A stretch of 64,000 bases of DNA from an uncultured Clostridia bacterium. Lineage in GTDB: Bacteria > Bacillota > Clostridia > Christensenellales > CAG-917. Below, piece by piece: positions 1 to 64,000 of the stretch. Location of the stretch: assembly GCA_947581925.1 (NCBI GenBank), contig CANPWB010000003.1:10723-74722 (forward strand), read 5' to 3'. The notes below the pieces were generated by a model. The model had not been told where the DNA came from and did no database searches. It saw only the letters and a list, made by a program, of their open reading frames with translations. Each line of letters opens with the position of its first letter. Within the stretch, counting starts at the first letter, position 1. The translations under genes were made by a program, and so were the position numbers.

Positions 1-1011
1 CAGGGAGCTGAAAAAGACTATTTTGTTGAGCAGCCCTTCCATTTCGCGTATATTTGTGGTGGAGCTTTCCGCGATAAACTCCGCGACTTCATCCGAGAGC
101 GCGAATTTTGCCTGCGCCGCCTTATCCTTTAAAATTGCGACCCTTGTCTCGGTGTCGGGGATCTGTATATCCACAGTCAAACCCCAACTGAAACGCGTAC
201 GCAGTCTCTCCTCGAGAGTTGTGAGGTCCTTGGGCGCGCGATCGGACGTGAGGATTATCTGTTTGCTCCTGTGGTAGAGGTCGTTGAAAACGTTGAAGAA
301 GAGCTCCTGCGTCGCCTCTTTGTTGATGAGGGATTGTATATCGTCAACCATGAGAATGTCGCAACTGTTGTATTTTTCACGCAGCTTTGTAGCGTCGTCG
401 CGGGACTTTGGGTGCATTATGGACAAAAACTCCGTGATAAGAGTATCCGCGCTGACATAGAGCACCGTCTTTTCGGGGTTATTTTTGTAGACGTAATTGC
501 CTATCGCGTGCAAAAGGTGGGTCTTGCCAAGCCCTACGCCCGAGTATATGAAGAGAGGATTGTATTGATTTCCCGGCTCCTCAGCGACTGTCTTTGCCGC
601 GGCGAGCGCGTAGGCGTTGGACTTGCCCTCTATGAAAGTCTCGAAAGTGTATTTTGGGAGAAATGGGTTTTTCCGCCTTACCCTGTTCACATCTACGGAA
701 GTGCCGATGAAACCCTCGTCCTCAATGAAAATGCTTTGGTTTTTCAAAAACTCGTCCTTTTTGTCGGGAGTGGTGATGACTACGTCCGTAATGGACGAAT
801 TTATTGACGAGACGACCTCGCGTATCTTGTCAAGGTGACGCATATCTATGGTGCGTTTGGATGTTTCGGATATGGTGAGAAGGACCAGTGTTTTGCCGCC
901 AACGACGCACACTGGTTCGAGCTTGTCGATCCACACCTCATAGCTTATCGCGTTCATGGATATGGAAAGTTGATCTTTGGCATCCGCCCAAAACAAGTTG
1001 AGGTCTAACAT
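1..1011 (-). CDS. dnaA: Chromosomal replication initiator DnaA (3' part runs off the window)
   Basis: Not in the ORF track. Manual minus-strand translation from ATG at 1011 gives MLDLNLFWADAKDQL...PKYTFETFIEGKSN...YNPLFIYSGVGLGKTHLLHAIGN, the DnaA Walker A signature. Confidence 0.97.
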   Translation of the reverse strand, partial: MLDLNLFWADAKDQLSISMNAISYEVWIDKLEPVCVVGGKTLVLLTISETSKRTIDMRHLDKIREVVSSINSSITDVVITTPDKKDEFLKNQSIFIEDEGFIGTSVDVNRVRRKNPFLPKYTFETFIEGKSNAYALAAAKTVAEEPGNQYNPLFIYSGVGLGKTHLLHAIGNYVYKNNPEKTVLYVSADTLITEFLSIMHPKSRDDATKLREKYNSCDILMVDDIQSLINKEATQELFFNVFNDLYHRSKQIILTSDRAPKDLTTLEERLRTRFSWGLTVDIQIPDTETRVAILKDKAAQAKFALSDEVAEFIAESSTTNIREMEGLLNKIVFFSSL

Positions 1012-1018
1012 GCTTTTG

Positions 1019-1110
1019 ATTATATCAAAAACGGCAAAAATAGCAAGCAAAAAACAAAAAAAGAAATCTAAACACAATATGTTGAAAAAAAAACGGCGGC
1101 GGGTTATACT
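1019..1110. promoter_or_regulatory. Divergent sigma-A promoters for dnaA and recF
   Basis: Minus strand: TTGCTA-16-TATAAT with extended TG, -10 at 1019-1024. Plus strand: TTGAAA(1082)-17-TATACT(1105-1110). Confidence 0.65.
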
Positions 1111-1118
1111 TGTTGTGT

Positions 1119-2210
1119 ATGAGGATATCTTCTTTGGAGCTTTCAAACTTCCGCAACTATGCGTCCGCGTCCGTCTCGTTTGAAGACGGATTGAATGTCT
1201 TGTACGGCAAAAACGCGAGCGGAAAGACAAATCTCCTCGAGAGCATATACCTCTGCTCCATCTTCAAAAGCCCTCGCACGACGAAGGATAAGGAGCTTGT
1301 GAAGATAGGCGAAAAGAGCGCTACGGTCAAGCTTGTCGTGGAGCGAAAATTTGCAAGACATACCATATATCTGAACATAGACGCGCAGGGGCACAAAAAG
1401 GTCGCCGTGGATGGCTTGCCCATAAACCGCGCGGGAGAACTTTTGGGCGTCTTGGGCGTCGTTTTCTTCTCTCCCGACGAGATGAAACTCGTCAAGGAAT
1501 CCCCCGCCGAGCGCCGCAGATTTTTGGACGTAGGACTCTCACAACAGCAGAAAAGCTACTTTATCGCACTGCAACGCTATAATAAAACCCTGAAACAGAA
1601 AAATAACCTGCTCAAAGACTATCGCGGGAGCGCGAATATAGACGACATGCTTGACGTCTGGGACGCGGGGCTCGCGAGAGAGGGCGCGCTCATCATAAAG
1701 CGCCGAGTGGAGTACATCGCCACCCTAAACGACGCCGCGGGCAAATTTCACAGCGCGATAAGCGGGCAAAAAGAACAGCTCAAACTGTCCTATGAAAGCG
1801 GCATGAGCGACGCCGCGCAGGGCGAAGATATTGAAAAATTGCTACTTGGGGCTATAAAAGCGGCAAGGAGCAAAGATAAAGAACTGGGTTTCAGCACTGT
1901 CGGACCTCACCGCGACGATATCAAGATAGAGCTCGACGGCAAGGACAGCCGCAAGTTCGCCTCGCAGGGACAGCAGCGCACTATCGCCCTCGCAATGAAA
2001 CTCGGCGAAGTGCTCATCTACCGCGACGGCATAGGCGAGTCTCCCGTGCTTTTGCTCGACGACGTACTGAGCGAGCTGGACGAAAACCGCCAAAACCTCC
2101 TCCTCAAAATGACTCGCGGATTTCAGACCTTCCTCACCTGTACCGAGTTCGATTTGCCCTATCCCGCCACAAAATTTCTCATCAACGACGGCAGCGCCAA
2201 AAAAATGTAG
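1119..2210 (+). CDS. recF: DNA replication/repair protein RecF
   Basis: NFRNY motif, Walker A GKNASGKTN, GPHRDD, SQGQQRT, LLLDDVLSELD. Confidence 0.97.
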   Translation: MRISSLELSNFRNYASASVSFEDGLNVLYGKNASGKTNLLESIYLCSIFKSPRTTKDKELVKIGEKSATVKLVVERKFARHTIYLNIDAQGHKKVAVDGLPINRAGELLGVLGVVFFSPDEMKLVKESPAERRRFLDVGLSQQQKSYFIALQRYNKTLKQKNNLLKDYRGSANIDDMLDVWDAGLAREGALIIKRRVEYIATLNDAAGKFHSAISGQKEQLKLSYESGMSDAAQGEDIEKLLLGAIKAARSKDKELGFSTVGPHRDDIKIELDGKDSRKFASQGQQRTIALAMKLGEVLIYRDGIGESPVLLLDDVLSELDENRQNLLLKMTRGFQTFLTCTEFDLPYPATKFLINDGSAKKM

Positions 2211-2242
2211 TTTTATGTCCCGCGCAGGTTTATTGTTTGCAT

Positions 2243-2630
2243 GTGGGCTCCTCGCCCACGCCTCGGCAAGGGGTTTCACCCCCTGCACTCCCCATGCGGG
2301 GCGCTGCCCCGCACCCCGGCAAAGGGCGCTTTGCCCTTTGCAATCCCAAGCTAAAAACGCGCGAACGTCGTGACTTTTGTCACTAGTTCGCGCGTTTTTG
2401 GATTGTGTGTAAGGTAAAACTCCTGCGTGGGAGCTTGATATAAATGTCTCGTATTGTCCGAGGTTTTTTACTTAAACCTGGGGATGTTTCGACTTCGCTC
2501 AACATGACAGAATATTTATAATGTCATTCCGAGCATACGGGGTCGCCAAAATAATTACGAAGTGATTTTTTGGGGTAAAGCGTCGAGGAATCCCCTTGTC
2601 CGAGCGAATAAACGCAACCTCTGTCCGAGC
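2243..2630 (+). repeat. Composite intergenic repeat, copy 1 (modules A-B-C[D]-E)
   Basis: GGGCTCCTCGCCCAC..GGCAAGGG..CCCTGCAC; AAAAACGCGCGAAC..GTTCGCGCGTTTTT hairpin; AAAACTCCTGCGTGGGAGCTTGATA; TGTCATTCCGAGC..GTCGAGGAATCCC; TGTCCGAGC motifs. All recur elsewhere in the window. Confidence 0.9.
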
Positions 2631-3101
2631 TTATCGCTCCGCAAAGTTGACAATGCTTTTATGCTTTTTGTGCGCATACGCAAGAGCTTTGCAAGCGCCG
2701 CTGTTCTCGCGCTGTTCGGCGTAGAAAAGCACAACGTCGCTCATGTCTATCATAGCGCAGTTGCGATAGTACAACGAAGTATACCAATACTCAAAGCTCT
2801 TTGCGGGACAATCAAGCGCCTCGTATTCTTTTTTTTCGTACCAATGCGGCGGCTTATGCAGGTCGTGGTCGAGCGGAAAACAAAATACCCGCTTGATATT
2901 CAAATCGGGCTGCGCCTTTTTCTTCTCCGACACTATGTCGTACACCAGGTCGTCGAAATCGCTCAACCCGCCGAAGAGAAATGTACGCACTCCTTCATTT
3001 ATCGCACTATCTATCGCCTCCGCGACATTAGCGCGCAACTTGTCTGTGATATCAACCTGTTTGTGCCCGAAACACGAGCAAATTTTGTCTTGTTCGATCA
3101 T
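2631..3101 (-). CDS. SLOG-superfamily (YspA/DUF1273-like) protein, 156 aa
   Basis: CSCFGHK..FLFGGLSDFD..RNCAMIDMSDVVLFY..SGACKALAYAHKKHKSIVN fits the YspA-type SLOG pattern. Start placed at ATG 3101 after the AAAGGAG SD. Confidence 0.75.
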   Translation of the reverse strand: MIEQDKICSCFGHKQVDITDKLRANVAEAIDSAINEGVRTFLFGGLSDFDDLVYDIVSEKKKAQPDLNIKRVFCFPLDHDLHKPPHWYEKKEYEALDCPAKSFEYWYTSLYYRNCAMIDMSDVVLFYAEQRENSGACKALAYAHKKHKSIVNFAER

Positions 3102-3301
3102 AAAAACGCCGCTCCTTTGGAACGGCGTTGTAGAATACCGTTCCATGGTTGCGACGCCAATAGACCTTGTTTTCTCCGAACCCAGGCTTAGAACAGGTAT
3201 TACTACCTATATATTCGCCTGGGGACGAATATAGTATGCTGCTATATCCAAAAGAAAAATCGGATATCAAATAACAAGATCTTATGCTATTGTCGTCGCA
3301 A
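3102..3301 (-). ncRNA. Candidate structured leader RNA, copy 1 (family not recognised)
   Basis: Own promoter TTGATA(3329-3334)-17-TACAAT(3306-3311). Closing stem TTGCGACGACAATAG/CTATTGGCGTCGCAA, internal stems, GTAA tetraloop hairpin, terminal hairpin plus U-tract. Covaries with copy 2. Confidence 0.75.
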
Positions 3302-3374
3302 TGCTATTGTATCACCTAAAAATCAAAATATCAATTGCAATTTGAAATATTAAAAACTTTCAACTACCAGTCAT

Positions 3375-3563
3375 AAAAAACGCCGCTCCTTTGGAACGGC
3401 GCCGTAGCATACCGTCCCATAGTCGCAACACTAACAAAACGTATCCTTCAAGTTCGGGAAAAACGTCGGAACTGGCATCACTACCTATGATGTCCATTTT
3501 TCCCAAACAAAAAGTTCGTTATAACTCCTTGAAAGATAATTTTATGATTTATTAGTGTTGCAA
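3375..3563 (-). ncRNA. Candidate structured leader RNA, copy 2
   Basis: Promoter TTGATA(3591-3596)-17-TACAAT(3568-3573). Closing stem TTGCAACACTAATAAA/TTTGTTAGTGTTGCGA; same architecture as copy 1 with different stem sequences. Confidence 0.75.
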
Positions 3564-3616
3564 TGCTATTGTATCACCAAAATATCAGAATATCAATTGT
3601 AATTTGAAATTTACTA

Positions 3617-4140
3617 CTCGGAATGACAAGTTATAATTCCTGTCATGTTGAGCAAAGTCGAGGAAACCCCTAGTCCGAGCGATTAACGCACCCTCTGCCC
3701 GAGCTTTCTTATACACGCCGTCTGCCTTGTCCGAGCAACTTCGCGGAGCAAGCGGTTTTACCCTAAGTACGCAGTGAGGGCGGAGCTCTGTTTTATTTCC
3801 GCCCGAACAAGTGGCATAATTGCAGACTTGTCTGCACGACGTATCTCGGTGAGCGAGCGCAGCCTCTTCCCGCCCTGCCGCGGCGTAATGCTTGGGCTGT
3901 GTTTGCGCTCGAGCGCAAACCGTTAGTGAGTACGGGGAGGGAGGGGAGTCCTGAGTGCAGTGTGGCGGAACGTTATGCTAATACTAATACCCAAACTCAT
4001 CGCTGCACGTAACGAAGGGAGAGGTTGGGTCTTTCACTCCAATGTCTGAGATACTAACGCTTTTCGTGCTTGAACTCTAGTAACGCTTGTCCGGGCATTC
4101 TCATACACGGGCAGAAGCCTTCGTCCGAGCGTCCTCATAT
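3617..4140 (+). repeat. Composite repeat, copy 2 (partial C, E and long extension blocks)
   Basis: Blocks at ~3729-3783, ~3853-3910, ~3943-3964 and ~3997-4060 match the reverse complement of blocks in 6178-6862. Confidence 0.88.
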
Positions 4141-4175
4141 ATGTTTTCCGCAATGTCCATATGAAAAGCGACAGA

Positions 4176-4218
4176 AAAAACCGCCGATTTTGCATATTGT
4201 TTCAAAAGCGGCGGTTTA
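4176..4218 (-). terminator. Probable intrinsic terminator after parB
   Basis: AAACCGCCG..CGGCGGTTT inverted repeat; the adjacent A-tract reads as a U-tract on the minus strand. Confidence 0.55.
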
Positions 4219-4259
4219 TGACGTTAAAATTTAAAGTTTAACTTTGTTTTGTGCAAAAT

Positions 4260-5153
4260 TCAGCCTTTGAATTGTTTGAGCTGTTGCACAAGGGCGTAGA
4301 TGCGGTTGAGATCGTCGGCGGTGAAGTAGTCAATGGTTATCCTGCCCTTTGACTCGTTGCCGCGAAGTTTGACTTTTGTCGCAAACACGCGTTTCATATC
4401 GTTGAGCATTTCGCGGATCTCGGGGCTTTGTATCCTCTCGCGCGGGCCGCCTACGTTGGATTTGCGGGTGAAGTAGAGGCGGACTTCCTGCTCGAGCTCG
4501 CGCACGGACATTTTGCGCTGTACCGCCTTTTTCGCCATGTCGATGAGCACTGCCTTGTCGTCTATGGAAATGAGGGAGCGCGCATGTCCCGGGGACAGCT
4601 CTCCCGAGCGGACGAGGTCGGTGACTTCCTTGGGGAGCTGTAAAAGGCGCAGAGTGTTTGTGACGTACGGGCGGGACTTGCCTATGCGCTGAGCGACGTC
4701 TTCTTGCGTGAGACCGTGGCTGTCCATAAGCTCGCGCATGCCCTCCGCCGCCTCTATCGCGTTGAGGTCCTCGCGGTGCAGGTTCTCGATGAGCGAGATC
4801 TCTTGTATCTGTTGAGGAGACAGGTCTCTGACGATAGCGGGGACTTTTTTGAGCCCCGCAAGCAGACTCGCGCGGAAACGCCTCTCGCCCGCGATGATGA
4901 GATATCTTCCGCCCTCCGTCTTGACAAGGAGCAGAGGTTGAAGTACGCCGTACGTGGCTATGGAGTTTGCCATCTCGCGCAGACTGTCCTCATTGAAAGT
5001 CTTGCGCGGTTGAGAGGGATTGCGATCGATGAGAGTGATGTCTATCTCCTGCGTCGGGATGTCGTCGGGAGTGGGGACTGCTACGTTCGTCTGATTGTCG
5101 TTGAACAGGCCGCTCAAGCCCTGTGCGCCGAGGCCGCCTTTTATCTTTGCCAT
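4260..5153 (-). CDS. parB: ParB/Spo0J chromosome partitioning protein
   Basis: NPSQPRKTF, IIAGERRFRA CTPase motif, ENLHREDLNAIE, HTH KSRPYVTNTLRLL. Confidence 0.97.
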   Translation of the reverse strand: MAKIKGGLGAQGLSGLFNDNQTNVAVPTPDDIPTQEIDITLIDRNPSQPRKTFNEDSLREMANSIATYGVLQPLLLVKTEGGRYLIIAGERRFRASLLAGLKKVPAIVRDLSPQQIQEISLIENLHREDLNAIEAAEGMRELMDSHGLTQEDVAQRIGKSRPYVTNTLRLLQLPKEVTDLVRSGELSPGHARSLISIDDKAVLIDMAKKAVQRKMSVRELEQEVRLYFTRKSNVGGPRERIQSPEIREMLNDMKRVFATKVKLRGNESKGRITIDYFTADDLNRIYALVQQLKQFKG

Positions 5154-5260
5154 AATATCCTCCGAAAATGTTTTCGTTTTTTATTGCGCCGCAGATGTGC
5201 GCTCGCATTTAAGCGTATTGCGTGATTTTTAAATAAATACGCATATGTGGTGCAAAAAGT

Positions 5261-6034
5261 TCACTCGCACGTCTCGCGGGAGAGGAACTCCGCCGCAAGA
5301 GCCCTGTATGCTACCGCGCCCGCGCAGCGATTGTCGTACTCCGTGATAGGCTTGCCATAGCTTGGCGCCTCGGCGAGGCGGATGTTGCGGGGTATCTTTG
5401 TCTCGAACACCTTGTCGCCGAAGAATTTTGTAATCTCCTCAAGCACGCCCTTTGAGAGCTTGGAGCGACCGTCGTACATCGTCAGCACGACGCCCGTCAC
5501 GTCCAGAGACGCGTTGAGGTGCTTTTTGACAAGTTTCACCGTGTTCATCATCTGGCTCAGCCCCTCGAGCGCAAAAAATTCGCACTGTATGGGGATAAGC
5601 ACGCCGTTCGACGCCGTAAGCGCGTTTACCGTGAGCAGCCCCAGCGACGGCGGACAGTCTATGAATACAAAATCGAATTTGTCTTTAACGGGATCCAGCC
5701 TCTCGTCGAGGACGCGCTCCCGCCCTATCACTATTTGGCTGAGTTCGAGCTCCGCACCCGCAAGATCTATGGACGACGGGACAAGATACAGCCCGTCCGG
5801 CTTGCAGGGTATGATCGCGTCCTCGAAGGACAGCTCGTCGCAAAGTACGCCGTATACGGACGCCTTGAGTTTTTTATCGAATATGCCGAGCGCGCTTGTG
5901 GCGTTGCCCTGCGGATCGAAGTCCACAACAAGCACTTTCTTTCCGACCGCCGCGAGCGCCGCCGCAAGATCGACGCATGTCGTGGTCTTACCTACGCCGC
6001 CCTTTTGATTTGAAAACGAAATAATTTTTGCCAT
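5261..6034 (-). CDS. parA: ParA/Soj ATPase
   Basis: NQKGGVGKTTT, DFDPQGNAT, DCPPSLGLLT, IPRNIRLAEAPSYG. Confidence 0.97.
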   Translation of the reverse strand: MAKIISFSNQKGGVGKTTTCVDLAAALAAVGKKVLVVDFDPQGNATSALGIFDKKLKASVYGVLCDELSFEDAIIPCKPDGLYLVPSSIDLAGAELELSQIVIGRERVLDERLDPVKDKFDFVFIDCPPSLGLLTVNALTASNGVLIPIQCEFFALEGLSQMMNTVKLVKKHLNASLDVTGVVLTMYDGRSKLSKGVLEEITKFFGDKVFETKIPRNIRLAEAPSYGKPITEYDNRCAGAVAYRALAAEFLSRETCE

Positions 6035-6139
6035 ACATCAAGTGTAGCACAATCTCGGGACTAAGGCAACCGCGTTTCACAAATTGTTTCACAAAGTGCG
6101 ATAAGTGCTTTTCACCGCCCCATAACGCAGCGCCGGGAG

Positions 6140-7112
6140 GCACGGACAGAGGCGCATATATAACTCCTGCACGTCGTGCGTTAGTATCTCGGACATTGGA
6201 GTGAAAGACCCAACCTCTCCCTTCGTTACGTGCAGCGATGATAACGTTGGTCTGAGGGATAAATGGGGTCCCCACGAAATTACGCAGTGATTTCGTGGGG
6301 TAAAGGCACACTGCACTCAGGACTCCCCAGCTATACCCCACAAAAAATACTTTTTGCGGGGACCCCGATCTAAAACCCCATAAAATTCGTTCCACTCACG
6401 TCACATTTCTCTACTGCGACTCATCGTCACTCATTATTATGGGGACCCCGATGTAGCCCAGACAAGCTTTACATTAGAGCGCAAACACAGCCCCTGCGTT
6501 ACGCCGCGGCAGGGCGGGAAGGGGCTGCGCTCGCGCTTGCATTTGCTCAGAGCCCGCAACCATTGCGGAGCAAGGTCTTTAAGGGCTCACCGCAAAATGC
6601 TGCGCCACTCCGCGCGTGAAAATCGCTTGTCGCAGATTCCTCGCGTGAAAGAAAGTCAAGAGGTCATTCAAAGACGCTCGTCATGGCTCGGCGATTTTCA
6701 CGCTTGGGATATGCGGGCTAAGCCCGCTTTTTCTTTTTACTAGCGTTTGAGTGAGAGATAGCGGGGTCCCCAAAATAATTACGAAGTGATTTTTTGGGGT
6801 GCAGACCCGCCCTCACTGCGTACTTAGCGTGAAACCGCTCGCTCCGCGGCATCGCTCGGACAGGGCAAAGTCCGTATATAGGGGCGCTCGGACGGAGGGT
6901 TCGTTAATTCGCTCGGATTATACGTCCGTCAATATCAAGCTCTCACGCAGAAGTTTGACGCTTGCATACAAATCAAAAACGCGAGAGACGGCAAGAATTT
7001 GCCTAGCTCGCGTTTTTAGCTTGGGGTGCAGGGGTTGAAAACCCTTGCTGAGGTGTGGGGCAGCGCCCCACAGATAAGCATACAGGGAGTGGGGCGGAGC
7101 CCCACATGGAGC
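6140..7112 (-). repeat. Composite repeat, copy 3 (longest: A-B-E plus extension blocks with nested D hairpins)
   Basis: Reverse-complement matches to copies 1, 2 and 8. D hairpins are inserted at ~6265-6302, ~6334-6453 and ~6763-6800. Confidence 0.9.
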
Positions 7113-7113
7113 C

Positions 7114-7809
7114 TCACAGCGGGGATTTTTTGATGGAGCCGTAGCGGCGGGGATAGCCGTGGGGAGTGGGTGCGAGTTTTTCAAAGGTGAGGAGGGCGCG
7201 GGAGTTGCCGAATATGTCAAGGGACGTTGTCGAGACGTGGCGCATTTTGAGCGTGGCGAGCGCGTTTTGGGCGAGTGGGAGCTCGCTCGCGTCGGACTTG
7301 TAGGCTATGAATTTGCCGTCCGTCTTGAGCAGCGGTGAGGCGAGTTCCAAAAGTATATTCAGCGACGCGACGGCACGCGCGGTCGCGACGTCGAATTTGC
7401 AAAAGAGAGAGGATTGCTCCTCCGCGCGACCCGCGACGGTCGTTAGGTTTTTGACGCCGAGAGCGGAGGCGCTTGCCGAGAGGAAGGACATCTTTTTCGC
7501 GGTAGAGTCGAGGGCGGTGACGGATATGTCCTCGCGCAGTACGGCGAGCGGGAGGCCGGGAAAGCCCGCGCCCGCGCCTATGTCGATGAGCCGCGCGCCC
7601 TGCCCTATCAGCGGCGCGGCGGACGCGGAGTCGAGAATATGCTTTATGACAAAATCCCGCTCGTCCGATATGGCGGTGAGATTAAAGCGAGAGTTGGCGT
7701 CCGTGACGAGCTCGTAAAAGCCGACGAGGGCGTTCAGTTGCGCGTCGCTTGCGGGGATATCCCACGCGGCGAGAGCGTCGCGGAGCAGTTGTAAGTTTTG
7801 CTTTTCCAT
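7114..7809 (-). CDS. rsmG: 16S rRNA m7G527 methyltransferase RsmG (GidB)
   Basis: FNLTAI, KHILDS, DIGAGAGFPGLPL, ATARAVA; lies upstream of parA. Confidence 0.96.
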   Translation of the reverse strand: MEKQNLQLLRDALAAWDIPASDAQLNALVGFYELVTDANSRFNLTAISDERDFVIKHILDSASAAPLIGQGARLIDIGAGAGFPGLPLAVLREDISVTALDSTAKKMSFLSASASALGVKNLTTVAGRAEEQSSLFCKFDVATARAVASLNILLELASPLLKTDGKFIAYKSDASELPLAQNALATLKMRHVSTTSLDIFGNSRALLTFEKLAPTPHGYPRRYGSIKKSPL

Positions 7810-7943
7810 ATCGTAAGTGTAACATTTTGCCGCCCTAAAGGCAATCTTTTTTTGAGGCGGAGAGGAAGAGGGAAAGGAATGAAGCAAATTTCAAAAAATA
7901 TTGAGCAAGGCGCGGGAAATGTGCTATTATATATGCGGAGGCA

Positions 7944-8672
7944 ATGGATATGAGAATAGGCATTGTTACGGCTATGGCGGAGGAGACCCTCCCCATTTTG
8001 AACAGGCTTGGAAATATCGTCGCGCAAAGCGCCATATCGGGCGTGAGCGTGTGCAAAGCGCAGCTTGGCGCGCATACCGTCTATCTCGCTACAGGCGGCG
8101 TGGGCGAGATACGCGCGGCAATGACGATGCAGCTGTTGAAGGACCTCTTCGATATCGACGTAGCGCTCAACTTCGGATTCGTAGGAGCGTTGGATCCCTC
8201 GCTAAAACAGGGGGATCTGCTGCTTGCAAGGCGAGTTTGCCACTATCAATTCGACAGTTCGGCGATAGACGGCACCGTACCCGGGCAGTACGATGGCAGA
8301 GAGGAGAGATATTTCTATCTGGACGGCACGCTCATCGACAGAGTTCTCCTCGCGACGCGAAAGCCGATGAGACAGGTAACTGTCGCAAGCGGGGACGTGT
8401 TTGTCGCAAACGCGGGGATGAAAAAACGCCTGAGAGAGGAGTTTGAGTGCGACATCTGCGAGATGGAGCTTGCCGCCCTCGCGCTTGTAAGCGAGCGCAA
8501 CCGCATCCCCCTGCTCAGCTTAAAAGTGGTGTCTGACAGCGCGGACGAGAGTTCTCCCATGAGTTTTCCAGAGGTCGTAAAAAAAGCTATGACCAAATAC
8601 GAGGAGCTGTTGCCCGACATCATCTCCGCGGTCACGGGCGAGGCGTCTCCCCTGCCCCCGATAAAGAAATAG
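7944..8672 (+). CDS. mtnN: 5'-methylthioadenosine/S-adenosylhomocysteine nucleosidase
   Basis: IGIVTAMAEE, GGVGEIRAA, SGDVFV, CEMELAALA, KVVSDSAD. Confidence 0.85.
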   Translation: MDMRIGIVTAMAEETLPILNRLGNIVAQSAISGVSVCKAQLGAHTVYLATGGVGEIRAAMTMQLLKDLFDIDVALNFGFVGALDPSLKQGDLLLARRVCHYQFDSSAIDGTVPGQYDGREERYFYLDGTLIDRVLLATRKPMRQVTVASGDVFVANAGMKKRLREEFECDICEMELAALALVSERNRIPLLSLKVVSDSADESSPMSFPEVVKKAMTKYEELLPDIISAVTGEASPLPPIKK

Positions 8673-9762
8673 GCTCGATTTATGCAAAAACACATTCGCC
8701 TCGGAAGCGCAAAACGGGGCGAATATTTTTAAAATAAAATTAGTTTATAATTAAACTAAATATAGATGATGAAAACTGCAAAACGCCCAATCATCGGTGT
8801 GCTATATCTAAAAAATTGAAAAGACCTTAGCGAGGCAAAATATAGAATAGTTTAAACGGCAAGTAAGATATTTTATATGATTTTGCGGGAGTTGCTCTTG
8901 TGCGAGGTACGCATTGTCTTTTAAACAAAGTCGGGATAGGCACAAAACGAATCTATTGATTTGTCAAAAGTTAGGAAGCGTTGCGTCGAAAAAGCAATGT
9001 AGGAATTGCTGGGCAAATAAATAGCGGCAGTCTCGAGGGAAATTGCGGCGTGCAAAAACACGCAGGAGCGCCTCAGACCGGCATTGTTGTGAAAAAAACA
9101 AACCTGTGGAGCTATAAGCGCAAAGTTGCAAGCTTTTTTACATAATAGCCGGAATTGAGATAAAAACGCAAAATCATAGAATTCGATCCTATAATACGAA
9201 GCATCTAAAGCGTGTTATCCTGCAAGTAAACAATTTGGATAAAGAGCGTTTAAAACAGTTTTTTAATAATAAGCATTTATTATTTTGATCTAAGCGCTTT
9301 ATATCTTTATTTATAACCAATTTGCATTATCTATACACATTTACACTAAAGCTAGCGCACGAGCAGCCAGAACTCGCCACTTATCCACCGTTCCATATTG
9401 GTTTTGCATCGCAATACTTTGCGATGCGCACACAATGTGCAACTATATTTAAAAGCCATAAACATTGATAGATGGCAAGTCCAATGCTTACAACAGCTCA
9501 TCCATGAGTTCGCTTGATCACGCAAGCAGATTCTGCCTTGTTTTGTATGTATTACTTAACATTCAGCTCAAGACTATGATGTGGATATGTTTTTGCGGAT
9601 ATTTTTATTACTATTTTGTCCATGTGAGTTCACATATGCAACAAACAATAAAGCAGTTTTTAAACAAACAATAATTCTATCGAGCGAATTTTATTGTAGT
9701 CGGAGCCTTGACCACCTTTTGTATATAGCCATTTATAGAAATTTTACAAATGTAAAAATGTG

Positions 9763-9778
9763 TGTTTCACGTGAAACA
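9763..9778. promoter_or_regulatory. parS site
   Basis: TGTTTCACGTGAAACA, perfect Bacillus-type parS palindrome. Confidence 0.93.
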
Positions 9779-10064
9779 ATACATTTTTACGAGTATAGTT
9801 TTTGCGGAGGGTTCTTACCTCTCTTTGTACATGAATATCACCCTCCAGACTCATTGTTCGTATGGTGTTGTGTTGTGATAAAACAAGATGCACATAAAAA
9901 CGGGCATAAACTGTCGCATAGAGGTTGCTTAGAAGCGGGGCGCTGTAGGGACGCACTGGAGGCACAAATGTATTGGATTGTGCCAAAAACTCCGTCAAAA
10001 TACGGGACGCGGCGCGCATGTTGTGATATCAATGAAAACGGTTTACTCGATTAAACAAATAATA

Positions 10065-10080
10065 TGTTTCACGTGAAACA
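10065..10080. promoter_or_regulatory. parS site
   Basis: TGTTTCACGTGAAACA, perfect palindrome. Confidence 0.93.
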
Positions 10081-10096
10081 TCTTGACTTGTCGTCC

Positions 10097-10112
10097 TGTT
10101 TCACGTGGAACT
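10097..10112. promoter_or_regulatory. parS site (near-consensus)
   Basis: TGTTTCACGTGGAACT. Confidence 0.8.
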
Positions 10113-11112
10113 TTAAACCTCGGAATCCCTACTAAACAGTGGCTTTTTTAGCACCAAGAAATTGCTTTGCTTTCTTTGACCTAAATTTTTTCAGAAGCTT
10201 TCACCCAAATTTTTCTTCGTCATAATTTCTGCAAAATGTTTCTCAAAATTTTAATATTTGCCGCTGTGTTTCACGGTTTATTTACATAGAATTTTATTGA
10301 GGCTTAATGCTGATATTCTTTTGCGAATGTTGCTTGCTACATTTTATAGTTGTTTTGAATACATTTTTGTGTAACTTTGCATCGTCTAATAATGCTGTTT
10401 TGCTTACATTTTTAATTGTGGGATATGGATTTGTGCGTTTGAGTGCGCATTTGCCTGCGGCGAACTCGTTATCAAGGCGCAAAATCTAGAAATGCACGTT
10501 GGATAAGCGCGCCCCCTGTTTGCTTATGTGCTTTTAAAGCGTATCTCTGCGGATGCGCGCAAAGAGGTTTGGTGTAGCTAATTTGCATGAGGGCATAAGG
10601 GGCGTATAAAGTATTAGTGTTGCTTAGGCTCTGAGTTAGCGTTGCCTTAGACGTTTAGAGTGTGCGGGTTGACGCATATTCGACGTGTATGCCGATATGT
10701 TTTAAGCTATCCGATGAAGATTTGAGGCGCGTATGATTTGCGAATGTCGGTATGCGGAGCTGTATATCAGGCGCGCAGACCGAGCGTGAATAAGCCACGT
10801 TCTTGGCGTAGGGCGATAGCGGAAATCGGGCGAAAAATGGCGAAACTGTACGTTTCACGGCGAACAAACTTTCCACTTATGCACATGCCCTTCGGCGGGT
10901 CGAGGGCGCAACATGCGCAAATATTGTGATATTAGCTGAAATCCGTTTAAAAGTCAACTTGTTATCCACAGTAAAATCGCAATGTTTTGCGGCGTATCGG
11001 TGCCGAAATGCACAGCCAATTCGAAAAACCGTTCAGAAGTAGACTATTTTTGAGTGTGGAGCGCAGAGATATCCCCAAAAAACACCCTGATATGCGGTCA
11101 AATTGTGCGTAA

Positions 11113-13134
<2,022 letters not shown>

Positions 13135-13144
13135 GAGGTGAATT

Positions 13145-15721
13145 ATGGCGAACATCAGAGATGACAAAAACAACGAATATATTAAGCATATCGCGGACTC
13201 GACCGTCAAGGATGTCGAGATAAACGGCGAGCTGAAGAAGTCCTTTATCGCATACGCTATGGCGGTCAACGTATCGCGCGCCATCCCCGACGTGCGCGAC
13301 GGCTTAAAGCCCGTGCACAGGCGCATACTTTACGCTATGAGCGAGCTAGGCCTTACCCCCGACAAGCCGTACAGGAAGTGCGCTATGGTCGTAGGCGAGG
13401 TGCTGGGCAAGTATCACCCCCACGGCGACAGCTCCGTGTATGACGCGCTCGTCAGGCTGGCGCAGGACTTCTCGATACGCTGCCCCCTCGTGGACGGGCA
13501 CGGCAACTTCGGCAGTGTGGACGGCGACCCGGCGGCGGCATATCGTTATACGGAGTCGAGGCTTAGCAAGATAGCGCTGGAGATGATACGCGATATCGAC
13601 AAAAAGACAGTCGATTTCTATCCCAACTTTGACGACACGCGCGAACAACCTACGGTGCTCCCCTCGCGCTTTCCCAATCTGCTTGTAAACGGCTCTGACG
13701 GCATTGCGGTGGGCATGGCGACTTCTATCCCGCCCCACAACCTCGGCGAGGTCATAGACGCGACTGTGGCGCTTTTAAACAACCCCGACATCACCATTGA
13801 CGAGCTTATAGGCTATATCCCCGCGCCGGATTTTCCCACGGGCGCGCTCATCTTGGGCAGAAACGGCATAAAACAGGCGTACCGCACGGGGCGCGGCGCG
13901 GCTATACTGCGCGCCAGGGCGGAGATCGAGGAGATGCCAAACGGCAAGAGCCGTATCGTCGTCACCGAGATACCCTATCAGGTCAACAAGGCGAAACTCA
14001 TAGAAAACATTGCGGATCAAGTCAAGGATAAGCGTCTCGAGGGCATAAGCGACCTGCGCGAGGAGACGGACCGTCACGGAATGCGCATTGTTATCGAGCT
14101 GAAAAAAGACGTCAATCCGCAGGTGCTGCTCAATCAACTTTACAAGCAGACCGCCATGCAGACGAGTTTCAGCATGATCATGCTCGCGCTCGTAGGCGGC
14201 GTGCCGCGCATACTCAACCTCAAGGAGATCTTGGAGTGCTACGTCGCGCACCAAAAGGACGTCATCGTACGCCGTACGCGTTTCGACCTTGAAAAAGCGC
14301 TCGAGAGACAGCACATCCTCATGGGCTTGCATATCGCGCTCGAAAACATCGACGCCATTGTCGAATTGCTCAAAAAATCGCGCGACCGTCAAGACGCTAT
14401 GAACAATTTGATGGAGGCTTACGCGCTTAGCGACAGACAGGCCGCCGCCATCCTCGACATGCGCTTGCAACGCCTCACAGGGCTCGAGGTGGAGAAGATA
14501 GAGCAGGAGCTTAGCGACCTTGCGAAGCAGATAGAGTATTACAACCTCGTGCTTTCAAGCGATGAGGAAGTCAAGGCGATAATCATACGCGAGATAACCG
14601 AGATCAAGGCGCAATATAACACGCCGCGTATGTCCACGCTGACCTACGACTACGGCGACATCGACATAGAGGACCTCATCGAACAAGAGGACGTCGTCAT
14701 TTCCATGACTCACAGCGGCTACATCAAGCGCATCCCCGTCAGCGAGTACAAGGTTCAACACCGCGGCGGAATGGGCGTCACGGGGCACAAGGCGAAGGAT
14801 GAGGACTTTGTGGAGAACATCTTCACGTCCAATACTCACGAGCGGCTGATGTTCTTCACGACGCTCGGCAAGGTGTTCACGCTCAAAGCGTACGAGATAC
14901 CCGAGGCGACGCGCAATTCGCGCGGCAGGGCGGCGGTCAATCTGCTACAGCTCGAGCAGGGCGAGAAGATAAAGACCATCATCCGCATGCCCGAGGAAAA
15001 GGACGGCAAATTCCTCGTGCTCGCCACAAAGAAAGGGCTCATCAAAAAGACGCCGCTCGAGGAGTACGACTCCATCAAGAAGAACGGCAAGATCGCGATA
15101 AAATTCAACGAGGACGACGAGCTGCTTGACGCAATGATAACAAACGGCGACAGCGAGATACTCATCGCCAGCAGCGAGGGCTATGCCATCCATTTCCACG
15201 AGAGCGCGATACGTCCCATGGGCAGGACGGCTATGGGCGTCAAGGCGATGAACCTCAAGGACGGCGCTATGCTCGTCGCTTGCACGGCTGTCCACGCGGG
15301 AGACAGCATACTCACAGTCACTTCAAACGGTTTCGGAAAGCGCAGCGATATCGACGAATATCCGCTCCAAGGCAGGGCGGGCAAGGGCGTCCGCGCGGGC
15401 GTATTCAACGATAAGACGGGCGCGCTCGTAGGCCTCGCCGTGATCCCCGAGGATACGGACGTTATGATGATTACCGATACGGGAGTCATAATCCGCGTCA
15501 ACGGAGCGGAAATAAGCAAGATCGGCCGCAATACGCAGGGTGTGCGCATCATGAAACTCAAAGACGACAAGATGACCGTCAAGGCGATAGCGCTCACTCC
15601 GCACGAGGAAGAGACCGAGGAGAGCGAAATTCCCGAAGGCGAGACTCCTGCAACGCCCGAAGACGAAACTCCCGCAACCGCGCCGACCGAAACTCCCGCC
15701 GACACCGACAACGAAGAGTAA
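13145..15721 (+). CDS. gyrA: DNA gyrase subunit A
   Basis: [27 protein letters not shown] catalytic Tyr, GyrA-box-like QHRGGMG, acidic tail. Confidence 0.98.
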
Positions 15722-15731
15722 GTTGTAACAA

Positions 15732-16068
15732 GTGGGCTACGCGCCCACACGCCCCACGCAGGGCTGCGAGCCCCGCACCCCGACAAAGGGCGATTTGCCC
15801 TTTGCGATCCCAAACTAAAAAAACGCGAATGTGGCTCTTTCATCGCCTACATTCGCGTTTTTGATTGTTTGCAAGATCAAAACTCCTGCGGGAGAGCTTG
15901 AAATTGACGGACGCAGTGGCCGAGTTGTTTTTGGCAAAACCGAGGGATTTCTCGACTTCGCTACGCTACGCTCGAAAAGACACCTTATATACACGCTGTC
16001 ATGTTGAGCTTGTCGAAACATCCCCCTGTCCGAGCGAATTAACGCACTCTCTGTCCGAGCTTTCTTAT
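15732..16068 (+). repeat. Composite repeat, copy 4
   Basis: A, B, C and E modules directly after the gyrA stop. Confidence 0.88.
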
Positions 16069-16219
16069 GCATTTAAAAACGCTAAATACGTGTGCGCTTA
16101 GTTATTAACAAAAAACTTTTACAAAATAAATTGCGAATGGTCAAATCGCAAAAAGAGGGTTTTATATCGCTGTAATCGACGGTTAAAATGCTTGTTTTGC
16201 AACTTATATGCGGACGCAA

Positions 16220-16372
16220 TCAGTCGAGTTCGATCAGGGAGAGCGCATACCTTTTGCCGTTTTCCAACTCTAAAACGAACATCGTTTCGATCCCGTCAAG
16301 CGCCGTTATCTCTTTTATGCCGTCAATGTTGTTTACAACAAGCTCTCTGATATCAGTCAACAATTCTTTCAT
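16220..16372 (-). CDS. Small hypothetical protein, 50 aa (MKELLTDIRELVVNNIDGIKEITALDGIETMFVLELENGKRYALSLIELD)
   Basis: Below the ORF-track cutoff. GAGGAG SD 8 nt upstream and a TTGACA-containing promoter further upstream. Confidence 0.7.
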   Translation of the reverse strand: MKELLTDIRELVVNNIDGIKEITALDGIETMFVLELENGKRYALSLIELD

Positions 16373-16674
16373 TTTGTACTCTCCTCAATTTGATATAGAT
16401 ATAGCTTATATCGGCAAAACTTGACTTGTCAACACGTTTTCGCTTTTTGGGGTATTTGTTGGCGCACTGTTTTTGTCGAAAATTGTCGAGCGCGGAGTTT
16501 AACAAGGAAAAATATAAGTCATGTGAGCGCGGGTGCGCACGTGCGAAAAACTATTTCGGGGACGGCAAGCGAGGCTTGGAGACGCTTAGGGGGCCTAGGA
16601 TTCTTAGGGCTGAGGATGGCTCCGCGCCGCATAAAATAAGGACAAGCAGATGTGAGTAGCGAGGACTTTAAACC

Positions 16675-16717
16675 TTAAGAAAAATTTAGGTTCAAGACAG
16701 AACACGAGTGTTATAAT
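16675..16717 (+). promoter_or_regulatory. Promoter with OmpR-family-type direct repeat
   Basis: TTAAG(16675)-N6-TTAGG(16686) at 11-bp phasing over the -35 region, then extended TGnTATAAT (16709-16717). Confidence 0.55.
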
Positions 16718-16910
16718 GTGTTCGGATCGAGGACGGCAGGAATTGAAGTTAAAAGCGCTTGCACAGCAAATTTTCCAAAAGTATGTAACCGTACGCCTTC
16801 GATAAACGTGTATTAAGCGAGCAATGGGAAAGGGCTCCCGCCAAGAAAGGGGCGACCTTCCGCCTTAGGGGGGCGAATTTCCTGCAAAATTCAAAAAGAG
16901 GTGTGAAAAA

Positions 16911-18791
16911 ATGAGAAGAACAAAAAATATTGCTATAATTGTCACGGCAGTCATTCTTGTTTTGGCATGCTGCGCCCTTGCGGCTTGCGACCCGAACACG
17001 CCCGCTGTCAAAGTCGGCAATACGGATGTCGTAAAGGCTTTCAACGCCGTAGTCCCAAGCGGAAACGTCGTCACGCAGACGGCGGTGAAGTCGGGCGAAA
17101 AATACAATGTCACAGTCATCACGACGGAGCGGGCTGTAGAATATGTCGTCGACAAGGACTTCAAAGTGGAAAACCAAACAAACATAGCGGGCGACGCACA
17201 AGATACAGCGGCGACGACGGCGGCAGAGCAGTCTCCGCTCGAGAGGGCGTATACAGAGGCGCTCAAGCAGTCGGGGCTGACCGCGGACAAGGTCACGGGG
17301 TTCGACTTCGACCGCGAGACGTATATGGGCAAAGCGGCGTACAAAGTCGAGATCGAGGAAGTGGGCGCAAAATACGAGTACGTTTTCGACGCCGCAGATT
17401 TCACTCTGCTCGACAGCGAGATAGAGTTTGAAAACGACCTGCCCACAGGCTCGTACATCGGCGAGCAGGCGGCATACGAACTTGCGCTCAAGGCGGCGGG
17501 AGTGTCCGTCAGCAACGTCTATAAAAATGTGGTAAGGAGCGAGTTTGACAACGGCAGAAAGCGCTACAAAGTCAGCTTTGATTTCGGCGCGTATCGCTAT
17601 GATGTAAGCATCGACGCGGTCACGGGCGACGTGGTGAAGTTCTCCAAAAACGCCCTAGCGACGCAAGCTCCCTCATTCTCCGAGAATATTTCGGCGGAAG
17701 AGGCGCAAAATATCGCTCTGTCCTTCGTATTTCCAAACGGCGAGGCGCAGGAGAGATATACAGTCCGCAAAGTCAAGCTCGACAGAGAGGACGGACAATT
17801 TGTCTATGAAGTGGAGCTTAACGCCAAAGGCGCGGAGTATGAGTTTGAAATATCCGCAAAAGACGGCGCCATCCTCGACGTCGAGATGGACAACGCGACG
17901 TCAAAGGCGCAGCCTCTCCCCGAGGACAGGCAGTTCATCACGCGCGAACAAGCTATCGCCGCGGTGAAGCAAGTCGCGGGAGGGGACATCTACATTCTCG
18001 AAGTCGAGATAGACAAGGAAGGCGGCAAGTACTATTACGAGATAGAGGCGAGGGTGAACGGCGTCAAGCGCGAATACAAAGTGGACGCGCTCACGGGCAA
18101 AGTGCCGGGCACATCTTCTCCTTTGGAGGCTGTACTGACCGAAGAGGACGCCGTACAGATCGCAATCAAGGCGTTCGGGCTTGAAAATACGGCTATAAAC
18201 CACAAGAGCGTCAAGCTCGAGCACGAGGACGGCGCGCTGTGCTACACCGTAAAACTGTATGTCGGAAACACGGAATACGAGGCGGAGATAGACTCTGCGA
18301 CGGGCGCGGTGCTCAAAAAGGAGATAGACCGCGAGGACGACATCCCGCCCGAGACAGGCACCCCTGCCGTAACAAAAGAGCAAGCTATCGCCGCGCTAAA
18401 AACTTATCTCGGCTCTCAGACGAACGCTGTCATAGGCAAAGTCGAGCTCGAGACGGAATACGGCAGACAGTTTTATGAGATAGAAGTGCACATCGGCACG
18501 CAGGAAGTCGAATACTTCGTGGACGCGACTACGGGCGAAGTCGGCAAAAAGGCGGACCTCGTCAGCGGAGGCAAGTCCGTGATAAGCGAGGAGCAGGCGC
18601 TCTCCCTCGCGCTCAAAGCGTTTGCCCTCGAGGGCAGAGAAAACGAGATAAGCTTGCGCAAGATCAAGCTCGAACGCGAAAAAGGCATACTTTGCTACGA
18701 AGTCGAATTTTACCTCGGCAACCTCAAATACGAGGCGGAACTCAACGCCGAAACAGGCGCCCTCATCAACAAGGAAACCTCCTATGACTGA
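16911..18791 (+). CDS. Multi-PepSY-domain lipoprotein
   Basis: Lipobox-like LAAC; repeated (I/V)S/TxEQAxxxAL..KLxRExG..YEVE..YExxIDAxTGxV units. Confidence 0.88.
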   Translation: MRRTKNIAIIVTAVILVLACCALAACDPNTPAVKVGNTDVVKAFNAVVPSGNVVTQTAVKSGEKYNVTVITTERAVEYVVDKDFKVENQTNIAGDAQDTAATTAAEQSPLERAYTEALKQSGLTADKVTGFDFDRETYMGKAAYKVEIEEVGAKYEYVFDAADFTLLDSEIEFENDLPTGSYIGEQAAYELALKAAGVSVSNVYKNVVRSEFDNGRKRYKVSFDFGAYRYDVSIDAVTGDVVKFSKNALATQAPSFSENISAEEAQNIALSFVFPNGEAQERYTVRKVKLDREDGQFVYEVELNAKGAEYEFEISAKDGAILDVEMDNATSKAQPLPEDRQFITREQAIAAVKQVAGGDIYILEVEIDKEGGKYYYEIEARVNGVKREYKVDALTGKVPGTSSPLEAVLTEEDAVQIAIKAFGLENTAINHKSVKLEHEDGALCYTVKLYVGNTEYEAEIDSATGAVLKKEIDREDDIPPETGTPAVTKEQAIAALKTYLGSQTNAVIGKVELETEYGRQFYEIEVHIGTQEVEYFVDATTGEVGKKADLVSGGKSVISEEQALSLALKAFALEGRENEISLRKIKLEREKGILCYEVEFYLGNLKYEAELNAETGALINKETSYD

Positions 18792-18819
18792 GCAAATCAC
18801 GCAAACGTAGTGAGTTTTA

Positions 18820-18857
18820 GGGAGTACGCGGGGCAACGCCCCGCGTACTCCCTCTTA
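18820..18857 (+). terminator. Intrinsic terminator
   Basis: GGGAGTACGCGGGGC/GCCCCGCGTACTCCC hairpin followed by TCTTA. Confidence 0.7.
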
Positions 18858-18867
18858 TATTTGACGC

Positions 18868-19390
18868 AGGGCTACTCGCCCACACCTCGGCAAGGGGTTT
18901 CACCCCCTGCACCCCAAGTTAAAAACGCGAGCTAGGCGAATTCTTGCCGTCGCTCGAGTTTTTGATTGTAATGCAAGCGTCAAAACTCCTGCGTAAGAGC
19001 TTGATATTGGCGGACGTTTTATCTGAGTGATTAACGTTACCTTTGTCTGAGCTATATTGGGGCCCCATAAAATTGCGTAGCGATTTTATGGGGTTTTAGA
19101 TCGGGGTCTCCACGAAATTACGCAGTAATTTCGTGGAGTATTAAATCGGGGTCCCCATAGAAATGAGCGAAGCGAATTTTATGGGGTATAACCGGGGGAT
19201 TCCTCGACTACGCTCGGAATGACAAGTTTATTATAGATGTCATGTTGAGCGGAGCGCAGCGAAGTCGAAACATCCCCTAGTCCGAGCGTTTAAACGTACC
19301 CTCTGTCCGCGCGCACCTATACCCGCTGTCATTTCGAGCTTGTCGAGAAATTCCCTAGTCCGAGCGAATAAACGCACATTCCGTCCAAGC
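18868..19390 (+). repeat. Composite repeat, copy 5 (with three tandem D hairpins)
   Basis: A, B, D x3 (~19058-19190), C and E modules. Confidence 0.9.
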
Positions 19391-19502
19391 ATGCTTTTTT
19401 TGTATAAAAATCGGGAGGGGCGGAAGTTGCCTCTTGAAATATGATTGAATAAGCTGTATTATATTTATATATTATGCCATAAATGGCGTTTGGGAGAGAA
19501 TT

Positions 19503-21197
19503 ATGGAAGAGAGAAAATGGTTCAAAGAGATGTCGATGTATCAGATTTGGCCGCGGTCGTTCAAGGACGGCAACGGCGACGGCATAGGCGATCTCAAGGG
19601 CGTGATGAGCAAGCTGGACTACATCAAGAGCCTCGGCGTGGACGCGATTTGGTTCTCGCCGCTGTACGTATCCCCGCAGGCGGACTACGGCTATGACATA
19701 GCGGACTACTGCGACATTAACCCCGAGTACGGCACCCTCGACGAGTTCAAAGAGGTGCTCAAAGCGGCACACGAGCGCGGAATGAAAGTGATAATGGACC
19801 TCGTCATCAATCACACGTCCGATCAGCACGAGTGGTTCAAAAAGAGCGTCAAGCGAGAAGAGCCGTTCACGGACTTTTACATTTGGCGGGATGGCAAGGG
19901 CAAAAACGGCAAGAAACCGCCGAACAATTGGATGTCCACATTCCCGGGCTCGGCATGGGAGTACGTGCCCGAAAGAGGGCAGTACTATCTGCACCTGTAC
20001 GCGAAGGAGCAACCCGACCTCAATCACGACAATCCCACAGTGCGCGAATACATCAAGAAAGTCATGCGTTTTTGGTTGGATATGGGCGTAGACGGATTCA
20101 GGGAGGACGTCATTACGCAGATAAGCAAGGCGGAGGGTTTGCCAAACGGTTTTCCGCTCATGCCCGCGTCCCGCGGAATGGAGCACTACAACAACGGCCC
20201 GCACATTCACGAATATCTGAAAGAGTACAGGCAGGTCTTGAAGGATTATGACGCGTTCCAAGTGGGCGAGGCTCCGTTGCTCACGCCCGAGAAGGCGCTT
20301 ACGTATGTAGAAGGCGACGATAAGGAGCTGGATATGTGCATAGGTTTCCAGCATATGGAGGCGGACTGCATTTTGATAGGTTGGGTAAAGACTCCGTTCT
20401 CGCTGAAAAAGCTCAAAAAAGTGTACGACAAGTGGCAGACTATGCTGTACCATAAGGGCTGGAATGCAAACTATCTAGAAAATCACGACCAGCCGCGCAC
20501 GATATCCCGCTACGGCAGCGAGAAGTACAGGGTGGAGAGCGGCAAAGCGCTCGCGATAATGTACTCTTTCTTGAGTGGCACTCAATTTGTATATCAAGGG
20601 CAGGAGATTGGCATGACCTGTCCCTACTTCGACAAATATCCCGAGGGGACGGACCCGTGGGCGCAGTTTGAGGATGTGTCCACGTTCTGCGTGCGAGACC
20701 TCATGCGCAAATTCGGATTCAGTCAGAAACATATCCTCAAAGTAGCGCATACCGCCGCGCGCGATTGCGCACGTACCCCCGTACAGTGGACGGCGGGCGA
20801 GAACGCGGGGTTCAGCGAGGCAAAACCGTGGTATGCCGTCAATCCCAATTATACCGAGGTAAACGTCGAGGCGGCAGAGAAGGATGAGGGGAGCCTGCTG
20901 CACTTCTACCGCAAAGTCATCGCCCTGCGCAAGCAATATAAGGACGCCGCGGTGTACGGCAGGTTCGAGTTGCATTTGAAGAACGACCCGCACCTCTTCG
21001 TCTATGACAAGATAGCGGACGACGGCTCCAAACTCACGGTAGTTTTGAATGTCAGCGACAAAGCCGTCCCCTGCAAAAAGTTTGCAAAGTACATCCCCGA
21101 GGGGGCGCAGGAAATACTCTCCGTCTATGACAACGCGTCCTTTGCGGCGGTCACAAAGCCGTATGAAGGCAAGGTGTACTACACCCCCACAAAGTGA
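19503..21197 (+). CDS. GH13 alpha-glucosidase / oligo-1,6-glucosidase
   Basis: YQIWPRSFKDGNGDGIGDL, DLVINHTSDQH, DGFRED, ENHDQPR, RDCARTPVQW. Confidence 0.95.
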   Translation: MEERKWFKEMSMYQIWPRSFKDGNGDGIGDLKGVMSKLDYIKSLGVDAIWFSPLYVSPQADYGYDIADYCDINPEYGTLDEFKEVLKAAHERGMKVIMDLVINHTSDQHEWFKKSVKREEPFTDFYIWRDGKGKNGKKPPNNWMSTFPGSAWEYVPERGQYYLHLYAKEQPDLNHDNPTVREYIKKVMRFWLDMGVDGFREDVITQISKAEGLPNGFPLMPASRGMEHYNNGPHIHEYLKEYRQVLKDYDAFQVGEAPLLTPEKALTYVEGDDKELDMCIGFQHMEADCILIGWVKTPFSLKKLKKVYDKWQTMLYHKGWNANYLENHDQPRTISRYGSEKYRVESGKALAIMYSFLSGTQFVYQGQEIGMTCPYFDKYPEGTDPWAQFEDVSTFCVRDLMRKFGFSQKHILKVAHTAARDCARTPVQWTAGENAGFSEAKPWYAVNPNYTEVNVEAAEKDEGSLLHFYRKVIALRKQYKDAAVYGRFELHLKNDPHLFVYDKIADDGSKLTVVLNVSDKAVPCKKFAKYIPEGAQEILSVYDNASFAAVTKPYEGKVYYTPTK

Positions 21198-21447
21198 CGA
21201 GGCGAGGCAAAAGCGGCGACGCGCAAGTTTGGCGCCGCATATATGTCAAAAATGCGCAAACGTAAGCACTTTTGCGGTCGGTTTCAATGGTAAGGCGAGC
21301 GTGTGACGGCGATTTTGTTTGACACCGCGCGTCGATAATGGTATCATATTTATTGCCTCGGCATTATAATGAAGTCGAGGCAATATCCCGCGCTTACGTG
21401 CGGGAGAAAAGCAAAGGAGCGCGCTTTTAAGCACGGCAAAAAATACT

Positions 21448-22764
21448 ATGTGGCTGTCCCTATCCATTTGTATCGTAACATGTCTTGTCATGATTTTGAG
21501 CGTGCTGTTTTTCCCCAAGATAAAATTCGGCAAAAAGTTTTCCATAAACACCTATTGGGTCGTCACGTTGGCGGGAGCGCTGCTGCTTTTTGCCGTGGGC
21601 GAGGCAAACTTCAAGACGGTAGGCGAGGCGCTCATCGCGGACACGGCGATAAATCCTCTCAAGATACTCGCGCTCTTTTTGTCCATGACGATACTGTCCA
21701 TATTTCTTGACGAGCTGGGCTTTTTCAGATACCTTGCGAGCGCGGTGCTCAAAAAGGCGAGGACGGGGCAAAAAAAGCTTTTCTTGTTTTTGTATCTCAT
21801 CGTTTCCGTGCTGACGGTTTTCACCTCAAACGACATCATCATTCTCTCTTTTACGCCGTTCATCTGCTATTTTGCGAAGAATGCGAAGATAAATCCAACG
21901 CCTTATCTTGCGGCGGAATTCGTCGCGGCAAACACCTGGAGCATGGCGCTCATCATAGGCAATCCCACAAACATCTATCTTGCTACGGCATTCGACGTTG
22001 ACTTTTTCTCATATCTGAAGATAAGCATAGTGCCTACGCTTTTTGCGGGACTCGTCGCATTCGGCGCGCTGTATCTCATGTTCAGAAAGCATCTTTCCGC
22101 GCCGATAGAGGGAGAGCCCGAGGATATAAAGATAGAGGACAAACTTTTGCTGTGGGTGGGCATCGCGCATCTCGCGGTATGCACGGTGTTGCTTGCGATA
22201 AGCTCGTACATCGGCATAGAGATGTGGCTTGTGTCCATATGTTCGGTGGGGAGCCTTTTCCTGTTTGTGCTGGTCATTTCGCTTGTCAGAAAGCAAAAGC
22301 CCAAGGAGCTTTTGGGGTGCGTCAAACGCGCGCCCTATCAACTTATACCATTTGTGCTGTCAATGTTCATCATGATAGTGGTTCTGTCCGAAAAGGGCAT
22401 AAGCGCTTCCATTGCAAATTTCTTTGGGAAGGACCTTGCCATTTTGAAATACGGCACGACGTCGTTTTTGATGGCAAACGTCATCAACAACATTCCTATG
22501 AGCGTGTTTTACTCGTCGATAATAGGCGCGATGGGCGGCGGGACGGCGGCTTTGCAGGCTGTCTTTGCCACGATAATCGGCTCCAACATAGGCGCGTTTT
22601 TGACGCCTATCGGCGCGCTCGCGGGCATTATGTGGAGCTCCATACTCAATGAGCACGGCTTGAAATTCGGATATTTGGACTTTTTGAAGATAGGCGTCTT
22701 TGTCGCCATTCCCACGCTGTTTGCGGCGCTCGGCGGACTGTTTGCGGTGAGCGGACTTATGTGA
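21448..22764 (+). CDS. ArsB/NhaD-like (ion transporter superfamily) permease
   Basis: About 12 hydrophobic segments; FTSNDIIILSFTP, IIGNPTNI, NVINNIP, IGSNIGAFLTPIGALAG. Confidence 0.85.
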   Translation: MWLSLSICIVTCLVMILSVLFFPKIKFGKKFSINTYWVVTLAGALLLFAVGEANFKTVGEALIADTAINPLKILALFLSMTILSIFLDELGFFRYLASAVLKKARTGQKKLFLFLYLIVSVLTVFTSNDIIILSFTPFICYFAKNAKINPTPYLAAEFVAANTWSMALIIGNPTNIYLATAFDVDFFSYLKISIVPTLFAGLVAFGALYLMFRKHLSAPIEGEPEDIKIEDKLLLWVGIAHLAVCTVLLAISSYIGIEMWLVSICSVGSLFLFVLVISLVRKQKPKELLGCVKRAPYQLIPFVLSMFIMIVVLSEKGISASIANFFGKDLAILKYGTTSFLMANVINNIPMSVFYSSIIGAMGGGTAALQAVFATIIGSNIGAFLTPIGALAGIMWSSILNEHGLKFGYLDFLKIGVFVAIPTLFAALGGLFAVSGLM

Positions 22765-22824
22765 CGCTTTGACGCATATCATTTGAAATAAGGGCTTATG
22801 CCCGAGATATATGGGAGAAAAACT

Positions 22825-24426
22825 ATGGAAGAGAAAAAGAACAAAGTTTATGATGTAAACTATGAGAGGATGGATCTCACGGCATACGAGGGCGAAGAGC
22901 CATATATTTTCGTGAGCTATTCGCACGCGGACACGGAGCAGGTCTACAAGATCCTCAAAATTCTCGACAGAGAAAAATACCGCTTTTGGTATGACGACTC
23001 TATGGAGATAGGCGAGGACTTCAGAGCGGAGCTCAGGTTGAGGATAGAGCAATGCAGCGCATTTTTGCTTTTCATATCCGACTCCGCGCTTGAGTCAAAA
23101 TATTGCGGGATGGAGATCATCACGGCATTCAAAAACGACAAAAAGATATATCCCATATATTTGAAAGACAACGTGAAGATCCCCGCGCCGCTCAAGATGA
23201 TCCTCGAAAACCTGCAACACGTCAAGGGCGTAGATTCGGGCAATTACGAGAGACAGATAAACAAGCTCATCTCGGGTCTGCCCATCGAAACCATGCGCAG
23301 CCTCGAAGTTGAGGACGGCGTCCTTGTAAAATGCAAGGACGGCAGCGTCACTTTGAGCGTCCCCTCGGGCGTAAAAGTCATAGGACAGGGCGCTTTCAAA
23401 AATTGCGAACGCCTTGAAAAACTCATCATCGGCGACGAAGTCGAGCAATTGCGCGGAGAGGCTTGCCGCGGATGCAAATCCATGAAGGAGCTCACCCTTC
23501 CCGCAAATGTGCGCAAAGTCGGAGAGAGCGCATTCCGCGATTGCATTTCGCTCACGTCTCTCGTCGCGGAAAACGACGATCTCGAGCTTGGCGAGCGCGC
23601 TTTTGAAAACTGCGCGTCCCTCAAAGATGTCCGGCTGAAGGACGGCATGACGGAGATCTACGGCGGCGTTTTCAACTCCTGCAAAGCGCTTGAGGACATA
23701 AAACTCCCCAAAAAGTTGACGATACTCGGCGAAAGCTCATTTGCAAATTGTGTAACCCTCAAAAAAATAGATATCCCCGAAAACGTCACAAAACTTGACG
23801 ATATGGTGTTCAACGGCTGTATCGAACTCTCCGAGGTAAAGTTGAAGAACAACATCACCAAAATAGGCAAAAACGTGTTCAAGGATTGCAAGTCGCTCAG
23901 CACATTCTTTATCCCCGCCTCCGTGTCAAGCATAGGTTCGGGACCGTTCAGAGGCTGCTGCAACCTTCAAAGCATCGTCGTGGACCTAAAAAACAAGTGG
24001 TTCAAATCTCTCGACGGCATACTTTTCAACAAAAACAAGTCGACCATCATTTGCTATCCGGCACAGCGCGAGGGCGACGTCTACCAGATCCCCGACTCGG
24101 TCACCGTGATAAGCGACTGGGCGTTTTGCGAGTGCATATCCCTAAAAAAGATCGAGATCCCCGATTCCGTCAGCGAAATAGGAGAGGGGGCGTTCTACAG
24201 TTGCTCTTCGCTTGAGGAGATTGTCTTGCCGGACTCCGTCGTCAAAATAGATGATACCGCGTTTAGAGGTTGCTCCTCGCTCAAGCGGATCGTCATTCCC
24301 GACTCCGTGCACGAGTTCGGCTGGGGATTGTTCAACGGTTGCGACGATGTCGAGGTCATATGCGGCATTCACTCCGACGCCGCCAAGTACTGCGACATCA
24401 AGGGCATCAGACACACTAAAGGGTAA
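22825..24426 (+). CDS. Soluble TIR domain + BspA-type leucine-rich repeat protein
   Basis: YIFVSYSHAD..WYD..FISDSALESKYCGMEI (TIR with putative catalytic Glu), followed by many 23-aa IPxSVxxIGxxAFxxCxSL repeats; no TM segment or signal peptide. Confidence 0.9.
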   Translation: MEEKKNKVYDVNYERMDLTAYEGEEPYIFVSYSHADTEQVYKILKILDREKYRFWYDDSMEIGEDFRAELRLRIEQCSAFLLFISDSALESKYCGMEIITAFKNDKKIYPIYLKDNVKIPAPLKMILENLQHVKGVDSGNYERQINKLISGLPIETMRSLEVEDGVLVKCKDGSVTLSVPSGVKVIGQGAFKNCERLEKLIIGDEVEQLRGEACRGCKSMKELTLPANVRKVGESAFRDCISLTSLVAENDDLELGERAFENCASLKDVRLKDGMTEIYGGVFNSCKALEDIKLPKKLTILGESSFANCVTLKKIDIPENVTKLDDMVFNGCIELSEVKLKNNITKIGKNVFKDCKSLSTFFIPASVSSIGSGPFRGCCNLQSIVVDLKNKWFKSLDGILFNKNKSTIICYPAQREGDVYQIPDSVTVISDWAFCECISLKKIEIPDSVSEIGEGAFYSCSSLEEIVLPDSVVKIDDTAFRGCSSLKRIVIPDSVHEFGWGLFNGCDDVEVICGIHSDAAKYCDIKGIRHTKG

Positions 24427-24479
24427 TGCCTGCCGCGGGCTCTTGTGCACACGCCCCGTGCGCACCGCTCCCGACCCGC

Positions 24480-24608
24480 TACAAGAAGTTTGCAAAGTAT
24501 ATCCCCGAGGGCGCAAAGGAGATACTCTCCGTATGCGAGGGCCCCTTCGGCGCAAAGACAAAACCGTGCGAGGGCAAGGCGTACTACACCACCCGCGAAG
24601 TAAGGTAA
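24480..24608 (+). pseudogene. Diverged duplicate of the 3' end of the GH13 gene
   Basis: Encodes KKFAKYIPEGAKEILSVCEGPFGAKTKPCEGKAYYTT versus KKFAKYIPEGAQEILSVYDNASFAAVTKPYEGKVYYTP at ~21075-21197. Confidence 0.85.
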
Positions 24609-24665
24609 AACGGCATATAGATCGGCGAACCGCCCACAAACGGCGGGCGACTTTACGGCTTTAAG

Positions 24666-24698
24666 AAAAAACGGCTTGACATTCAGTCAAGCCGTTTT
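24666..24698. terminator. Bidirectional terminator-like hairpin
   Basis: AAAACGGCTTGAC-attca-GTCAAGCCGTTTT. Confidence 0.7.
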
Positions 24699-24796
24699 AA
24701 TGCCGCTTAAAGGCTCACGCTTGTATAAAGGACTCTCCGACAAATTTTATTATCCGATTTGGGCAAATTTTTTCAATAACTTATGATAAAGCGCCA

Positions 24797-24836
24797 TCGG
24801 GGTCCCCATAAAATCGCGTGGCGATTTTATGGGGTA
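24797..24836 (+). repeat. Solitary D hairpin
   Basis: GGGGTCCCCATAAAATCGC-gtg-GCGATTTTATGGGGTA. Confidence 0.85.
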
Positions 24837-25345
24837 AAGAATTCCCACAGAATTAAGAGCGGATCATCCACACATTAAAAAATGCTTGGAGGATGCTATT
24901 CCTGTTCCCGAAGCATTGATTTAATGAATATAGTACGTAAGAAAATTGTAATGTTTTGTAAGAAAATATTAATGTTTATGTCAAGCATATGAAAGAATTA
25001 TGTGCAAAAATGGTATTGTAAAAACTTCCGCGTGACTTTTATGACAGAGTTGACAAGGCGTGAGCTTTTGCATGATGAAAAGAGCAAGTGGCGCGGACAT
25101 GTCGAAAAACGACTGCATAAGGGACATGTCCGCAAAAATTTGTAGAAAAATGCATAAATAGCAGCAACAAAATATTGACAAAAAAACCTAAAAAGGATAA
25201 ACTGTTATAAACAAAAAAATATACGGGGGGGGGGATTATATTTTTGAGCAAAAATTCGCTGTTGCGCATTAGCGCAGTATAGGTTTTTAAAAAAGCGGAA
25301 AAACTCGAAAAAGACGCTCCGAAACGGCGCGGCAAAGGAGGAAAA

Positions 25346-25516
25346 ATGTATATAGTCGAGGTTATATTTGCAATGATAAACATTATTGTCGTGGGTGTGG
25401 GCGCGGCGACAGCGTTGTCGGCGGGCTTGCTTGCGCTGTTTGATTTTATACTCAGACGTCGGAGCCTCTTGTCACGGTGCGGGCGAGATACCCGCGTCGG
25501 GCACAAAAACGCGTAA
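25346..25516 (+). CDS. Small membrane protein, 56 aa
   Basis: AAAGGAGG SD; MYIVEVIFAMINIIVVGVGAATALSAGLLALFDFILRRR..., hydrophobic with a basic tail; not in the ORF track. Confidence 0.55.
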   Translation: MYIVEVIFAMINIIVVGVGAATALSAGLLALFDFILRRRSLLSRCGRDTRVGHKNA

Positions 25517-25621
25517 GAAATTTGTAAGACTTTTGTCAAGATTATGCAAGAAAGATATGCAATTATATCATTGAAAAAATCTTTCGGGTTATCGGTCTGA
25601 AAAATTCGGGAGGAAACAAAT

Positions 25622-26272
25622 ATGCTGTACGGAATAGTGATATTTTTGACGCTCGCGATATGCGAAGGCGCCTCCATCGGGGTATATTATTGGGACAAAG
25701 CCGTGTCCTTGGCATACGCGATATGCGCGCCGCTTCTCTTGGCGGTATTTTGCGGTTTATTGCTTGGCGTATTGGACATTCTGATAAGGCTTATGCCTCA
25801 AAACTTATGGCGTTATGACAAAAAGCCGTTTCTCGTATGCAAAAAAGAAGTTAAGTTTTATGAAAAACTCGGCATAAAAAAGTGGAAAGACAAAGCCGTC
25901 CCGGAGCTTGGCGCGTCGGCGGGGTTTTCAAAGAGATATCTCAAGGGGACGGCGATCGAGTATCTCGAGAGGTTTTTGATCGAGACTTGCCAAGGCGAGA
26001 CGTTGCACGCGAGCGGCGCGGTGCTGGCGTTTTTGTTTTTGGCGATATATCCCACGCGGGATTGGTATTTTGTCTTGCCCATATTGGCAGTGAATTTTTT
26101 AATAAATTTGTTGCCCTGCATGATACAGAGATACAACAGATATCGCCTTAGCGTCGTATACAAATTCAAAGCACGGCACGCAAAGCTCAATATCGAGGCG
26201 ACAAAGGGGGAGGACGTTTGCGCAAGCGACGAGTCCGCACAAGGACAACAAGAATACAAACAGGAGGGATGA
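25622..26272 (+). CDS. Membrane protein, CrtO (glycosyl-diaponeurosporenoate acyltransferase)-like
   Basis: FYEKLGIKKWKDKAVPE..YLERFLIETCQGETLH..NLLPCMIQRYNRYRL resembles the CrtO-like family motifs. Confidence 0.6.
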   Translation: MLYGIVIFLTLAICEGASIGVYYWDKAVSLAYAICAPLLLAVFCGLLLGVLDILIRLMPQNLWRYDKKPFLVCKKEVKFYEKLGIKKWKDKAVPELGASAGFSKRYLKGTAIEYLERFLIETCQGETLHASGAVLAFLFLAIYPTRDWYFVLPILAVNFLINLLPCMIQRYNRYRLSVVYKFKARHAKLNIEATKGEDVCASDESAQGQQEYKQEG

Positions 26273-26275
26273 CTT

Positions 26276-27427
26276 ATGCGGATAGCGATAATCAACGATC
26301 TTCTCGGTAGCGGCAGCAACGGGACTTTTGTCGTGACCTACAATTTGCTTGACCACCTCAAAGCGCAGGGGCACGAGGTGCGCGTCATATGTCCAGACCA
26401 AAGTAAGAAGGGCGATCCCGATTATTTTGTGGTGCCCGAGCGCAATTTAGGCGTGCCGCTCAACAGGTATGTGAAGAAGGTTGGCGTTTCCATAAGCAAA
26501 TGCACGCGAAAGCTCATGGAAAAAGCGCTCGAAGGCGCGCAGTACATACACTGCATTACGCCGTTTCGGCTGGCAAGGTACGCGGCGGACATCGCAAGAG
26601 AGAAAAATATCCCGATATCGGCAGGTTTCCACATCATGGCGGAGAACATAACCGCATATTTGCATTTGGACAAATTGACCGCCCTCAACACGCACATATA
26701 CAAGCAGATGTATAAGACCCTATATCGCAAGGTGGACTGTATACACTATCCGACGGGCTTTATAAAAGCTCATTTCGAGTACAGGGTGAAAAAAAGCATG
26801 CCCGCGTATGTCATCTCAAACGGCGCGGACAGAAGATTCAAAAAGGAAGAGGTGGCGCGTCCCTCGAAGTTTGACGGCAAGTATATAATCACTTCTACGG
26901 GCAGATATTCGCGGGAAAAGTCGCAGGAAACGTTGCTCAAAGCGGTCGCGGACTCGAGATATAAGGACGATATACAGGTGGTGCTCGCGGGGCACGGCGC
27001 AAGGGAAAGGTATTATAAGCGACTTGGCAAAAACCTGCCCAATCCGCCCATAATGAGAGTGTTTTCACGCGATGAAATGGTGAAAATTTTGAATTGCACG
27101 GACCTCTACGTCCATCCCGCATATATCGAGCTCGAGGGGATAGCATGTCTCGAAGCCATGAAGTGCGGTGTGCCGACTCTGGTTTCGGATTCGCCGTACA
27201 GCGCGACCTACGATTTCGCCGCGGACGACGAGTGCATATTCGAGGATCGCGATACGCGGCTACTTGCAAAGAAGATAGACTCTTTGCTCGCCGACGCCGC
27301 AGAAAGGGAGCGCATAGGCAAGAAATCGCTTGCAAGCGAAGTCAAATATGTGGACGAATGTATGGCGCAGATGGACGCTATGATCGCGGCTGTCTTGAGG
27401 AAAAAGAGGGAACAAGCCGACGCCTAA
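26276..27427 (+). CDS. GT4-family glycosyltransferase
   Basis: MRIAII..GSNGT, ISNG, GRYSREK, ELEGIACLEAMKCG (ExxGxxxxE motif). Confidence 0.9.
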   Translation: MRIAIINDLLGSGSNGTFVVTYNLLDHLKAQGHEVRVICPDQSKKGDPDYFVVPERNLGVPLNRYVKKVGVSISKCTRKLMEKALEGAQYIHCITPFRLARYAADIAREKNIPISAGFHIMAENITAYLHLDKLTALNTHIYKQMYKTLYRKVDCIHYPTGFIKAHFEYRVKKSMPAYVISNGADRRFKKEEVARPSKFDGKYIITSTGRYSREKSQETLLKAVADSRYKDDIQVVLAGHGARERYYKRLGKNLPNPPIMRVFSRDEMVKILNCTDLYVHPAYIELEGIACLEAMKCGVPTLVSDSPYSATYDFAADDECIFEDRDTRLLAKKIDSLLADAAERERIGKKSLASEVKYVDECMAQMDAMIAAVLRKKREQADA

Positions 27428-27756
27428 CAAGCTTGCGCACGGTATTTTTTTGCCTACCGCGGCGGGTTGAGAAAAGCGGGTCATTGTATTAAATGATGCG
27501 TTTGCTTTCAAAAAGCTTGAATCCGTCTCAAAAATCATATATAGTAAGAATACTTGCCACAAAAGCGACAAGGACGATATGGACGGCAATGCGTCAAAGT
27601 CCCTGCGCGGTCGCGGCAAAGGCGTGAAAACGGCGGAATACGGCAGGCGCTCTTCTGCGGCAGTCGCTTTAAGAGGCGAATCACACAAAAGGCGTCGTTT
27701 GATACAGAAATTCTACGATCGAACGCGCCGCAAAATAAACAGAATGGAGCCGAATT

Positions 27757-28512
27757 ATGAAAATGTTTGAACCCGACAAAAAATTGCCGTCGTATCTCGA
27801 AAAGCACGGCAAGATACATGAGATCGTCATGATGTTGCTGTCGTTTATAATTGTGCCGATCGTATCCATAATCATCATTACGCTGACAAGCCAAAGCGTG
27901 GGTCTCAGAGTAGTGCAGACTACGGTGTCGATGCTCGCCTGGTTCAACGGCAAACTCGCCGAAATTTACATATGGGGTATAATAAACATAGCCTTGTACG
28001 CCTATTTGCTCGTGCTGAATCTGGACTTCGAGAAATACGCAAAGCCCGTGAAAATAGCGTTTTACGTGGCGTTCGGACTGAGCGTCGTCATACTGCTTAC
28101 GGGGCTGTCCATTCGCTTTACAGAGGAGCAAAGCCTGTCGCATACACTGCATAACGACTTTGCCATAATCGGTTTCGTCCTCGCCGTTGTGGTATTCATA
28201 GCGTTTGTCATCACGCAATTTTGGCGCAATCGTACGCAAGCGATCATTATGTCGGCGTTTTTGTGTTTCTTTGTGATAACGGGAGTGTTTTCCATTCCGC
28301 AGGTCAACTCGCCCGACGCCGACGCCATCATCACCGCCGCGACTCAAATGTACGTTTTTGCAATGATCCACGTGCTTTTGGCGCTCAATTATTGCCTTGC
28401 GAAAATACTCCCCGCCACCCCAGCCACAACCAAGACGGAAATATCTAAAGACGCCAACGCCTCTCAAAACGAAAACGCCGTCCTCGACGAAGAAGAAAAC
28501 GCGAGGCTTTGA
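27757..28512 (+). CDS. Hypothetical multi-pass membrane protein
   Basis: About six hydrophobic segments; GGAG SD. Confidence 0.8.
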   Translation: MKMFEPDKKLPSYLEKHGKIHEIVMMLLSFIIVPIVSIIIITLTSQSVGLRVVQTTVSMLAWFNGKLAEIYIWGIINIALYAYLLVLNLDFEKYAKPVKIAFYVAFGLSVVILLTGLSIRFTEEQSLSHTLHNDFAIIGFVLAVVVFIAFVITQFWRNRTQAIIMSAFLCFFVITGVFSIPQVNSPDADAIITAATQMYVFAMIHVLLALNYCLAKILPATPATTKTEISKDANASQNENAVLDEEENARL

Positions 28513-28551
28513 TGAAAATAAAGTCGGATAAGGCGAAGTATGGGCATAAGG

Positions 28552-29012
28552 ACGCTCGGACAGAGGTTGCGTTAAATGCTCAGGCAAGGGGAGGTTTCCT
28601 TTTACCCCACAAAAACATTTCATATTTTTGCTGGGACCCAGATATAAAACCCCATAGAAATGAGCGAAGCGAATTTTATGGGGATCCCGATGTCGCTAGG
28701 ACAGGGGGTTGCATTAATTGCTCGGACTAGGGGGCTCCTCGACGTTGTTCGGAGTGACACATTATATTACATGTCATTTCGAGCGTAGCGTAGCGAAGTC
28801 GAGAAATCCCCTGGTTTAAGTAAAAAGCGCTCTGACAATACTAACATCATTATCAAGCTCTCCCGCAGGAGTTTGTACCATACACACAATCAAAAAACGC
28901 GCGAACTAGTGACAAAAGTCACGACGTTCGCGCGTTTTTAGCTTGGGGTGCAGGGGACGAAGTCCCTTGCCGGGGCATGGGGCAGCGCCCCACATTGGGC
29001 GCGCAGTCCTAC
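28552..29012 (-). repeat. Composite repeat, copy 7
   Basis: Reverse-strand A, B, C, D and E modules starting just after the stop of the 29020-30486 gene. Confidence 0.88.
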
Positions 29013-29019
29013 GCAGTAC

Positions 29020-30486
29020 TCAGTCTTTCTCGTGGGCGACCTTGTAGTAGCTGTAGTAGTTTCTTGCCTCGCAGTCAAAGGTGCCGTCTTTGTCTATCAA
29101 GATGGCGGTGCAGCCGCGCTGGGCATGGTCCTTGACGCTCACGTAGGCGAGATAGTCTATGCTCATGCCGTATGTCAAGCGGATGCCCTTATATTCTATG
29201 GAGAAGTTGTTGTAGTGGTCGTGTCCGCAGAAGGTGCCCTTCAGACCGTGGTCGAGCCCCGCCTCGAAGAAGCGGTCCTCGTGATAGCCACAGAACACGC
29301 CGTAGTTGGCGACGCCGTTCTTTTTGCTCTGTTTTTCACCTCTGACGCCATAGTAGTAGGTGGCGTCCGCCTTCTCGCCAGTATATGTGCCGCCGTCGTC
29401 GTATTTCTCTTTGTATTCGTCAACGCTTACGGTGAGACCGGGCGTCAGCGCCGACTTTGTGTCGCTGCCGTTATTGTCGATGAATGCCTTCCATACGCGC
29501 CTGTATTCTCTGAGCGGGATGTGGAAGAACGCCATATTTTTGACATATTCGTCTCCAAAGCCGTTTTCCTTGTTTTTGGCTTTGAGCTTGTCCATCTCCT
29601 CTTTGTACCAATCCACCTGCGACTGATGGATGTTGTCGTATTTCCACACGAGGCCGAAATAGTCGCCGTCGATGTAGGAGTGGCTGTCGAGAATGACGAT
29701 GGATTGAATGTATTCGCCCTTCGTATTCTTGACGTTGATGATGTGGTTGCCAAAGCCTCTGTCGATATGGTTGAAATCGTCGTCCTCGTCAGCGAACCCG
29801 CGTTTGTACAGGCAATATTTAAAATTGCTGTTCTCGTAATATTCGCTTATCTCCTTGCGGGAGTACATGCTGTACGCCTCGGTGTCGTGGTTGCCGTATG
29901 CAAACGTCCAATATACGCCGAGGGACTCCATCATATTGGAGAATACCTTTGTCGCGTTAAGGTTGTTGAAGGTGCCCGCCTGGAAAGGCACGGGGTAGGC
30001 GATGTCGCCCGTCACGACAACAAGGTCGGGTTGCTCCGCGCGTATCATAGTCTCAACGGCGTTCATAGCCCAGGCGTCTTGTTGATGTGAAAAACTGCCT
30101 GCGCCGATATGTACGTCCGTGAATTGCAACACCTTGAACTCTGTCCTGTCGTCGGGAAGCTCAAAATACGTCCACTCCTCATCAAATTGAGGTTTGAGCT
30201 GCTCGTGATCGTATTTGACAGGCTCCATGCTCTTTGCCTGCTTGATGAGTCCCTTTGCGCCCACCACGTTGCCGATGGCTACGCCCGACACGAATATCGC
30301 AAGCACAAGCACGATCGCGCCCGTGATGATGAGCGCCTTTATAGTGCGTTTCTTTTTCTGCTCGGGAGTAAGCTTTTTGCGCTCTTTCTTCTTCTTTTTC
30401 CCGTCCTTTGAACCCTCTTCGGGAGCGTCGGACACTTCTTGATCGTCGAACTCGACAAGCTCTTCTTTTTTGATCTCTTCGCTCAT
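29020..30486 (-). CDS. Membrane-anchored calcineurin-like metallophosphoesterase
   Basis: DVH, GD, GNHD, FFHIP and GHDH motifs; one N-terminal TM helix after a basic stretch. Confidence 0.92.
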   Translation of the reverse strand: MSEEIKKEELVEFDDQEVSDAPEEGSKDGKKKKKERKKLTPEQKKKRTIKALIITGAIVLVLAIFVSGVAIGNVVGAKGLIKQAKSMEPVKYDHEQLKPQFDEEWTYFELPDDRTEFKVLQFTDVHIGAGSFSHQQDAWAMNAVETMIRAEQPDLVVVTGDIAYPVPFQAGTFNNLNATKVFSNMMESLGVYWTFAYGNHDTEAYSMYSRKEISEYYENSNFKYCLYKRGFADEDDDFNHIDRGFGNHIINVKNTKGEYIQSIVILDSHSYIDGDYFGLVWKYDNIHQSQVDWYKEEMDKLKAKNKENGFGDEYVKNMAFFHIPLREYRRVWKAFIDNNGSDTKSALTPGLTVSVDEYKEKYDDGGTYTGEKADATYYYGVRGEKQSKKNGVANYGVFCGYHEDRFFEAGLDHGLKGTFCGHDHYNNFSIEYKGIRLTYGMSIDYLAYVSVKDHAQRGCTAILIDKDGTFDCEARNYYSYYKVAHEKD

Positions 30487-30774
30487 AATAAATCCCCTTA
30501 CGAAGTTATATTATATTCATTATATACCGCCCGCGCGCACATTTCAAGTGCGGATTTTAGGATTGACTTAATTTGTATGAGGCGGATATAATATGTGTGC
30601 ATCAAAACATTCAAATGAAAGCAAAACGACATATGCCGCATATAATTTCAGATGTCAACTTCTTAAGCTCAAGGGCGATATTTATGACATGAAACAAAAG
30701 CCGAATACTTGACAATAAGACCCGCCTAAAGCTAATATTTAAGCATATAGTGAGTTGTATCTAAGGAGAAACAT

Positions 30775-33330
30775 ATGATAGACAAATATTTGCAAGGGTA
30801 TGAGTGTGAAAATTGCGCGGCTCCGCTGGACTTGACAACGGCAAAAAACGGAGTCATACGATGTCCCGCTTGCAGACGGGAGATCCCCGTGCCGGACAGC
30901 GATTGCTCCAAGGAGCTTTTGGCGCAGCTGAGCATTGCGGACCACGAGCTTGCCAATTGTGAATTTGACAGAGCGTACGAGGCGTACAAAAAGGCGACGG
31001 AGATGGACTCCGGCAACGCGCTCGCGTATTTTGGCAAGGCGCTTGCCAGGGCGCAGATACAATATCTTAAGGACGAGGCAAACGATCCGCCCGTTATGCG
31101 TCCCATATGCCATCGCATATCGCGCGAGATGTTCACGGAAAACGCGGATTATCTCCAGGCGGTCAAGCTGGCGGGGGACGAGCAGAGCGCCGTCTTGCGC
31201 GCCCGCGGCAGAGAGATAGACCAAATACAAGAGACGTTTTATGATTTGCAAAAAAATGGCGTGGACTATGACGTTTTTATATCCGCCAAGATAAGCAGAC
31301 CGGATGGCTCATATACGGATGAAAGCCATGACGCAAGCAAATTGTATAGCGTCCTCAAGGACAAAGGGTTCAAACCATTTTATTCCGAAAACGAGCTGTA
31401 CAAATTTACAGGCAGCGATTATGAGGCGCACATCCTCTATGCGCTCACTGTATGCACAAGCATGGTGCTCATCTGCTACAACGAGAGCTACCTTGAGACT
31501 CCGTGGGTGAAAAACGAGTATATGCGCTATTCGGAGATGATCCGGAGAGGGCAAAAGGCAAAGGATTCGCTTGTCGTATGCTACAAGGGAGCGTGTATGG
31601 ACAGACTGCCTCATTATGACGGCAAGGTCGAAGGCATAGATTACTCCGGCAGTCAAGGCATGATGCTTGTGCTTGACCATGTCAAGCGCTGTAGCGACGC
31701 AGTCAAAGCAAAAAAGGCCAAGCAGGCGGAAATCGTCCAACAGACGGAAAAAGTACGGCAGCTCAACGAAGAAATACAACTGCAGAGGGCGGCAAACGAG
31801 GCAGAGCGTCTTCGCATGAAACAGCAAAAGGAGAAGGAGAGGATAGATAAGAAGAAACAAAGGAAAGAAGAAAGGCGGCAACGCAAAGAGAACAAGCGAC
31901 AGCGCAAAATTGAACTGGAAGAGTACGAAGTCCAGCGACAAAGAAAAGAGAGCATCACTGCAAGTGTGGTAGAAACGCTTTCTTTCGCGTCGATTATTTT
32001 GGGAGTGCTTGAACTTGCGGGACTCCTATTTATGATATCCTATCCGTTCAGCATACGCATAGTCAATCCCTCCCCAGAATTTACGGCATACGTTGCCGTG
32101 GGAGGTGTGCTTGCTGGGCTTATCCTGCTTCATTGTGTTGTTTGTTTTGTATGCTACAAACAAAACAATGGACTGATTGCAATAGGCACAAGCGTGTTAG
32201 TAGAGGGCATATGGGCGTTCTTTTGCTTTATGATCGGCTGGTATACCCACAATATGCACGATTGGATATGGGTTTATTTTTCCATTGGCGCAGTCATAGG
32301 AGGCTTGATCGTTTTGAACTGGCAAAGCTCCATCTTCGAGAAACAGAGCAATGGAGATACAAGTAGAGAAGATGATGGAATGATAGGGTTCACCGTTTTT
32401 GTGGCAGTCGTGGCAGCATTCTGTCTGTTGGGCGGCTGGCTGTATACGAAGCAAGTCGGTCTCAACGACGGTTACAGCGACGGATTCTATTATGACATAC
32501 TCGACGACGGGTCGCTGTCCGTATTTGTGCGCGATTATGACAGCGAAACGCTGGAGATCCCTGGCGAGATCGACGGCAGAGTGGTTGAAGTGTACAACGC
32601 TCCGATAAAGGGCGGCGGTGACAAATTGAAACATCTTATCATTGGCGAAGGGGTGCAAAAACTGGGGCAGGCAGCATTCAAGGATTGCGTCGGGCTTGAG
32701 GACGTCTATATGGCGGACAGCGTGCGAGAGTTTGACGGACAAATATTTGAAGGATGTTCCGAGCTTTCGACAATTTTGCTTTCGTCCAAGATGACCTATG
32801 TTGTCGAAGATATGTTCAAAAACTGCGTCTCTCTTGAGGACATACAGTTGCCCGATTCGATTTACGAAATCAGAGCGGGAGCGTTTGAAGGATGTTTCAA
32901 ATTGGCGACGATCAATTTCCCGGGAGACCTGACAATCATTGGAGAAAGAGCGTTCAAGGGCTGTGTCGCCATCTCCGAAATAAGTTTGCCTAACTCGGTC
33001 GAGAGACTTGGCGATAATGCGTTTGAAAACTGCCTCGACCTTGAGAGAGTCACTTTGTCTCAGAAACTTACTTTCATCGGCGCAGGCTGTTTCAAAAACT
33101 GTTCGTCCATAAAATCTATGTTCTTCCCGGACAGCCTGAACGAAATCGGAAGTTCGGCTTTTGGCGGGTGCAACATGCTGAAAGAATGTTATTTTGGGGA
33201 AGGAAGCAAGTGGTATTATGAATATACGCCTTTTATCATAACGCGCGAAGAGGACGCATTTTCTTGGAACGACGACATCAACATCATACTCTCGTTTTTG
33301 AGAGGAAACTATCACCTCTTCAAAAGATGA
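30775..33330 (+). CDS. Zn-ribbon/TPR/TIR/coiled-coil/5TM/LRR protein
   Basis: CENC..CPAC; TPR-like FDRAYEAYKKATEMDSGNALAYFGKALA; TIR YDVFISAK..PFYSE..PWVKNEY; five TM helices; C-terminal BspA-type LRRs. Confidence 0.88.
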   Translation: MIDKYLQGYECENCAAPLDLTTAKNGVIRCPACRREIPVPDSDCSKELLAQLSIADHELANCEFDRAYEAYKKATEMDSGNALAYFGKALARAQIQYLKDEANDPPVMRPICHRISREMFTENADYLQAVKLAGDEQSAVLRARGREIDQIQETFYDLQKNGVDYDVFISAKISRPDGSYTDESHDASKLYSVLKDKGFKPFYSENELYKFTGSDYEAHILYALTVCTSMVLICYNESYLETPWVKNEYMRYSEMIRRGQKAKDSLVVCYKGACMDRLPHYDGKVEGIDYSGSQGMMLVLDHVKRCSDAVKAKKAKQAEIVQQTEKVRQLNEEIQLQRAANEAERLRMKQQKEKERIDKKKQRKEERRQRKENKRQRKIELEEYEVQRQRKESITASVVETLSFASIILGVLELAGLLFMISYPFSIRIVNPSPEFTAYVAVGGVLAGLILLHCVVCFVCYKQNNGLIAIGTSVLVEGIWAFFCFMIGWYTHNMHDWIWVYFSIGAVIGGLIVLNWQSSIFEKQSNGDTSREDDGMIGFTVFVAVVAAFCLLGGWLYTKQVGLNDGYSDGFYYDILDDGSLSVFVRDYDSETLEIPGEIDGRVVEVYNAPIKGGGDKLKHLIIGEGVQKLGQAAFKDCVGLEDVYMADSVREFDGQIFEGCSELSTILLSSKMTYVVEDMFKNCVSLEDIQLPDSIYEIRAGAFEGCFKLATINFPGDLTIIGERAFKGCVAISEISLPNSVERLGDNAFENCLDLERVTLSQKLTFIGAGCFKNCSSIKSMFFPDSLNEIGSSAFGGCNMLKECYFGEGSKWYYEYTPFIITREEDAFSWNDDINIILSFLRGNYHLFKR

Positions 33331-33408
33331 TATGCCGCGGCGGGCAGACGTGCGCGAACAGCGGGCTTGTTTTTGCCCCGTATATGTAAACAAAAAGGAA
33401 GAGGATAT

Positions 33409-34323
33409 ATGTTGTCTGCACACATTTACGATGTGATCATTGTCGGAGCGGGACCTGCGGGGCTGACGGCGGGGATATATGCTTGCAGAGGCGGGCTGAA
33501 AGTAGCCGTCGTAGAGGGCGGCGCGACAGGCGGGCTTGCCTCCACCGCGGCTAACGTGGAAAACTATCCCGGCGTGAAAAGCACGGACGGCTTTTCGCTC
33601 TGTTACGCTATGCTCGAGCAGTGCAAGGAGGCGGGCGCGGAGCTCGTATTCGACAGGGCGACGGAGTTCGACCTCGAGGGAGAGAGCAAGCGCATAGGGC
33701 TGGCGAGCAGAGAGGAGCTTTTTGCAAAGCGCGTGATACTCACTGTTGGAGCGTTCCCTCGCAAGCTCGGCCTGGAAGGCGAGGATAGGCTTGCGGGCAG
33801 GGGGATATCCTATTGCGCGACTTGCGACGGTGCGCTGTTCAAAGGCAAGACGGTCGCGGTAGTGGGCGGCGGAAATACCGCGCTCGAGGACGCGTTTTAT
33901 CTTGAGAAACTCGCGGCGAAAGTATATCTGATACACCGTCGCGACGCGCTGAGGGCGGACGCCGTGTACGCCGAGAGGCTGAAGGCAAGCGGCATAACCC
34001 CCGTTTGGGACAGTGTGGTCTCAAAGCTCGTCGGAGAGGAAAAGCTGACGCAAATCGAAGTTAAAAACGTCAAAACGAACGCATTAAGTGAGCTTTTGGT
34101 CGATTGCGTGTTTGTAGCGATAGGGCAGACTCCAAACACTGCCGGACTTGAAAAGCTCGAGAAGGACAGTTACGGCTATATCAAAACGGACGAGGAAATG
34201 CGCACGAATATAGACGGCGTGTATGCCGCGGGCGACGTAAGGAGCAAGTCCCTTCGTCAGATCGTCACCGCATGCGCCGACGGCGCCGTTGCCGCCTCCT
34301 CCTGCATAAAAAGTCTGATGTAA
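33409..34323 (+). CDS. trxB: Thioredoxin reductase
   Basis: GAGPAGLTA, SYCATCDG, GGGNTA, AAGDV. Confidence 0.95.
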   Translation: MLSAHIYDVIIVGAGPAGLTAGIYACRGGLKVAVVEGGATGGLASTAANVENYPGVKSTDGFSLCYAMLEQCKEAGAELVFDRATEFDLEGESKRIGLASREELFAKRVILTVGAFPRKLGLEGEDRLAGRGISYCATCDGALFKGKTVAVVGGGNTALEDAFYLEKLAAKVYLIHRRDALRADAVYAERLKASGITPVWDSVVSKLVGEEKLTQIEVKNVKTNALSELLVDCVFVAIGQTPNTAGLEKLEKDSYGYIKTDEEMRTNIDGVYAAGDVRSKSLRQIVTACADGAVAASSCIKSLM

Positions 34324-34730
34324 GGGCGGCACTCATTGTGAACAAAATCGAGAAAGGCAAACGCGCGGGATATCCCGCGAGTTTTTTTGTGGCTTAACCA
34401 CCGGCTTAGCCGGTGAGGCAGGAAGATCTTTAGCGATGAAGAAAATAAAACCTCCGTGTAAGATGTAAGAGGTTTCGTCAGCCGCAAAATCAATTCATGG
34501 GGGGAACTCATATGAACAAGAAAAGTTTAACATATGATATTGCAAATAGTCAGCATAATAAAAAGGCAAGTAGAGAAATGAATTTGTAACAACAGTATAC
34601 GATAAGCGATAGGATGAAATAAAACGCAGGAAATAAGCACAGACATGCGGCAAGGACGCTATGCGTCTATGCCGGGGAACAGGCGGCAGGCCGCAATGCG
34701 GACGCGTAGCCCACAAAGAGAGACGTCAAA

Positions 34731-35378
34731 TCAAATTGCGGCTTTCAGCAATAGAGCCACCTCATTTGCCATTTTTTCCACATAAAGAGGCGAGACGGAC
34801 ATAAGTTGCATGAGAGCGTCGCCCTTGTTTTCGGCGACGACTCCCAATATGCCGACGTCTCCAAAGCGCTCGTTTTTGCCCTTGATAGCGGCGGGGCAGA
34901 CTCCGTCGGAGCGAACGACTATTTTGCCGACGTTGTCCTTTGTGCCGAGGCTGGCGTCCACGGCGATGAAGAGCGCGCCCTCGTGCGCCGTTTTGATGAA
35001 ATCGAGCCACTCCTTCATATTTTTGCCGTTGACGGAGCAGCTTTCCGTGCCGTAGACAAAGGCGGGGATGTTGTAGCGCGTGGCGAGCAGAGTGCCTACC
35101 ATAGGTCCCAGAGAATCGCCGGATATGGACATAGTGCCGAAGCAGACAATGACGGTCTGCCGTTTTTGGGGAGGAAGAGACGGGGTGAAAAAGGGCGCGG
35201 CGGGCGCGGGACGGTGCTCCGCGGGAGTTTTTGCGGCGCGCTTGCTTTTTGCGGACGGGGTCTTTGCCGTACGATTTTGCGTTTTGGGTTTGGGAGCGTC
35301 CTTGGCGGCGTCGGGGAGAGGCGCAGTATCTTGCAATGCGGCTTTAAGCAAAGCCTGTTCGGGGTCTTTTTTTCTCAT
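34731..35378 (-). CDS. yyaC: YyaC-like spore protease (DUF1256) with low-complexity N-terminal extension
   Basis: IVCFGT..SGDSLGPMVG..VYGT..IAVDASLG; start codon uncertain. Confidence 0.8.
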   Translation of the reverse strand: MRKKDPEQALLKAALQDTAPLPDAAKDAPKPKTQNRTAKTPSAKSKRAAKTPAEHRPAPAAPFFTPSLPPQKRQTVIVCFGTMSISGDSLGPMVGTLLATRYNIPAFVYGTESCSVNGKNMKEWLDFIKTAHEGALFIAVDASLGTKDNVGKIVVRSDGVCPAAIKGKNERFGDVGILGVVAENKGDALMQLMSVSPLYVEKMANEVALLLKAAI

Positions 35379-35654
35379 TTGGGTATTATTGCCAAATTTT
35401 CGGCGGATAATCAATCAGAACCCTTCTTGCCAAAGATGGACGGAGAGAAAGAGTTTTGCGCTTTCGGGCGCGGGTTGTCCACGCAAGCGATAGGAGGATG
35501 GGCGCAAAGTAAAAATTTTGCAAATCTCGAATATGTGCATTTTACTCTTGCATATATTTGCAAAACAGGGTATAATCATTCTATATAAGATAAACTAAAA
35601 ACCTGCGAGCGCAAGTGCGCGCATTGAAAAGCGAGCGCGAGCGTACGCGAAAGG

Positions 35655-36461
35655 ATGAATATGTTTACAACATTGATCGGTGCAGTTCAAATTGCAGACA
35701 TTATAGTGTTTGTTGTGCTGGGGCTCGGGCTTATCGGCGGGCTCATAGGTGGATTGGCGAAAGCATTCAAGGGTCTTTTTGCCTCATTGGCTATTATTCT
35801 GATCTCGCTGTTGATAGTGGGCGTGACGGTAGTGCCCATCAGCTCGACCTCGATAGGGCAGTCTTTGAGCGGTACGTTCGAGGGTAAGGCGGAAGGATGG
35901 GGCGACGCGTTTTCTTCGCCCGTTTACATAATGATGAGCGGCGACGGACAGCCCGTAAAAGACGGCTATTGCGTCGATGTTGGCGGCGAACGCATACAGC
36001 TTGAAAACGCTGCGGGCAGCGGCGCGCTTGCAAAGATAAGAGGCAAGATGGCGCTTGAGCTTGCAAAGAAATATGTGACTGAAGAAAACGAGGGCAAGGT
36101 GATACTTGCAAAATATGCGGCAAGTGAGCTTACAAAGATAATATTTGACGTCGTGCTGTTTGTTGTTTACTGTGTAGCGCTCGGCGTGGTATTTTTCCTG
36201 CTCAGGAAACTGTTTTCACATCTGTTTGGCAGGGACAGCGAGTTTGGCGACGATAGCATCGGGCTTAAAGTTTTGAACAGGACGCTCGGCGCGGTCGTAG
36301 CTGCAGGGTTCGCGCTGCTTGCGTTGCTGCTTATATTTGCGATAATCAAGCTTGCGGCTCCCGACGGCTCGAAGGTGGCGCAATTCTTCGAGAACGCGAA
36401 AGTAGCGGGCGTGCTCTACACCAAAAACCCGATGTCGAAGATCTTTACAAAGCTCTTCTGA
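35655..36461 (+). CDS. CvpA-like membrane protein
   Basis: DIIVFVVLGLGLIGGLIGG at the N-terminus and LNRTLGAVV later, typical CvpA-family motifs. Confidence 0.6.
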   Translation: MNMFTTLIGAVQIADIIVFVVLGLGLIGGLIGGLAKAFKGLFASLAIILISLLIVGVTVVPISSTSIGQSLSGTFEGKAEGWGDAFSSPVYIMMSGDGQPVKDGYCVDVGGERIQLENAAGSGALAKIRGKMALELAKKYVTEENEGKVILAKYAASELTKIIFDVVLFVVYCVALGVVFFLLRKLFSHLFGRDSEFGDDSIGLKVLNRTLGAVVAAGFALLALLLIFAIIKLAAPDGSKVAQFFENAKVAGVLYTKNPMSKIFTKLF

Positions 36462-36557
36462 GGGGCATATTCGGCGAACGGGGTCGCGAGTAGTAAAATG
36501 CAAAAATTCGGACATATTGAATATTGATTTTACGAAAGCAAGAACAAGGAGTTTATT

Positions 36558-39500
36558 ATGAAGGTTTTGAAGGCGACATTGGCATTTGTGATGGGACTCG
36601 TGCTCGGCATAATCCTGCTTGTGCTCGCGATAGGCGGCACGGTCGTCGCGCTCGGCACGACGAGGACGGTGGGAGAGCTCCAATCCGCCGTCACGGATAC
36701 CGAGATAATCTCATCCGACAGCGAGCTTTTCGGTCAATCCGTGCTCGAGGCGGTGCAGAAGGCGCTCAACGATTATCAAAATTTCGACAATATCACGCTG
36801 AAACTGCTGTATGACCGCTATGGCATAAATCTTCTCAAGGGCATAAGCGGGCTGGATTTTTCAAAAAAGAGTTTTTATGACACTCCTCTCACGGAGATCA
36901 TAAACGACTTGTCCCTGCTGCTTGACGACATCTATCTTTCGGATATAGAGTCTATCGCGAAGATGGATTTTTCAAAATACAATCTGCCCATATTGGACGA
37001 GAATATGAACGTAGGCCTCACAAAGGCGATCGACAATATAATGGGGCTTGTCAACGACAACTTGTCCATTCGTACGCTCAAGGCGAAACTCGGTTTTGAC
37101 ATAGGCACGGAGGACAACGGCATTTTGAAGGCTATGCAGGACGTCCGCCTCAACGAGTTGGGCGGACTCATAGACGTATTGCCCATAGGCGTATTGCTCA
37201 CCGCGGACACGGACACCTATCTGCCGAAAGGCGAAATGCAGGTTTACGTAAACGTCGAAGGCACCGCCGAGGAGTGGGAGGAAGTCACTGCTGAGGAGCT
37301 GTCAAACCCCGACTACGCTGCTCCTTTGGGCGTAGAGACCTACATCTCGGGCGGCTTGAATGACGAACTCGTTGAAAAGGAGCTCAGATATTATAAAAAA
37401 GCTGACTCAGAGCCTTATGTGGACAACTCCTGCTACAATGAGGGCTGGACTTGTCCCGAGGGTGTGAAAGTATTGCGCCACAGGTTTTATAAACAATTTG
37501 ACGGCGACGGGAGCGCAGACGGGAAGTATTATGTCGTCTCATACGCCAACCGCGTCAAGACTTTTGACAATGCCGCAAATATTTACGCTTTGATAGTGAA
37601 AGATTTTGTGTCGCTCGACGATATATTTGTCAGCGAGACGGGCGCAAAGCTTGACAAGACGGGTGTCACGAGCGGCAAGCTCGATCTGAGCAATACGGAC
37701 GTCTACTATTTTGAAAAGGCAAAGGAAGGCGAAGAGGGAGCGACGGACAAGTATGTCTTGAGCGACGATTATTCCATTCTCGAAAAAGAGATGAAGAAAA
37801 ACGATATGCTCCGCGTCCCCGACGAGCCCGGCGAGGACGAAGAGGGCAACCCCGTGGAGCCCGCTCACCCCTACATCAATGGGCGCGCGAAGTATGTGCG
37901 CATACATTTGGGCGAGGCGTCGTCGCTTTTGCAATATCTCAACTATTTGACGATCGGCTACATTCGCAACGACACGGACAGCGTGCTTAAATCTTTGCGC
38001 ATAGGCGACATTATAGACACCAACGATCCCGACGTCGCGGACATTCTCAAAGCCCTCAAGGACAGCACCCTCGACTCAATAGGCGAGGACATCAACTCCA
38101 TTCCTTTCGGCGACATGTTTGAACCCGGCGACAGCAAATTGCTCAACGCCATCAAGGATTTCACGCTTGAAAATATGGATGAAAATATAGACTCCCTCAA
38201 GCTGGGCGATATCCTTTCGGAAGAGGACAAGCAGGACAACCAGCTCATCCAAGCGCTTGACGCAAGAGGCTGCACAATAGGAAATATAGGCACCGCGCTG
38301 GATCAACTCACGGTCGGCGAGCTGCTGGACGTGAAGTATGACGTGTACGAAAAAGACGACGCGGGCAATTATATCAAGATCCCCGTCTACGTCAAAATAA
38401 ATCAAGACTTGCTCGATATGGAAAGCGATCCCGACAAGTCCGAAATGTTCGAGCAAGTGTTCGCAAACGTTTATCGACCCGACAAAAACGGAGAAGACGG
38501 AGTTTTGCGCCGCGGCAATTATACTCCCGCCGACGAGGAGACAGGATCCCCCGAGGAATTTGTGGAAGCCGCCGACGGCGAATATATCGAGACGTATTAC
38601 TATCTGTATCAAGATGAGTCATACTTTGATGAGCATGCCGAAGTCGAGCGTTTTAAACGGCAACCCGTGGCAGAGGGAGAGAGTCAAACCGCGCTCGCGG
38701 TTCAATCGCTTGCGCGCCGCGGCGTACCCGCGCTTGAAATGGGCGACTACATCAACGAACTGTCCATAGGCGAATTGATGGAGGTGGACAGCGAGTCCTC
38801 GCAACTGTTTAAGACCCTCGCAAGAAGGGGCAGCACGATGGACAGCATATCCAAGGACATTGACGACCTCGAAGTCGCCGATATGATAGAGATAGGCGAC
38901 GACTCCTCAAAGATCATGCGATCCCTCAAAGCGAGGCATTGCAAGATCGGCGATATGGCGACAATTACGGACGAGTTGACCCTCGATGAGATACTCGACA
39001 TCACGCACGATACGTATGTGCAAGCCGATGACGGCATATATGTGCATGTGACGGATCCCAACAGTTACGTGCTCTATGACGAGACAAATCCCGACAACCC
39101 CGAATGGCGCACAAAATACGTGAAAGTTGAGAAATCCGAAGGCGAGGGAGAATATGAGTATGTGGAGTATGACCCCGAGGATCCGAAACATGAGGGCAAG
39201 ACGCTCTACGTCCACTCCGCATATTATACGCTTTACAATCCCGCCGTACACACCTCTACCACATTGACAATTGGGAAAGGCGAAACGGCAAAGACGGTGC
39301 ATATCCAACCTAAGGCAAATGACGAAGACGCTATCGCGCGGTTTAACAAAATAGAGTACGACGCGTCGCAAGATCCGACGGGAGAAGAAGAGCCGTCATC
39401 CAAGATATTGCAGCGTTTTGCGGGCTCCACAATGGGCGACTTTTCGGGCGCCTTTGACGAGCTCATGCTCTCAGAAGTGCTTGACATAGACCCCGACATC

Positions 39501-41198
39501 TACGCCGAAGTGGGCAAAGACGATATCAAACCTGACAATGACGAAGGCGGGACAGGGGAATACTATTATGGCGAAACTTATGAGGAAAGGGAGCGCCTCT
39601 ACAAGTATGACGACGTCAACAGCGTGTACAGCGTGGCGAGCCAAGCTGATCTGAAGGAAGCGGCGGCGGGCAAGCTGACGCTCTATCGCGTGGAGAAGTC
39701 GGGCTCTTCGACGTCCATTCTCAAAAAGCTCGCCTATGTCAAAGTCAACGAGATGTCCGACGCCCTCGAGACCGTCATGAAGGATATGATGCTCTCCGAG
39801 ATCATCGACATAAACAAATATGACGCCATCGATTCGAGTGGACTTGAGAAATATACAAATCAATCTACGGAGGGGCTTGAAAATAGTCGTTTCTTCGTTC
39901 CGTGGGACGGAAGCTCAGAGATAGACGGCAAGCCTATCGTCTATGTGTACGAGAGTACGGGACAATATATTATGAGGGCTTACTATTATCACCCGATAGA
40001 CGAAAAAAATGCCAAAGAAGTAGAAGAATATCTTGGAGAAAAACAAACAGGATTTTACAAATATGTGAAATATGAAGACCCACAAGGAAATTCGGTAAAG
40101 GAAGCCGCAAACTTGAAAAAAGCTCTTATAGACGGCAACGTGTATTATTCTGAAAACGAGAAGGGGCCTTTTGATCATAATATCGCTCTTGCAACTTATT
40201 TGATCCGCCAAAACAATTGGGACAATCTTTATTACAGGGAAACGAGCTCGGAAAAATTGGATGGAGAAAAATATTTCGAATATTTCTCTTATAAAAATAT
40301 CCCCTCTGACTATAAAGAGAGGATTTATGTAGAAACTTTAGGCAAGAAGACCTTCCCAGATCCGTTGTCTAAAGAGCCCAAGAATATAGAGAGCTATTAT
40401 AATCCTACTAATCCTGCGCATGCCGAATTGACAAAATATGTTAAGTTGGAGGACGGACAAAACCATATCGTGCCACTCAACGAGGACGGATATGATTATA
40501 AAGAAGGTATAGATGTGAGGATCGGCGCGCAATATGCCCAGGAGATAATGATCAAATATCCCGATTTGCCCGCCGCGCAATCAGCCCTCAAAGAGGAAAG
40601 CGAATACAGTGAGTACGAAAAACAAGTGGGTTGCGACAAAGTCTATGTGTATACGCCCGCCACAAACGAATATGTCTTATACAGTGAGTCGGCAGATTAT
40701 GGCGATGATGCGGAATACTACATCAAGAAGTTGGGCTATATCGCGCAAAAAGGGGAAGTTTTCTACAACGAGAATTCTGCCGATAAAACAGCGTTAAACT
40801 TCCAAATAATCCAAACGATGGAAAGAGAGCGCAGCTCCAAAGTGCTTGCGTTGCTTGCGGATAAGACCGTCAACGATATGAACAGCACGATAGAAAATGC
40901 GACGATAGGCGACTTTATGGACGTCACTCCGGGCACTATCTTCGACGATAAGGATATCCGTGAGTCGCAACTGCATGACCTCGGCAACACGCTTGCAAAC
41001 AAACTGGCAACAATAACCATAGGCAAATTGATAGAGTGGGGCAGCATCACCACGATAGACCCCTCCGTCCTCAACATTTTGCACGAAGTCACGCTGACGG
41101 ATTTCTTCTATGCGCTGACGTATGATGACAGCACAGGTATGATCGCATTCGATATGGCAAAGTTGTACGGCATCGAATCTGAGTCAACTGCGCCATAA
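36558..41198 (+). CDS. Large acidic membrane-anchored repetitive protein, 1546 aa
   Basis: N-terminal TM helix; recurring LxIG(D/E)(I/L)...S(K/Q)(L/I)LxxL repeats with Tyr/Asp/Glu-rich inserts; AAGGAG SD. Confidence 0.85.
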   Translation: MKVLKATLAFVMGLVLGIILLVLAIGGTVVALGTTRTVGELQSAVTDTEIISSDSELFGQSVLEAVQKALNDYQNFDNITLKLLYDRYGINLLKGISGLDFSKKSFYDTPLTEIINDLSLLLDDIYLSDIESIAKMDFSKYNLPILDENMNVGLTKAIDNIMGLVNDNLSIRTLKAKLGFDIGTEDNGILKAMQDVRLNELGGLIDVLPIGVLLTADTDTYLPKGEMQVYVNVEGTAEEWEEVTAEELSNPDYAAPLGVETYISGGLNDELVEKELRYYKKADSEPYVDNSCYNEGWTCPEGVKVLRHRFYKQFDGDGSADGKYYVVSYANRVKTFDNAANIYALIVKDFVSLDDIFVSETGAKLDKTGVTSGKLDLSNTDVYYFEKAKEGEEGATDKYVLSDDYSILEKEMKKNDMLRVPDEPGEDEEGNPVEPAHPYINGRAKYVRIHLGEASSLLQYLNYLTIGYIRNDTDSVLKSLRIGDIIDTNDPDVADILKALKDSTLDSIGEDINSIPFGDMFEPGDSKLLNAIKDFTLENMDENIDSLKLGDILSEEDKQDNQLIQALDARGCTIGNIGTALDQLTVGELLDVKYDVYEKDDAGNYIKIPVYVKINQDLLDMESDPDKSEMFEQVFANVYRPDKNGEDGVLRRGNYTPADEETGSPEEFVEAADGEYIETYYYLYQDESYFDEHAEVERFKRQPVAEGESQTALAVQSLARRGVPALEMGDYINELSIGELMEVDSESSQLFKTLARRGSTMDSISKDIDDLEVADMIEIGDDSSKIMRSLKARHCKIGDMATITDELTLDEILDITHDTYVQADDGIYVHVTDPNSYVLYDETNPDNPEWRTKYVKVEKSEGEGEYEYVEYDPEDPKHEGKTLYVHSAYYTLYNPAVHTSTTLTIGKGETAKTVHIQPKANDEDAIARFNKIEYDASQDPTGEEEPSSKILQRFAGSTMGDFSGAFDELMLSEVLDIDPDIYAEVGKDDIKPDNDEGGTGEYYYGETYEERERLYKYDDVNSVYSVASQADLKEAAAGKLTLYRVEKSGSSTSILKKLAYVKVNEMSDALETVMKDMMLSEIIDINKYDAIDSSGLEKYTNQSTEGLENSRFFVPWDGSSEIDGKPIVYVYESTGQYIMRAYYYHPIDEKNAKEVEEYLGEKQTGFYKYVKYEDPQGNSVKEAANLKKALIDGNVYYSENEKGPFDHNIALATYLIRQNNWDNLYYRETSSEKLDGEKYFEYFSYKNIPSDYKERIYVETLGKKTFPDPLSKEPKNIESYYNPTNPAHAELTKYVKLEDGQNHIVPLNEDGYDYKEGIDVRIGAQYAQEIMIKYPDLPAAQSALKEESEYSEYEKQVGCDKVYVYTPATNEYVLYSESADYGDDAEYYIKKLGYIAQKGEVFYNENSADKTALNFQIIQTMERERSSKVLALLADKTVNDMNSTIENATIGDFMDVTPGTIFDDKDIRESQLHDLGNTLANKLATITIGKLIEWGSITTIDPSVLNILHEVTLTDFFYALTYDDSTGMIAFDMAKLYGIESESTAP

Positions 41199-41330
41199 AG
41201 CCAAAGTTTCAAAACCGTACAAATATAATGCAAGACGCAAATCGTTTCAAAAACTGTTGCGCCATAGCAAACATCTCGACTTCCGCCCGCCGCTTGATCC
41301 ACATCAAACGGCGGGCGTTTTATGTCTCCA

Positions 41331-41660
41331 TGCAGGGCTACTCGCCCCGCACGCCCCAATGTTGGCTCCTCGCCCACACCGCGGCAAGGGACTTCGTCCC
41401 CTGCACCCCAAGCTAAAAACGCGAGCTAGGCAAATACTTGCCGTCGCTCGCGTTTTTTGATTGTGTGTAAGGTACAAACTCCAGCGTGAGAGCTTTGATA
41501 ATTGCGTTTGTCTTGTCCAAGCGAATAAACGCAACCTCTGTCCGAGTGTGCCTGTACACGGACGGACGTATTGTCCGAGCGACCCCGCGGAGCGAGCGGT
41601 TTCACGCTAAGTACGCAGTGAGGGCGTGTCTGCACCCCGCGAAATCACTCCGTAATTTCC
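41331..41660 (+). repeat. Composite repeat, copy 8 (A-B-E plus first extension block)
   Basis: Includes TGTCCGAGCGACCCCGCGGAGCGAGCGGTTTCACGCTAAGTACGCAGTGAGGGCG, shared with copies 2 and 3. Confidence 0.88.
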
Positions 41661-41795
41661 GAAAAACCATTTCTCAAAACTGTCGCAGGCACATCTTCAC
41701 GACGAAAGATGATCAAAATCAATGTGATTTTTATGTTTGTATAAAATAAATCACGGCGCACATACTAGCCATAGCACAAAAAAGGAGGTGCATTT

Positions 41796-42032
41796 ATGGA
41801 CGAAAACAATATTGTGAGAAAGCTCGCTCAGCTTACAAACATGAATGTGATGGTGCTTTTCATACTGATTTCTTTCCTCGCTCTGTCGATCGGACTTGCA
41901 TTCTATTTCCTTGTCCCGGGCAGCGTTGGCTACGGCGTCGGCATCACGATGTTTATAGTGGCGTCACTTCTGTTTGTGATCGGAGAGATCAACTATTTTA
42001 TGAAGTCGAAACGCATCGATTGGCAAAACTAA
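41796..42032 (+). CDS. Small two-TM membrane protein, 78 aa
   Basis: Strong AAGGAGGTG SD; two hydrophobic helices. Confidence 0.85.
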   Translation: MDENNIVRKLAQLTNMNVMVLFILISFLALSIGLAFYFLVPGSVGYGVGITMFIVASLLFVIGEINYFMKSKRIDWQN

Positions 42033-42104
42033 AGAGACAAGCAAAAAAATCGCGCGCCCGTACACATGTGCAGACGCCCGATTTTTTTGTTTTCCGCAAT
42101 TTGA

Positions 42105-42521
42105 TGGAGCCCCAAGTATACCCCACAAAAACACTGCGTATTTTTGCGGGGACCCCGATCTAAAACCCCATAAAACCGCTGCGCAATTTTATGGGGACCC
42201 CGATCTAAAACCCCACGAAATCACTGCGTAATTTCGTGGGGGACCCCGATATAGCTCAGACAAAGGTAACGTAAATCACTCAGACAAAACGTCCGTCAAT
42301 ATCAAATTCTCACGCAGGAGTTTTGACACTTGAAATCAATCAAAAAACGCGCAAATGTAGTGACTTTTGCCACTACATTTGCGCGTTTTTAGCTTGGGAT
42401 CGCAAAGGGCAAAGCGCCCTTTGCCGAGGTGTGGAGCAGAGCTCCATCTGGGGCGTGCAGGGCGAGTAGCCCTGCGTGGGGCGACGAAGTCCCTTGCCGA
42501 GGTGTGGAGCAGAGCTCCACG
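42105..42521 (-). repeat. Composite repeat, copy 9 (three tandem D hairpins)
   Basis: Reverse-strand A and B modules plus D x3 (~42118-42250); layout matches copy 5. Confidence 0.88.
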
Positions 42522-42581
42522 AATAGCATAAGGTCGTAAAATGCGCTTGCAATTTTGGGGGAGGGGGATTATGATAGAGGC

Positions 42582-43400
42582 ATGACAAAGAGAGTACTTG
42601 TGATCGCAGACATGTGCACGGTGGGACAATGCTCGCTGTCCGTTGCGCTGCCCATACTTTCCGCATGCGGGGCGGAGGCGTGTCCTTTGCCCATCGCGCT
42701 ACTCTCAGCCCACTCTGTGGGATTTGAGGGATATTCGCGCAATTCGATGTTTAAAGAGGCGAATGAGGCACTTAAAAGCCTTGTTTTGTCAAATACGCGC
42801 TTTGACGCGGTGTTTTCCATGTATCTGGGCGGCGCGAAGGAGGTTATGCTCGCGGAGGACGCGGGAGAGCTGCTCAAAGACGGCGGAATGAGGATCGTTG
42901 ACCCCGCTATGGCGGACTTTGGGACGTTGTATCCCGACCTTGACGGGACGCTTGTCGAGGAGACGGCTACGCTTATCGCGGGGGCGGACGTAGTCACGCC
43001 AAACCTCACGGAGGCGTGCTTGCTTGCGAAGGCGCAGTATCGCGAGAGCTATGACGAGGCGTTTGTGCTTGGGCTCGCGCGCACGATAAAGAATGAGCTC
43101 GGCGGGGAAAAAGTCGTCGTAACGGGGGTAACGCTAGAGGACGGCAGGATAGGCGCGTATGCCTACGACGGCAAGCGGGGCAAGTACTTCGCGCACAGGG
43201 CGGAGGCGCGCGTCTGCCATGGTGCGGGCGACGTATTTTCAAGCGCATTGACGGGCAAATTGCTTGCGGGAGTCCCCTTCTTCGACAGCGTGAAAGCGGC
43301 GGAAGAGTTCACTTATGCCGCCATTCTCGCTACGCTTGACGACCCCGAACATTTTTACGGCCTGCACTTTGAAAAATGCCTCTCCATGTTGATGAAATGA
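42582..43400 (+). CDS. pdxK: Pyridoxal/pyridoxamine kinase (ribokinase fold)
   Basis: GQCSLSVALPILS, VDPAMADFG, TPNLTEACLL, HGAGDVFSS. Confidence 0.85.
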   Translation: MTKRVLVIADMCTVGQCSLSVALPILSACGAEACPLPIALLSAHSVGFEGYSRNSMFKEANEALKSLVLSNTRFDAVFSMYLGGAKEVMLAEDAGELLKDGGMRIVDPAMADFGTLYPDLDGTLVEETATLIAGADVVTPNLTEACLLAKAQYRESYDEAFVLGLARTIKNELGGEKVVVTGVTLEDGRIGAYAYDGKRGKYFAHRAEARVCHGAGDVFSSALTGKLLAGVPFFDSVKAAEEFTYAAILATLDDPEHFYGLHFEKCLSMLMK

Positions 43401-43441
43401 GCATTAACGAATTGGCGTTTTAAAGACACGCACAATGTACC

Positions 43442-43752
43442 AGGGGATTCCTCGACTTCGCTACGCTCCGCTCGGAATGACAATAGTTGTCATGCTGAGT
43501 TTGTCGAAACATCCCCCTGTTTTACCCCACAAAAACACCGTGTGTTTTTGTGGGATAAAAGGAAGCAATCCCTGGTCTTAGCAAATAACTCAGACTATAT
43601 TTCCGTAAATATCAAATTCTCACGCAGGAGTTTTGGCACTTGCAATCAAATTCAAAATGCGCGAACTAGTGACAAAAGTCACGACATTCGCGCATTTTTA
43701 GCTTGGGGTGCAGGGGACGAAGTCCCTTGCCGGAGAGTGGGGCAGCGCCCCA
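43442..43752 (-). repeat. Composite repeat, copy 10
   Basis: A and B modules on the minus strand after the NUDIX stop, plus a C module. Confidence 0.85.
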
Positions 43753-43763
43753 AAAATAGTTCG

Positions 43764-44261
43764 TCAGATGTTCAGAATGTAGGTGAGGGTGGGCACAAAC
43801 GCTCCCTTTGAGATGAGCGCGCGAATGTCGTCTTTTGTCAGCCATTTGACTTGCGCGACTTCGTCCGTCGTAGCGCGAGAAAGGTCGACTTCGCCGTCAT
43901 AGCGAAAATTCCACGCCTCTAGGATATCCTTGAATTTTTTGCCGTTTTCGACGCCACGCACCTTTGTGAAAAGCAATTTTCCGCATTTTGGGTCAAGATC
44001 CACCCCGACTTCTTCCTTCGTCTCGCGTAAAGCGCCCTGAAGTCCGTCCTCACCCGCAAGTACGGAGCCGCCTTGGCATTCCCACATGAGCGGGAAAGTG
44101 GGGCGGGAAGCCGCGCGTTGAGAAATGAGGTATTTTCCTTCGCCGTTTTGTATCCAGATGTGAACGACAAGGTGATATGCCCCCTCGGGCAGATCCTCGC
44201 CGCGGACGATCGTGGCGCCGAGTTTGACTTTATTTTTGTCATAAAGATCCCAAACTTCCAT
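43764..44261 (-). CDS. NUDIX hydrolase
   Basis: GSVLAGEDGLQGALRETKEEVGV Nudix box. Confidence 0.93.
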   Translation of the reverse strand: MEVWDLYDKNKVKLGATIVRGEDLPEGAYHLVVHIWIQNGEGKYLISQRAASRPTFPLMWECQGGSVLAGEDGLQGALRETKEEVGVDLDPKCGKLLFTKVRGVENGKKFKDILEAWNFRYDGEVDLSRATTDEVAQVKWLTKDDIRALISKGAFVPTLTYILNI

Positions 44262-44364
44262 ATGTTTATCCTCTCGTAAAGATTTTTTTTATCATATGCG
44301 CCCGCCGCATGCGAAAAGTTGCGCCGACGGCGAAGGGAGCAAGCGTTTCAACCGCAAGCAAGTC

Positions 44365-44808
44365 TTATTTCTCACCCGTGGAGCCGAAACCGCCCTCGCC
44401 GCGCGAAGTCTGTCCGAGGGAGTCCGTCTCATCAAATACGGCGGTGACATAGGGCGTAAAGACGATTTGCGCTATGCGCTCCCCGTCATCCACCGTCTGC
44501 GGCGTGAGGGAGTGATTGTGAAGGGAGACGATTATCTCACCGCGGTAGTCGCTGTCCACGACGCCCACCTTGTTTGCGGGGGCGAGGCCGCGTTTCGAGG
44601 CAAGCCCGCTGCGCGCGTACACGAGTCCTACAAGCCCGTCGGGTATTTCGAGCGACAGCCCCGTATGTACAAACACCGTCTCGCCCGGCGCGATGGTCAA
44701 GCTTTGCGCGTTGAGGCAAGCGTACAGGTCCGCGCCCGCGGCGCATGCCGTGCCGTAGGAGGGGAGTTTTGCGTCTTCTCTCAATTTTTTGACTTTTACT
44801 TTCGTCAT
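44365..44808 (-). CDS. dut: dUTPase (trimeric)
   Basis: AAGADL, ARSGLA, GVVDSDYRGE, RIAQ, RGEGGFGSTG. Confidence 0.97.
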   Translation of the reverse strand: MTKVKVKKLREDAKLPSYGTACAAGADLYACLNAQSLTIAPGETVFVHTGLSLEIPDGLVGLVYARSGLASKRGLAPANKVGVVDSDYRGEIIVSLHNHSLTPQTVDDGERIAQIVFTPYVTAVFDETDSLGQTSRGEGGFGSTGEK

Positions 44809-44960
44809 AATTTCTCCGATATGTTGTGATGTTGATTTTGCGAAGCTCGCGTTTTGCTTTGCTTCGGCAAGCGCAGGGTAAGCGCAAAAAATATTCGCGT
44901 CATAGCCCGTTGCCTCAAAAAACGCGACATGTATCAAGTTTTTTGCGAGACAGGGCGCGC

Positions 44961-45221
44961 TTATTTGTTTTTCAACCGCGCAAACAGACCCTGCTTTTGA
45001 TAGGGGCGCTCCTCTTTTTGTAGCACGGCATAGCCCTCCGCCTCTATCGCTTTCACGACGACGTCCGTATCGAGGTCGTCATCAAGCACGACATCAACTT
45101 TGCCGCTCGTATGCGACGCTTTTACGCTCTTGACGTTTGCCGCCTTGCGTACGGCGTCCGCGACATGCGCCTCGCACGCGCCGCACATCATGCCGTCCAC
45201 TTTGAGCACAAGTTCTTTCAT
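44961..45221 (-). CDS. copZ: Heavy-metal-associated (CopZ-like) chaperone
   Basis: GMMCGAC HMA motif; downstream of copA. Confidence 0.85.
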   Translation of the reverse strand: MKELVLKVDGMMCGACEAHVADAVRKAANVKSVKASHTSGKVDVVLDDDLDTDVVVKAIEAEGYAVLQKEERPYQKQGLFARLKNK

Positions 45222-47908
45222 TCTTTCACCTCGTAGCCCGCGTCCTCTATTGCGATTTTTACGGCGTCGAGGCTTGCGCCCTCCTCAAGTACGAGCGTAG
45301 CTGTCCCTGCCGCGAGGTCAACGTCTGCGCTCTTCACGCCGTTTACGCCAAGGCACGCCTTTGTAACGTGCTTGACGCAGTGGTCACACATCATACCTTC
45401 AACTTTAAGCACTACAGTTTTCATTTTTGTACCATCCTCCGATATATTTTGCTTGGAGGCGTTCGCCTCCGGATCTTGATCTTTTTGTTCCGTTTCGGGC
45501 GCTTCGCCGCGCGCATTCTCGTTTGCGGGAGAGTCTTCATCAAAAACTTGCGCTACTTCCGCGATTTTATCGTTCGTATCTGCCGTAGAGGTTCTGTCGC
45601 TCGCGTTTTCAAAAGAGGGAAGAGACTTTTCGCCCTCGGCGGGGACGGAGCCTTGCTTGACCTTGAAGAAGTTTATCGTGAGCGCGTTGAGCACTACGGA
45701 CACGCTGGATATGCTCATCGCAAGCGAACCTATCATGGGGTTTATCATGAGGTCGGAGCGGATGTACGAGAACGCGCCCGTGGCGAATATCACGCATACA
45801 CAGTTGTAAAAGAATGCCCAGAAAAGCCCGAGTTTTATCGTATTCAGCGTGCGTTTGGAGAGCGCGATGACGTTGAGCACGTCCATAAGGTCGTCGCGCA
45901 GCAGCACGATATCCGCGCTTTCCGTCGCAATGTCGCTCCCGCCGCCTATCGCTATGCCGAGGTCGGCGCTTGCGAGGGCAGGGGCGTCATTTACGCCGTC
46001 GCCCACCATGGCGACGAGGTGTTTATCGTCCGATTTGAGGCTGTTGACGACGGCTTGTTTATCTTCGGGGCGCACGTCCGATATGACCTCGTCCACGCCC
46101 ACTTCCGCCGCTATGACTTCCGCCGTAGCGCGATTGTCGCCCGTCAGCATCACGACTTTTATGCCCTTAGCCTTTAGCAGGCGCACCGCCTCCGCGGACG
46201 TGGGTTTGACCTCGTCCTTGACGGACAGCGTAGCCACGGCATGCCCGTTCGCGGACAGTATGAGCGGAGTTTTGCCCTCCGTCGCCCACTTTTTGGCGAG
46301 GGACAGCTCTTCCTCGCTCACTCCCGCTTCAAGCGCGTAGTTTATGTTGCCGATGTGATAGGTCGCGCCGTTCACGGTCGCCGTCAGCCCTTTGCCGGGC
46401 AGGGCGGCATAGCTTGATATGTCGAGGAGCGTCGCGCCCTTTTCCTTTGCGTATTCGACGACTGCCAGCGCGAGCGGGTGCTCCGATCTGTTCTCCATGG
46501 AATAGATGATGTCAAGCGCGCCGTCCGTAGCGCTTTCAAAGTCCACGACTTTGGGCTTGCCGCGGGTAATTGTGCCCGTCTTGTCCAAAACTACGGTTTT
46601 GATGAGGTGTGCTTTTTCGAGTATCTCCGCGTTTTTGATGAGCAGCCCGTTTGCCGCGCCCTTGCCCGTACCCACCATTATGGCGACGGGAGTCGCGAGA
46701 CCGAGCGCGCAGGGGCAGGCTATGACTACGACGGTGATAGCGAAGTTGAGCGCCCTCTCGAAAGTCGCGCCCGCTATGAGGTTTGCGGCGAACGTGACTA
46801 AGGCGATAGCGAAAATTATGGGCACGAAAACGCCGGATATCTTGTCCGCGAGCTTGGATATGGGCGCCTTTGAATTGCTCGCCTCGTCCACAAGGCGTAT
46901 GATGTTGGCTATCGACGTGTCCTCGCCGACTTTGCTCGCGCGCATTTTGAAATAGCCCGCCGCGAGCGTTGTGGAAGAGAATACTTCGTCCCCGACGCTC
47001 TTGAACACGGGGATGCTCTCGCCCGTTATGTTGGACTGGTCGAGGGAGCCGTTGCCCTCCGTTATCACGCCGTCAACGGGGACGCTCTCGCCCGCGCGTA
47101 CAATAAGTATATCGCCGACTTTTACGTCCTCGGCGGCTATCTCGACTTCCTCGCCGCCGCTCAGCAGCGTCGCGCGCTTGGGGGCGAGGTCCATTATCTT
47201 CGTTATGGCGTCCGTCGTGCGTTTTTTTGAAAGTCCCTCAAGATATTTGCCGAGGCTTACGAGCGTGAGTATCATTCCGGCGGATTCAAAATACAGGCTG
47301 TCGTGATAGGTGTGCAGCACCCCCGTCCACTTCTCGGCGTCAACGCCGCCCGCTATGCGCGCCTCGGCATAGGACAGCACAAAGAGCGCGAATACGCCGT
47401 ACAGCACGGACGCGGACGCACCCACCGCGATGAGCGAGTCCATATTCGGCTTGCCTTTAAATAACTTTTTGAAACCCGAAACGAAATATCTGTTGTAAAT
47501 GAGGAGTATGGGCGTCACAAGCACGAGCTGTATGAGCGCGAACCCCACGGGATTTTGCATATGGTCGAGAAAGGACGGCGCGGGAAAGCCCCACATCATG
47601 TTGCCCATACTGAAATACATCAGAACGAGCAGCAAAACTATGGAGACGACAAGTTTCAAAAGCGCGTAGTCCTTTTTGTCTTGGACGGGAGCCGCGCTCT
47701 CGCCCTCGGGGTACGTCTTATAGCCCGCCTCTTCTACGGCGGCGGAAATGACGGCAGGGGAAAGCGAGGCGTCGCACTCCACCACCATATTGTTTTTGAG
47801 CAGGTTGACGTTTACGCTCTTTACGCCCGCTACGCCTTCCACCGCTTTTTGCACATGCGACTGACACGCGGCACACGTCATACCTTCAACTGAAAATTTC
47901 CTTTTCAA
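45218..47908 (-). CDS. copA: Cu(I)-translocating P1B ATPase with N- and C-terminal HMA domains
   Basis: GMTCAAC, TGES, CPCALGLATP, DKTGT, GDGVNDAP, C-terminal GMMCDHC. Confidence 0.95.
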   Translation of the reverse strand: MKRKFSVEGMTCAACQSHVQKAVEGVAGVKSVNVNLLKNNMVVECDASLSPAVISAAVEEAGYKTYPEGESAAPVQDKKDYALLKLVVSIVLLLVLMYFSMGNMMWGFPAPSFLDHMQNPVGFALIQLVLVTPILLIYNRYFVSGFKKLFKGKPNMDSLIAVGASASVLYGVFALFVLSYAEARIAGGVDAEKWTGVLHTYHDSLYFESAGMILTLVSLGKYLEGLSKKRTTDAITKIMDLAPKRATLLSGGEEVEIAAEDVKVGDILIVRAGESVPVDGVITEGNGSLDQSNITGESIPVFKSVGDEVFSSTTLAAGYFKMRASKVGEDTSIANIIRLVDEASNSKAPISKLADKISGVFVPIIFAIALVTFAANLIAGATFERALNFAITVVVIACPCALGLATPVAIMVGTGKGAANGLLIKNAEILEKAHLIKTVVLDKTGTITRGKPKVVDFESATDGALDIIYSMENRSEHPLALAVVEYAKEKGATLLDISSYAALPGKGLTATVNGATYHIGNINYALEAGVSEEELSLAKKWATEGKTPLILSANGHAVATLSVKDEVKPTSAEAVRLLKAKGIKVVMLTGDNRATAEVIAAEVGVDEVISDVRPEDKQAVVNSLKSDDKHLVAMVGDGVNDAPALASADLGIAIGGGSDIATESADIVLLRDDLMDVLNVIALSKRTLNTIKLGLFWAFFYNCVCVIFATGAFSYIRSDLMINPMIGSLAMSISSVSVVLNALTINFFKVKQGSVPAEGEKSLPSFENASDRTSTADTNDKIAEVAQVFDEDSPANENARGEAPETEQKDQDPEANASKQNISEDGTKMKTVVLKVEGMMCDHCVKHVTKACLGVNGVKSADVDLAAGTATLVLEEGASLDAVKIAIEDAGYEVKE

Positions 47909-48255
47909 TGCATAAACCTCTTGAACAGCATGAGCACCTCGTCAACGGAGCCATCCTCGCCCGCTTTGATGTCCCGCACTACGCAGCCGCGCATATGCTG
48001 TTCCAAAATATATGTAGATATGCTCTTGACCGCGCTGTCGATGGCGCTGAGTTGCATGAGCACGTCCTCGCAATATCTGTCCTCGTCTATCATACGCTTT
48101 ACGCCGCCGAGCTGTCCTATGACGCGGTTGAGTCTGCCGTCGATATAGTGCTTCTCTTTTTCGCTGCGCACGGTCTTGCGCACTTCGCCCTCTACTACGC
48201 AGCCGCAGGGCGCTGTCGTTTTCGTTGTCTCTTTCACATTGTTGCCTTTTTTCAT
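47905..48255 (-). CDS. csoR: CsoR-family copper-sensing repressor
   Basis: RLNRVIGQLGGVKRMI..YCEDVLMQLSA..HMRGCV (Cys-His-Cys). Confidence 0.92.
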   Translation of the reverse strand: MKKGNNVKETTKTTAPCGCVVEGEVRKTVRSEKEKHYIDGRLNRVIGQLGGVKRMIDEDRYCEDVLMQLSAIDSAVKSISTYILEQHMRGCVVRDIKAGEDGSVDEVLMLFKRFMH

Positions 48256-48289
48256 AATTTTTCTCCCTTGCTCTTTATCGAGCATAGCA

Positions 48290-48318
48290 ATTATATACCC
48301 GTCGCGGGTATGTGTCAA
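48290..48318 (-). promoter_or_regulatory. Consensus sigma-A promoter with CsoR operator in the spacer
   Basis: TTGACA-17-TATAAT on the minus strand; palindrome ATACCC-GTCGC-GGGTAT at 48295-48311. Confidence 0.88.
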
Positions 48319-48574
48319 CAGGAAATCGAAAAGTTTTCGGAAAATTTTGACCGAGTAAATATATATTTTATGCGGCTGAAAACAAAAAGTTGAAAAATTT
48401 TTAGGATTTTTGGGTATTTTCTGCGTATATATAAATAGTCGGAAAAAACAGAGCGGGCAAATCTCGGGCGCAGCGCCCAAAGTACTCCGCATGCAAAACG
48501 CATAGGTTTTTACCCGCGCACATACGGATAAGTCGGCAAAAGCGAGTATCGCCGCTAAAAACAGGAAGGAGAGT

Positions 48575-50371
48575 ATGAGTCAAGGCTTCACCCCGGAGTT
48601 TTTGGAAGAGCTCAAATACAAGTGCGACATCGTAGAGATAATTTCGCAGTACGTGCCTTTGCAGAAGAAGGGAGGGCGCTATTTCGGATGCTGTCCCTTC
48701 CACAACGAAAAGACGGGCTCGTTCTGCGTAAATCAGGCGGAAGGCTTTTATCATTGCTTCGGCTGCGGCGCAAGCGGGGACGTCATCAAGTTTATACAGG
48801 AGATAGAATCCGTCAGCTTTTTTGACGCGGTGAAATATCTTGCGGACAAGGTGGGTATGCCTCTGCCCGAATTCAAGATAGACCCCGAGTACGGCAAGAA
48901 AAAGGAGAGGCGCGACACTTTGAAGTCGGTCATGCGCGACGCCGCGCTATATTATCGCAACAACCTTCTCGACCCCGAAAAGGGTAAGGCGGCAAGGGAG
49001 TATCTTTCGGCGCGCGGGCTGGGCGATGACGCGTCAAAGCGCTATGGGCTGGGGCTGTCTCTCGACTATGACGGCATGGTGAACTATCTGAGGTACAAAA
49101 ACTATACGCTTGCGGACCTCTTCGATTGCGGGCTCATCTCGAGCAAGGAAAATCCCTTTGACGCGTTTGCAAACAGGATAATCGTGCCGATAATCAATTC
49201 TATGGACGAAGTCGTGGCTTTTGGCGGGCGCATATATCATGGCGAGACGGACGTCGCAAAATACAAAAACTCCACAAATACGCCGCTTTTCGACAAGGGG
49301 CACATAATATTCGGGCTCAACTACGTCAAGCGCGATCGCAAGCAGGGCGAAGTCTTGGAGCGGCTCATACTCGTCGAGGGATATATGGACGTCATCGCGC
49401 TCGGCGCGGCTGGGATATACGGCGCGGTCGCGGGCATGGGCACGGCGCTCACCGAGGGGCAGGCGAGGGATCTGAGACGCCTCTCCGAGCGGATATACGT
49501 GTGCTATGACGGCGACGGCGCGGGACAGAAAGCGACGGGCAAAAACCTCGATACGCTCACGGCGGCGGGGCTGGACGTAAGAGTCGTCACGCTGCCCGAC
49601 GGCAAGGACCCCGACGAGACAGTGCGCAGCGAGGGGAAAGAAGGCTTTTTGAAATATCTCGACGCGGCGCTCCCGGTCATCGAATACAAGCTGAAACTTA
49701 TAGAAAAAGCGAGCGAGCTCTCCTCTCTCGACGGCAGGGCGAAGTATGCGCGTGAGGCGGCAAAATTGCTCAAAACCATAGATGACAGGACGCAAAGGGC
49801 AGTTTATGCATCGATTGTGTCAAAAAAGAGCGGACTTAGCGAGGAGCAGCTCGAGACGTCGATAACGGGCATAAGGTCGGGCGCGCAAAACCTCGATCCG
49901 CCTTCGAGGCGGCCTATGACGAGCGGAGGCGCGGTGGAAGTGAGACAGGCGGACGCGCGCGAGCTGAGGGCGGCGAGAGTAGTGCTCGCCTCGCTCGTGA
50001 GAAAGAGGGAGTACGCGGATATCTCGCTTGTGAAAAAGGCGTGGCTGCCCATGGCAGTGCACGTGATGATATTCGAGGCGCTATGCGAAAACAAAGATTT
50101 CTCGATAGGTAGCATTTATAGCTATGTGGAACCGGACGCGGAGGTGGACAAGATAGTAGGGCAGCAGCTCCCCGAGGACGGGGCGACGGCAAAGAAACTG
50201 TATGACGACTGCCTCATCTGCATCGCGGACGGCTACATCTCGGCGCGGCTCAAAGCGCTCAACGCGAAATACGGTTCATTGACCGATCCCGAAGAGAAGA
50301 ATGCTACGGTTTTTGAGATAGCAAAGTTGCAAAAACAATTGGGCTCTCGGTCGATAACGGATAAACAATAA
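48575..50371 (+). CDS. dnaG: DNA primase
   Basis: CPFHNEKT..CFGC zinc finger, KYKNS, VEGYMDV, CYDGDGAG, KDPDE. Confidence 0.97.
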   Translation: MSQGFTPEFLEELKYKCDIVEIISQYVPLQKKGGRYFGCCPFHNEKTGSFCVNQAEGFYHCFGCGASGDVIKFIQEIESVSFFDAVKYLADKVGMPLPEFKIDPEYGKKKERRDTLKSVMRDAALYYRNNLLDPEKGKAAREYLSARGLGDDASKRYGLGLSLDYDGMVNYLRYKNYTLADLFDCGLISSKENPFDAFANRIIVPIINSMDEVVAFGGRIYHGETDVAKYKNSTNTPLFDKGHIIFGLNYVKRDRKQGEVLERLILVEGYMDVIALGAAGIYGAVAGMGTALTEGQARDLRRLSERIYVCYDGDGAGQKATGKNLDTLTAAGLDVRVVTLPDGKDPDETVRSEGKEGFLKYLDAALPVIEYKLKLIEKASELSSLDGRAKYAREAAKLLKTIDDRTQRAVYASIVSKKSGLSEEQLETSITGIRSGAQNLDPPSRRPMTSGGAVEVRQADARELRAARVVLASLVRKREYADISLVKKAWLPMAVHVMIFEALCENKDFSIGSIYSYVEPDAEVDKIVGQQLPEDGATAKKLYDDCLICIADGYISARLKALNAKYGSLTDPEEKNATVFEIAKLQKQLGSRSITDKQ

Positions 50372-50389
50372 AGGAGGAAGATCAAGAAA

Positions 50390-51436
50390 ATGGAAAGAGA
50401 ACAGCTTTTGAAACAGGAGATCGACAAACTCATCGAGGCGAACAAGGAAAAAGGGTCCGTCAGCGAAGAGGAGATAATGAAAAAACTCGAGCATATCAAC
50501 GCTACGGCGGAGGATATGGAAGTCGTATTCAAGGCTCTCGCGGACGCGGGAATAACCTTGATCGAGGCGCAGGAGGAGGACATCACCGACATTTCCTCCA
50601 TGCCCGACGGGACGGTGGACGACTCCGTTAAGATTTACCTTAAAGAGATAGGCAAAGTGCCGCTGCTCACCGCGGAGCAGGAGATAGAGCTTGCAAAGCG
50701 CATGGAGGCGGGCGACGAGAAGGCGAAAGCTACTTTGAGCGAGGCGAACCTCAGGCTCGTCGTGTCCATCGCGAAGAGATATGTCGGGCGCGGCATGCAA
50801 TTCCTCGACCTCATACAAGAGGGCAATATGGGGCTCATGAAGGCGGTGGACAAATTCGACTACACCAAGGGCTTCAAATTTTCCACATACGCGACGTGGT
50901 GGATAAGGCAGTCCATAACGCGCGCCATAGCGGATCAAGCGAGGACGATACGTATCCCCGTGCACATGGTGGAGACGATAAACAAGCAGGTGCGCGCGAC
51001 AAGACATCTCCTTCAACAGCTTGGGCGCGAACCCAGCCCCGAGGAGATCGCGGAGTATCTCGGCTGCCCCGTGGAGCGCGTGCGCGAGATACAGAAGATA
51101 GCGCAGGATCCCGTCTCCCTCGAGACCCCGATAGGCGAGGAGGAGGACAGCCACCTCGGCGACTTCATAGAGGACAATACCGCGCTTTCTCCAAGCGACG
51201 TCGCCGAGAGCAATATGCTCAAAGAACAGCTCATCCAAGTGCTCAACACCCTCACCCCGCGCGAGGAAAAGGTGCTACGCTTGAGATACGGGCTTGACGA
51301 CAGCCACCCCCGCACCCTCGAGGAAGTGGGCAAGGAATTCAACGTCACGCGCGAGCGCATACGCCAGATAGAGGCGAAGGCGCTTCGCAAGCTGCGTCAC
51401 CCCAACCGCCTCAAAAAGCTCAAGGACTTTGACTGA
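50390..51436 (+). CDS. sigA: RNA polymerase primary sigma factor
   Basis: [45 protein letters not shown]. Confidence 0.98.
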
Positions 51437-52104
51437 TGCCGATACGACTCGATGAAAGACTTTCCGCAGTCGCTTCCCTCGTCAAAGGGGGGAGCGTGGC
51501 GGACATAGGTTGCGACCACGGCAAACTCGCCTACTTTCTTGTCTCGACGGACAGGGCAAAAAAAGTCGTCGCGACGGACATAAGCGAGCAGAGCCTTAAA
51601 AAGGCGAGGGACCTCGTGCTTGAAAACGGCGCGGACGAGCTTGTGGACATACGCCTCGGCGACGGGCTTGCGCCCATAAAGAGCGGCGAGGTGGATACCG
51701 TCGTCATAGCGGGGCTGGGCGGCGACGTCATATCCGAAATAATATCGCGCGCGCATGAGGACGGCAAGAGGTTTGAGGGATACATACTCTCGCCCAACAC
51801 GCACCCCGAAAAGGTGCGCCGCACGCTTATGAGCGTGGGACAAAAGATATATTTCGACAGCGCGGTGGAATGCGCGGGCAAGCTGTACACCGTTATCGCC
51901 TCGAGCGAGGGCGAGGACAGTTTGAGCGAACTTCAACAGGCTTTCGGAGCGTTTTACAAAAGTGACGCTGACTTTGTCTGCAGGGCGGAAAAAGAATTGA
52001 ATTATACGGAAGAATTGCTTGCATCGGGGGCTATATCCGACAAGCTGAAAAAGAGGACGGAAATGCTGAAAACCGCACTTAATGACTGCAAAATAGAGAG
52101 ATAA
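51436..52104 (+). CDS. trmK: tRNA m1A22 methyltransferase
   Basis: ADIGCDHG, RLGDGL, IAGLGG; canonical position after sigA. Confidence 0.9.
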   Translation: MPIRLDERLSAVASLVKGGSVADIGCDHGKLAYFLVSTDRAKKVVATDISEQSLKKARDLVLENGADELVDIRLGDGLAPIKSGEVDTVVIAGLGGDVISEIISRAHEDGKRFEGYILSPNTHPEKVRRTLMSVGQKIYFDSAVECAGKLYTVIASSEGEDSLSELQQAFGAFYKSDADFVCRAEKELNYTEELLASGAISDKLKKRTEMLKTALNDCKIER

Positions 52105-52107
52105 AGT

Positions 52108-52860
52108 ATGAAAAACGGCGACATCATCAAAATTCTTGAAGAATTCGCGCCGCCCTCTCTTGCCGAGGAATGGGACAGGATAGGGCTTATGGTGGGGAGC
52201 TTGCAAGCCGAGAATACGGGCGTGCTTGTGGCTCTCGACGTTACGCCCGAAACAATAAAAGAGGCGTGGGAGAAGGGCGCGAACCTCATAGTGTCTCATC
52301 ATCCCTTGATATGGGATCCCATCGCTCGTATAGACGAGGAGACTCCGCGCGGCGCGATGTATGCGGAGCTCATCAAAAAGGACATAACCGTGTATTCCAT
52401 GCACACCAACCTCGACAAGACGGAGGGCGGCATAAACGACCGCCTTGCGGCCATTTTAGGTGGGAAGGATGTTCAAAATGACGGACTGGGGCGCGTTTTT
52501 CCCCTTGAAGGCGTCACATTGAAACAGCTCGCCCGCCGCGTGTCCGAGAGGCTTAGCGACGACACCGTGTACGCCGTGGGCGACCCCGATAAGGTCATAA
52601 AAAAGGCATATGTCGTCGGCGGCTCTGGCGGGAGCGAATACGCGCGCGCAAAGGAAGTTGCGGACGTGCTCATCACGGGCGAAATAAAACATAATTTGCT
52701 TGTGGAGGCGAAGGCGGAAGGCTTTTGCCTTGTCGGATTTTCGCACTTCGCAAGCGAGATCTTGGCACAGGATATCTTGAGTGACGCGCTCGCGTCATAT
52801 CCGATAAATATAATCAAAGCGGCAAAGATATGTCCGTTCTGGAGGTTGGATGAAGTATGA
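52108..52860 (+). CDS. Nif3-like dinuclear metal-centre protein
   Basis: EWDRIGL, SHHPLIW, HTNLD, HFASE. Confidence 0.93.
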   Translation: MKNGDIIKILEEFAPPSLAEEWDRIGLMVGSLQAENTGVLVALDVTPETIKEAWEKGANLIVSHHPLIWDPIARIDEETPRGAMYAELIKKDITVYSMHTNLDKTEGGINDRLAAILGGKDVQNDGLGRVFPLEGVTLKQLARRVSERLSDDTVYAVGDPDKVIKKAYVVGGSGGSEYARAKEVADVLITGEIKHNLLVEAKAEGFCLVGFSHFASEILAQDILSDALASYPINIIKAAKICPFWRLDEV

Positions 52861-53594
52861 ATTTCCAAAAATTGCTTGAGTATCAAAGTTACGACATGAA
52901 GTGCGACTCCCTCATGAGGGAACTCAAAAACAGCGAGGAAAATGAAAAGATCGTCGCGATAAACAAACAGCTTAACGAGGCTGTGGCAAAGATCTACAAG
53001 CTTAACGATGTCGCGGGAGCGCTCCTCAACGAGTTCAACTCCATCAAGCAGAGGCTTGACGAGAGCAGCAGGGAGCTTGACGATCTTGCGGACATATTCG
53101 AGGAGAACAAGGACCTCGACGAGGTGGACGCCACCGAAATGGAGCACTATCTCAAACAGGCGAAAAAGCTCAAGGACAAGATAGACTCTTTGGAATCGGG
53201 GCTCAAGACGGTGAGGACGAAAGCCGCCGCCGCGCTCAAGGAGTACGACGAAGTACGCGCGCGCGGGGCGAAGCTCAGCGACATGAAGGCGGGCGCCGAG
53301 GACAAATTCAAGGCGCGCAGAATGACCTATCAGTCGCAATTCGAGGAGCTCAAGTCCAAGATGGACGCCATAAGAAAGCTTATTCCCGAGGAGATGGCGC
53401 TGTACGACAAGACAAAGGCGGCCCTCAACAGGGCGCCCTATGTCCTCGAATACGACCCCAAGACAAAAAAATGCCCGTACGCGCTGTGCCAAATGGACAT
53501 CTACGCAGATACGCAGGCAAAACTCAAACAGCCCGGCGACCATGCCGAATGTCCCAATTGCGGCAGACTGCTGTTCATACCCAAACAGGATTAA
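52857..53594 (+). CDS. Coiled-coil protein with C-terminal C4 zinc ribbon (DUF164-like)
   Basis: Long heptad helix followed by CPYALC..ECPNCGRLL. Confidence 0.8.
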   Translation: MNFQKLLEYQSYDMKCDSLMRELKNSEENEKIVAINKQLNEAVAKIYKLNDVAGALLNEFNSIKQRLDESSRELDDLADIFEENKDLDEVDATEMEHYLKQAKKLKDKIDSLESGLKTVRTKAAAALKEYDEVRARGAKLSDMKAGAEDKFKARRMTYQSQFEELKSKMDAIRKLIPEEMALYDKTKAALNRAPYVLEYDPKTKKCPYALCQMDIYADTQAKLKQPGDHAECPNCGRLLFIPKQD

Positions 53595-53630
53595 GGCTCA
53601 CGCCGAAGTATAAATTTAAAGGAGAGAATT

Positions 53631-56600
53631 ATGGAAAAGTATTTCAATAAAGCCGAGGTGTATCAGCTGAACGTTCAGCAAAAGCACGGCGCGGGCTTTC
53701 CTCTCGACGAGAGCGGGATAAAGCGCGTCTGCCTGCTCAACGGCGAGTGGGACTTCAAGTATTTCGTGTCCGCGGACATGCTCGACCTCTCGCCCGAGGC
53801 TATGGACAAGATATCCGTGCCGTCCGAGTGGCAAATAAAGGGCTATGACAAGCCTATCTACACAAACATAAACTATCCGAAGCCCATAGACGCCAAGCAT
53901 ACGGGAAAACCGCATATCGACGAGGCGACAAACACCTGCGGGCTGTATCGCCGCACCTTCACTCTTGACAATATAGAGGGCAGCGTCCATATAAACTTCG
54001 CCGCGAACAGCTGCGCGCAACTGTACATCAACGGCAACTTCGTCGGCTACAGCGAGGATACCTTCGATTATCAAGAGTACGACATCACGCCGTATGTGCG
54101 CGTCGGCGAGAACGAGGTCAAAATAGTGGTTTTCCGTTATTGCATAGGCAGCTATCTCGAGGACCAGGATATGTGGAGGCTTTCGGGGCTCTTCCGCGAT
54201 GTCACGCTCATATTCGAGCCTGCAGTGAGGATATCGGACGTCTTTGCGCGCAGCGAGTTTTCGGACGGCTATAAAAAGGCGGAACTTATCGTTGGCGCGG
54301 ATATTTCAAACGTAGCGGACAAGACGGCAGAGGACGTCCTGCTCGCTATTGAGCTTTTGGACGCCGACGGCAAGGTCAAGGTACATGCCGAGTTCAACGT
54401 CGTAGGGCTGGACAAGGGAGAGAGCAAGCACGTCGCCGCAAAAGAGAGCGTGGACGCGCCCGAGCTTTGGAACAGCGAACATCCCTATCTTTATCGTCTG
54501 CGCCTTACGCTGTACACCGTCAAGGGCGGGAAGAAGAAATTCGCGGATATGCGCGAGCTCAACTTCGGTTTCCGCGAGGTCAAGATAGTGCCAATGGTTG
54601 ACGGAAAGGAGCCCTATATAATGCTCAACGGGCAAAAGCTCAAGATAAGAGGCGTCAACCGTCACGAATTTCATCCCGATTTCGGACACGCCGTCCCCGC
54701 GGAGTACACCGAGCGCGACATCATACTGCTCAAGCGCAACAACGTGAACTCCATACGCACGAGCCACTATCCCAACAGCCGCGCGTTTTATGACCTCTGC
54801 GACAAGTACGGAATCATGGTCATGAGCGAGAACAACCTCGAGACGCACGGCATCGCGACGAGCGTACCCAAAAACAGCAAATTCTGGGCAGAGCGCATTT
54901 GCTGGCGCATGCAGAATATGGTGCGCACCTATCGCAATCACCCCTGCATACTCTTCTGGTCCCTCGGCAACGAGAGCGGCTACGGCAAGGCTTTCGTACA
55001 GGCGAAGAAGGCGGCGCTCGAGCTCGACGCCACCCGCCCCATACACTACGAGCCCGACTTCCACATCCGCACATCGGATATGGTCAGCGAGATGTACACA
55101 AAAGAGGAGCAAATGGAGGAGATCGCAAACAACAGGTTCCACCTCCACTCCATGGCGCTTTGGGCGCCGCTGGGGCACATTCTCACTCCGCACGACTACA
55201 AGGATAAACCCTTCATACAGTGCGAATACGCCCACTGCATGGGCAACAGCCTCGGCAACTTCGAGGACTATTGGAAACACTACCGCGCGCACGACAGGCT
55301 GTGCGGCGGCTATATTTGGGACTTTGCGGATCAAGGCATAAAGAGGGTACACCCGGACGGCACGGTCGAGTACACCTACGGCGGCGACTGGGGCGATATG
55401 CCAAACGACGGCACCTTCGCCTTCAACGGCATAGTGCGCGCAGACCGCACCCCAAACCCCGCATTCTACGAAGTCAAAAAAGTGCAGCAGCAGGTGAATT
55501 TCTCGCTCGACGGCAGCAAACTCAAACTCATCAACGAATATATGTTCACATCTCTCGACGCCTTCGGGCTCACTTTGGAGCTTGTGCATAACGGCGCTCC
55601 TGTAAAGACCTACACTTTGCAAATGCCCGCGATAAAGCCGCTCTCGAGCGGAGAGCTGGCGCTCCCGTACGACCTTGTCGGAGAGGCGGAAAAGCTGGAC
55701 GGCGAAGTCTATATCAACTGCTATGCGACCGTGCTGCATGCTGACGACGTATTCAAGGAAGGGGATATAGTCGCAGAGGAGCAGCTTGTGCTCAAGGATT
55801 ACACGCCCAAGACGTTCGCCGTCGCGGACGGGAAGACGGTGTTCCAAGAGGACGGCAAAGTCCTGCTCGAGCACGGCAATATCAAGGCTACCGTGGACCG
55901 CAACAGCGGCTTTGTCACCTCGCTTGTCATAGACGGCAAGGAAAAACTGTCCGCGCCCATACGTCCCAACTTCTGGCGCGCGCCCATAGACAACGACAAG
56001 ACTCCGCAGGTCCCGCCCATCGCAAGACGTATTTTGGGCAAGGTGTATTTCAAGACTTGCTCCGAGAGGCTTGTCAAATCCAAGATGACCTGCACTGATA
56101 AGGCGGTAGATATAGACTGGTCGTGCATGCCAAAGCTCGCATCCCTCAAGACGGTATACGAGATAGGCGAGGACGGCTTGCACATCAAGATGCGCGTCAA
56201 AAACAACATGTTCAGCCTGCCGCGCTACGGGTTCAGAATGCAGCTCAGCACCTCGGACGACGTCAAATTCTACGGCAGAGGTCCGCATGAAAACTATTGC
56301 GACCGCAAAGCCGCCGCAAAACTCGGCATATATGAGGGCAGCGTCGCCGATTTCGAGCATAACTACCTCGTCCCGCAGGAGAACGGCAACCACTGCGATA
56401 CGCGCTACGTCACAGTCGGCGGGGCAGAGGGCGTCACGTTTGCCGCAGTCGAAAAACCAATAGAATTCAGCGTCCACGACTATACGCAGGAAGAGCTCGA
56501 GACGGCTACGCACGCGCACGAGCTCGCGCACGGCGGCACTATCGAGGTCTGCATAGACGGCGCGCAACGCGGAGTCGGCGGCGACGTTCCCGCTCTCGCC

Positions 56601-56666
56601 TGCACCAAGAAGAGATATAAGATATTGCCCAACCGCACCCACGAACTCAGTTTTACAATAAAGTGA
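53631..56666 (+). CDS. lacZ: GH2 beta-galactosidase
   Basis: EDQDMWRLSG, GVNRHE, RTSHYP, WSLGNES, CEYAHCMGNS, WDFADQ. Confidence 0.93.
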   Translation: MEKYFNKAEVYQLNVQQKHGAGFPLDESGIKRVCLLNGEWDFKYFVSADMLDLSPEAMDKISVPSEWQIKGYDKPIYTNINYPKPIDAKHTGKPHIDEATNTCGLYRRTFTLDNIEGSVHINFAANSCAQLYINGNFVGYSEDTFDYQEYDITPYVRVGENEVKIVVFRYCIGSYLEDQDMWRLSGLFRDVTLIFEPAVRISDVFARSEFSDGYKKAELIVGADISNVADKTAEDVLLAIELLDADGKVKVHAEFNVVGLDKGESKHVAAKESVDAPELWNSEHPYLYRLRLTLYTVKGGKKKFADMRELNFGFREVKIVPMVDGKEPYIMLNGQKLKIRGVNRHEFHPDFGHAVPAEYTERDIILLKRNNVNSIRTSHYPNSRAFYDLCDKYGIMVMSENNLETHGIATSVPKNSKFWAERICWRMQNMVRTYRNHPCILFWSLGNESGYGKAFVQAKKAALELDATRPIHYEPDFHIRTSDMVSEMYTKEEQMEEIANNRFHLHSMALWAPLGHILTPHDYKDKPFIQCEYAHCMGNSLGNFEDYWKHYRAHDRLCGGYIWDFADQGIKRVHPDGTVEYTYGGDWGDMPNDGTFAFNGIVRADRTPNPAFYEVKKVQQQVNFSLDGSKLKLINEYMFTSLDAFGLTLELVHNGAPVKTYTLQMPAIKPLSSGELALPYDLVGEAEKLDGEVYINCYATVLHADDVFKEGDIVAEEQLVLKDYTPKTFAVADGKTVFQEDGKVLLEHGNIKATVDRNSGFVTSLVIDGKEKLSAPIRPNFWRAPIDNDKTPQVPPIARRILGKVYFKTCSERLVKSKMTCTDKAVDIDWSCMPKLASLKTVYEIGEDGLHIKMRVKNNMFSLPRYGFRMQLSTSDDVKFYGRGPHENYCDRKAAAKLGIYEGSVADFEHNYLVPQENGNHCDTRYVTVGGAEGVTFAAVEKPIEFSVHDYTQEELETATHAHELAHGGTIEVCIDGAQRGVGGDVPALACTKKRYKILPNRTHELSFTIK

Positions 56667-56739
56667 GCTCGAAAAAAAGAGCGGATAAAATCGCTAAAAC
56701 ATCACACAGGTCACAATTTTATTTGAAAATCAAACAAAG

Positions 56740-56778
56740 AAAATGCTCGACTTATCTATGATAGGTCGGGCATTTTTG
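56740..56778. terminator. Terminator between convergent genes
   Basis: AAAATGCTCGACTTATC-tat-GATAGGTCGGGCATTTTT. Confidence 0.75.
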
Positions 56779-56915
56779 TATACTTATGTTCATTTGAAAA
56801 ACTAAGATATTTGAAAAATCACAATTTTACTTTTAATAAACCTTATCCGAATTGCGTCGCTTTGATAGTGCGTTTAAATTATGATTTAAAGCGGAGCACA
56901 AGGCGTCCGAGCATA

Positions 56916-57410
56916 TCAAAGCCACTCGAGGATGACGCGCCACTCGTCGCAAAGTTTTTGGAGGGAGAAGGCGGCGTTGGCGGGAGAGGTGGAGGGAAGT
57001 TTTTGAGTGATGGGCGCGAGCTCGGGGTGGTATTTGACGGCGTTCAGGTAGGACGCGGCGCCGTTGCAAAAAATATGCCGTATTTGTGTGCCGCGCATTA
57101 GAGCGGGAATATCCGCTGGTATTATGCCCGAGATCGCGCTGTCGCTGCTGCCCTCGATATCGCACTCCTCCACGCTGTCATACAGGGCTATCCTCCGCCT
57201 GTTCAAAATTTCGATACGGGCGGGGACGGGGAGAGAATATAGCTCCTCGCCGAGCAACTCCCCAAGCACTTTCCAAAAGCGATTTTGCGGGTGCATATAA
57301 TAAAACCCGTGCTCCACGGATTTCAAAGAGGGCACGCTCCCCAAAATGAGGATGCGCGCCTCCTTTGTAATTACGGGACCAAACGGGTGTTTAATGTGTC
57401 GTTTTTGCAT
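56916..57410 (-). CDS. DNA-deoxyinosine glycosylase (UDG superfamily, family 6-like)
   Basis: LILGSVPS..YYMHPQNRFW..GSSDSAI..FCNG..LPSTSPANA. Confidence 0.88.
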   Translation of the reverse strand: MQKRHIKHPFGPVITKEARILILGSVPSLKSVEHGFYYMHPQNRFWKVLGELLGEELYSLPVPARIEILNRRRIALYDSVEECDIEGSSDSAISGIIPADIPALMRGTQIRHIFCNGAASYLNAVKYHPELAPITQKLPSTSPANAAFSLQKLCDEWRVILEWL

Positions 57411-57428
57411 GTTAAAGTGCGCTTTTGG

Positions 57429-59054
57429 TCATTTGATTATATACACCTTTGTCTGATGCTTTTTGAGTTCAGTTTGGACGACGCCGTCCGTCGTGAGCTC
57501 TTCGCCGCTCCATTGTTCCGCGAGGCGATAGCTCTTTTGTTTCTTGAGGGCTACATATTTGTCGTCGAGCAGGGAAGTAAGATCGAATTTCGCTTTCTTG
57601 TTGCCGTTTGATTTATTGAAAAACGCAAGCGCTACGCTGCCGTCTGCGAGCGGTTTGGCAAGTACGTCCACTTTGCCTTTCTTTACGCGCTTTGCCTGCT
57701 TGCACAGCGGGTCTTGATTTATGGCGATGAGGTTCTTGTTTGTGACGATCTCCTTGACTTGCTCGCTCATAGTGCGCAGGTCGTTGCCAAGAATGAGAGG
57801 TGAGTCCATCATGCACCACAGCGAGAAGTGGGACACGTTTTGGTCGTAGGTGAGGTCTCCGTTGCCGACTTCGAGCATATCGGGGTCGTTGTAGTGCCCG
57901 ACGCTCGAATATTTGTACAGCTTGACGTTGTGCTCGTATATCATCTTGATCCAGAACCACCACGGGCGGATGTCGGGGGTAGTGCGCCACAGGTTGCCCG
58001 CCTTCGCGCCCCAATTGTACGGCTTGCCCCAGCCCCACTCGCATATGGAGAACACGATTGGCTTGACGGGCGCGCCTTTTTCTTCCGCGGCGATCTTCGC
58101 TCCTTCCTTGAGGGCGAGGCCCATACGACGATACTGATACATCTCACTGTCCGACTTAGAGGCGATGGGGTTAAATATCTCGATCTTGTTTTTGCCCGCC
58201 TTGAGGGTGACGATAGTCTGGAAACGCGCCGTGACGTTGTATTTCTTTTGAGACGGGAATTCTATCTCGTACTCCTTGTCGTCGTTGACCTTGACGACGG
58301 CGTATTTCTCGTATTGCCCGTGCTTTTTGATGTTGAGGGTGACAACGTACTCGCCGTCCTCGGGGACTTCTATGTTTTCATAGGTTATTCTGCCGAGGTT
58401 CTTGTCCAGCCCGCCCACATAGCAGCCCGTAGGCAGTTTTTTGTCCGTCATATATCGCGCGAGCCCGCTTAGGCGCGCGTTCTGTACGGAGTACTCAGTC
58501 GCCTTACCGTCGAAGCGCGACACGCTTATGCTGTACACGAGCGGCGCGTATATTGGCAGGTAGATGTGGTGGCAGAAGTCATATTTGAAATATTCTATGC
58601 CCCATCTCGCAAGCTGCAGCGCGTCCTGTCTCTCGCGCCCGAGGGAGGCGGGCAGATCCTCGCAGGTGAGGGTGCCGTTTGAGGTGTACGCGCCAAGCTT
58701 GAGCCCAAGAGCGTTCACCTTTTGCACAAGCGCCGGGATGCCGCTCGGGAAGGTCTCGTAGTCGCCCACAAGATTGCCCGCTATATCGCGCTTGTTCGAC
58801 TGCCAGTTGTCGTCCATATTGACGTATGTATATCCCGCCTTATCCAGCCCCTGCGCCTTCAAAGCCTCCGCCATCTCGAGCACCATATTCTCGTTGATGT
58901 GGTTGTGGAAGGTGTTCCAGCTCGACCAGCCCATAGGCGGAGTCTTTGCCACGCCGTTTTCGTGGTCCTCGAACTCGGGCTTGACGCTCGTGGACTTGCT
59001 CTTGATGAACAGTTGTTTCAAATAGCACATAGGGCACATGCCGTTTCGTTTCAT
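57429..59054 (-). CDS. GH27 alpha-galactosidase with inserted CBM-like domain
   Basis: TPPMGWSSWN, NMDDNWQ, YFKYDFC, FSICEWG, WRTTPDI, NDPDMLEVGN. Confidence 0.92.
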   Translation of the reverse strand: MKRNGMCPMCYLKQLFIKSKSTSVKPEFEDHENGVAKTPPMGWSSWNTFHNHINENMVLEMAEALKAQGLDKAGYTYVNMDDNWQSNKRDIAGNLVGDYETFPSGIPALVQKVNALGLKLGAYTSNGTLTCEDLPASLGRERQDALQLARWGIEYFKYDFCHHIYLPIYAPLVYSISVSRFDGKATEYSVQNARLSGLARYMTDKKLPTGCYVGGLDKNLGRITYENIEVPEDGEYVVTLNIKKHGQYEKYAVVKVNDDKEYEIEFPSQKKYNVTARFQTIVTLKAGKNKIEIFNPIASKSDSEMYQYRRMGLALKEGAKIAAEEKGAPVKPIVFSICEWGWGKPYNWGAKAGNLWRTTPDIRPWWFWIKMIYEHNVKLYKYSSVGHYNDPDMLEVGNGDLTYDQNVSHFSLWCMMDSPLILGNDLRTMSEQVKEIVTNKNLIAINQDPLCKQAKRVKKGKVDVLAKPLADGSVALAFFNKSNGNKKAKFDLTSLLDDKYVALKKQKSYRLAEQWSGEELTTDGVVQTELKKHQTKVYIIK

Positions 59055-59217
59055 AATCGACCTCGCATAGGTTTAATACTTTTTAATTATACCAACTTAA
59101 AAAATTTCCGTCAATACGCAAATGCGCTTATTACCCATGAAATGCCGCCGAAAATCACCGCCGCGTCATAAAATTTCCGCGAAATCGGCGAAAAAGCAAA
59201 GATATTTTTCAACTTGC

Positions 59218-59246
59218 TTGTCAAACGCCGATCAAAGATGTATAAT
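59218..59246 (+). promoter_or_regulatory. tRNA promoter
   Basis: TTGTCA-17-TATAAT. Confidence 0.8.
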
Positions 59247-59257
59247 CACATAGCAAT

Positions 59258-59334
59258 GTTTCTGTAGCTCAGTAGGATAGAGCGTCCGCCTCCTAAGCGG
59301 AAGGTCGTGGGTTCGAATCCCGCCAGGAACGCCA
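59258..59334 (+). tRNA. tRNA-Arg(CCT)
   Basis: Acceptor stem GTTTCTG/CAGGAAC, anticodon arm TCCGC-CT-CCT-AA-GCGGA, GTTCGAATC T-loop, encoded CCA. Confidence 0.97.
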
Positions 59335-59363
59335 AAGTCTAGCCAAAGAGGCTAGACTTTTTC
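59335..59363 (+). terminator. Intrinsic terminator after tRNA
   Basis: AAGTCTAGCC-aaaga-GGCTAGACTT followed by TTT. Confidence 0.85.
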
Positions 59364-59498
59364 GTTCCTTAATGGCGAGATTCAAACCTGCGCAATTTTA
59401 GGTGTAAAATTGCGCGCACCGTTTCACGGTGCCACGACCTCGGTCGTGCTGCACATTCCGCTCCCGAGAGTAAGCTCTCTCGCTCCGCTGTTTGGCGT

Positions 59499-61295
59499 TC
59501 ATTTTGTATCGCCTTCTTTGTCGGCGGCGGCAAGCGTCCCCTCTACATCACGGTTTTTATCGTCGTCATTTTGGGCGTGTATATCCTCGCTTGGCGCGGA
59601 GCCATACGCCTCGGCGGGAGCGCCGTCCTCACTTTGCGGCGAGGACAGCATTTTTTGCACTTTGGCGCTTGACGTGGGGCGGAAAACCGTGGTTATCGAC
59701 ACGGCTTTGAACGCTCTGTTAAACTCCTTGCGCGACTTGGACAGCTTGAATGCGAGCAAAATTATGCCGAGCAATAAAAACGCAAAAACTATGCCCATGA
59801 CGGAGCCGAAAAAGTCTATGAATACGTCCGACCAAGTGGCGTATCTTCCCGTTGTGACAGTGGGGAGCTGTAGCGCCTCGGACACTACTGCCAGCCCGAA
59901 GCCCGACGCTATGGAGAGGGGGACGGCAAGCACGCGCGGCTTTATCATAAACACAAATGTATACACAAGCCCGAATCCTATCAGCGCAAACAGCAGAAAG
60001 TGCCCTACGAGTTTGCGCATGGACGAGGCGAAATTTTCATACATTACGACTTTGATATTGTAGTCTACGAATACGTTTTCGTCGTTGTTGTAAGTGGCGC
60101 GTACCGTGATGTTTTTGCCAAACTTGAGATCGCTCAGTTTGCCTGTTTTGGGGTCTATCGTGCCCGTACCCTTGACGACGCTCCAGGTGACGTCTTTCAC
60201 GGTATTGCCGCTGGAGGGGTTGTAAGCCTTGAGCGTATAGGTCTTGTCATATTGCGCTCTCGCGTTTTTGGGTCCCGTGACGGACAACTTTGTCGGCGGC
60301 GGATCGAAAACGTTGATAGTCGCATATTCCACGAGAGAAGGGTTGTATTTTGTGTAGATCTTGACCTGTATGGATCCCACTTTCTGCGCTGATATCGTGT
60401 TGTTTGTAAGCACTTTGACGACGCCGCCGGGATTAGTGACGAGAGAATAGGAGAAATTTGCCTTGCTTGCGCCTTGGGGCAAGACTTTCTCCAAGAGGGA
60501 GAGAAGGGGCAGCTCCTCGCCCAACTTAAGGTCGTAAACACCGTCGTTCACAAGCACAACGTCCGTTGGTTGGACATAGTTTGGGTTTTTGGAGATATTG
60601 ACGGTAACGGGGTCGAGTGTTTTTGCCGTGTAATCCTTTTTTCCGAGACCGGCCGGAATGGAGAGCGTCACGGTCGTTTTCCCCTCTTTAAAAGGCAAAA
60701 TGTTCATCGGCGTAAAATAGAGCATGTCTTCGTCATAGGAGGCCGGTTTGAACATCGTAAGCAACAGCTTGTTGCCGTCTTGATCTTTAAGATAAAAATT
60801 TTGAGTCTTTCCCGCAAGAAAATTTTGCTCCCAAGGAGAAATGGACGTGATCTTGTCGGGATGCGTGCCGTAGCATGTCATCGAGGCGGTATGCTTGACG
60901 CTTGAGTCACTCTTCTTAGTGACGGTCACTTTTACGATCCCCGCCTTCTTGAAGGTCAACCGATTTCCTTCGGTCACTTCGGCAATAGTCGGATCCGCGG
61001 AAGTGTAAACGACTTCTTTGTCCGTCGTTTCCGCAGGGAAGTACTTTGTGGCGAGCGTGTATGTCTCGCCTACAAAGCCCTTGACTTCGCTAAGCTGAAC
61101 GCGCGCGCTCTCTACTTTTTCTTCCTCTACGTTAAATACGTCCTTGATGTCCTCGGCAACTTGATTTGATTGTTGCGCGCTCTTTTCCCCGGGCGTCGCG
61201 GAATATATCATCATCACGGCGATGACGGCGAGAGTGCACACAAGCGCCGCGATCGCGACCACACGCAAAAAGTTGAAAAGTTTTTTTGTTTTCAT
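59499..61295 (-). CDS. VanZ-family membrane protein with inserted Ig-like (Big_2-type) domains
   Basis: N-terminal TM + YSATPGEKSAQQS; TTDKEVVYTSADPTIAEV Ig-like segment; C-terminal RKLVGHFLLF..SEALQ..GRYATWSDVFIDFFG VanZ motif. Confidence 0.8.
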   Translation of the reverse strand: MKTKKLFNFLRVVAIAALVCTLAVIAVMMIYSATPGEKSAQQSNQVAEDIKDVFNVEEEKVESARVQLSEVKGFVGETYTLATKYFPAETTDKEVVYTSADPTIAEVTEGNRLTFKKAGIVKVTVTKKSDSSVKHTASMTCYGTHPDKITSISPWEQNFLAGKTQNFYLKDQDGNKLLLTMFKPASYDEDMLYFTPMNILPFKEGKTTVTLSIPAGLGKKDYTAKTLDPVTVNISKNPNYVQPTDVVLVNDGVYDLKLGEELPLLSLLEKVLPQGASKANFSYSLVTNPGGVVKVLTNNTISAQKVGSIQVKIYTKYNPSLVEYATINVFDPPPTKLSVTGPKNARAQYDKTYTLKAYNPSSGNTVKDVTWSVVKGTGTIDPKTGKLSDLKFGKNITVRATYNNDENVFVDYNIKVVMYENFASSMRKLVGHFLLFALIGFGLVYTFVFMIKPRVLAVPLSIASGFGLAVVSEALQLPTVTTGRYATWSDVFIDFFGSVMGIVFAFLLLGIILLAFKLSKSRKEFNRAFKAVSITTVFRPTSSAKVQKMLSSPQSEDGAPAEAYGSAPSEDIHAQNDDDKNRDVEGTLAAADKEGDTK

Positions 61296-61680
61296 ATTGT
61301 CCCCCTATATATGCCTTGAATAACTTCGTTATCGATTTTTCGCCTTCGCATTATGCAAGCTCCCGCTTGCCGTTTGGAGTTTTATCATATCGCGGCGGCG
61401 CGATCCGTGCATTGAACAAGTCTTTTGCCGCCGCAGGGCGGGGCAAGCGCTTTCCCGCAGGACGGCGTTGCCTGTGCGCTCAAATCTAAAGAAAAATTTA
61501 TTTTTGAGCCGAATTCTAAAGATTTCTTTAGATTTCCCCTATATAATAATATAATGCGTTGATAAATGCAACAGATAACAAGCTAAAATAAAAATTTGTA
61601 CAAACATTTATGCGAAAATATTGACGAAATTTGTCATCACGTTTGACCTGAGCGAAGCATATTTTGTATGCGAGGCAAAT

Positions 61681-62421
61681 ATGAGGGTGATTCTTGTGGG
61701 CGCGGCGGGGAGAATGGGCTTGCAGATGACGAAAACGCTCGAGGAAAACGGCGAGACGCTGGTGGCAGCGGTGGATATAATTGAGGCAAAGGGGAAATGT
61801 CCCTTTCACCGAGACATTTTTGAGGTCGGCGAGGACGCGGACGCGATCTTGGATTTTTCTTCCGCGCGCGGCACGCAAAAGCTTGTGGAGTTTGCGCTAA
61901 GGCGGGGGCTACCTCTCGTCATCGCCACTACGGGACAGAACGAGCGAGAAAAACAGTTCATTTACGAAGCCGCAAAACAAATCCCCATTTTCTTTTGCAG
62001 CAACATGTCTTTCGGCGTTTCGCTGTTCGCCTCGCTCGTGGTAAAAGTCGCGAAGGCGTTTCCGTATGCGGACGTGGAGATTGTAGAGACGCACCACGCT
62101 TTGAAAGCGGACGCGCCCAGCGGCACTGCGCTCATGCTTGCAAACGCCGTAATTTCCGCGCGCGGGTTTGGACGTATCTTGGGCGGAGCGCGCTCTTGCA
62201 GGCAGGTAGGAGACGTAGGCATAAGCTCGCTCAGGCTCGGCGAGAGGGCAGGGACGCACGAGGTCATCTTCGACACGGGGTTTCAACTCATTTCGCTCAA
62301 GCATGAGGCGTTCGGCAGGGAGCTTTTCGCCCGCGGCGCTCTTAATGCCCTCCGCTTTATCCTAGACAAACCCGCAGGACTGTACGGCATGCAGGATATC
62401 CTCTCCTTGCACGGCGAATGA
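61681..62421 (+). CDS. dapB: 4-hydroxy-tetrahydrodipicolinate reductase
   Basis: GAAGRMG, DFS, ATTG, ETHHALKADAPSGTA, FARGAL. Confidence 0.95.
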   Translation: MRVILVGAAGRMGLQMTKTLEENGETLVAAVDIIEAKGKCPFHRDIFEVGEDADAILDFSSARGTQKLVEFALRRGLPLVIATTGQNEREKQFIYEAAKQIPIFFCSNMSFGVSLFASLVVKVAKAFPYADVEIVETHHALKADAPSGTALMLANAVISARGFGRILGGARSCRQVGDVGISSLRLGERAGTHEVIFDTGFQLISLKHEAFGRELFARGALNALRFILDKPAGLYGMQDILSLHGE

Positions 62422-62431
62422 AATGTGCCTA

Positions 62432-62888
62432 TGTGGAGCTCCGCCCCACACCCTGGCAATGGGCTTCGTCGCCCCAAGTGGGGCTCTGCCCCACACGCAC
62501 CTATGTGGGCTACTCGCCCACACTGCGGCAAGTGACTTCGTTGTCCTATGTGGGGCGCTGCCCCACTCCCCGGCAAAGGGCGCTTTACCCTTTGCGATCC
62601 TAAGCTAAAAACGCGCAAACGTCGCAACTTTTCGTTGCTAGTTCGCGCGTTTTTTTGATTTGTCTGCAATGCCCAAAACTCCTGCGAGAGAGCTTTGATA
62701 TTAGCGTCACGCATTGTCCGAGGTTATTTACTAGAAACCCGGGGGATTCCTCGACTTCGCTACGCTACGCTCGGAATGACACTTAATATTACCTGTCTCT
62801 AGCTCGTCGAAAAATCCCCCCCTGTTCAAGCTAATTGTTTTTATTTGTCATTTCGAGCTTGTCGAGAAATCCCCCTGTCCGAGCTTTC
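62432..62888 (+). repeat. Composite repeat, copy 11
   Basis: Several A units, then B, C and E modules directly after the dapB stop. Confidence 0.88.
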
Positions 62889-63000
62889 TTCTACACGACG
62901 TTGCCGACGCGATAATTTTGGGTTTGAAAAATACTTTTTCGCCCAATTTTCGCGAAAAAGTTGCAGACGTCGCGAGTTTTCGCGGCATATAATGCTTTGT

Positions 63001-64000
63001 ATGCGCTATTTTGGGACGGACGGTATAAGGGATAGGGCGGACGCGCTCGTCTCGAACAATATCCCTTATCTTTTGGGGAAAGCTCTTGGCGTGACGTGCG
63101 GCAAAGTCATTGTCGCGCGGGACGTGCGAGCAAGCTCGCCTACGGTGGAGCGGGGGCTCGTGGCGGGACTGCTTGACGGCGACGCGGAGATATATCTTGC
63201 GGGAGTACTTCCGACTCCCGCGCTCGCGTACATTGCGGGGGCGTACGACGCGCGCTTTGCCGTTATGATAACGGCGTCCCATAATCCGCCCGAATTCAAC
63301 GGGCTCAAAGTTTTTTCGCGCAGAGGGGGAAAGCTATCCCTGCGCGAGGAGGAGGCGTTGGACTGCGCCCTCGCCGCGCTTGCAAAAAATATGCCCATAC
63401 GCGAGGACGCCCTCGAGGCGCTTGCCGCTGACGTCTGCGAAAATCTCAAACCCTTGCCTCCGCACAGGGTGCGCATACTGCACAATGCGGAAGAGGAGTA
63501 TCTTGCGCACGTGACCGCTATGTTTCCGCGTTTTGACGGCGAAAACGTCACGCTCGACCCCGCGTACGGCTGTATGTCGGGCATAGCGAGGCGCGCTTTT
63601 GAGGCGCTGGGCGCAAAAGTTTCGACGATAAACGACGAGCGCGACGGGGCAAAAGTCAACGTAGGGTGCGGCTCCACGCACATAGGCGCCCTTCTTTCCG
63701 CCACGCCCGACGGCTCCATAGGTTTTGCCTTTGACGGAGACGGCGACCGCGTTATCGCCGCCGTGGAGGGCAGGGAATACGACGGCGACGCCATTTTGCT
63801 CGCGCTGTCCACGCTGTATCGTATCAAAGGCAAGCTCCGCAAAAAGATAGTGGTCGGCACCGAGCTTACAAACAGCAGACTGCAACGCGAGCTCTCCTCT
63901 CAAAATATCGCGCTCATGCGTACGCCCGTCGGGGACAAGTATGTGCGGGACGCGTTGCTCGAAAACGACTGCCCGCTCGGCGGCGAAAAGAGCGGACATA
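63001..64000 (+). CDS. glmM: Phosphoglucosamine mutase (runs off the window end)
   Basis: Not in the ORF track. MRYFGTDGIR..PTPALAY..MITASHNPPEFNGLK..AFDGDGDR..VGDKYV..GGEKSGH. Confidence 0.9.
   Translation, partial: MRYFGTDGIRDRADALVSNNIPYLLGKALGVTCGKVIVARDVRASSPTVERGLVAGLLDGDAEIYLAGVLPTPALAYIAGAYDARFAVMITASHNPPEFNGLKVFSRRGGKLSLREEEALDCALAALAKNMPIREDALEALAADVCENLKPLPPHRVRILHNAEEEYLAHVTAMFPRFDGENVTLDPAYGCMSGIARRAFEALGAKVSTINDERDGAKVNVGCGSTHIGALLSATPDGSIGFAFDGDGDRVIAAVEGREYDGDAILLALSTLYRIKGKLRKKIVVGTELTNSRLQRELSSQNIALMRTPVGDKYVRDALLENDCPLGGEKSGH

What the first reader, a model, noticed from the sequence alone, without database searches (positions are those of the whole stretch)
3099..3614. 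Tandem covarying ~200-nt structured RNAs with a switch-like 3' end, upstream of a SLOG nucleotide-sensor gene
Seen on the minus strand: two units, each with the promoter TTGATA-17-(TG)TACAAT followed by the same fold built from largely different sequence. P1 is UUGCGACGACAAUAG/CUAUUGGCGUCGCAA versus UUGCAACACUAAUAAA/UUUGUUAGUGUUGCGA. Both have a CAUAA-containing bulge. P2 is GAUCUUGUU/AACAAGGUC versus UAUCUUUCAAG/CUUGAAGGAUA. A 13-nt-arm stem is UUCGucCCCAGGC/GCCUGGGuuCGGA versus UUUGGGAAAAAUG/CGUUUUUCCCGAA. It encloses a 7x6 internal loop (GAAUAUA/UUCUAA versus GACAUCA/UUCCGA) and a GGUA-GNRA-U(A/G)CC hairpin (GUAA versus GUGA). The 3' tail has mutually exclusive pairings: GG(A/G)ACGGU can pair with GCCGUUCC, or CGCCGUUCC-AAA-GGAGCGGCG forms a terminator with a U-tract that also buries the GGAG SD of the ATG directly after it. 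Copy 1 leads into the YspA-like SLOG gene. Copy 2 leads into only ATG-ACT-GGT-AGT-TGA, so its gene may have been lost. Established: SLOG domains bind or process nucleotides and occur in conflict systems. Inference: this is an unrecognised riboswitch/attenuator, or an RNA partner of the SLOG protein. The (U/C)AUGG...CCAAAG at the antiterminator base resembles an 11-nt GNRA receptor, which could couple folding to read-through. I do not recognise it as a known Rfam family.
Basis: partly seen in the sequence, partly recalled or inferred. Interest (0 to 1): 0.9.

Follow-up and report, generated by a model that had tools for sequence, protein, structure and literature searches.

The report
New pseudoknot-switch leader RNA family
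Two tandem ~200-base folded RNAs in front of a YpsA-like gene belong to a previously uncatalogued, multi-copy family of gene-control leaders in gut Christensenellales-type bacteria, whose folded tip can pair with its own tail to decide whether transcription stops.

Summary
On the minus strand, 3099-3305 and 3372-3567 are two complete units. Each has a TTGATA-17-TACAAT promoter, a long compensated hairpin scaffold and an 11-bp terminator that holds the GGAG Shine-Dalgarno. No Rfam 15 family matches.

It is a family:
- I collected 91 distinct copies.
- The own genome holds five.
- It occurs in 19 of 151 sampled genomes of the order and in 1 of 150 others of the class.
- Covariation is strong: 93.7% of cells paired against 69% in shuffles, and 48 of 53 pairs change on both sides.

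New here: the tip of the scaffold (GGUAG...GUUCC) is nearly the reverse complement of the tail (GGAACGGUAU.CUAC). This 13-17-bp pseudoknot covaries between subtypes. It competes with the antiterminator, which in turn competes with the terminator.

Of 56 close homologues of the SLOG gene, 55 carry the RNA directly upstream. The RNA also precedes surface-protein, GmrSD and other genes.

Best reading: a new cis-acting conditional terminator leader with an unknown input. The GNRA-hairpin and receptor idea and the SLOG-partner idea are not supported. No expression data were available.

The parts
3568..3596 (-). Promoter of unit 2: TTGATA, 17-nt spacer with TG, TACAAT
   Evidence: 10 of 12 matches, TG present; sequence
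3372..3567 (-). Unit 2 RNA (upstream, gene-less copy), 196 nt, from the start of P1 to the AUG after the U tract
   Evidence: 148.6 bits with R2; MFE z -6.71
3468..3485 (-). Unit 2 apical pseudoknot strand GGUAGUGAUGCCAGUUCC
3404..3418 (-). Unit 2 tail pseudoknot strand GGGACGGUAUGCUAC. Its first 8 nt are also the 5' arm of the antiterminator.
3375..3402 (-). Unit 2 intrinsic terminator with U tract (GGAG at 3386-3389 in its 3' arm)
3360..3374 (-). Remnant start of a gene after unit 2: ATG ACT GGT AGT TGA
   Evidence: similar remnants after upstream units in two other genomes
3306..3334 (-). Promoter of unit 1: TTGATA, 17-nt spacer with TG, TACAAT
3099..3305 (-). Unit 1 RNA, 207 nt, leader of the SLOG gene
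   Evidence: 203.3 bits with R2; MFE z -6.43
3150..3300 (-). Unit 1 scaffold: P1 (about 11 pairs with one bulge), 6-nt bulge, P2, three-way junction with variable hairpin P2a, and P3
   Evidence: helices 1-7 all covary
3190..3207 (-). Unit 1 apical pseudoknot strand GGUAGUAAUACCUGUUCU. Locally it can also form the GGUA-GUAA-UACC mask hairpin.
3130..3144 (-). Unit 1 tail pseudoknot strand GGAACGGUAUUCUAC. GGAACGGU (3137-3144) is the 5' arm of the antiterminator.
3102..3128 (-). Unit 1 terminator ACGCCGUUCC-AAA-GGAGCGGCGU with U tract. GCCGUUCC (3119-3126) is the 3' arm of the antiterminator. SD GGAG lies at 3112-3115.
2631..3101 (-). YpsA-like SLOG gene (156 aa); its ATG at 3099-3101 directly follows the U tract
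   Evidence: Pfam YpsA E 0.0037, below the cut-off; Foldseek top hit 2nx2 YpsA, E 2.7e-6, TM 0.69

Best explanation
Each unit is a self-contained, cis-acting conditional-termination leader of a new RNA family. Transcription starts a few bases before P1. A long hairpin scaffold follows (P1, a bulge, P2, and in most copies a three-way junction with P3). Only its shape is conserved, not its sequence. The scaffold presents an apical strand (GGUAG...GUUCC).

Four mutually exclusive pairings then form a chain:
1. A local 'mask' hairpin hides the GGUAG nucleation site.
2. If the apical strand is free, it pairs with the tail just 3' of P1 (GGAACGGUAU.CUAC). This is a 13-17-bp pseudoknot.
3. If the tail is free, its GGAACGG pairs with CCGUUCC. 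This is the antiterminator.
4. If CCGUUCC is free, it closes the terminator. The terminator also buries the GGAG Shine-Dalgarno directly before the AUG.

So pseudoknot formed means terminator, which means OFF. Tip masked or occupied means antiterminator, which means read-through and a free SD, which is ON.

Shown: the helices, their covariation and their mutual exclusivity in sequence. Inferred: the direction of the switch, and that it is a kinetic choice made during transcription.

The input is unknown. My odds are roughly 40% a trans-acting RNA-binding protein that reads the GGUAG hairpin or the base of P1, 30% a small molecule or ion, 15% family RNAs acting on each other in trans, and 15% no dedicated signal (transcription speed, temperature).

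The regulated genes are dose-sensitive or accessory: YpsA-like SLOG proteins, surface lipoproteins and a GmrSD nuclease. Upstream gene-less units add further promoters and further checkpoints.
For: Structure:
- MFE z -6.4 and -6.7 for the two units.
- Across 91 distinct copies, 93.7% of cells are paired against 69.0% in shuffles, 48 of 53 pairs change on both sides, and slid controls give 38-48%.
- MFE alone gives P1 in 85 of 87 copies and a terminator in 84 of 87, with median z -7.7 for 20 members.
- RNAalifold on an unfitted MAFFT alignment of 16 divergent members recovers P1 and the terminator, with 14 of 25 pairs compensated.

Pseudoknot:
- The best tip-tail duplex has a median of -18.2 kcal/mol against -11.1 for shuffled tails. 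z is below -2 in 76 of 91 copies, and the duplex starts at the GUAG-like motif in 85 of 91.
- Cognate tails give -18.3 against -12.8 for dissimilar tails of other copies. In 49 of 69 copies at most 5% of foreign tails do as well.
- Column count: 88.8% paired against 84.2% in shuffles (0 of 500 reach it), slid 19-60%, and 11 of 15 pairs change on both sides.
- Subtype swaps occur, such as AAUACC/GGUAUU, AAUGUAC/GUACAUU, AAUGCAC/GUGCAUU, AACACC/GGUGUU and GGCAA/UUGC.

Antiterminator: 89.4% of cells are paired against 39-71% when slid. GGAACGG/CCGUUCC is replaced by GCGAGAG/CUCUCGC in another subtype. Median energies are terminator -17.6, antiterminator -14.0 and pseudoknot -18.2 kcal/mol.

Mask hairpin: in 73 of 90 copies at least 3 of the first 5 pseudoknot bases are paired locally in the fold of the scaffold alone.

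Cis role:
- 55 of 56 close SLOG homologues have the RNA on the same strand.
- In 41 of those 55 the model's end lies within 2 nt of the gene start.
- Every unit has its own promoter.

Dose-sensitivity of the YpsA family: overproduction blocks division in B. subtilis and S. aureus (PMC6459960, passages read).
Against: - There is no expression evidence of any kind. No RNA run holder was available, so starts, ends and read-through are untested.
- The main alignment (A10) is fitted to the model, which inflates the paired percentages.
- Antiterminator covariation by columns is weak. 5 of 8 pairs change on both sides, and 177 of 500 shuffles reach that.
- A 13-17-bp pseudoknot between a hairpin tip and the base of the same hairpin needs a sharp fold-back. 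I did not model this, and in the plain-hairpin subtypes it may be sterically hard in cis.
- Thermodynamically the pseudoknot-plus-terminator state is far more stable than the antiterminator state, so an ON state depends on kinetics or on a factor that I have not identified.
- Gene-less units that keep strong promoters fit a trans-acting RNA at least as well (7 of 55 loci have 2 or 4 units).
Confidence: 0.65

Rival explanations
1. It is a classical small-molecule riboswitch. A metabolite or nucleotide-derived signal binds the folded scaffold and pseudoknot, sets the balance between pseudoknot and antiterminator, and controls a regulon of SLOG and surface-protein genes.
For: - A complex, strongly covarying 5' leader with an expression platform.
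- Many copies per genome in front of diverse genes, as for second-messenger riboswitches. There are up to 10 matches in one genome.
- SLOG domains bind nucleotide-derived ligands (established knowledge; the Foldseek list includes ThsA-SLOG with 3'cADPR and LOG with AMP).
- Tandem arrangement is known for riboswitches (recalled).
Against: - Among 38 copies of the main subtype, the only conserved bases are the base of P1, the two pseudoknot strands and the terminator. Junctions, bulges and loops are not conserved.
- The architecture itself varies, from a three-way junction to a plain hairpin and from 146 to 232 nt.
- The pseudoknot sequence differs between subtypes. Known classes keep a conserved pocket.
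- c-di-GMP is unlikely, since the own genome (83.6% complete) has no GGDEF domain.
Confidence: 0.3
2. The RNA is the partner of the SLOG protein. The protein either binds its own leader (autoregulation) or is held in check by the RNA, as in a type III toxin-antitoxin pair, with the gene-less units as extra antitoxin genes.
For: - Near-obligate linkage: 55 of 56 close SLOG homologues carry the RNA.
- More distant YpsA-family genes also carry divergent RNAs: L036 with Pfam YpsA 2.6e-19, L142 and L145.
- Arrays of 2-4 units, each with its own promoter and terminator, lie before the gene.
- YpsA is harmful when overproduced (PMC6459960).
- DprA and ShosA, which bind nucleic acid or act in a toxin-antitoxin pair, are structural neighbours.
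Against: - 18 of 50 RNA-first hits have no SLOG gene within 1.5 kb. They precede BspA-LRR, collagen-repeat, GmrSD, DUF6150 and zinc-ribbon genes.
- G028 (97% complete) and G055 (92%) have the RNA but no SLOG homologue at E <= 0.001.
- 48 of 55 loci have a single unit.
- SLOG proteins are not known endoribonucleases, which is what type III toxins are (recalled).
- The fourth SLOG homologue of the own genome (C33) and 12 of 12 distant homologues have no such RNA.
Confidence: 0.12
3. The terminated leaders act in trans on each other. The tip of one molecule pairs with the nascent tail of another and forces termination, as plasmid countertranscripts do. This would give a genome-wide self-limiting RNA network, with gene-less units as dedicated repressor genes.
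For: - The two complementary strands are the only long conserved sequences and are shared by paralogues, while the stems drift. Tail plus terminator is 88-96% identical between the three copies compared in the own genome, against 52-66% for the scaffold.
- Gene-less units keep consensus promoters.
- In plain-hairpin subtypes a cis pseudoknot looks sterically demanding (inference).
Against: - Conservation of these strands is also explained by overlapping constraints: each base takes part in two or three alternative helices, and one end is tied to the SD.
- Most loci have one unit (48 of 55).
- No free-standing partner sequence exists elsewhere in the own genome.
- Nothing shows that the RNAs accumulate.
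Confidence: 0.12
4. It is not a functional RNA at all but a DNA repeat, a MITE-like element with terminal inverted repeats, in a genome full of intergenic repeats.
For: - P1 looks like 15-20-bp terminal inverted repeats.
- The cassette lies between mosaics of short repeats that occur 20-76 times in the genome.
Against: - Copies differ in the 'inverted repeats' by compensatory changes that keep pairing (helices 1-2: 11 of 11 pairs change on both sides). That is selection on RNA, not on a transposase site.
- Orientation and distance to the downstream start codon are fixed.
- Each copy carries a promoter and a terminator.
Confidence: 0.03

Closest known systems
Transcription-terminating riboswitches whose switching helix is a pseudoknot or kissing loop to the expression platform (for example ZTP/pfl, or the cobalamin L5-L13 kissing loop; named from memory, not tested beyond the Rfam scan)
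   Same: A promoter-proximal folded domain. A long-range pairing between a loop of that domain and a strand of the expression platform. Mutually exclusive antiterminator and terminator. The SD lies in the terminator.
   Different: No Rfam model matches. There is almost no conserved unpaired core. The pseudoknot is 13-17 bp and differs in sequence between subtypes. The scaffold varies even in architecture. No ligand is known.
Multi-hairpin attenuators of the trp-leader type (1:2, 2:3, 3:4 alternative pairings; recalled)
   Same: A chain of overlapping alternative helices ends in an intrinsic terminator. Here the chain is mask, pseudoknot, antiterminator, terminator.
   Different: There is no conserved leader peptide. 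One of the alternatives is a long-range pseudoknot across a scaffold of about 140 nt. The input is not ribosome stalling as far as can be seen.
T-box leaders
   Same: A long stem-I-like scaffold whose shape rather than sequence is kept. A distal element talks to the antiterminator. Tandem copies occur. The mechanism is transcription termination in Firmicutes-type bacteria.
   Different: The Rfam T-box model does not match, even at E <= 10 on the window region. No specifier-loop or T-box sequence was seen. The downstream genes are not aminoacyl-tRNA or amino-acid genes.
Antisense-RNA-mediated transcription attenuation of plasmid rep genes (pT181, pIP501 type; recalled)
   Same: Pairing of an RNA loop with the nascent leader prevents an antiterminator-like fold and lets a terminator form.
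   Different: There the regulator is a separate countertranscript from the opposite strand. Here both complementary strands lie on the same RNA, and the loci are chromosomal.
Type III toxin-antitoxin RNA arrays (ToxIN type; recalled)
   Same: RNA repeats with a terminator lie directly upstream of a protein gene that may be harmful in excess.
   Different: Here the units are about 160-230 nt, against 36 nt there. Each unit has its own promoter. Most loci have one unit (48 of 55). The protein has a SLOG fold and is not a known RNase. The RNA also precedes unrelated genes.

Membership tests
Any Rfam 15 family | Covariance-model score at or above the family's gathering threshold | tested here: not met
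   over the whole window, only a tRNA at 59258-59331; at E <= 10 on 2900-3800 there were four hits of 15-17 bits, all far below their thresholds; over 12 loci with divergent members at E <= 0.01, only an unrelated tRNA.
Riboswitch (small-molecule-sensing leader) | Conserved structured domain in the 5' leader with covariation | tested here: met
Riboswitch (small-molecule-sensing leader) | Expression platform with mutually exclusive terminator and antiterminator tied to the sensor domain | tested here: met
   (in silico only)
Riboswitch (small-molecule-sensing leader) | Highly conserved unpaired nucleotides that could form a ligand pocket | tested here: not met
   in 38 copies of the main subtype, the conserved positions are only the base of P1, the pseudoknot strands and the terminator.
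Riboswitch (small-molecule-sensing leader) | Direct, protein-free binding of a ligand that changes the fold | not testable with these tools
   Needs in-line probing or termination assays
T-box leader | Match to the T-box model (specifier loop, T-box sequence in the antiterminator bulge) | tested here: not met
   no T-box hit
Intrinsic (Rho-independent) terminator | G+C-rich stem-loop directly followed by a U tract | tested here: met
   (11-bp stems, 7 G-C pairs, U tracts); 84 of 87 family members
Type III toxin-antitoxin system | Tandem short RNA repeats processed by an adjacent endoribonuclease toxin | tested here: not met
   Units are about 160-230 nt, and 48 of 55 loci have one unit. The protein has a SLOG fold nearest to YpsA. 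Processing is not testable here.
YpsA (PF06908) SLOG family, for the downstream protein | Pfam score above the gathering cut-off | tested here: not met
   17.7 bits against a cut-off of 27.7 (E 0.0037). A divergent family member behind a divergent RNA does pass: L036, 70.3 bits.
YpsA (PF06908) SLOG family, for the downstream protein | SLOG Rossmann-like fold closest to YpsA | tested here: met
   (pLDDT 89.3, pTM 0.87); the top Foldseek hit is 2nx2 (B. subtilis YpsA), E 2.7e-6, TM 0.69, followed by ShosA, Moco carrier, DprA, LOG and ThsA-SLOG.

The most novel reading that the evidence does not exclude
The family is a genome-wide RNA-RNA control network. Terminated leaders accumulate and use their conserved tips to capture the nascent tails of all family members of the same subtype, forcing termination. 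Subtypes with different tip/tail sequences would form separate channels. Gene-less units would be dedicated repressor-RNA genes that keep a harmful YpsA-like protein and costly surface or defence genes silent until the RNA pool falls. This would be a chromosomal, sense-strand analogue of plasmid countertranscript attenuation, with toxin-antitoxin-like logic.
Probability: 0.12. Interest if true: 0.85.

Novelty: new variant of a known kind. Interest (0 to 1): 0.75.

Why it matters
Christensenellales-type gut bacteria are mostly uncultured, and their gene regulation is almost unknown. This family gives them a large, so far uncatalogued set of leader RNAs. One genome has up to 10 copies.

- The leaders control YpsA-like SLOG genes, whose biochemical role is still open, together with surface-protein and defence genes.
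- The architecture is unusual: a sequence-free scaffold whose tip forms a long pseudoknot with its own anti-terminator strand, behind a mask hairpin.
- It is directly testable by compensatory mutation.
- If the input turns out to be a metabolite or nucleotide signal, it would be a new riboswitch class and a handle on what YpsA proteins respond to.
- If the input is a protein or the RNA itself, it would be a new attenuation system.
- The family is also a ready example for studying how structured RNAs diverge. Paralogues have 98% identical genes and 64% identical scaffolds.

Tried and rejected
Known RNA families. Rfam 15 was scanned at gathering scores over the whole window, at E <= 10 over 2900-3800 and at E <= 0.01 over 12 loci with divergent members. 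Nothing relevant was found.

GNRA tetraloop and 11-nt receptor. The loop letters vary (GUAA, GUGA, GUUU, GUUA, GCAA, GAAA and others). The UAUGG...CCAAAG context exists only in the main subtype. The hairpin's bases are better explained as a pseudoknot strand. Rejected as a family feature.

c-di-GMP as ligand. There is no GGDEF domain in the own genome (the genome is 83.6% complete, so this is weak). RF01786 gave no hit. The RF01051 search is uninformative because its control rang nowhere.

Trans partner elsewhere in the genome. Only 4 of the 5 family copies match either pseudoknot strand with 2 or fewer mismatches. The fifth copy (C32) does not match even at 3 mismatches. The genome is incomplete.

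Phage origin. A 15-letter tail pattern hit 120 or more viral contigs, as expected by chance. None of the 80 listed loci holds the RNA. No viral relative of the SLOG protein was found.

MITE or DNA repeat. Rejected on the compensatory changes and the fixed orientation.

Leader peptide. A 72-aa ORF overlaps unit 1 (3052-3270). It runs through stems whose sequence is not conserved. It was not pursued and is rejected by reasoning only.

Expression. No RNA holder is listed for this stretch. The four runs laid are DNA contigs. So transcription, ends and read-through are untested.

Distant SLOG homologues (32-44% identity, records titled Oscillospiraceae or Acutalibacteraceae) and the own genome's fourth homologue. 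No convincing RNA was found upstream, even with filters off.

Protein sequence against the PDB. No hit below E 0.2; the fold search was needed.

Literature. I searched 'DUF1273'+'riboswitch' (0 papers), 'YpsA'/'SLOG'/'RNA motif', 'Christensenellales'+'riboswitch' (1 unrelated paper), 'SLOG'+'riboswitch' (2 listed, neither on this), 'DUF1273' (2 papers, neither on an RNA) and 'candidate structured RNAs'+'microbiome'+'intergenic'. In PMC8040213 the main text has none of Christensenell, SLOG, YpsA, DUF1273, tandem or pseudoknot.

Full report
WHAT IS THERE

Read on the minus strand, the stretch 3099-3614 holds two complete units in tandem. Each begins with TTGATA, a 17-nt spacer ending in TG-N, and TACAAT (3596->3568 and 3334->3306). 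Each continues as a highly structured RNA of about 200 nt. Unit 2 is 3372-3567 and unit 1 is 3099-3305. Each ends in an 11-bp terminator with a U tract (3403-3379 and 3129-3105).

The terminator's 3' arm contains GGAG, and an ATG follows the U tract directly. After unit 1 that ATG opens a 156-codon gene (2631-3101). After unit 2 it opens only ATG ACT GGT AGT TGA (3374->3360).

Both RNAs fold far better than shuffles. Unit 1 gives -78.3 kcal/mol, z -6.43, with 0 of 200 shuffles as good. Unit 2 gives -69.9 kcal/mol, z -6.71, 0 of 200. They share one architecture: P1, a bulge, P2, a three-way junction with a small variable hairpin, and P3. It is built from different letters, while the promoter, the first bases, the tip of P3 and the whole 3' tail are nearly identical.

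IT IS A FAMILY, AND IT IS NOT IN RFAM

No Rfam 15 model matches. I tested the window and 12 loci with divergent relatives.

I built a covariance model from unit 1 alone and then from 11 copies (R2). These searches found:
- three further copies in the own genome: C11 and C10 in front of paralogous genes, and C32 (with R3) in front of a small membrane protein next to rplU;
- matches in 16 of 108 genomes of the same family, 14 of 51 in the genus;
- matches in 13 of 151 genomes sampled across the order with R2;
- matches in 19 of 151 with a second model built from divergent members (R3). One genome had up to 10 matches.

Outside the order, 1 of 150 other sampled genomes of the class has it. Relatives found through the protein carry record titles such as uncultured Clostridia, Christensenellaceae or Christensenella MAGs. 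DNA runs that hold the stretch are labelled rabbit gut metagenome.

I found no sign of a phage link. None of 80 viral contigs with a chance match to a 15-letter motif holds the RNA, and there are no viral relatives of the protein.

COVARIATION

I used 91 distinct copies aligned to R2. The 53 modelled pairs form standard pairs in 93.7% of cells. Shuffles give 69.0 +/- 0.5, with 0 of 500 reaching the observed value. Sliding the partners gives 38-48%. 48 of 53 pairs change on both sides.

That alignment is fitted to the model, so I added two checks that are not:
- The MFE of each sequence alone has a long-range closing helix in 85 of 87 copies and a terminal hairpin plus U-rich end in 84 of 87. 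The median z is -7.7 for 20 random members.
- RNAalifold on a plain MAFFT alignment of 16 divergent members recovers P1 and the terminator, with 14 of 25 pairs compensated.

Within the main subtype (38 copies), the only conserved bases are UGC.AC/GU.GCA at the base of P1, GGUAGU.AUACC..UUC at the tip, and the tail GG(A/G)ACGGUAU.CUA...GCCGUUCC...GG(A/G)GCGGC. The bulge, the junction and the stems are free to vary. The CAUAA bulge seen in the window is not general.

THE NEW POINT: THE TIP PAIRS WITH THE TAIL

The conserved tip is almost the reverse complement of the conserved tail. In unit 1, GGUAG-U-AAUACC-U-GUUCU (3190-3207) faces GGAACGGUAUUCUAC (3130-3144). This gives 15 pairs with two single-base bulges.

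The evidence across the family:
- I let the whole interior of each RNA search for its best partner in its own tail. The best duplex has a median of -18.2 kcal/mol against -11.1 for shuffled tails. z is below -2 in 76 of 91 copies. The duplex starts at the GUAG-like motif in 85 of 91.
- Cognate tails pair better than dissimilar tails from other copies: -18.3 against -12.8 kcal/mol. In 49 of 69 copies at most 5% of foreign tails do as well.
- Subtypes carry matched changes: AAUACC/GGUAUU, AAUACAC/GUGUAU, AAUGUAC/GUACAUU, AAUGCAC/GUGCAUU, AAUAUAC/GUAUAUU, AACACC/GGUGUU, GUAGAU...GUGUGUC/GACGCAC-AUCUAC, and GGCAA/UUGC in place of GGUAG/CUAC.
- A column count on the rows where both strands are aligned gives 88.8% paired (shuffles 84.2, 0 of 500 reaching it; slid 19-60%). 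11 of 15 pairs change on both sides.

In other subtypes GGUAG is masked by a different local partner, sometimes on its 5' side. At least 3 of the first 5 pseudoknot bases are paired locally in 73 of 90 scaffold-only folds, with the partner on the 3' side in 61 and on the 5' side in 12. So the hairpin is best seen as a mask, not as a tetraloop module.

THE SWITCH

The first half of the tail strand (GGAACGG) can also pair with CCGUUCC, the 5' arm of the terminator. This pairing is kept in 89.4% of cells (39-71% when slid). It is replaced as a pair by GCGAGAG/CUCUCGC in another subtype. By columns, however, its covariation does not exceed shuffles on two of the five measures.

Median energies are terminator -17.6, antiterminator -14.0 and pseudoknot -18.2 kcal/mol.

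The logic that follows is a chain: mask hairpin, pseudoknot, antiterminator, terminator plus SD. A formed pseudoknot frees CCGUUCC for the terminator, which is OFF and hides the SD. A blocked tip leaves the tail free to form the antiterminator, which gives read-through and an open SD.

The helices and their exclusivity are shown. The direction of the switch and the idea of a kinetic choice during transcription are inference. What sets the balance is unknown.

GENES BEHIND IT

Starting from the protein: 68 loci encode relatives. Of the 56 close ones (57% identity or more), 55 have the RNA on the same strand just upstream. In 41 of those 55 the model's end lies within 2 nt of the start of the match. 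The one locus without it has only 64 nt of upstream sequence. None of the 12 distant relatives has it.

Units per locus among those 55: one in 48, two in 6, and four in 1. In the four-unit array each unit has its own TTGACT-17-TAAAAT promoter.

Starting from the RNA (50 hits):
- 24 lie 150 nt or less before a SLOG gene;
- 3 have one 540-600 nt downstream, beyond an opposite-strand gene;
- 5 are followed by another unit;
- 18 have no SLOG gene within 1.5 kb.

Those 18 precede BspA-type LRR / Listeria-Bacteroides-repeat and collagen-repeat proteins, a GmrSD-type nuclease, DUF6150, zinc-ribbon and HTH proteins. The 14 further R3 hits read again precede several long proteins with signal-peptide-like starts. 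Two of them have proteins with a SLOG-like N-terminal motif. I judged both features by eye and did not test them.

Two genomes that are 97% and 92% complete have the RNA but no SLOG homologue.

The window's protein scores below Pfam's YpsA cut-off (17.7 against 27.7 bits). Its model (pLDDT 89.3) is nearest to B. subtilis YpsA: 2nx2, E 2.7e-6, TM 0.69. ShosA, Moco carrier, DprA, LOG and ThsA-SLOG follow. In B. subtilis and S. aureus, excess YpsA blocks cell division (PMC6459960, passages read). This gives a reason for tight attenuation.

WEIGHING THE READINGS

A cis-acting conditional terminator is the best fit, for three reasons: the fixed position and strand, the promoter at the start of P1, and the terminator and SD at the gene start.

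A classical metabolite riboswitch is possible. But the near-absence of conserved unpaired bases, the variable architecture and the subtype-specific pseudoknot sequences argue against a fixed pocket.

A protein that reads the nearly universal GGUAG hairpin, or the base of P1, would fit the pattern of short conserved motifs on a free scaffold. No candidate gene was found.

The SLOG protein as the obligate partner is weakened by the non-SLOG loci and by the SLOG-less genomes.

Action in trans between family RNAs is not excluded. It would explain why gene-less units keep strong promoters and why the complementary strands are the only long conserved sequences. Overlapping structural constraints tied to the SD explain that conservation as well.

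LIMITS

There are no RNA data at all, no 3D test of the fold-back that a cis pseudoknot needs, model-fitted alignments for the main counts, and closed supplements for the microbiome motif surveys.

Noticed in passing
window 2235-2630 and 3615-4090: The cassette is embedded in mosaics of short intergenic repeats. Each sub-element recurs about 20-76 times in the 1.74-Mb genome. The same elements give very high summed depth in the gut metagenome contigs.
   Followed up: partly
L041:1380-1500 (minus strand) and L025:1357-1500: In a related genome a ~65-nt repeat element sits between the leader's terminator and the SLOG start codon. The AAAGGAGCGGCGUUUUUAU segment is present on both sides, as if duplicated on insertion. 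This separates the terminator from the SD.
   Followed up: no
window 2631-3365 versus L040 (own genome, contig C11): Mosaic identity between two paralogous cassettes. The gene is 98.3% identical (460 of 468) and the tail plus terminator 95.9%. The scaffold is only 64-65% and the promoter 82%. This points to gene conversion of the 3' part or unusually fast scaffold change.
   Followed up: partly
window 3027-3118 joined to 3377-3614: In the contigs of one other run (X7), a 394-nt contig joins the SLOG gene start to unit 2 with 64 other letters between them, skipping unit 1. The number of units appears to differ between related populations (one contig, at 90% likeness).
   Followed up: no
L063, L066, L069 (about 1000-2750 in each): In one subtype an opposite-strand gene of about 155-160 aa lies between the RNA's terminator and a same-strand SLOG gene about 550-600 nt downstream. 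Read-through would therefore be antisense to that gene.
   Followed up: no
own genome, contig C32:12539-12716 (minus strand): A fifth, divergent family member (56 bits with R3) lies before a small hydrophobic protein, just upstream of genes that look like rplU, ysxB and rpmA.
   Followed up: partly
window 1-6034: The cassette sits between recF-like (1110-2210, +) and parB/parA-like genes (4260-5153 and 5261-6034, -), next to a dnaA-like gene (1-1230, -). This is the replication-origin neighbourhood. I judged this from the ORF translations only.
   Followed up: no
L118:691-1488: An array of four units before one SLOG gene mixes two pseudoknot subtypes: one GGAACGGUAUGCUAC type and three GGUGAACGGUAUAUUCUAC type. 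The units are 32 nt apart and the promoters overlap the preceding U tracts.
   Followed up: partly

Follow-up and report, generated by a model that had tools for sequence, protein, structure and literature searches.

Introduction

Animal Toll-like receptors combine an outer leucine-rich repeat (LRR) domain, a membrane span and a cytoplasmic TIR domain, with the latter acting as an adaptor. Known bacterial TIR systems, to our knowledge, sense events inside the cell. Among proteins with enzymatic TIR domains, ThsB from the Thoeris system exhibits a W-x3-E type site, whilst SARM1 and TIR-1 are auto-inhibited TIR NADases. Single-protein TIR systems with transmembrane (TM) or TPR domains have been described to protect E. 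coli from phages, with the TIR active-site residues being required; according to the discussion of this 2024 survey, the Toll-like receptor features of TM and LRR seem to be absent from bacterial TIR systems (PMC11350192).

Here we analyse P0001, encoded in a 64,000-nucleotide stretch of DNA from an uncultured gut Clostridia bacterium (the window), which resembles each of these systems in part. As in the E. coli single-protein systems, a TIR domain with an active-site-type glutamate is joined to TPR-like and membrane parts within one chain, and both are stand-alone genes of patchy distribution; the E. coli proteins are without an LRR or predicted outside domain, unlike P0001, and no PADLOC match links P0001 to them at the sequence level. 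With SARM1 and TIR-1, P0001 shares a close TIR fold and a helical-repeat region N-terminal to the TIR domain that could hold it inactive, although neither ARM nor SAM domains were detected and P0001 is membrane-embedded and possesses an LRR. The W-x3-E type site is common to ThsB, but none of the PADLOC ThsB models matches P0001, although a second gene in the window (P0044) was matched. With the BspA-type LRR_5 surface proteins (4fs7, 4gt6, 4h09, TpLRR, PcpA) P0001 has repeats and fold in common; its LRR is not secreted via a signal peptide, but is predicted to be tethered to a cytoplasmic TIR head by a five-TM module with its C-terminus outside. The sequence-only reading of this gene had described a Toll-like receptor topology: the predicted layout of outer LRR and inner TIR stands as a convergent one, whilst the details differ, with the order reversed (N-terminal TIR, C-terminal LRR), five TM helices in place of one, no signal peptide, an LRR of the BspA-type LRR_5 class, an additional Zn-ribbon/TPR cap and long stalk, and a TIR that keeps the enzyme-type glutamate, whereas Toll-like receptor TIRs act as adaptors. 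The resemblance is thus one of convergent layout only and not of membership.

Gene structure and the TIR-bearing head

The reading frame of P0001 is unbroken across 851 codons and is preceded by a Shine-Dalgarno sequence (Table 1). The 288-bp intergenic region 5' of the gene is AT-rich (GC 0.37-0.39), and a scan for sigma-70-like promoters identified 7 sites versus 4.3 expected in shuffled sequences. The flanking genes encode a metallophosphoesterase and a TrxB-like reductase, and the neighbourhood within the window is one of housekeeping functions rather than a defence island. The P0001 gene is intact and accessory, and its product is a predicted polytopic membrane protein.

Table 1. Features of the P0001 locus (positions within the window).
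Feature	Position	Strand	Basis
Second TIR-LRR_5 gene, P0044, 542 aa, no TM	22798..24426	+	Pfam, six-frame search, PADLOC
Sigma-70-like promoter matches, 30563-30592 (11/12) and 30709-30738 (10/12)	30563..30738	+	consensus scan only
Shine-Dalgarno AAGGAGA, ATG 5 nt further on	30763..30769	+	direct reading
CDS of the 851-aa ZnR-TPR-TIR / coiled coil / 5TM / LRR_5 protein (P0001)	30775..33330	+	ORF, translation, Pfam, model
C4 zinc ribbon, residues ~9-38 (C11, C14, C30, C33)	30799..30888	+	cysteine conservation; short strands in model
TPR-like helical motif, residues 46-92	30910..31050	+	weak Pfam match; family profile; model
Conserved beta-hairpin (QYLKD...PICH) and two helices joining to TIR, residues 95-160	31057..31254	+	alignment, model
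TIR domain, residues 163-292; final helix continues into stalk	31261..31650	+	Pfam, six-frame search, fold comparison
Glu248 codon (W244-x3-E248), aligned with catalytic Glu100 of RUN1	31516..31518	+	alignments
Lys/Arg/Glu/Gln-rich single long helix, residues 293-379, presumed coiled-coil stalk	31651..31911	+	model, pLDDT 72-80
Hyper-divergent cassette versus G007, 66-88% nt identity	31800..33300	+	head and flanks 90-100%
Conserved five-helix transmembrane module, residues 401-563	31975..32463	+	hydropathy, model, alignment
BspA-type LRR_5 with N-terminal cap, residues 571-851, predicted outside	32485..33327	+	Pfam, Foldseek, model, topology

The N-terminal part of the protein largely bears out the sequence-only reading. 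The C4 zinc ribbon is conserved among 41 relatives, with C30 invariant and C11, C14 and C33 each at least 90% conserved, whilst the TPR-like helices come down to one motif, for which the Pfam match is weak, at E 0.063 (TPR_11), and where positions 49-85 of the family profile match consensus TPR proteins. Comparison of residues 1-160 with protein clusters returned matches that were all labelled "hypothetical protein". Across the family, the first ~300 residues exhibit a constant order of CxxC...CxxC ribbon, TPR-like motif, QYLKD..PICH hairpin and TIR domain with WVKNE, to which P0001 conforms (alignments A1 and A3).

The Pfam TIR_2 profile (PF13676) scored 25.1 bits against the whole of P0001, below its curated cut-off of 28, and 29.3 bits, above this cut-off, in a six-frame search of the genome; 38 of the 43 proteins among the matches listed, including P0001, carry PF13676. 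The model of residues 163-310 (pLDDT 91) shows that the region folds as a TIR domain: the best 50 rows of the comparison with solved TIR domains gave Z-scores of 12.6-16.5, led by the TIR domain of SPARTA (8ifl; VIA Z 16.5, rmsd 2.4, 134 residues aligned) and including SARM1 (Z 15.1, rmsd 2.2, 121/131 residues aligned, 21-22% identity), MyD88 (Z 14.9), RUN1 (Z 13.2) and AbTir (Z 12.9). Foldseek E-values for the TIR domain were only about 2e-3. Three of the best 50 rows correspond to MilB, a CMP N-glycosidase.

Enzymatic TIR domains are recognised by a catalytic glutamate at the position of RUN1 E100 / SARM1 E642, and the glutamate of the WVKNE motif, E248, occupies this position. As a search of PDB sequences with the A3 profile was swamped by LRR and TPR matches, a separate TIR-only alignment was used: the resulting profile matches the RUN1 TIR at E 1.3e-5 and E248 falls on E100, with the RUN1 entry itself (7s2z) being the E100A mutant, so that an alanine stands in this column. 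In two sets of relatives (39 and 41) that were assembled without regard to the motif, E248, N247, V245 and R251 do not vary; the invariance of E248 in alignment A4, whose rows were chosen by motif, is circular and does not count as independent support. On alignments and model, the TIR domain of P0001 appears to be of the NAD-cleaving type with a W-x3-E catalytic-type glutamate, a putative NADase.

LRR domain and a family of many tails

Beyond the TIR domain, the charged coiled coil proposed earlier was modelled as one helix of ~85 residues. The assignment of the C-terminal repeats to the BspA type is clear: LRR_5 (PF13306) matches with E 1.4e-49 (167.6 bits), and Foldseek matches range from 1.9e-11 to 1e-7, with 4fs7 (E 1.9e-11) and 4gt6 (E 1.9e-10) amongst them. 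The nearest solved LRR structures are annotated as gut-bacterial cell-surface proteins. Foldseek with the whole P0001 model returned LRR proteins only; rows for LRRC8 were dismissed, having TM-scores of 0.07-0.10. No PADLOC family matched P0001 at E<=0.01, the nearest being Cmr5 (0.059) and PDC-S66 (0.35), and NCBIfam gave nothing useful.

The sole other TIR_2 match in the assembly is P0044, which is without the ZnR-TPR-TIR family head and matches PADLOC ThsB models (E 2.6e-9). No SIR2_2 (ThsA-type) match is present in the genome itself, which is 83.6% complete.

The ZnR-TPR-TIR head defines a family of gut Clostridia that counts at least 584 relatives among species-representative genomes. The tails attached to it comprise soluble LRR_5, TM only, TM plus LRR, RCC1 and Sel1, as well as DUF6273: amongst 69 evaluated relatives, 10 exhibit TM followed by LRR, 35 TM only, 15 LRR without TM and 9 neither. 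Since at least 15 of these 69 carry LRR_5 without TM, the LRR would read something inside the cell in much of the family. Relatives with a single TM and a large C-terminal domain (RCC1, DUF6273) were considered as further membrane receptors and rejected, the lone hydrophobic segment lying amid TPR repeats. The five-TM module is far rarer, occurring in only 9 representatives out of 1.84 billion proteins; 6 of these have the same architecture as P0001, whilst 3 lack the TIR domain. It is an evenly balanced judgement that the head represents a fixed output or regulatory unit that has been joined in evolution to many different tails.

Exchange of the C-terminal cassette

Comparison with the closest relative genome (G007) reveals the history of the gene. 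Identity is 90-100% across the head and the genes on either side (90-98% in the latter), with sharp breaks at ~31800 and ~33300. Values of dS by domain are 0.095, 0.026, 0.436, 1.31 and 0.61, which corresponds to 0.4-1.3 in the stalk-end/TM/LRR segment versus 0.03-0.1 in the head. Given this elevated dS and an identity of 66-88% against 90-100% in head and flanks, the segment comprising the end of the stalk, the TM helices and the LRR is a swapped cassette. Values of dN/dS against G007 lie at 0.19-0.35 in every domain; positive selection on the divergent LRR was considered and rejected, as its dN/dS of 0.19 gives no domain-wide sign thereof.

Presence of the gene is patchy, with a full-length copy in only 1 of 24 same-genus genomes. 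On contigs from other metagenome runs the two flanks are connected by 231 or 1307 different letters, so that P0001 has been replaced or is lacking at this site. A scan of metagenomes turned up a single distant relative, at 34% identity, and no additional alleles of P0001.

Module shuffling had originally been suggested from a more AT-rich TM-encoding middle. The difference is true but small in total GC (0.46 versus 0.48 for the TIR and 0.54 for the ZnR-TPR part), with a clearer contrast in GC3 (0.49 in the TM part versus 0.61-0.66). GC content alone is too weak a sign of shuffling, as the T-rich codons of hydrophobic residues depress GC; the dip in GC3 to 0.49 is nonetheless real. Shuffling itself is upheld by far stronger evidence, namely the many tails found on the head, the occurrence of the 5TM-LRR module without TIR and the recombined cassette relative to G007.

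Genomic neighbourhood and a possible role in envelope upkeep

Among 79 loci of relatives, clustered together with that of P0001, a gene for an SPFH (Band_7_1) plus Zn-ribbon protein adjoins the family gene in 22, two Snf7-like genes adjoin it in 8-9 and an AAA gene does so in 10 (with Vps4_C in L017). Such neighbours are as suggestive of membrane upkeep as they are of defence. PMC11237479 was rejected as a precedent for TIR with Snf7 and Vps4, as its "Tir" denotes the CesT/Tir chaperone and not a Toll/IL-1R domain. PMC2858798 likewise offers no precedent, as it does not deal with bacteria.

The same layout could serve in envelope upkeep or surface display, with LRR_5 binding some component of the wall or membrane, or else another cell, and the TIR head acting as an assembly scaffold or regulator tied to PspA/ESCRT-III-like and SPFH repair genes. 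These neighbours, the surface-protein annotation of the closest solved LRRs, the housekeeping surroundings in the window and the purifying selection on the LRR all speak for such a role, which we nevertheless judge unlikely: SPFH, Snf7-like and AAA neighbours are absent at the window locus, in G007 and at the four other 5-TM loci; the catalytic-type glutamate is invariant, for which a protein acting purely as a scaffold would have no use; and presence in a single one of the genus relatives, with replacement or loss at the same site elsewhere, misfits a core role. In case of an adhesin, the LRR begins only ~10 residues past the last helix, which in a monoderm cell would place it beneath the wall and hence at a poor site for adhesion.

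Membrane topology

Hydropathy and model agree on five hydrophobic helices in P0001, as the sequence-only reading had counted: the segments span residues 396-427, 434-464, 466-488, 496-516 and 533-559, and the model shows five helices at low confidence (pLDDT 38-73). The module is kept together with its sequence motifs in P0002-P0004. Outside residues 390-565 the highest KD value is 1.46 and there is no N-terminal hydrophobic segment, in keeping with the proposed lack of a signal peptide.

An odd number of helices had been taken to place TIR and LRR on opposite faces of the membrane. There are 17 members with TM before LRR. By the raw rule (KD>=1.6), 14 of them show an odd number of helices ahead of the LRR, and once the counts are curated by alignment all 17 do; these members amount to ~8 separate architectures (5, 5', 3, 3', and 1 four times). 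Lys+Arg residues in the loops number 102 on the TIR side versus 29 on the LRR side across members, and 6 versus 2 in P0001 alone. Thus, the odd parity in relatives and the Lys+Arg bias of the loops (positive-inside rule) place TIR and LRR on opposite faces, and from these sequences the TIR domain of P0001 is predicted to be cytoplasmic and its LRR to lie on the outer face of the cytoplasmic membrane. Of the two observations named beforehand as fatal to the sequence-only reading, an even helix count and a region that does not fold as TIR, neither was seen.

The LRR might instead be cytoplasmic as in the soluble relatives, with the hydrophobic block serving as an even-numbered or re-entrant anchor or as a TIR-switched membrane-damaging effector, and with no outside-in sensing. 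In this regard, P0044 shares with the 15 soluble relatives an LRR_5 without TM, the 35 relatives with TM and no LRR indicate that TM parts can stand alone as tails, the TM model is of low confidence, and ahead of helix 1 P0002 (KD 1.83) and P0003 (KD 1.58) carry a further hydrophobic stretch, which in P0002 would make the count even if it spanned the membrane. In L007 and L010, however, the counterpart of this stretch is a short charged motif, and P0001 lacks it, whilst P0051, with two more helices, reaches a total of 7 and is odd again (as read by eye). TM-only tails take both parities, from 1 to 6 TM, and against this background the odd count before an LRR in all 17 curated cases, together with the bias in loop charge, makes a cytoplasmic LRR quite improbable.

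That the gene is a decaying or chimeric functionless remnant, for which its mosaic history and the lower GC3 in its 3' two thirds could be cited, is scarcely credible given the 851 open codons with a strong ribosome-binding site, the low dN/dS in all domains against G007, two models that are confident outside the membrane part and an architecture kept in most representatives of the module.

Discussion

We give an even chance to P0001 acting as a one-chain sensor-effector, in which a cytoplasmic ZnR-TPR-TIR head is connected through the stalk and five-helix module to an outer LRR_5 domain. By analogy with known bacterial TIR proteins, something that happens at the LRR or in the membrane module would alter the packing of the chains; candidate triggers are the arrival of a phage component at the membrane, a protein from a competitor, or damage to the envelope. 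The stalk would relay this change to the heads, where the TIR domains may come together and cleave NAD+. The outcome could be NAD+ depletion or an ADP-ribose-derived signal; direct depletion is the simpler guess, since the 83.6%-complete genome showed no SIR2_2 match for a ThsA-type partner. The tail of P0001 has been exchanged by recombination.

A more specific version of the sensor-effector reading, which we consider rather unlikely, is that of a true transmembrane innate-immune receptor, in which the outer LRR would sense phage or competitor before or during entry and signal to the TIR NADase via the five helices and stalk, with the cassettes representing specificity alleles exchanged between strains. 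If true, this would constitute outside-in immune signalling built independently of animal Toll-like receptors from the same two domain types.

The head family is a large, unnamed group of gut Clostridia that deserves a description of its own. Within it, P0001 and a small set of relatives join an enzyme-type TIR, a membrane module and a predicted outward LRR. If layout and coupling hold, these proteins would bring surface sensing into bacterial immunity or envelope surveillance and would illustrate convergent receptor design cleanly. They would also form a system with a constant output head whose sensing cassette can be seen to change from strain to strain.

Domain layout of P0001

The gene of P0001, the 851-aa TIR-LRR protein, carries AAGGAGA 5 bases ahead of its ATG, and a consensus match scan places two sigma-70-like sites in the AT-rich 288-bp spacer on its 5' side. 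All of the elements listed for this protein in the sequence-only reading were recovered by Pfam, hydropathy and structure prediction (see the table). LRR_5 was matched at E 1.4e-49 and TIR_2 at 25.1 bits on the whole protein, slightly below the cut-off of 28; the TPR and zinc-ribbon rows were weak. Kyte-Doolittle hydropathy revealed five hydrophobic segments within residues 396-559 and, since nothing exceeds 1.46 outside them, P0001 indeed lacks a signal peptide, as had been proposed. The AlphaFold2 model of the whole chain, computed with 39 aligned relatives as input, has a mean pLDDT of 83.2. PADLOC and NCBIfam searches gave no useful match for P0001, and its assignment as a ThsB was rejected by profile.

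Positions of P0001, its parts and surrounding features (window positions unless residues or loci are named)
Feature	Position	Strand	Remarks
P0001 CDS	30775..33330	+	open over 851 codons
Head	P0001 residues 1-310		confident in AlphaFold2 model
Stalk (one long helix)	P0001 residues 293-379		AlphaFold2 model
Five TM helices	P0001 residues 401-428, 434-460, 466-491, 494-525, 534-563		AlphaFold2, low confidence, block means 38-73
LRR solenoid	P0001 residues 571-851		confident in AlphaFold2 model
P0001 neighbours			transporter-like membrane protein; CrtO-like acyltransferase; GT4 glycosyltransferase; DUF998 protein; metallophosphoesterase; TrxB-like reductase; DUF1256 protein
P0044 gene	22798-24426	+	542 aa, TIR-LRR_5, soluble, without TM; 6 kb upstream of P0001 gene
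1546-aa ORF	36558-41198	+	one N-terminal hydrophobic segment, rich in acidic repeats
Hairpin repeat copies	2241-2636, 3617-3783, 6777-7072, 15755-16066, 18870-19396, 28568-28999, 41355-41657, 42118-42472, 43479-43752, 62545-62832
Head-family loci with SPFH neighbour	L005 (4362-7949), L013, L017, L018, L022, L037, L045, L046, L050, L054, L055, L064, L065, L068, L070, L072, L074-L077, L079, L080

TIR fold and the putative catalytic glutamate

Modelled alone, the P0001 head (zinc ribbon, TPR-like motif, hairpin and TIR) reached a pLDDT of 91.1 and a pTM of 0.88. Its top Foldseek matches in the PDB were mostly TIR proteins (SARM1, TIR-STING, TIR-1, MAL, SPARTA, MyD88 and AbTir), with E-values of only ~2e-3 and none at or below 1e-3. 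VIA comparison gave Z 16.5 to the SPARTA TIR-APAZ 8ifl (rmsd 2.4 Å, 134 residues), Z 15.1 to the SARM1 TIR 9mw2 (rmsd 2.2, 121/131) and Z 14.9, 13.2 and 12.9 to MyD88, RUN1 and AbTir, with all TIR alignments spanning residues 163-310. In a six-frame genome search TIR_2 scored 29.3 bits on the P0001 stretch, above the cut-off, and PF13676 was present in 38 of 43 listed proteins, the query counted among them. When a TIR-region profile of 77 head-family members was run against PDB sequences, it matched the RUN1 TIR 6o0w at E 1.3e-5: together with the VIA scores, this bears out the TIR domain claimed from the sequence.

In the profile alignment the family W-V-K-N-E falls onto W-C-L-D-E of RUN1, and entry 7s2z (the RUN1 E100A mutant) has Ala in the E248 column. 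Being aligned with RUN1 E100, E248 corresponds on sequence grounds to a residue of established catalytic function. Conservation of the motif within the 77-member alignment is circular, because its 76 added rows were picked by WVKNE itself, which one of the two family scan patterns contains. The 39- and 41-relative alignments were instead built from a word-index/HMMER search (without P0036 and P0041 in either case and, for the 39-relative one, also without P0042 and P0043): here V245, N247, E248 and R251 show no variation and W244 is conserved to 90% or more, so that the glutamate originally singled out as putatively catalytic retains its standing.

Genomic neighbourhood

P0001 is surrounded by housekeeping genes. 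PADLOC matches in the area were limited to P0044, the second TIR-LRR_5 protein of the window, with ThsB models and to an amylase with a candidate model; a SIR2_2 (ThsA-type) match was absent from the organism's own assembly (83.6% complete). P0044 scored E 2.1e-19 for TIR_2, E 1.2e-79 for LRR_5 and E 2.6e-9 for the PADLOC ThsB models. As four other 5-TM loci have no conserved neighbour in common with the window, the P0001 gene appears, from gene order, to act alone.

Elsewhere in the family, a gene encoding SPFH (Band_7_1) and a double zinc ribbon adjoins the family gene in 22/79 loci, and in 8-10 loci its neighbours include two Snf7-like genes, an AAA ATPase gene (Vps4_C in L017) and a gene for ~105 aa, the Snf7-like Pfam match being weak (18.8 bits vs a cut-off of 27.3). 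This cluster may be a membrane-remodelling operon tied to the TIR family, and a role in envelope upkeep tied to such SPFH/ESCRT-III-like genes is one rival to a sensor-effector function of P0001; the SPFH, Snf7-like and AAA genes are absent from the window.

Intergenic regions of the window also hold multiple copies of a repeat built from GC-rich hairpin modules (pieces of 60-136 nt, 61-96% alike), found too in G007, the closest relative genome with a full-length P0001 copy; one copy lies directly past the metallophosphoesterase 3' end, where contig depth jumps to 550-1020 in other runs. Neither Pfam nor PADLOC matched the 1546-aa ORF. The listed start of the reductase gene is TTG 33367; the ATG at 33410 is preceded by GGAAGAGG (window 33367-33412) and looks like the real start, which would leave a 79-bp spacer after the P0001 stop codon.

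Membrane topology

The side of the LRR was judged from three indirect tests: TM parity, the positive-inside rule and the needs of the head. Among 17 mutually related proteins with TM before LRR, representing ~8 separate architectures (P0001-P0004, P0013, P0018, P0037, L002, L006, L007, L010, L024, L039, L042, L044, L055, L073), the TM count before the LRR was odd in 14 by the raw rule (19-residue window, KD >= 1.6). The three exceptions were settled by alignment, which is the author's judgement: P0004 helix 4 (KD 1.43) lies below the rule yet aligns with the conserved fourth helix; the additional P0002 segment (1.83) corresponds to a short motif, charged in L007 and L010 and absent from P0001; and that of L044 (1.67) has three acidic residues in a soluble helical region, where the homologue L073 has a single helix. 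After this curation the count was odd in 17/17 (nine proteins with 5 TM, three with 3 and five with 1), in line with the odd number first read from P0001. TM tails without LRR have 1 to 6 helices of both parities.

Lys+Arg in loops and 15-residue flanks amounted to 102 on the TIR side vs 29 on the LRR side across the 17 proteins, and to 6 vs 2 in P0001 alone. The head is probably cytoplasmic, as its C4 ribbon needs a reducing compartment, its substrate would be NAD+ and it has no export signal. Taken together, parity, charge bias and head requirements make TIR inside and LRR outside, the opposite faces proposed initially, a well-favoured arrangement for P0001; a cytoplasmic LRR, with the helices acting as anchor or effector, is the rival that these tests disfavour.

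Exchangeable tails and a variable site

Across bacterial genomes taken one per species, the ZnR-TPR-TIR head occurs at least 584 times, nearly always in gut Clostridia assemblies, with three copies in some genomes among the matches listed. Of the 79 loci retained, 10 were truncated at contig ends or could not be recovered; tails of the 69 evaluated comprised TM then LRR (10), TM without LRR (35), LRR without TM (15) or neither (9), and further tails were RCC1 repeats, DUF6273 and Sel1. Since relatives are akin to one another, these counts overstate independence. In 24 of the 80 loci clustered, which comprise 79 relatives and the P0001 locus, 1-4 additional family or LRR genes adjoin the family gene. 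The sequence-only reading had envisaged paralogs sharing the head with variable ends: a single head copy and only two TIR_2 matches, P0001 and P0044, were found in the organism's own genome (1.74 Mb at 83.6% completeness); the variable tails were found in other genomes.

The five-helix module is rare, with 9 proteins in 1.84 billion representatives searched. Six carry the TIR head; it is missing from P0046 (short N-terminus), P0051 (two additional helices) and P0048, and because of these three, 5TM-LRR_5 is, by its distribution, itself a portable unit. P0048 residues 1-330 form an unnamed N-terminal domain without Pfam match, followed by its own zinc ribbon, in place of the TIR head; the same domain occupies P0025 residues 1-330 ahead of a TPR-TIR-Sel1-LRR chain. 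LRR_5 proteins are very numerous in the genus (own-genome contigs C1, C4, C9, C19, C20; relatives G002-G016): the LRR part had 12 matches in the organism's genome of 1.74 Mb and as many as 11 in a relative, and several of the matching ORFs are 1100-2260 aa long.

When 24 genomes of the same genus and 16 of the same order were compared, a full-length P0001 copy was found only in G007 (904 aa, identical to P0002); G016 has a 518-aa ORF with TM and LRR only. Identity to G007 is 90-100% along the metallophosphoesterase gene (29020-30486), the spacer and the head, and likewise in the reductase gene beyond 33300; it is 66-88% at 31800-33300, with sharp break points; dS is 0.095 for ribbon-TPR, 0.026 for TIR, 0.436 for the stalk, 1.31 for TM and 0.61 for LRR. 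Because of this sharp drop between conserved flanks and the contrast in dS, the segment from mid-stalk to stop codon is, on the comparison with G007, a cassette exchanged through recombination. The module shuffling first suggested from base composition is thereby far more strongly supported than by GC content: of the AT-rich TM middle, a GC3 dip stands (0.49 vs 0.61-0.72 in neighbouring genes), whereas the total GC difference is small (0.46 vs 0.48-0.54). As for a third rival, that the gene is a non-functional remnant, its dN/dS against G007 is 0.19-0.35 in every domain.

Three states of the site were read from contigs of another study of the same habitat, at 80% likeness and with related species as a possible source: run X5 has a G007-like allele on one 3085-letter contig; in X8, 30561-33429 is replaced by 1307 other, unrelated letters, as likewise in X5 with a short side; and in X6 positions 30576 and 33581 are joined by just 231 letters. 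The ~6 kb around the metallophosphoesterase gene were free of family genes in 20 other genomes of the genus (two stretches being shortened by contig ends), and in G053 a reductase-like gene follows the metallophosphoesterase gene after 518 bases. The P0001 gene is thus accessory, and its site (30561-33581, between the metallophosphoesterase and reductase genes) variable.

Proposed function and relation to known systems

Assembly-triggered NAD+ cleavage is a general rule for TIR enzymes (SARM1, plant TIRs, AbTir, Thoeris). In case of P0001, a stimulus acting on the LRR or on the membrane module would change the packing of the chains, which the stalk would pass on so that the TIR domains assemble and cleave NAD+; as no partner effector was found, NAD+ depletion would be the simpler output. 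The LRR starts only ~10 residues past the last TM helix, so in a monoderm cell it would lie beneath the wall and meet things reaching the membrane rather than distant surfaces.

A Toll-like receptor assignment was rejected: the TIR is N-terminal, the LRR C-terminal, and there are five TM helices and no signal peptide. PMC11350192 describes TLR features (TM, LRR) as seemingly absent from bacterial TIR systems, and shows that E. coli is defended by TIR systems consisting of one protein that has TM or TPR parts. No description of a bacterial TIR-TM-LRR protein was found in the open full-text literature searched, including passages of PMC11350192, PMC7075850, PMC11237479 and PMC2858798, although a comparative-genomics supplement may already mention one. 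We file P0001 as a novel form among bacterial TIR sensor-effector proteins, with a predicted function.
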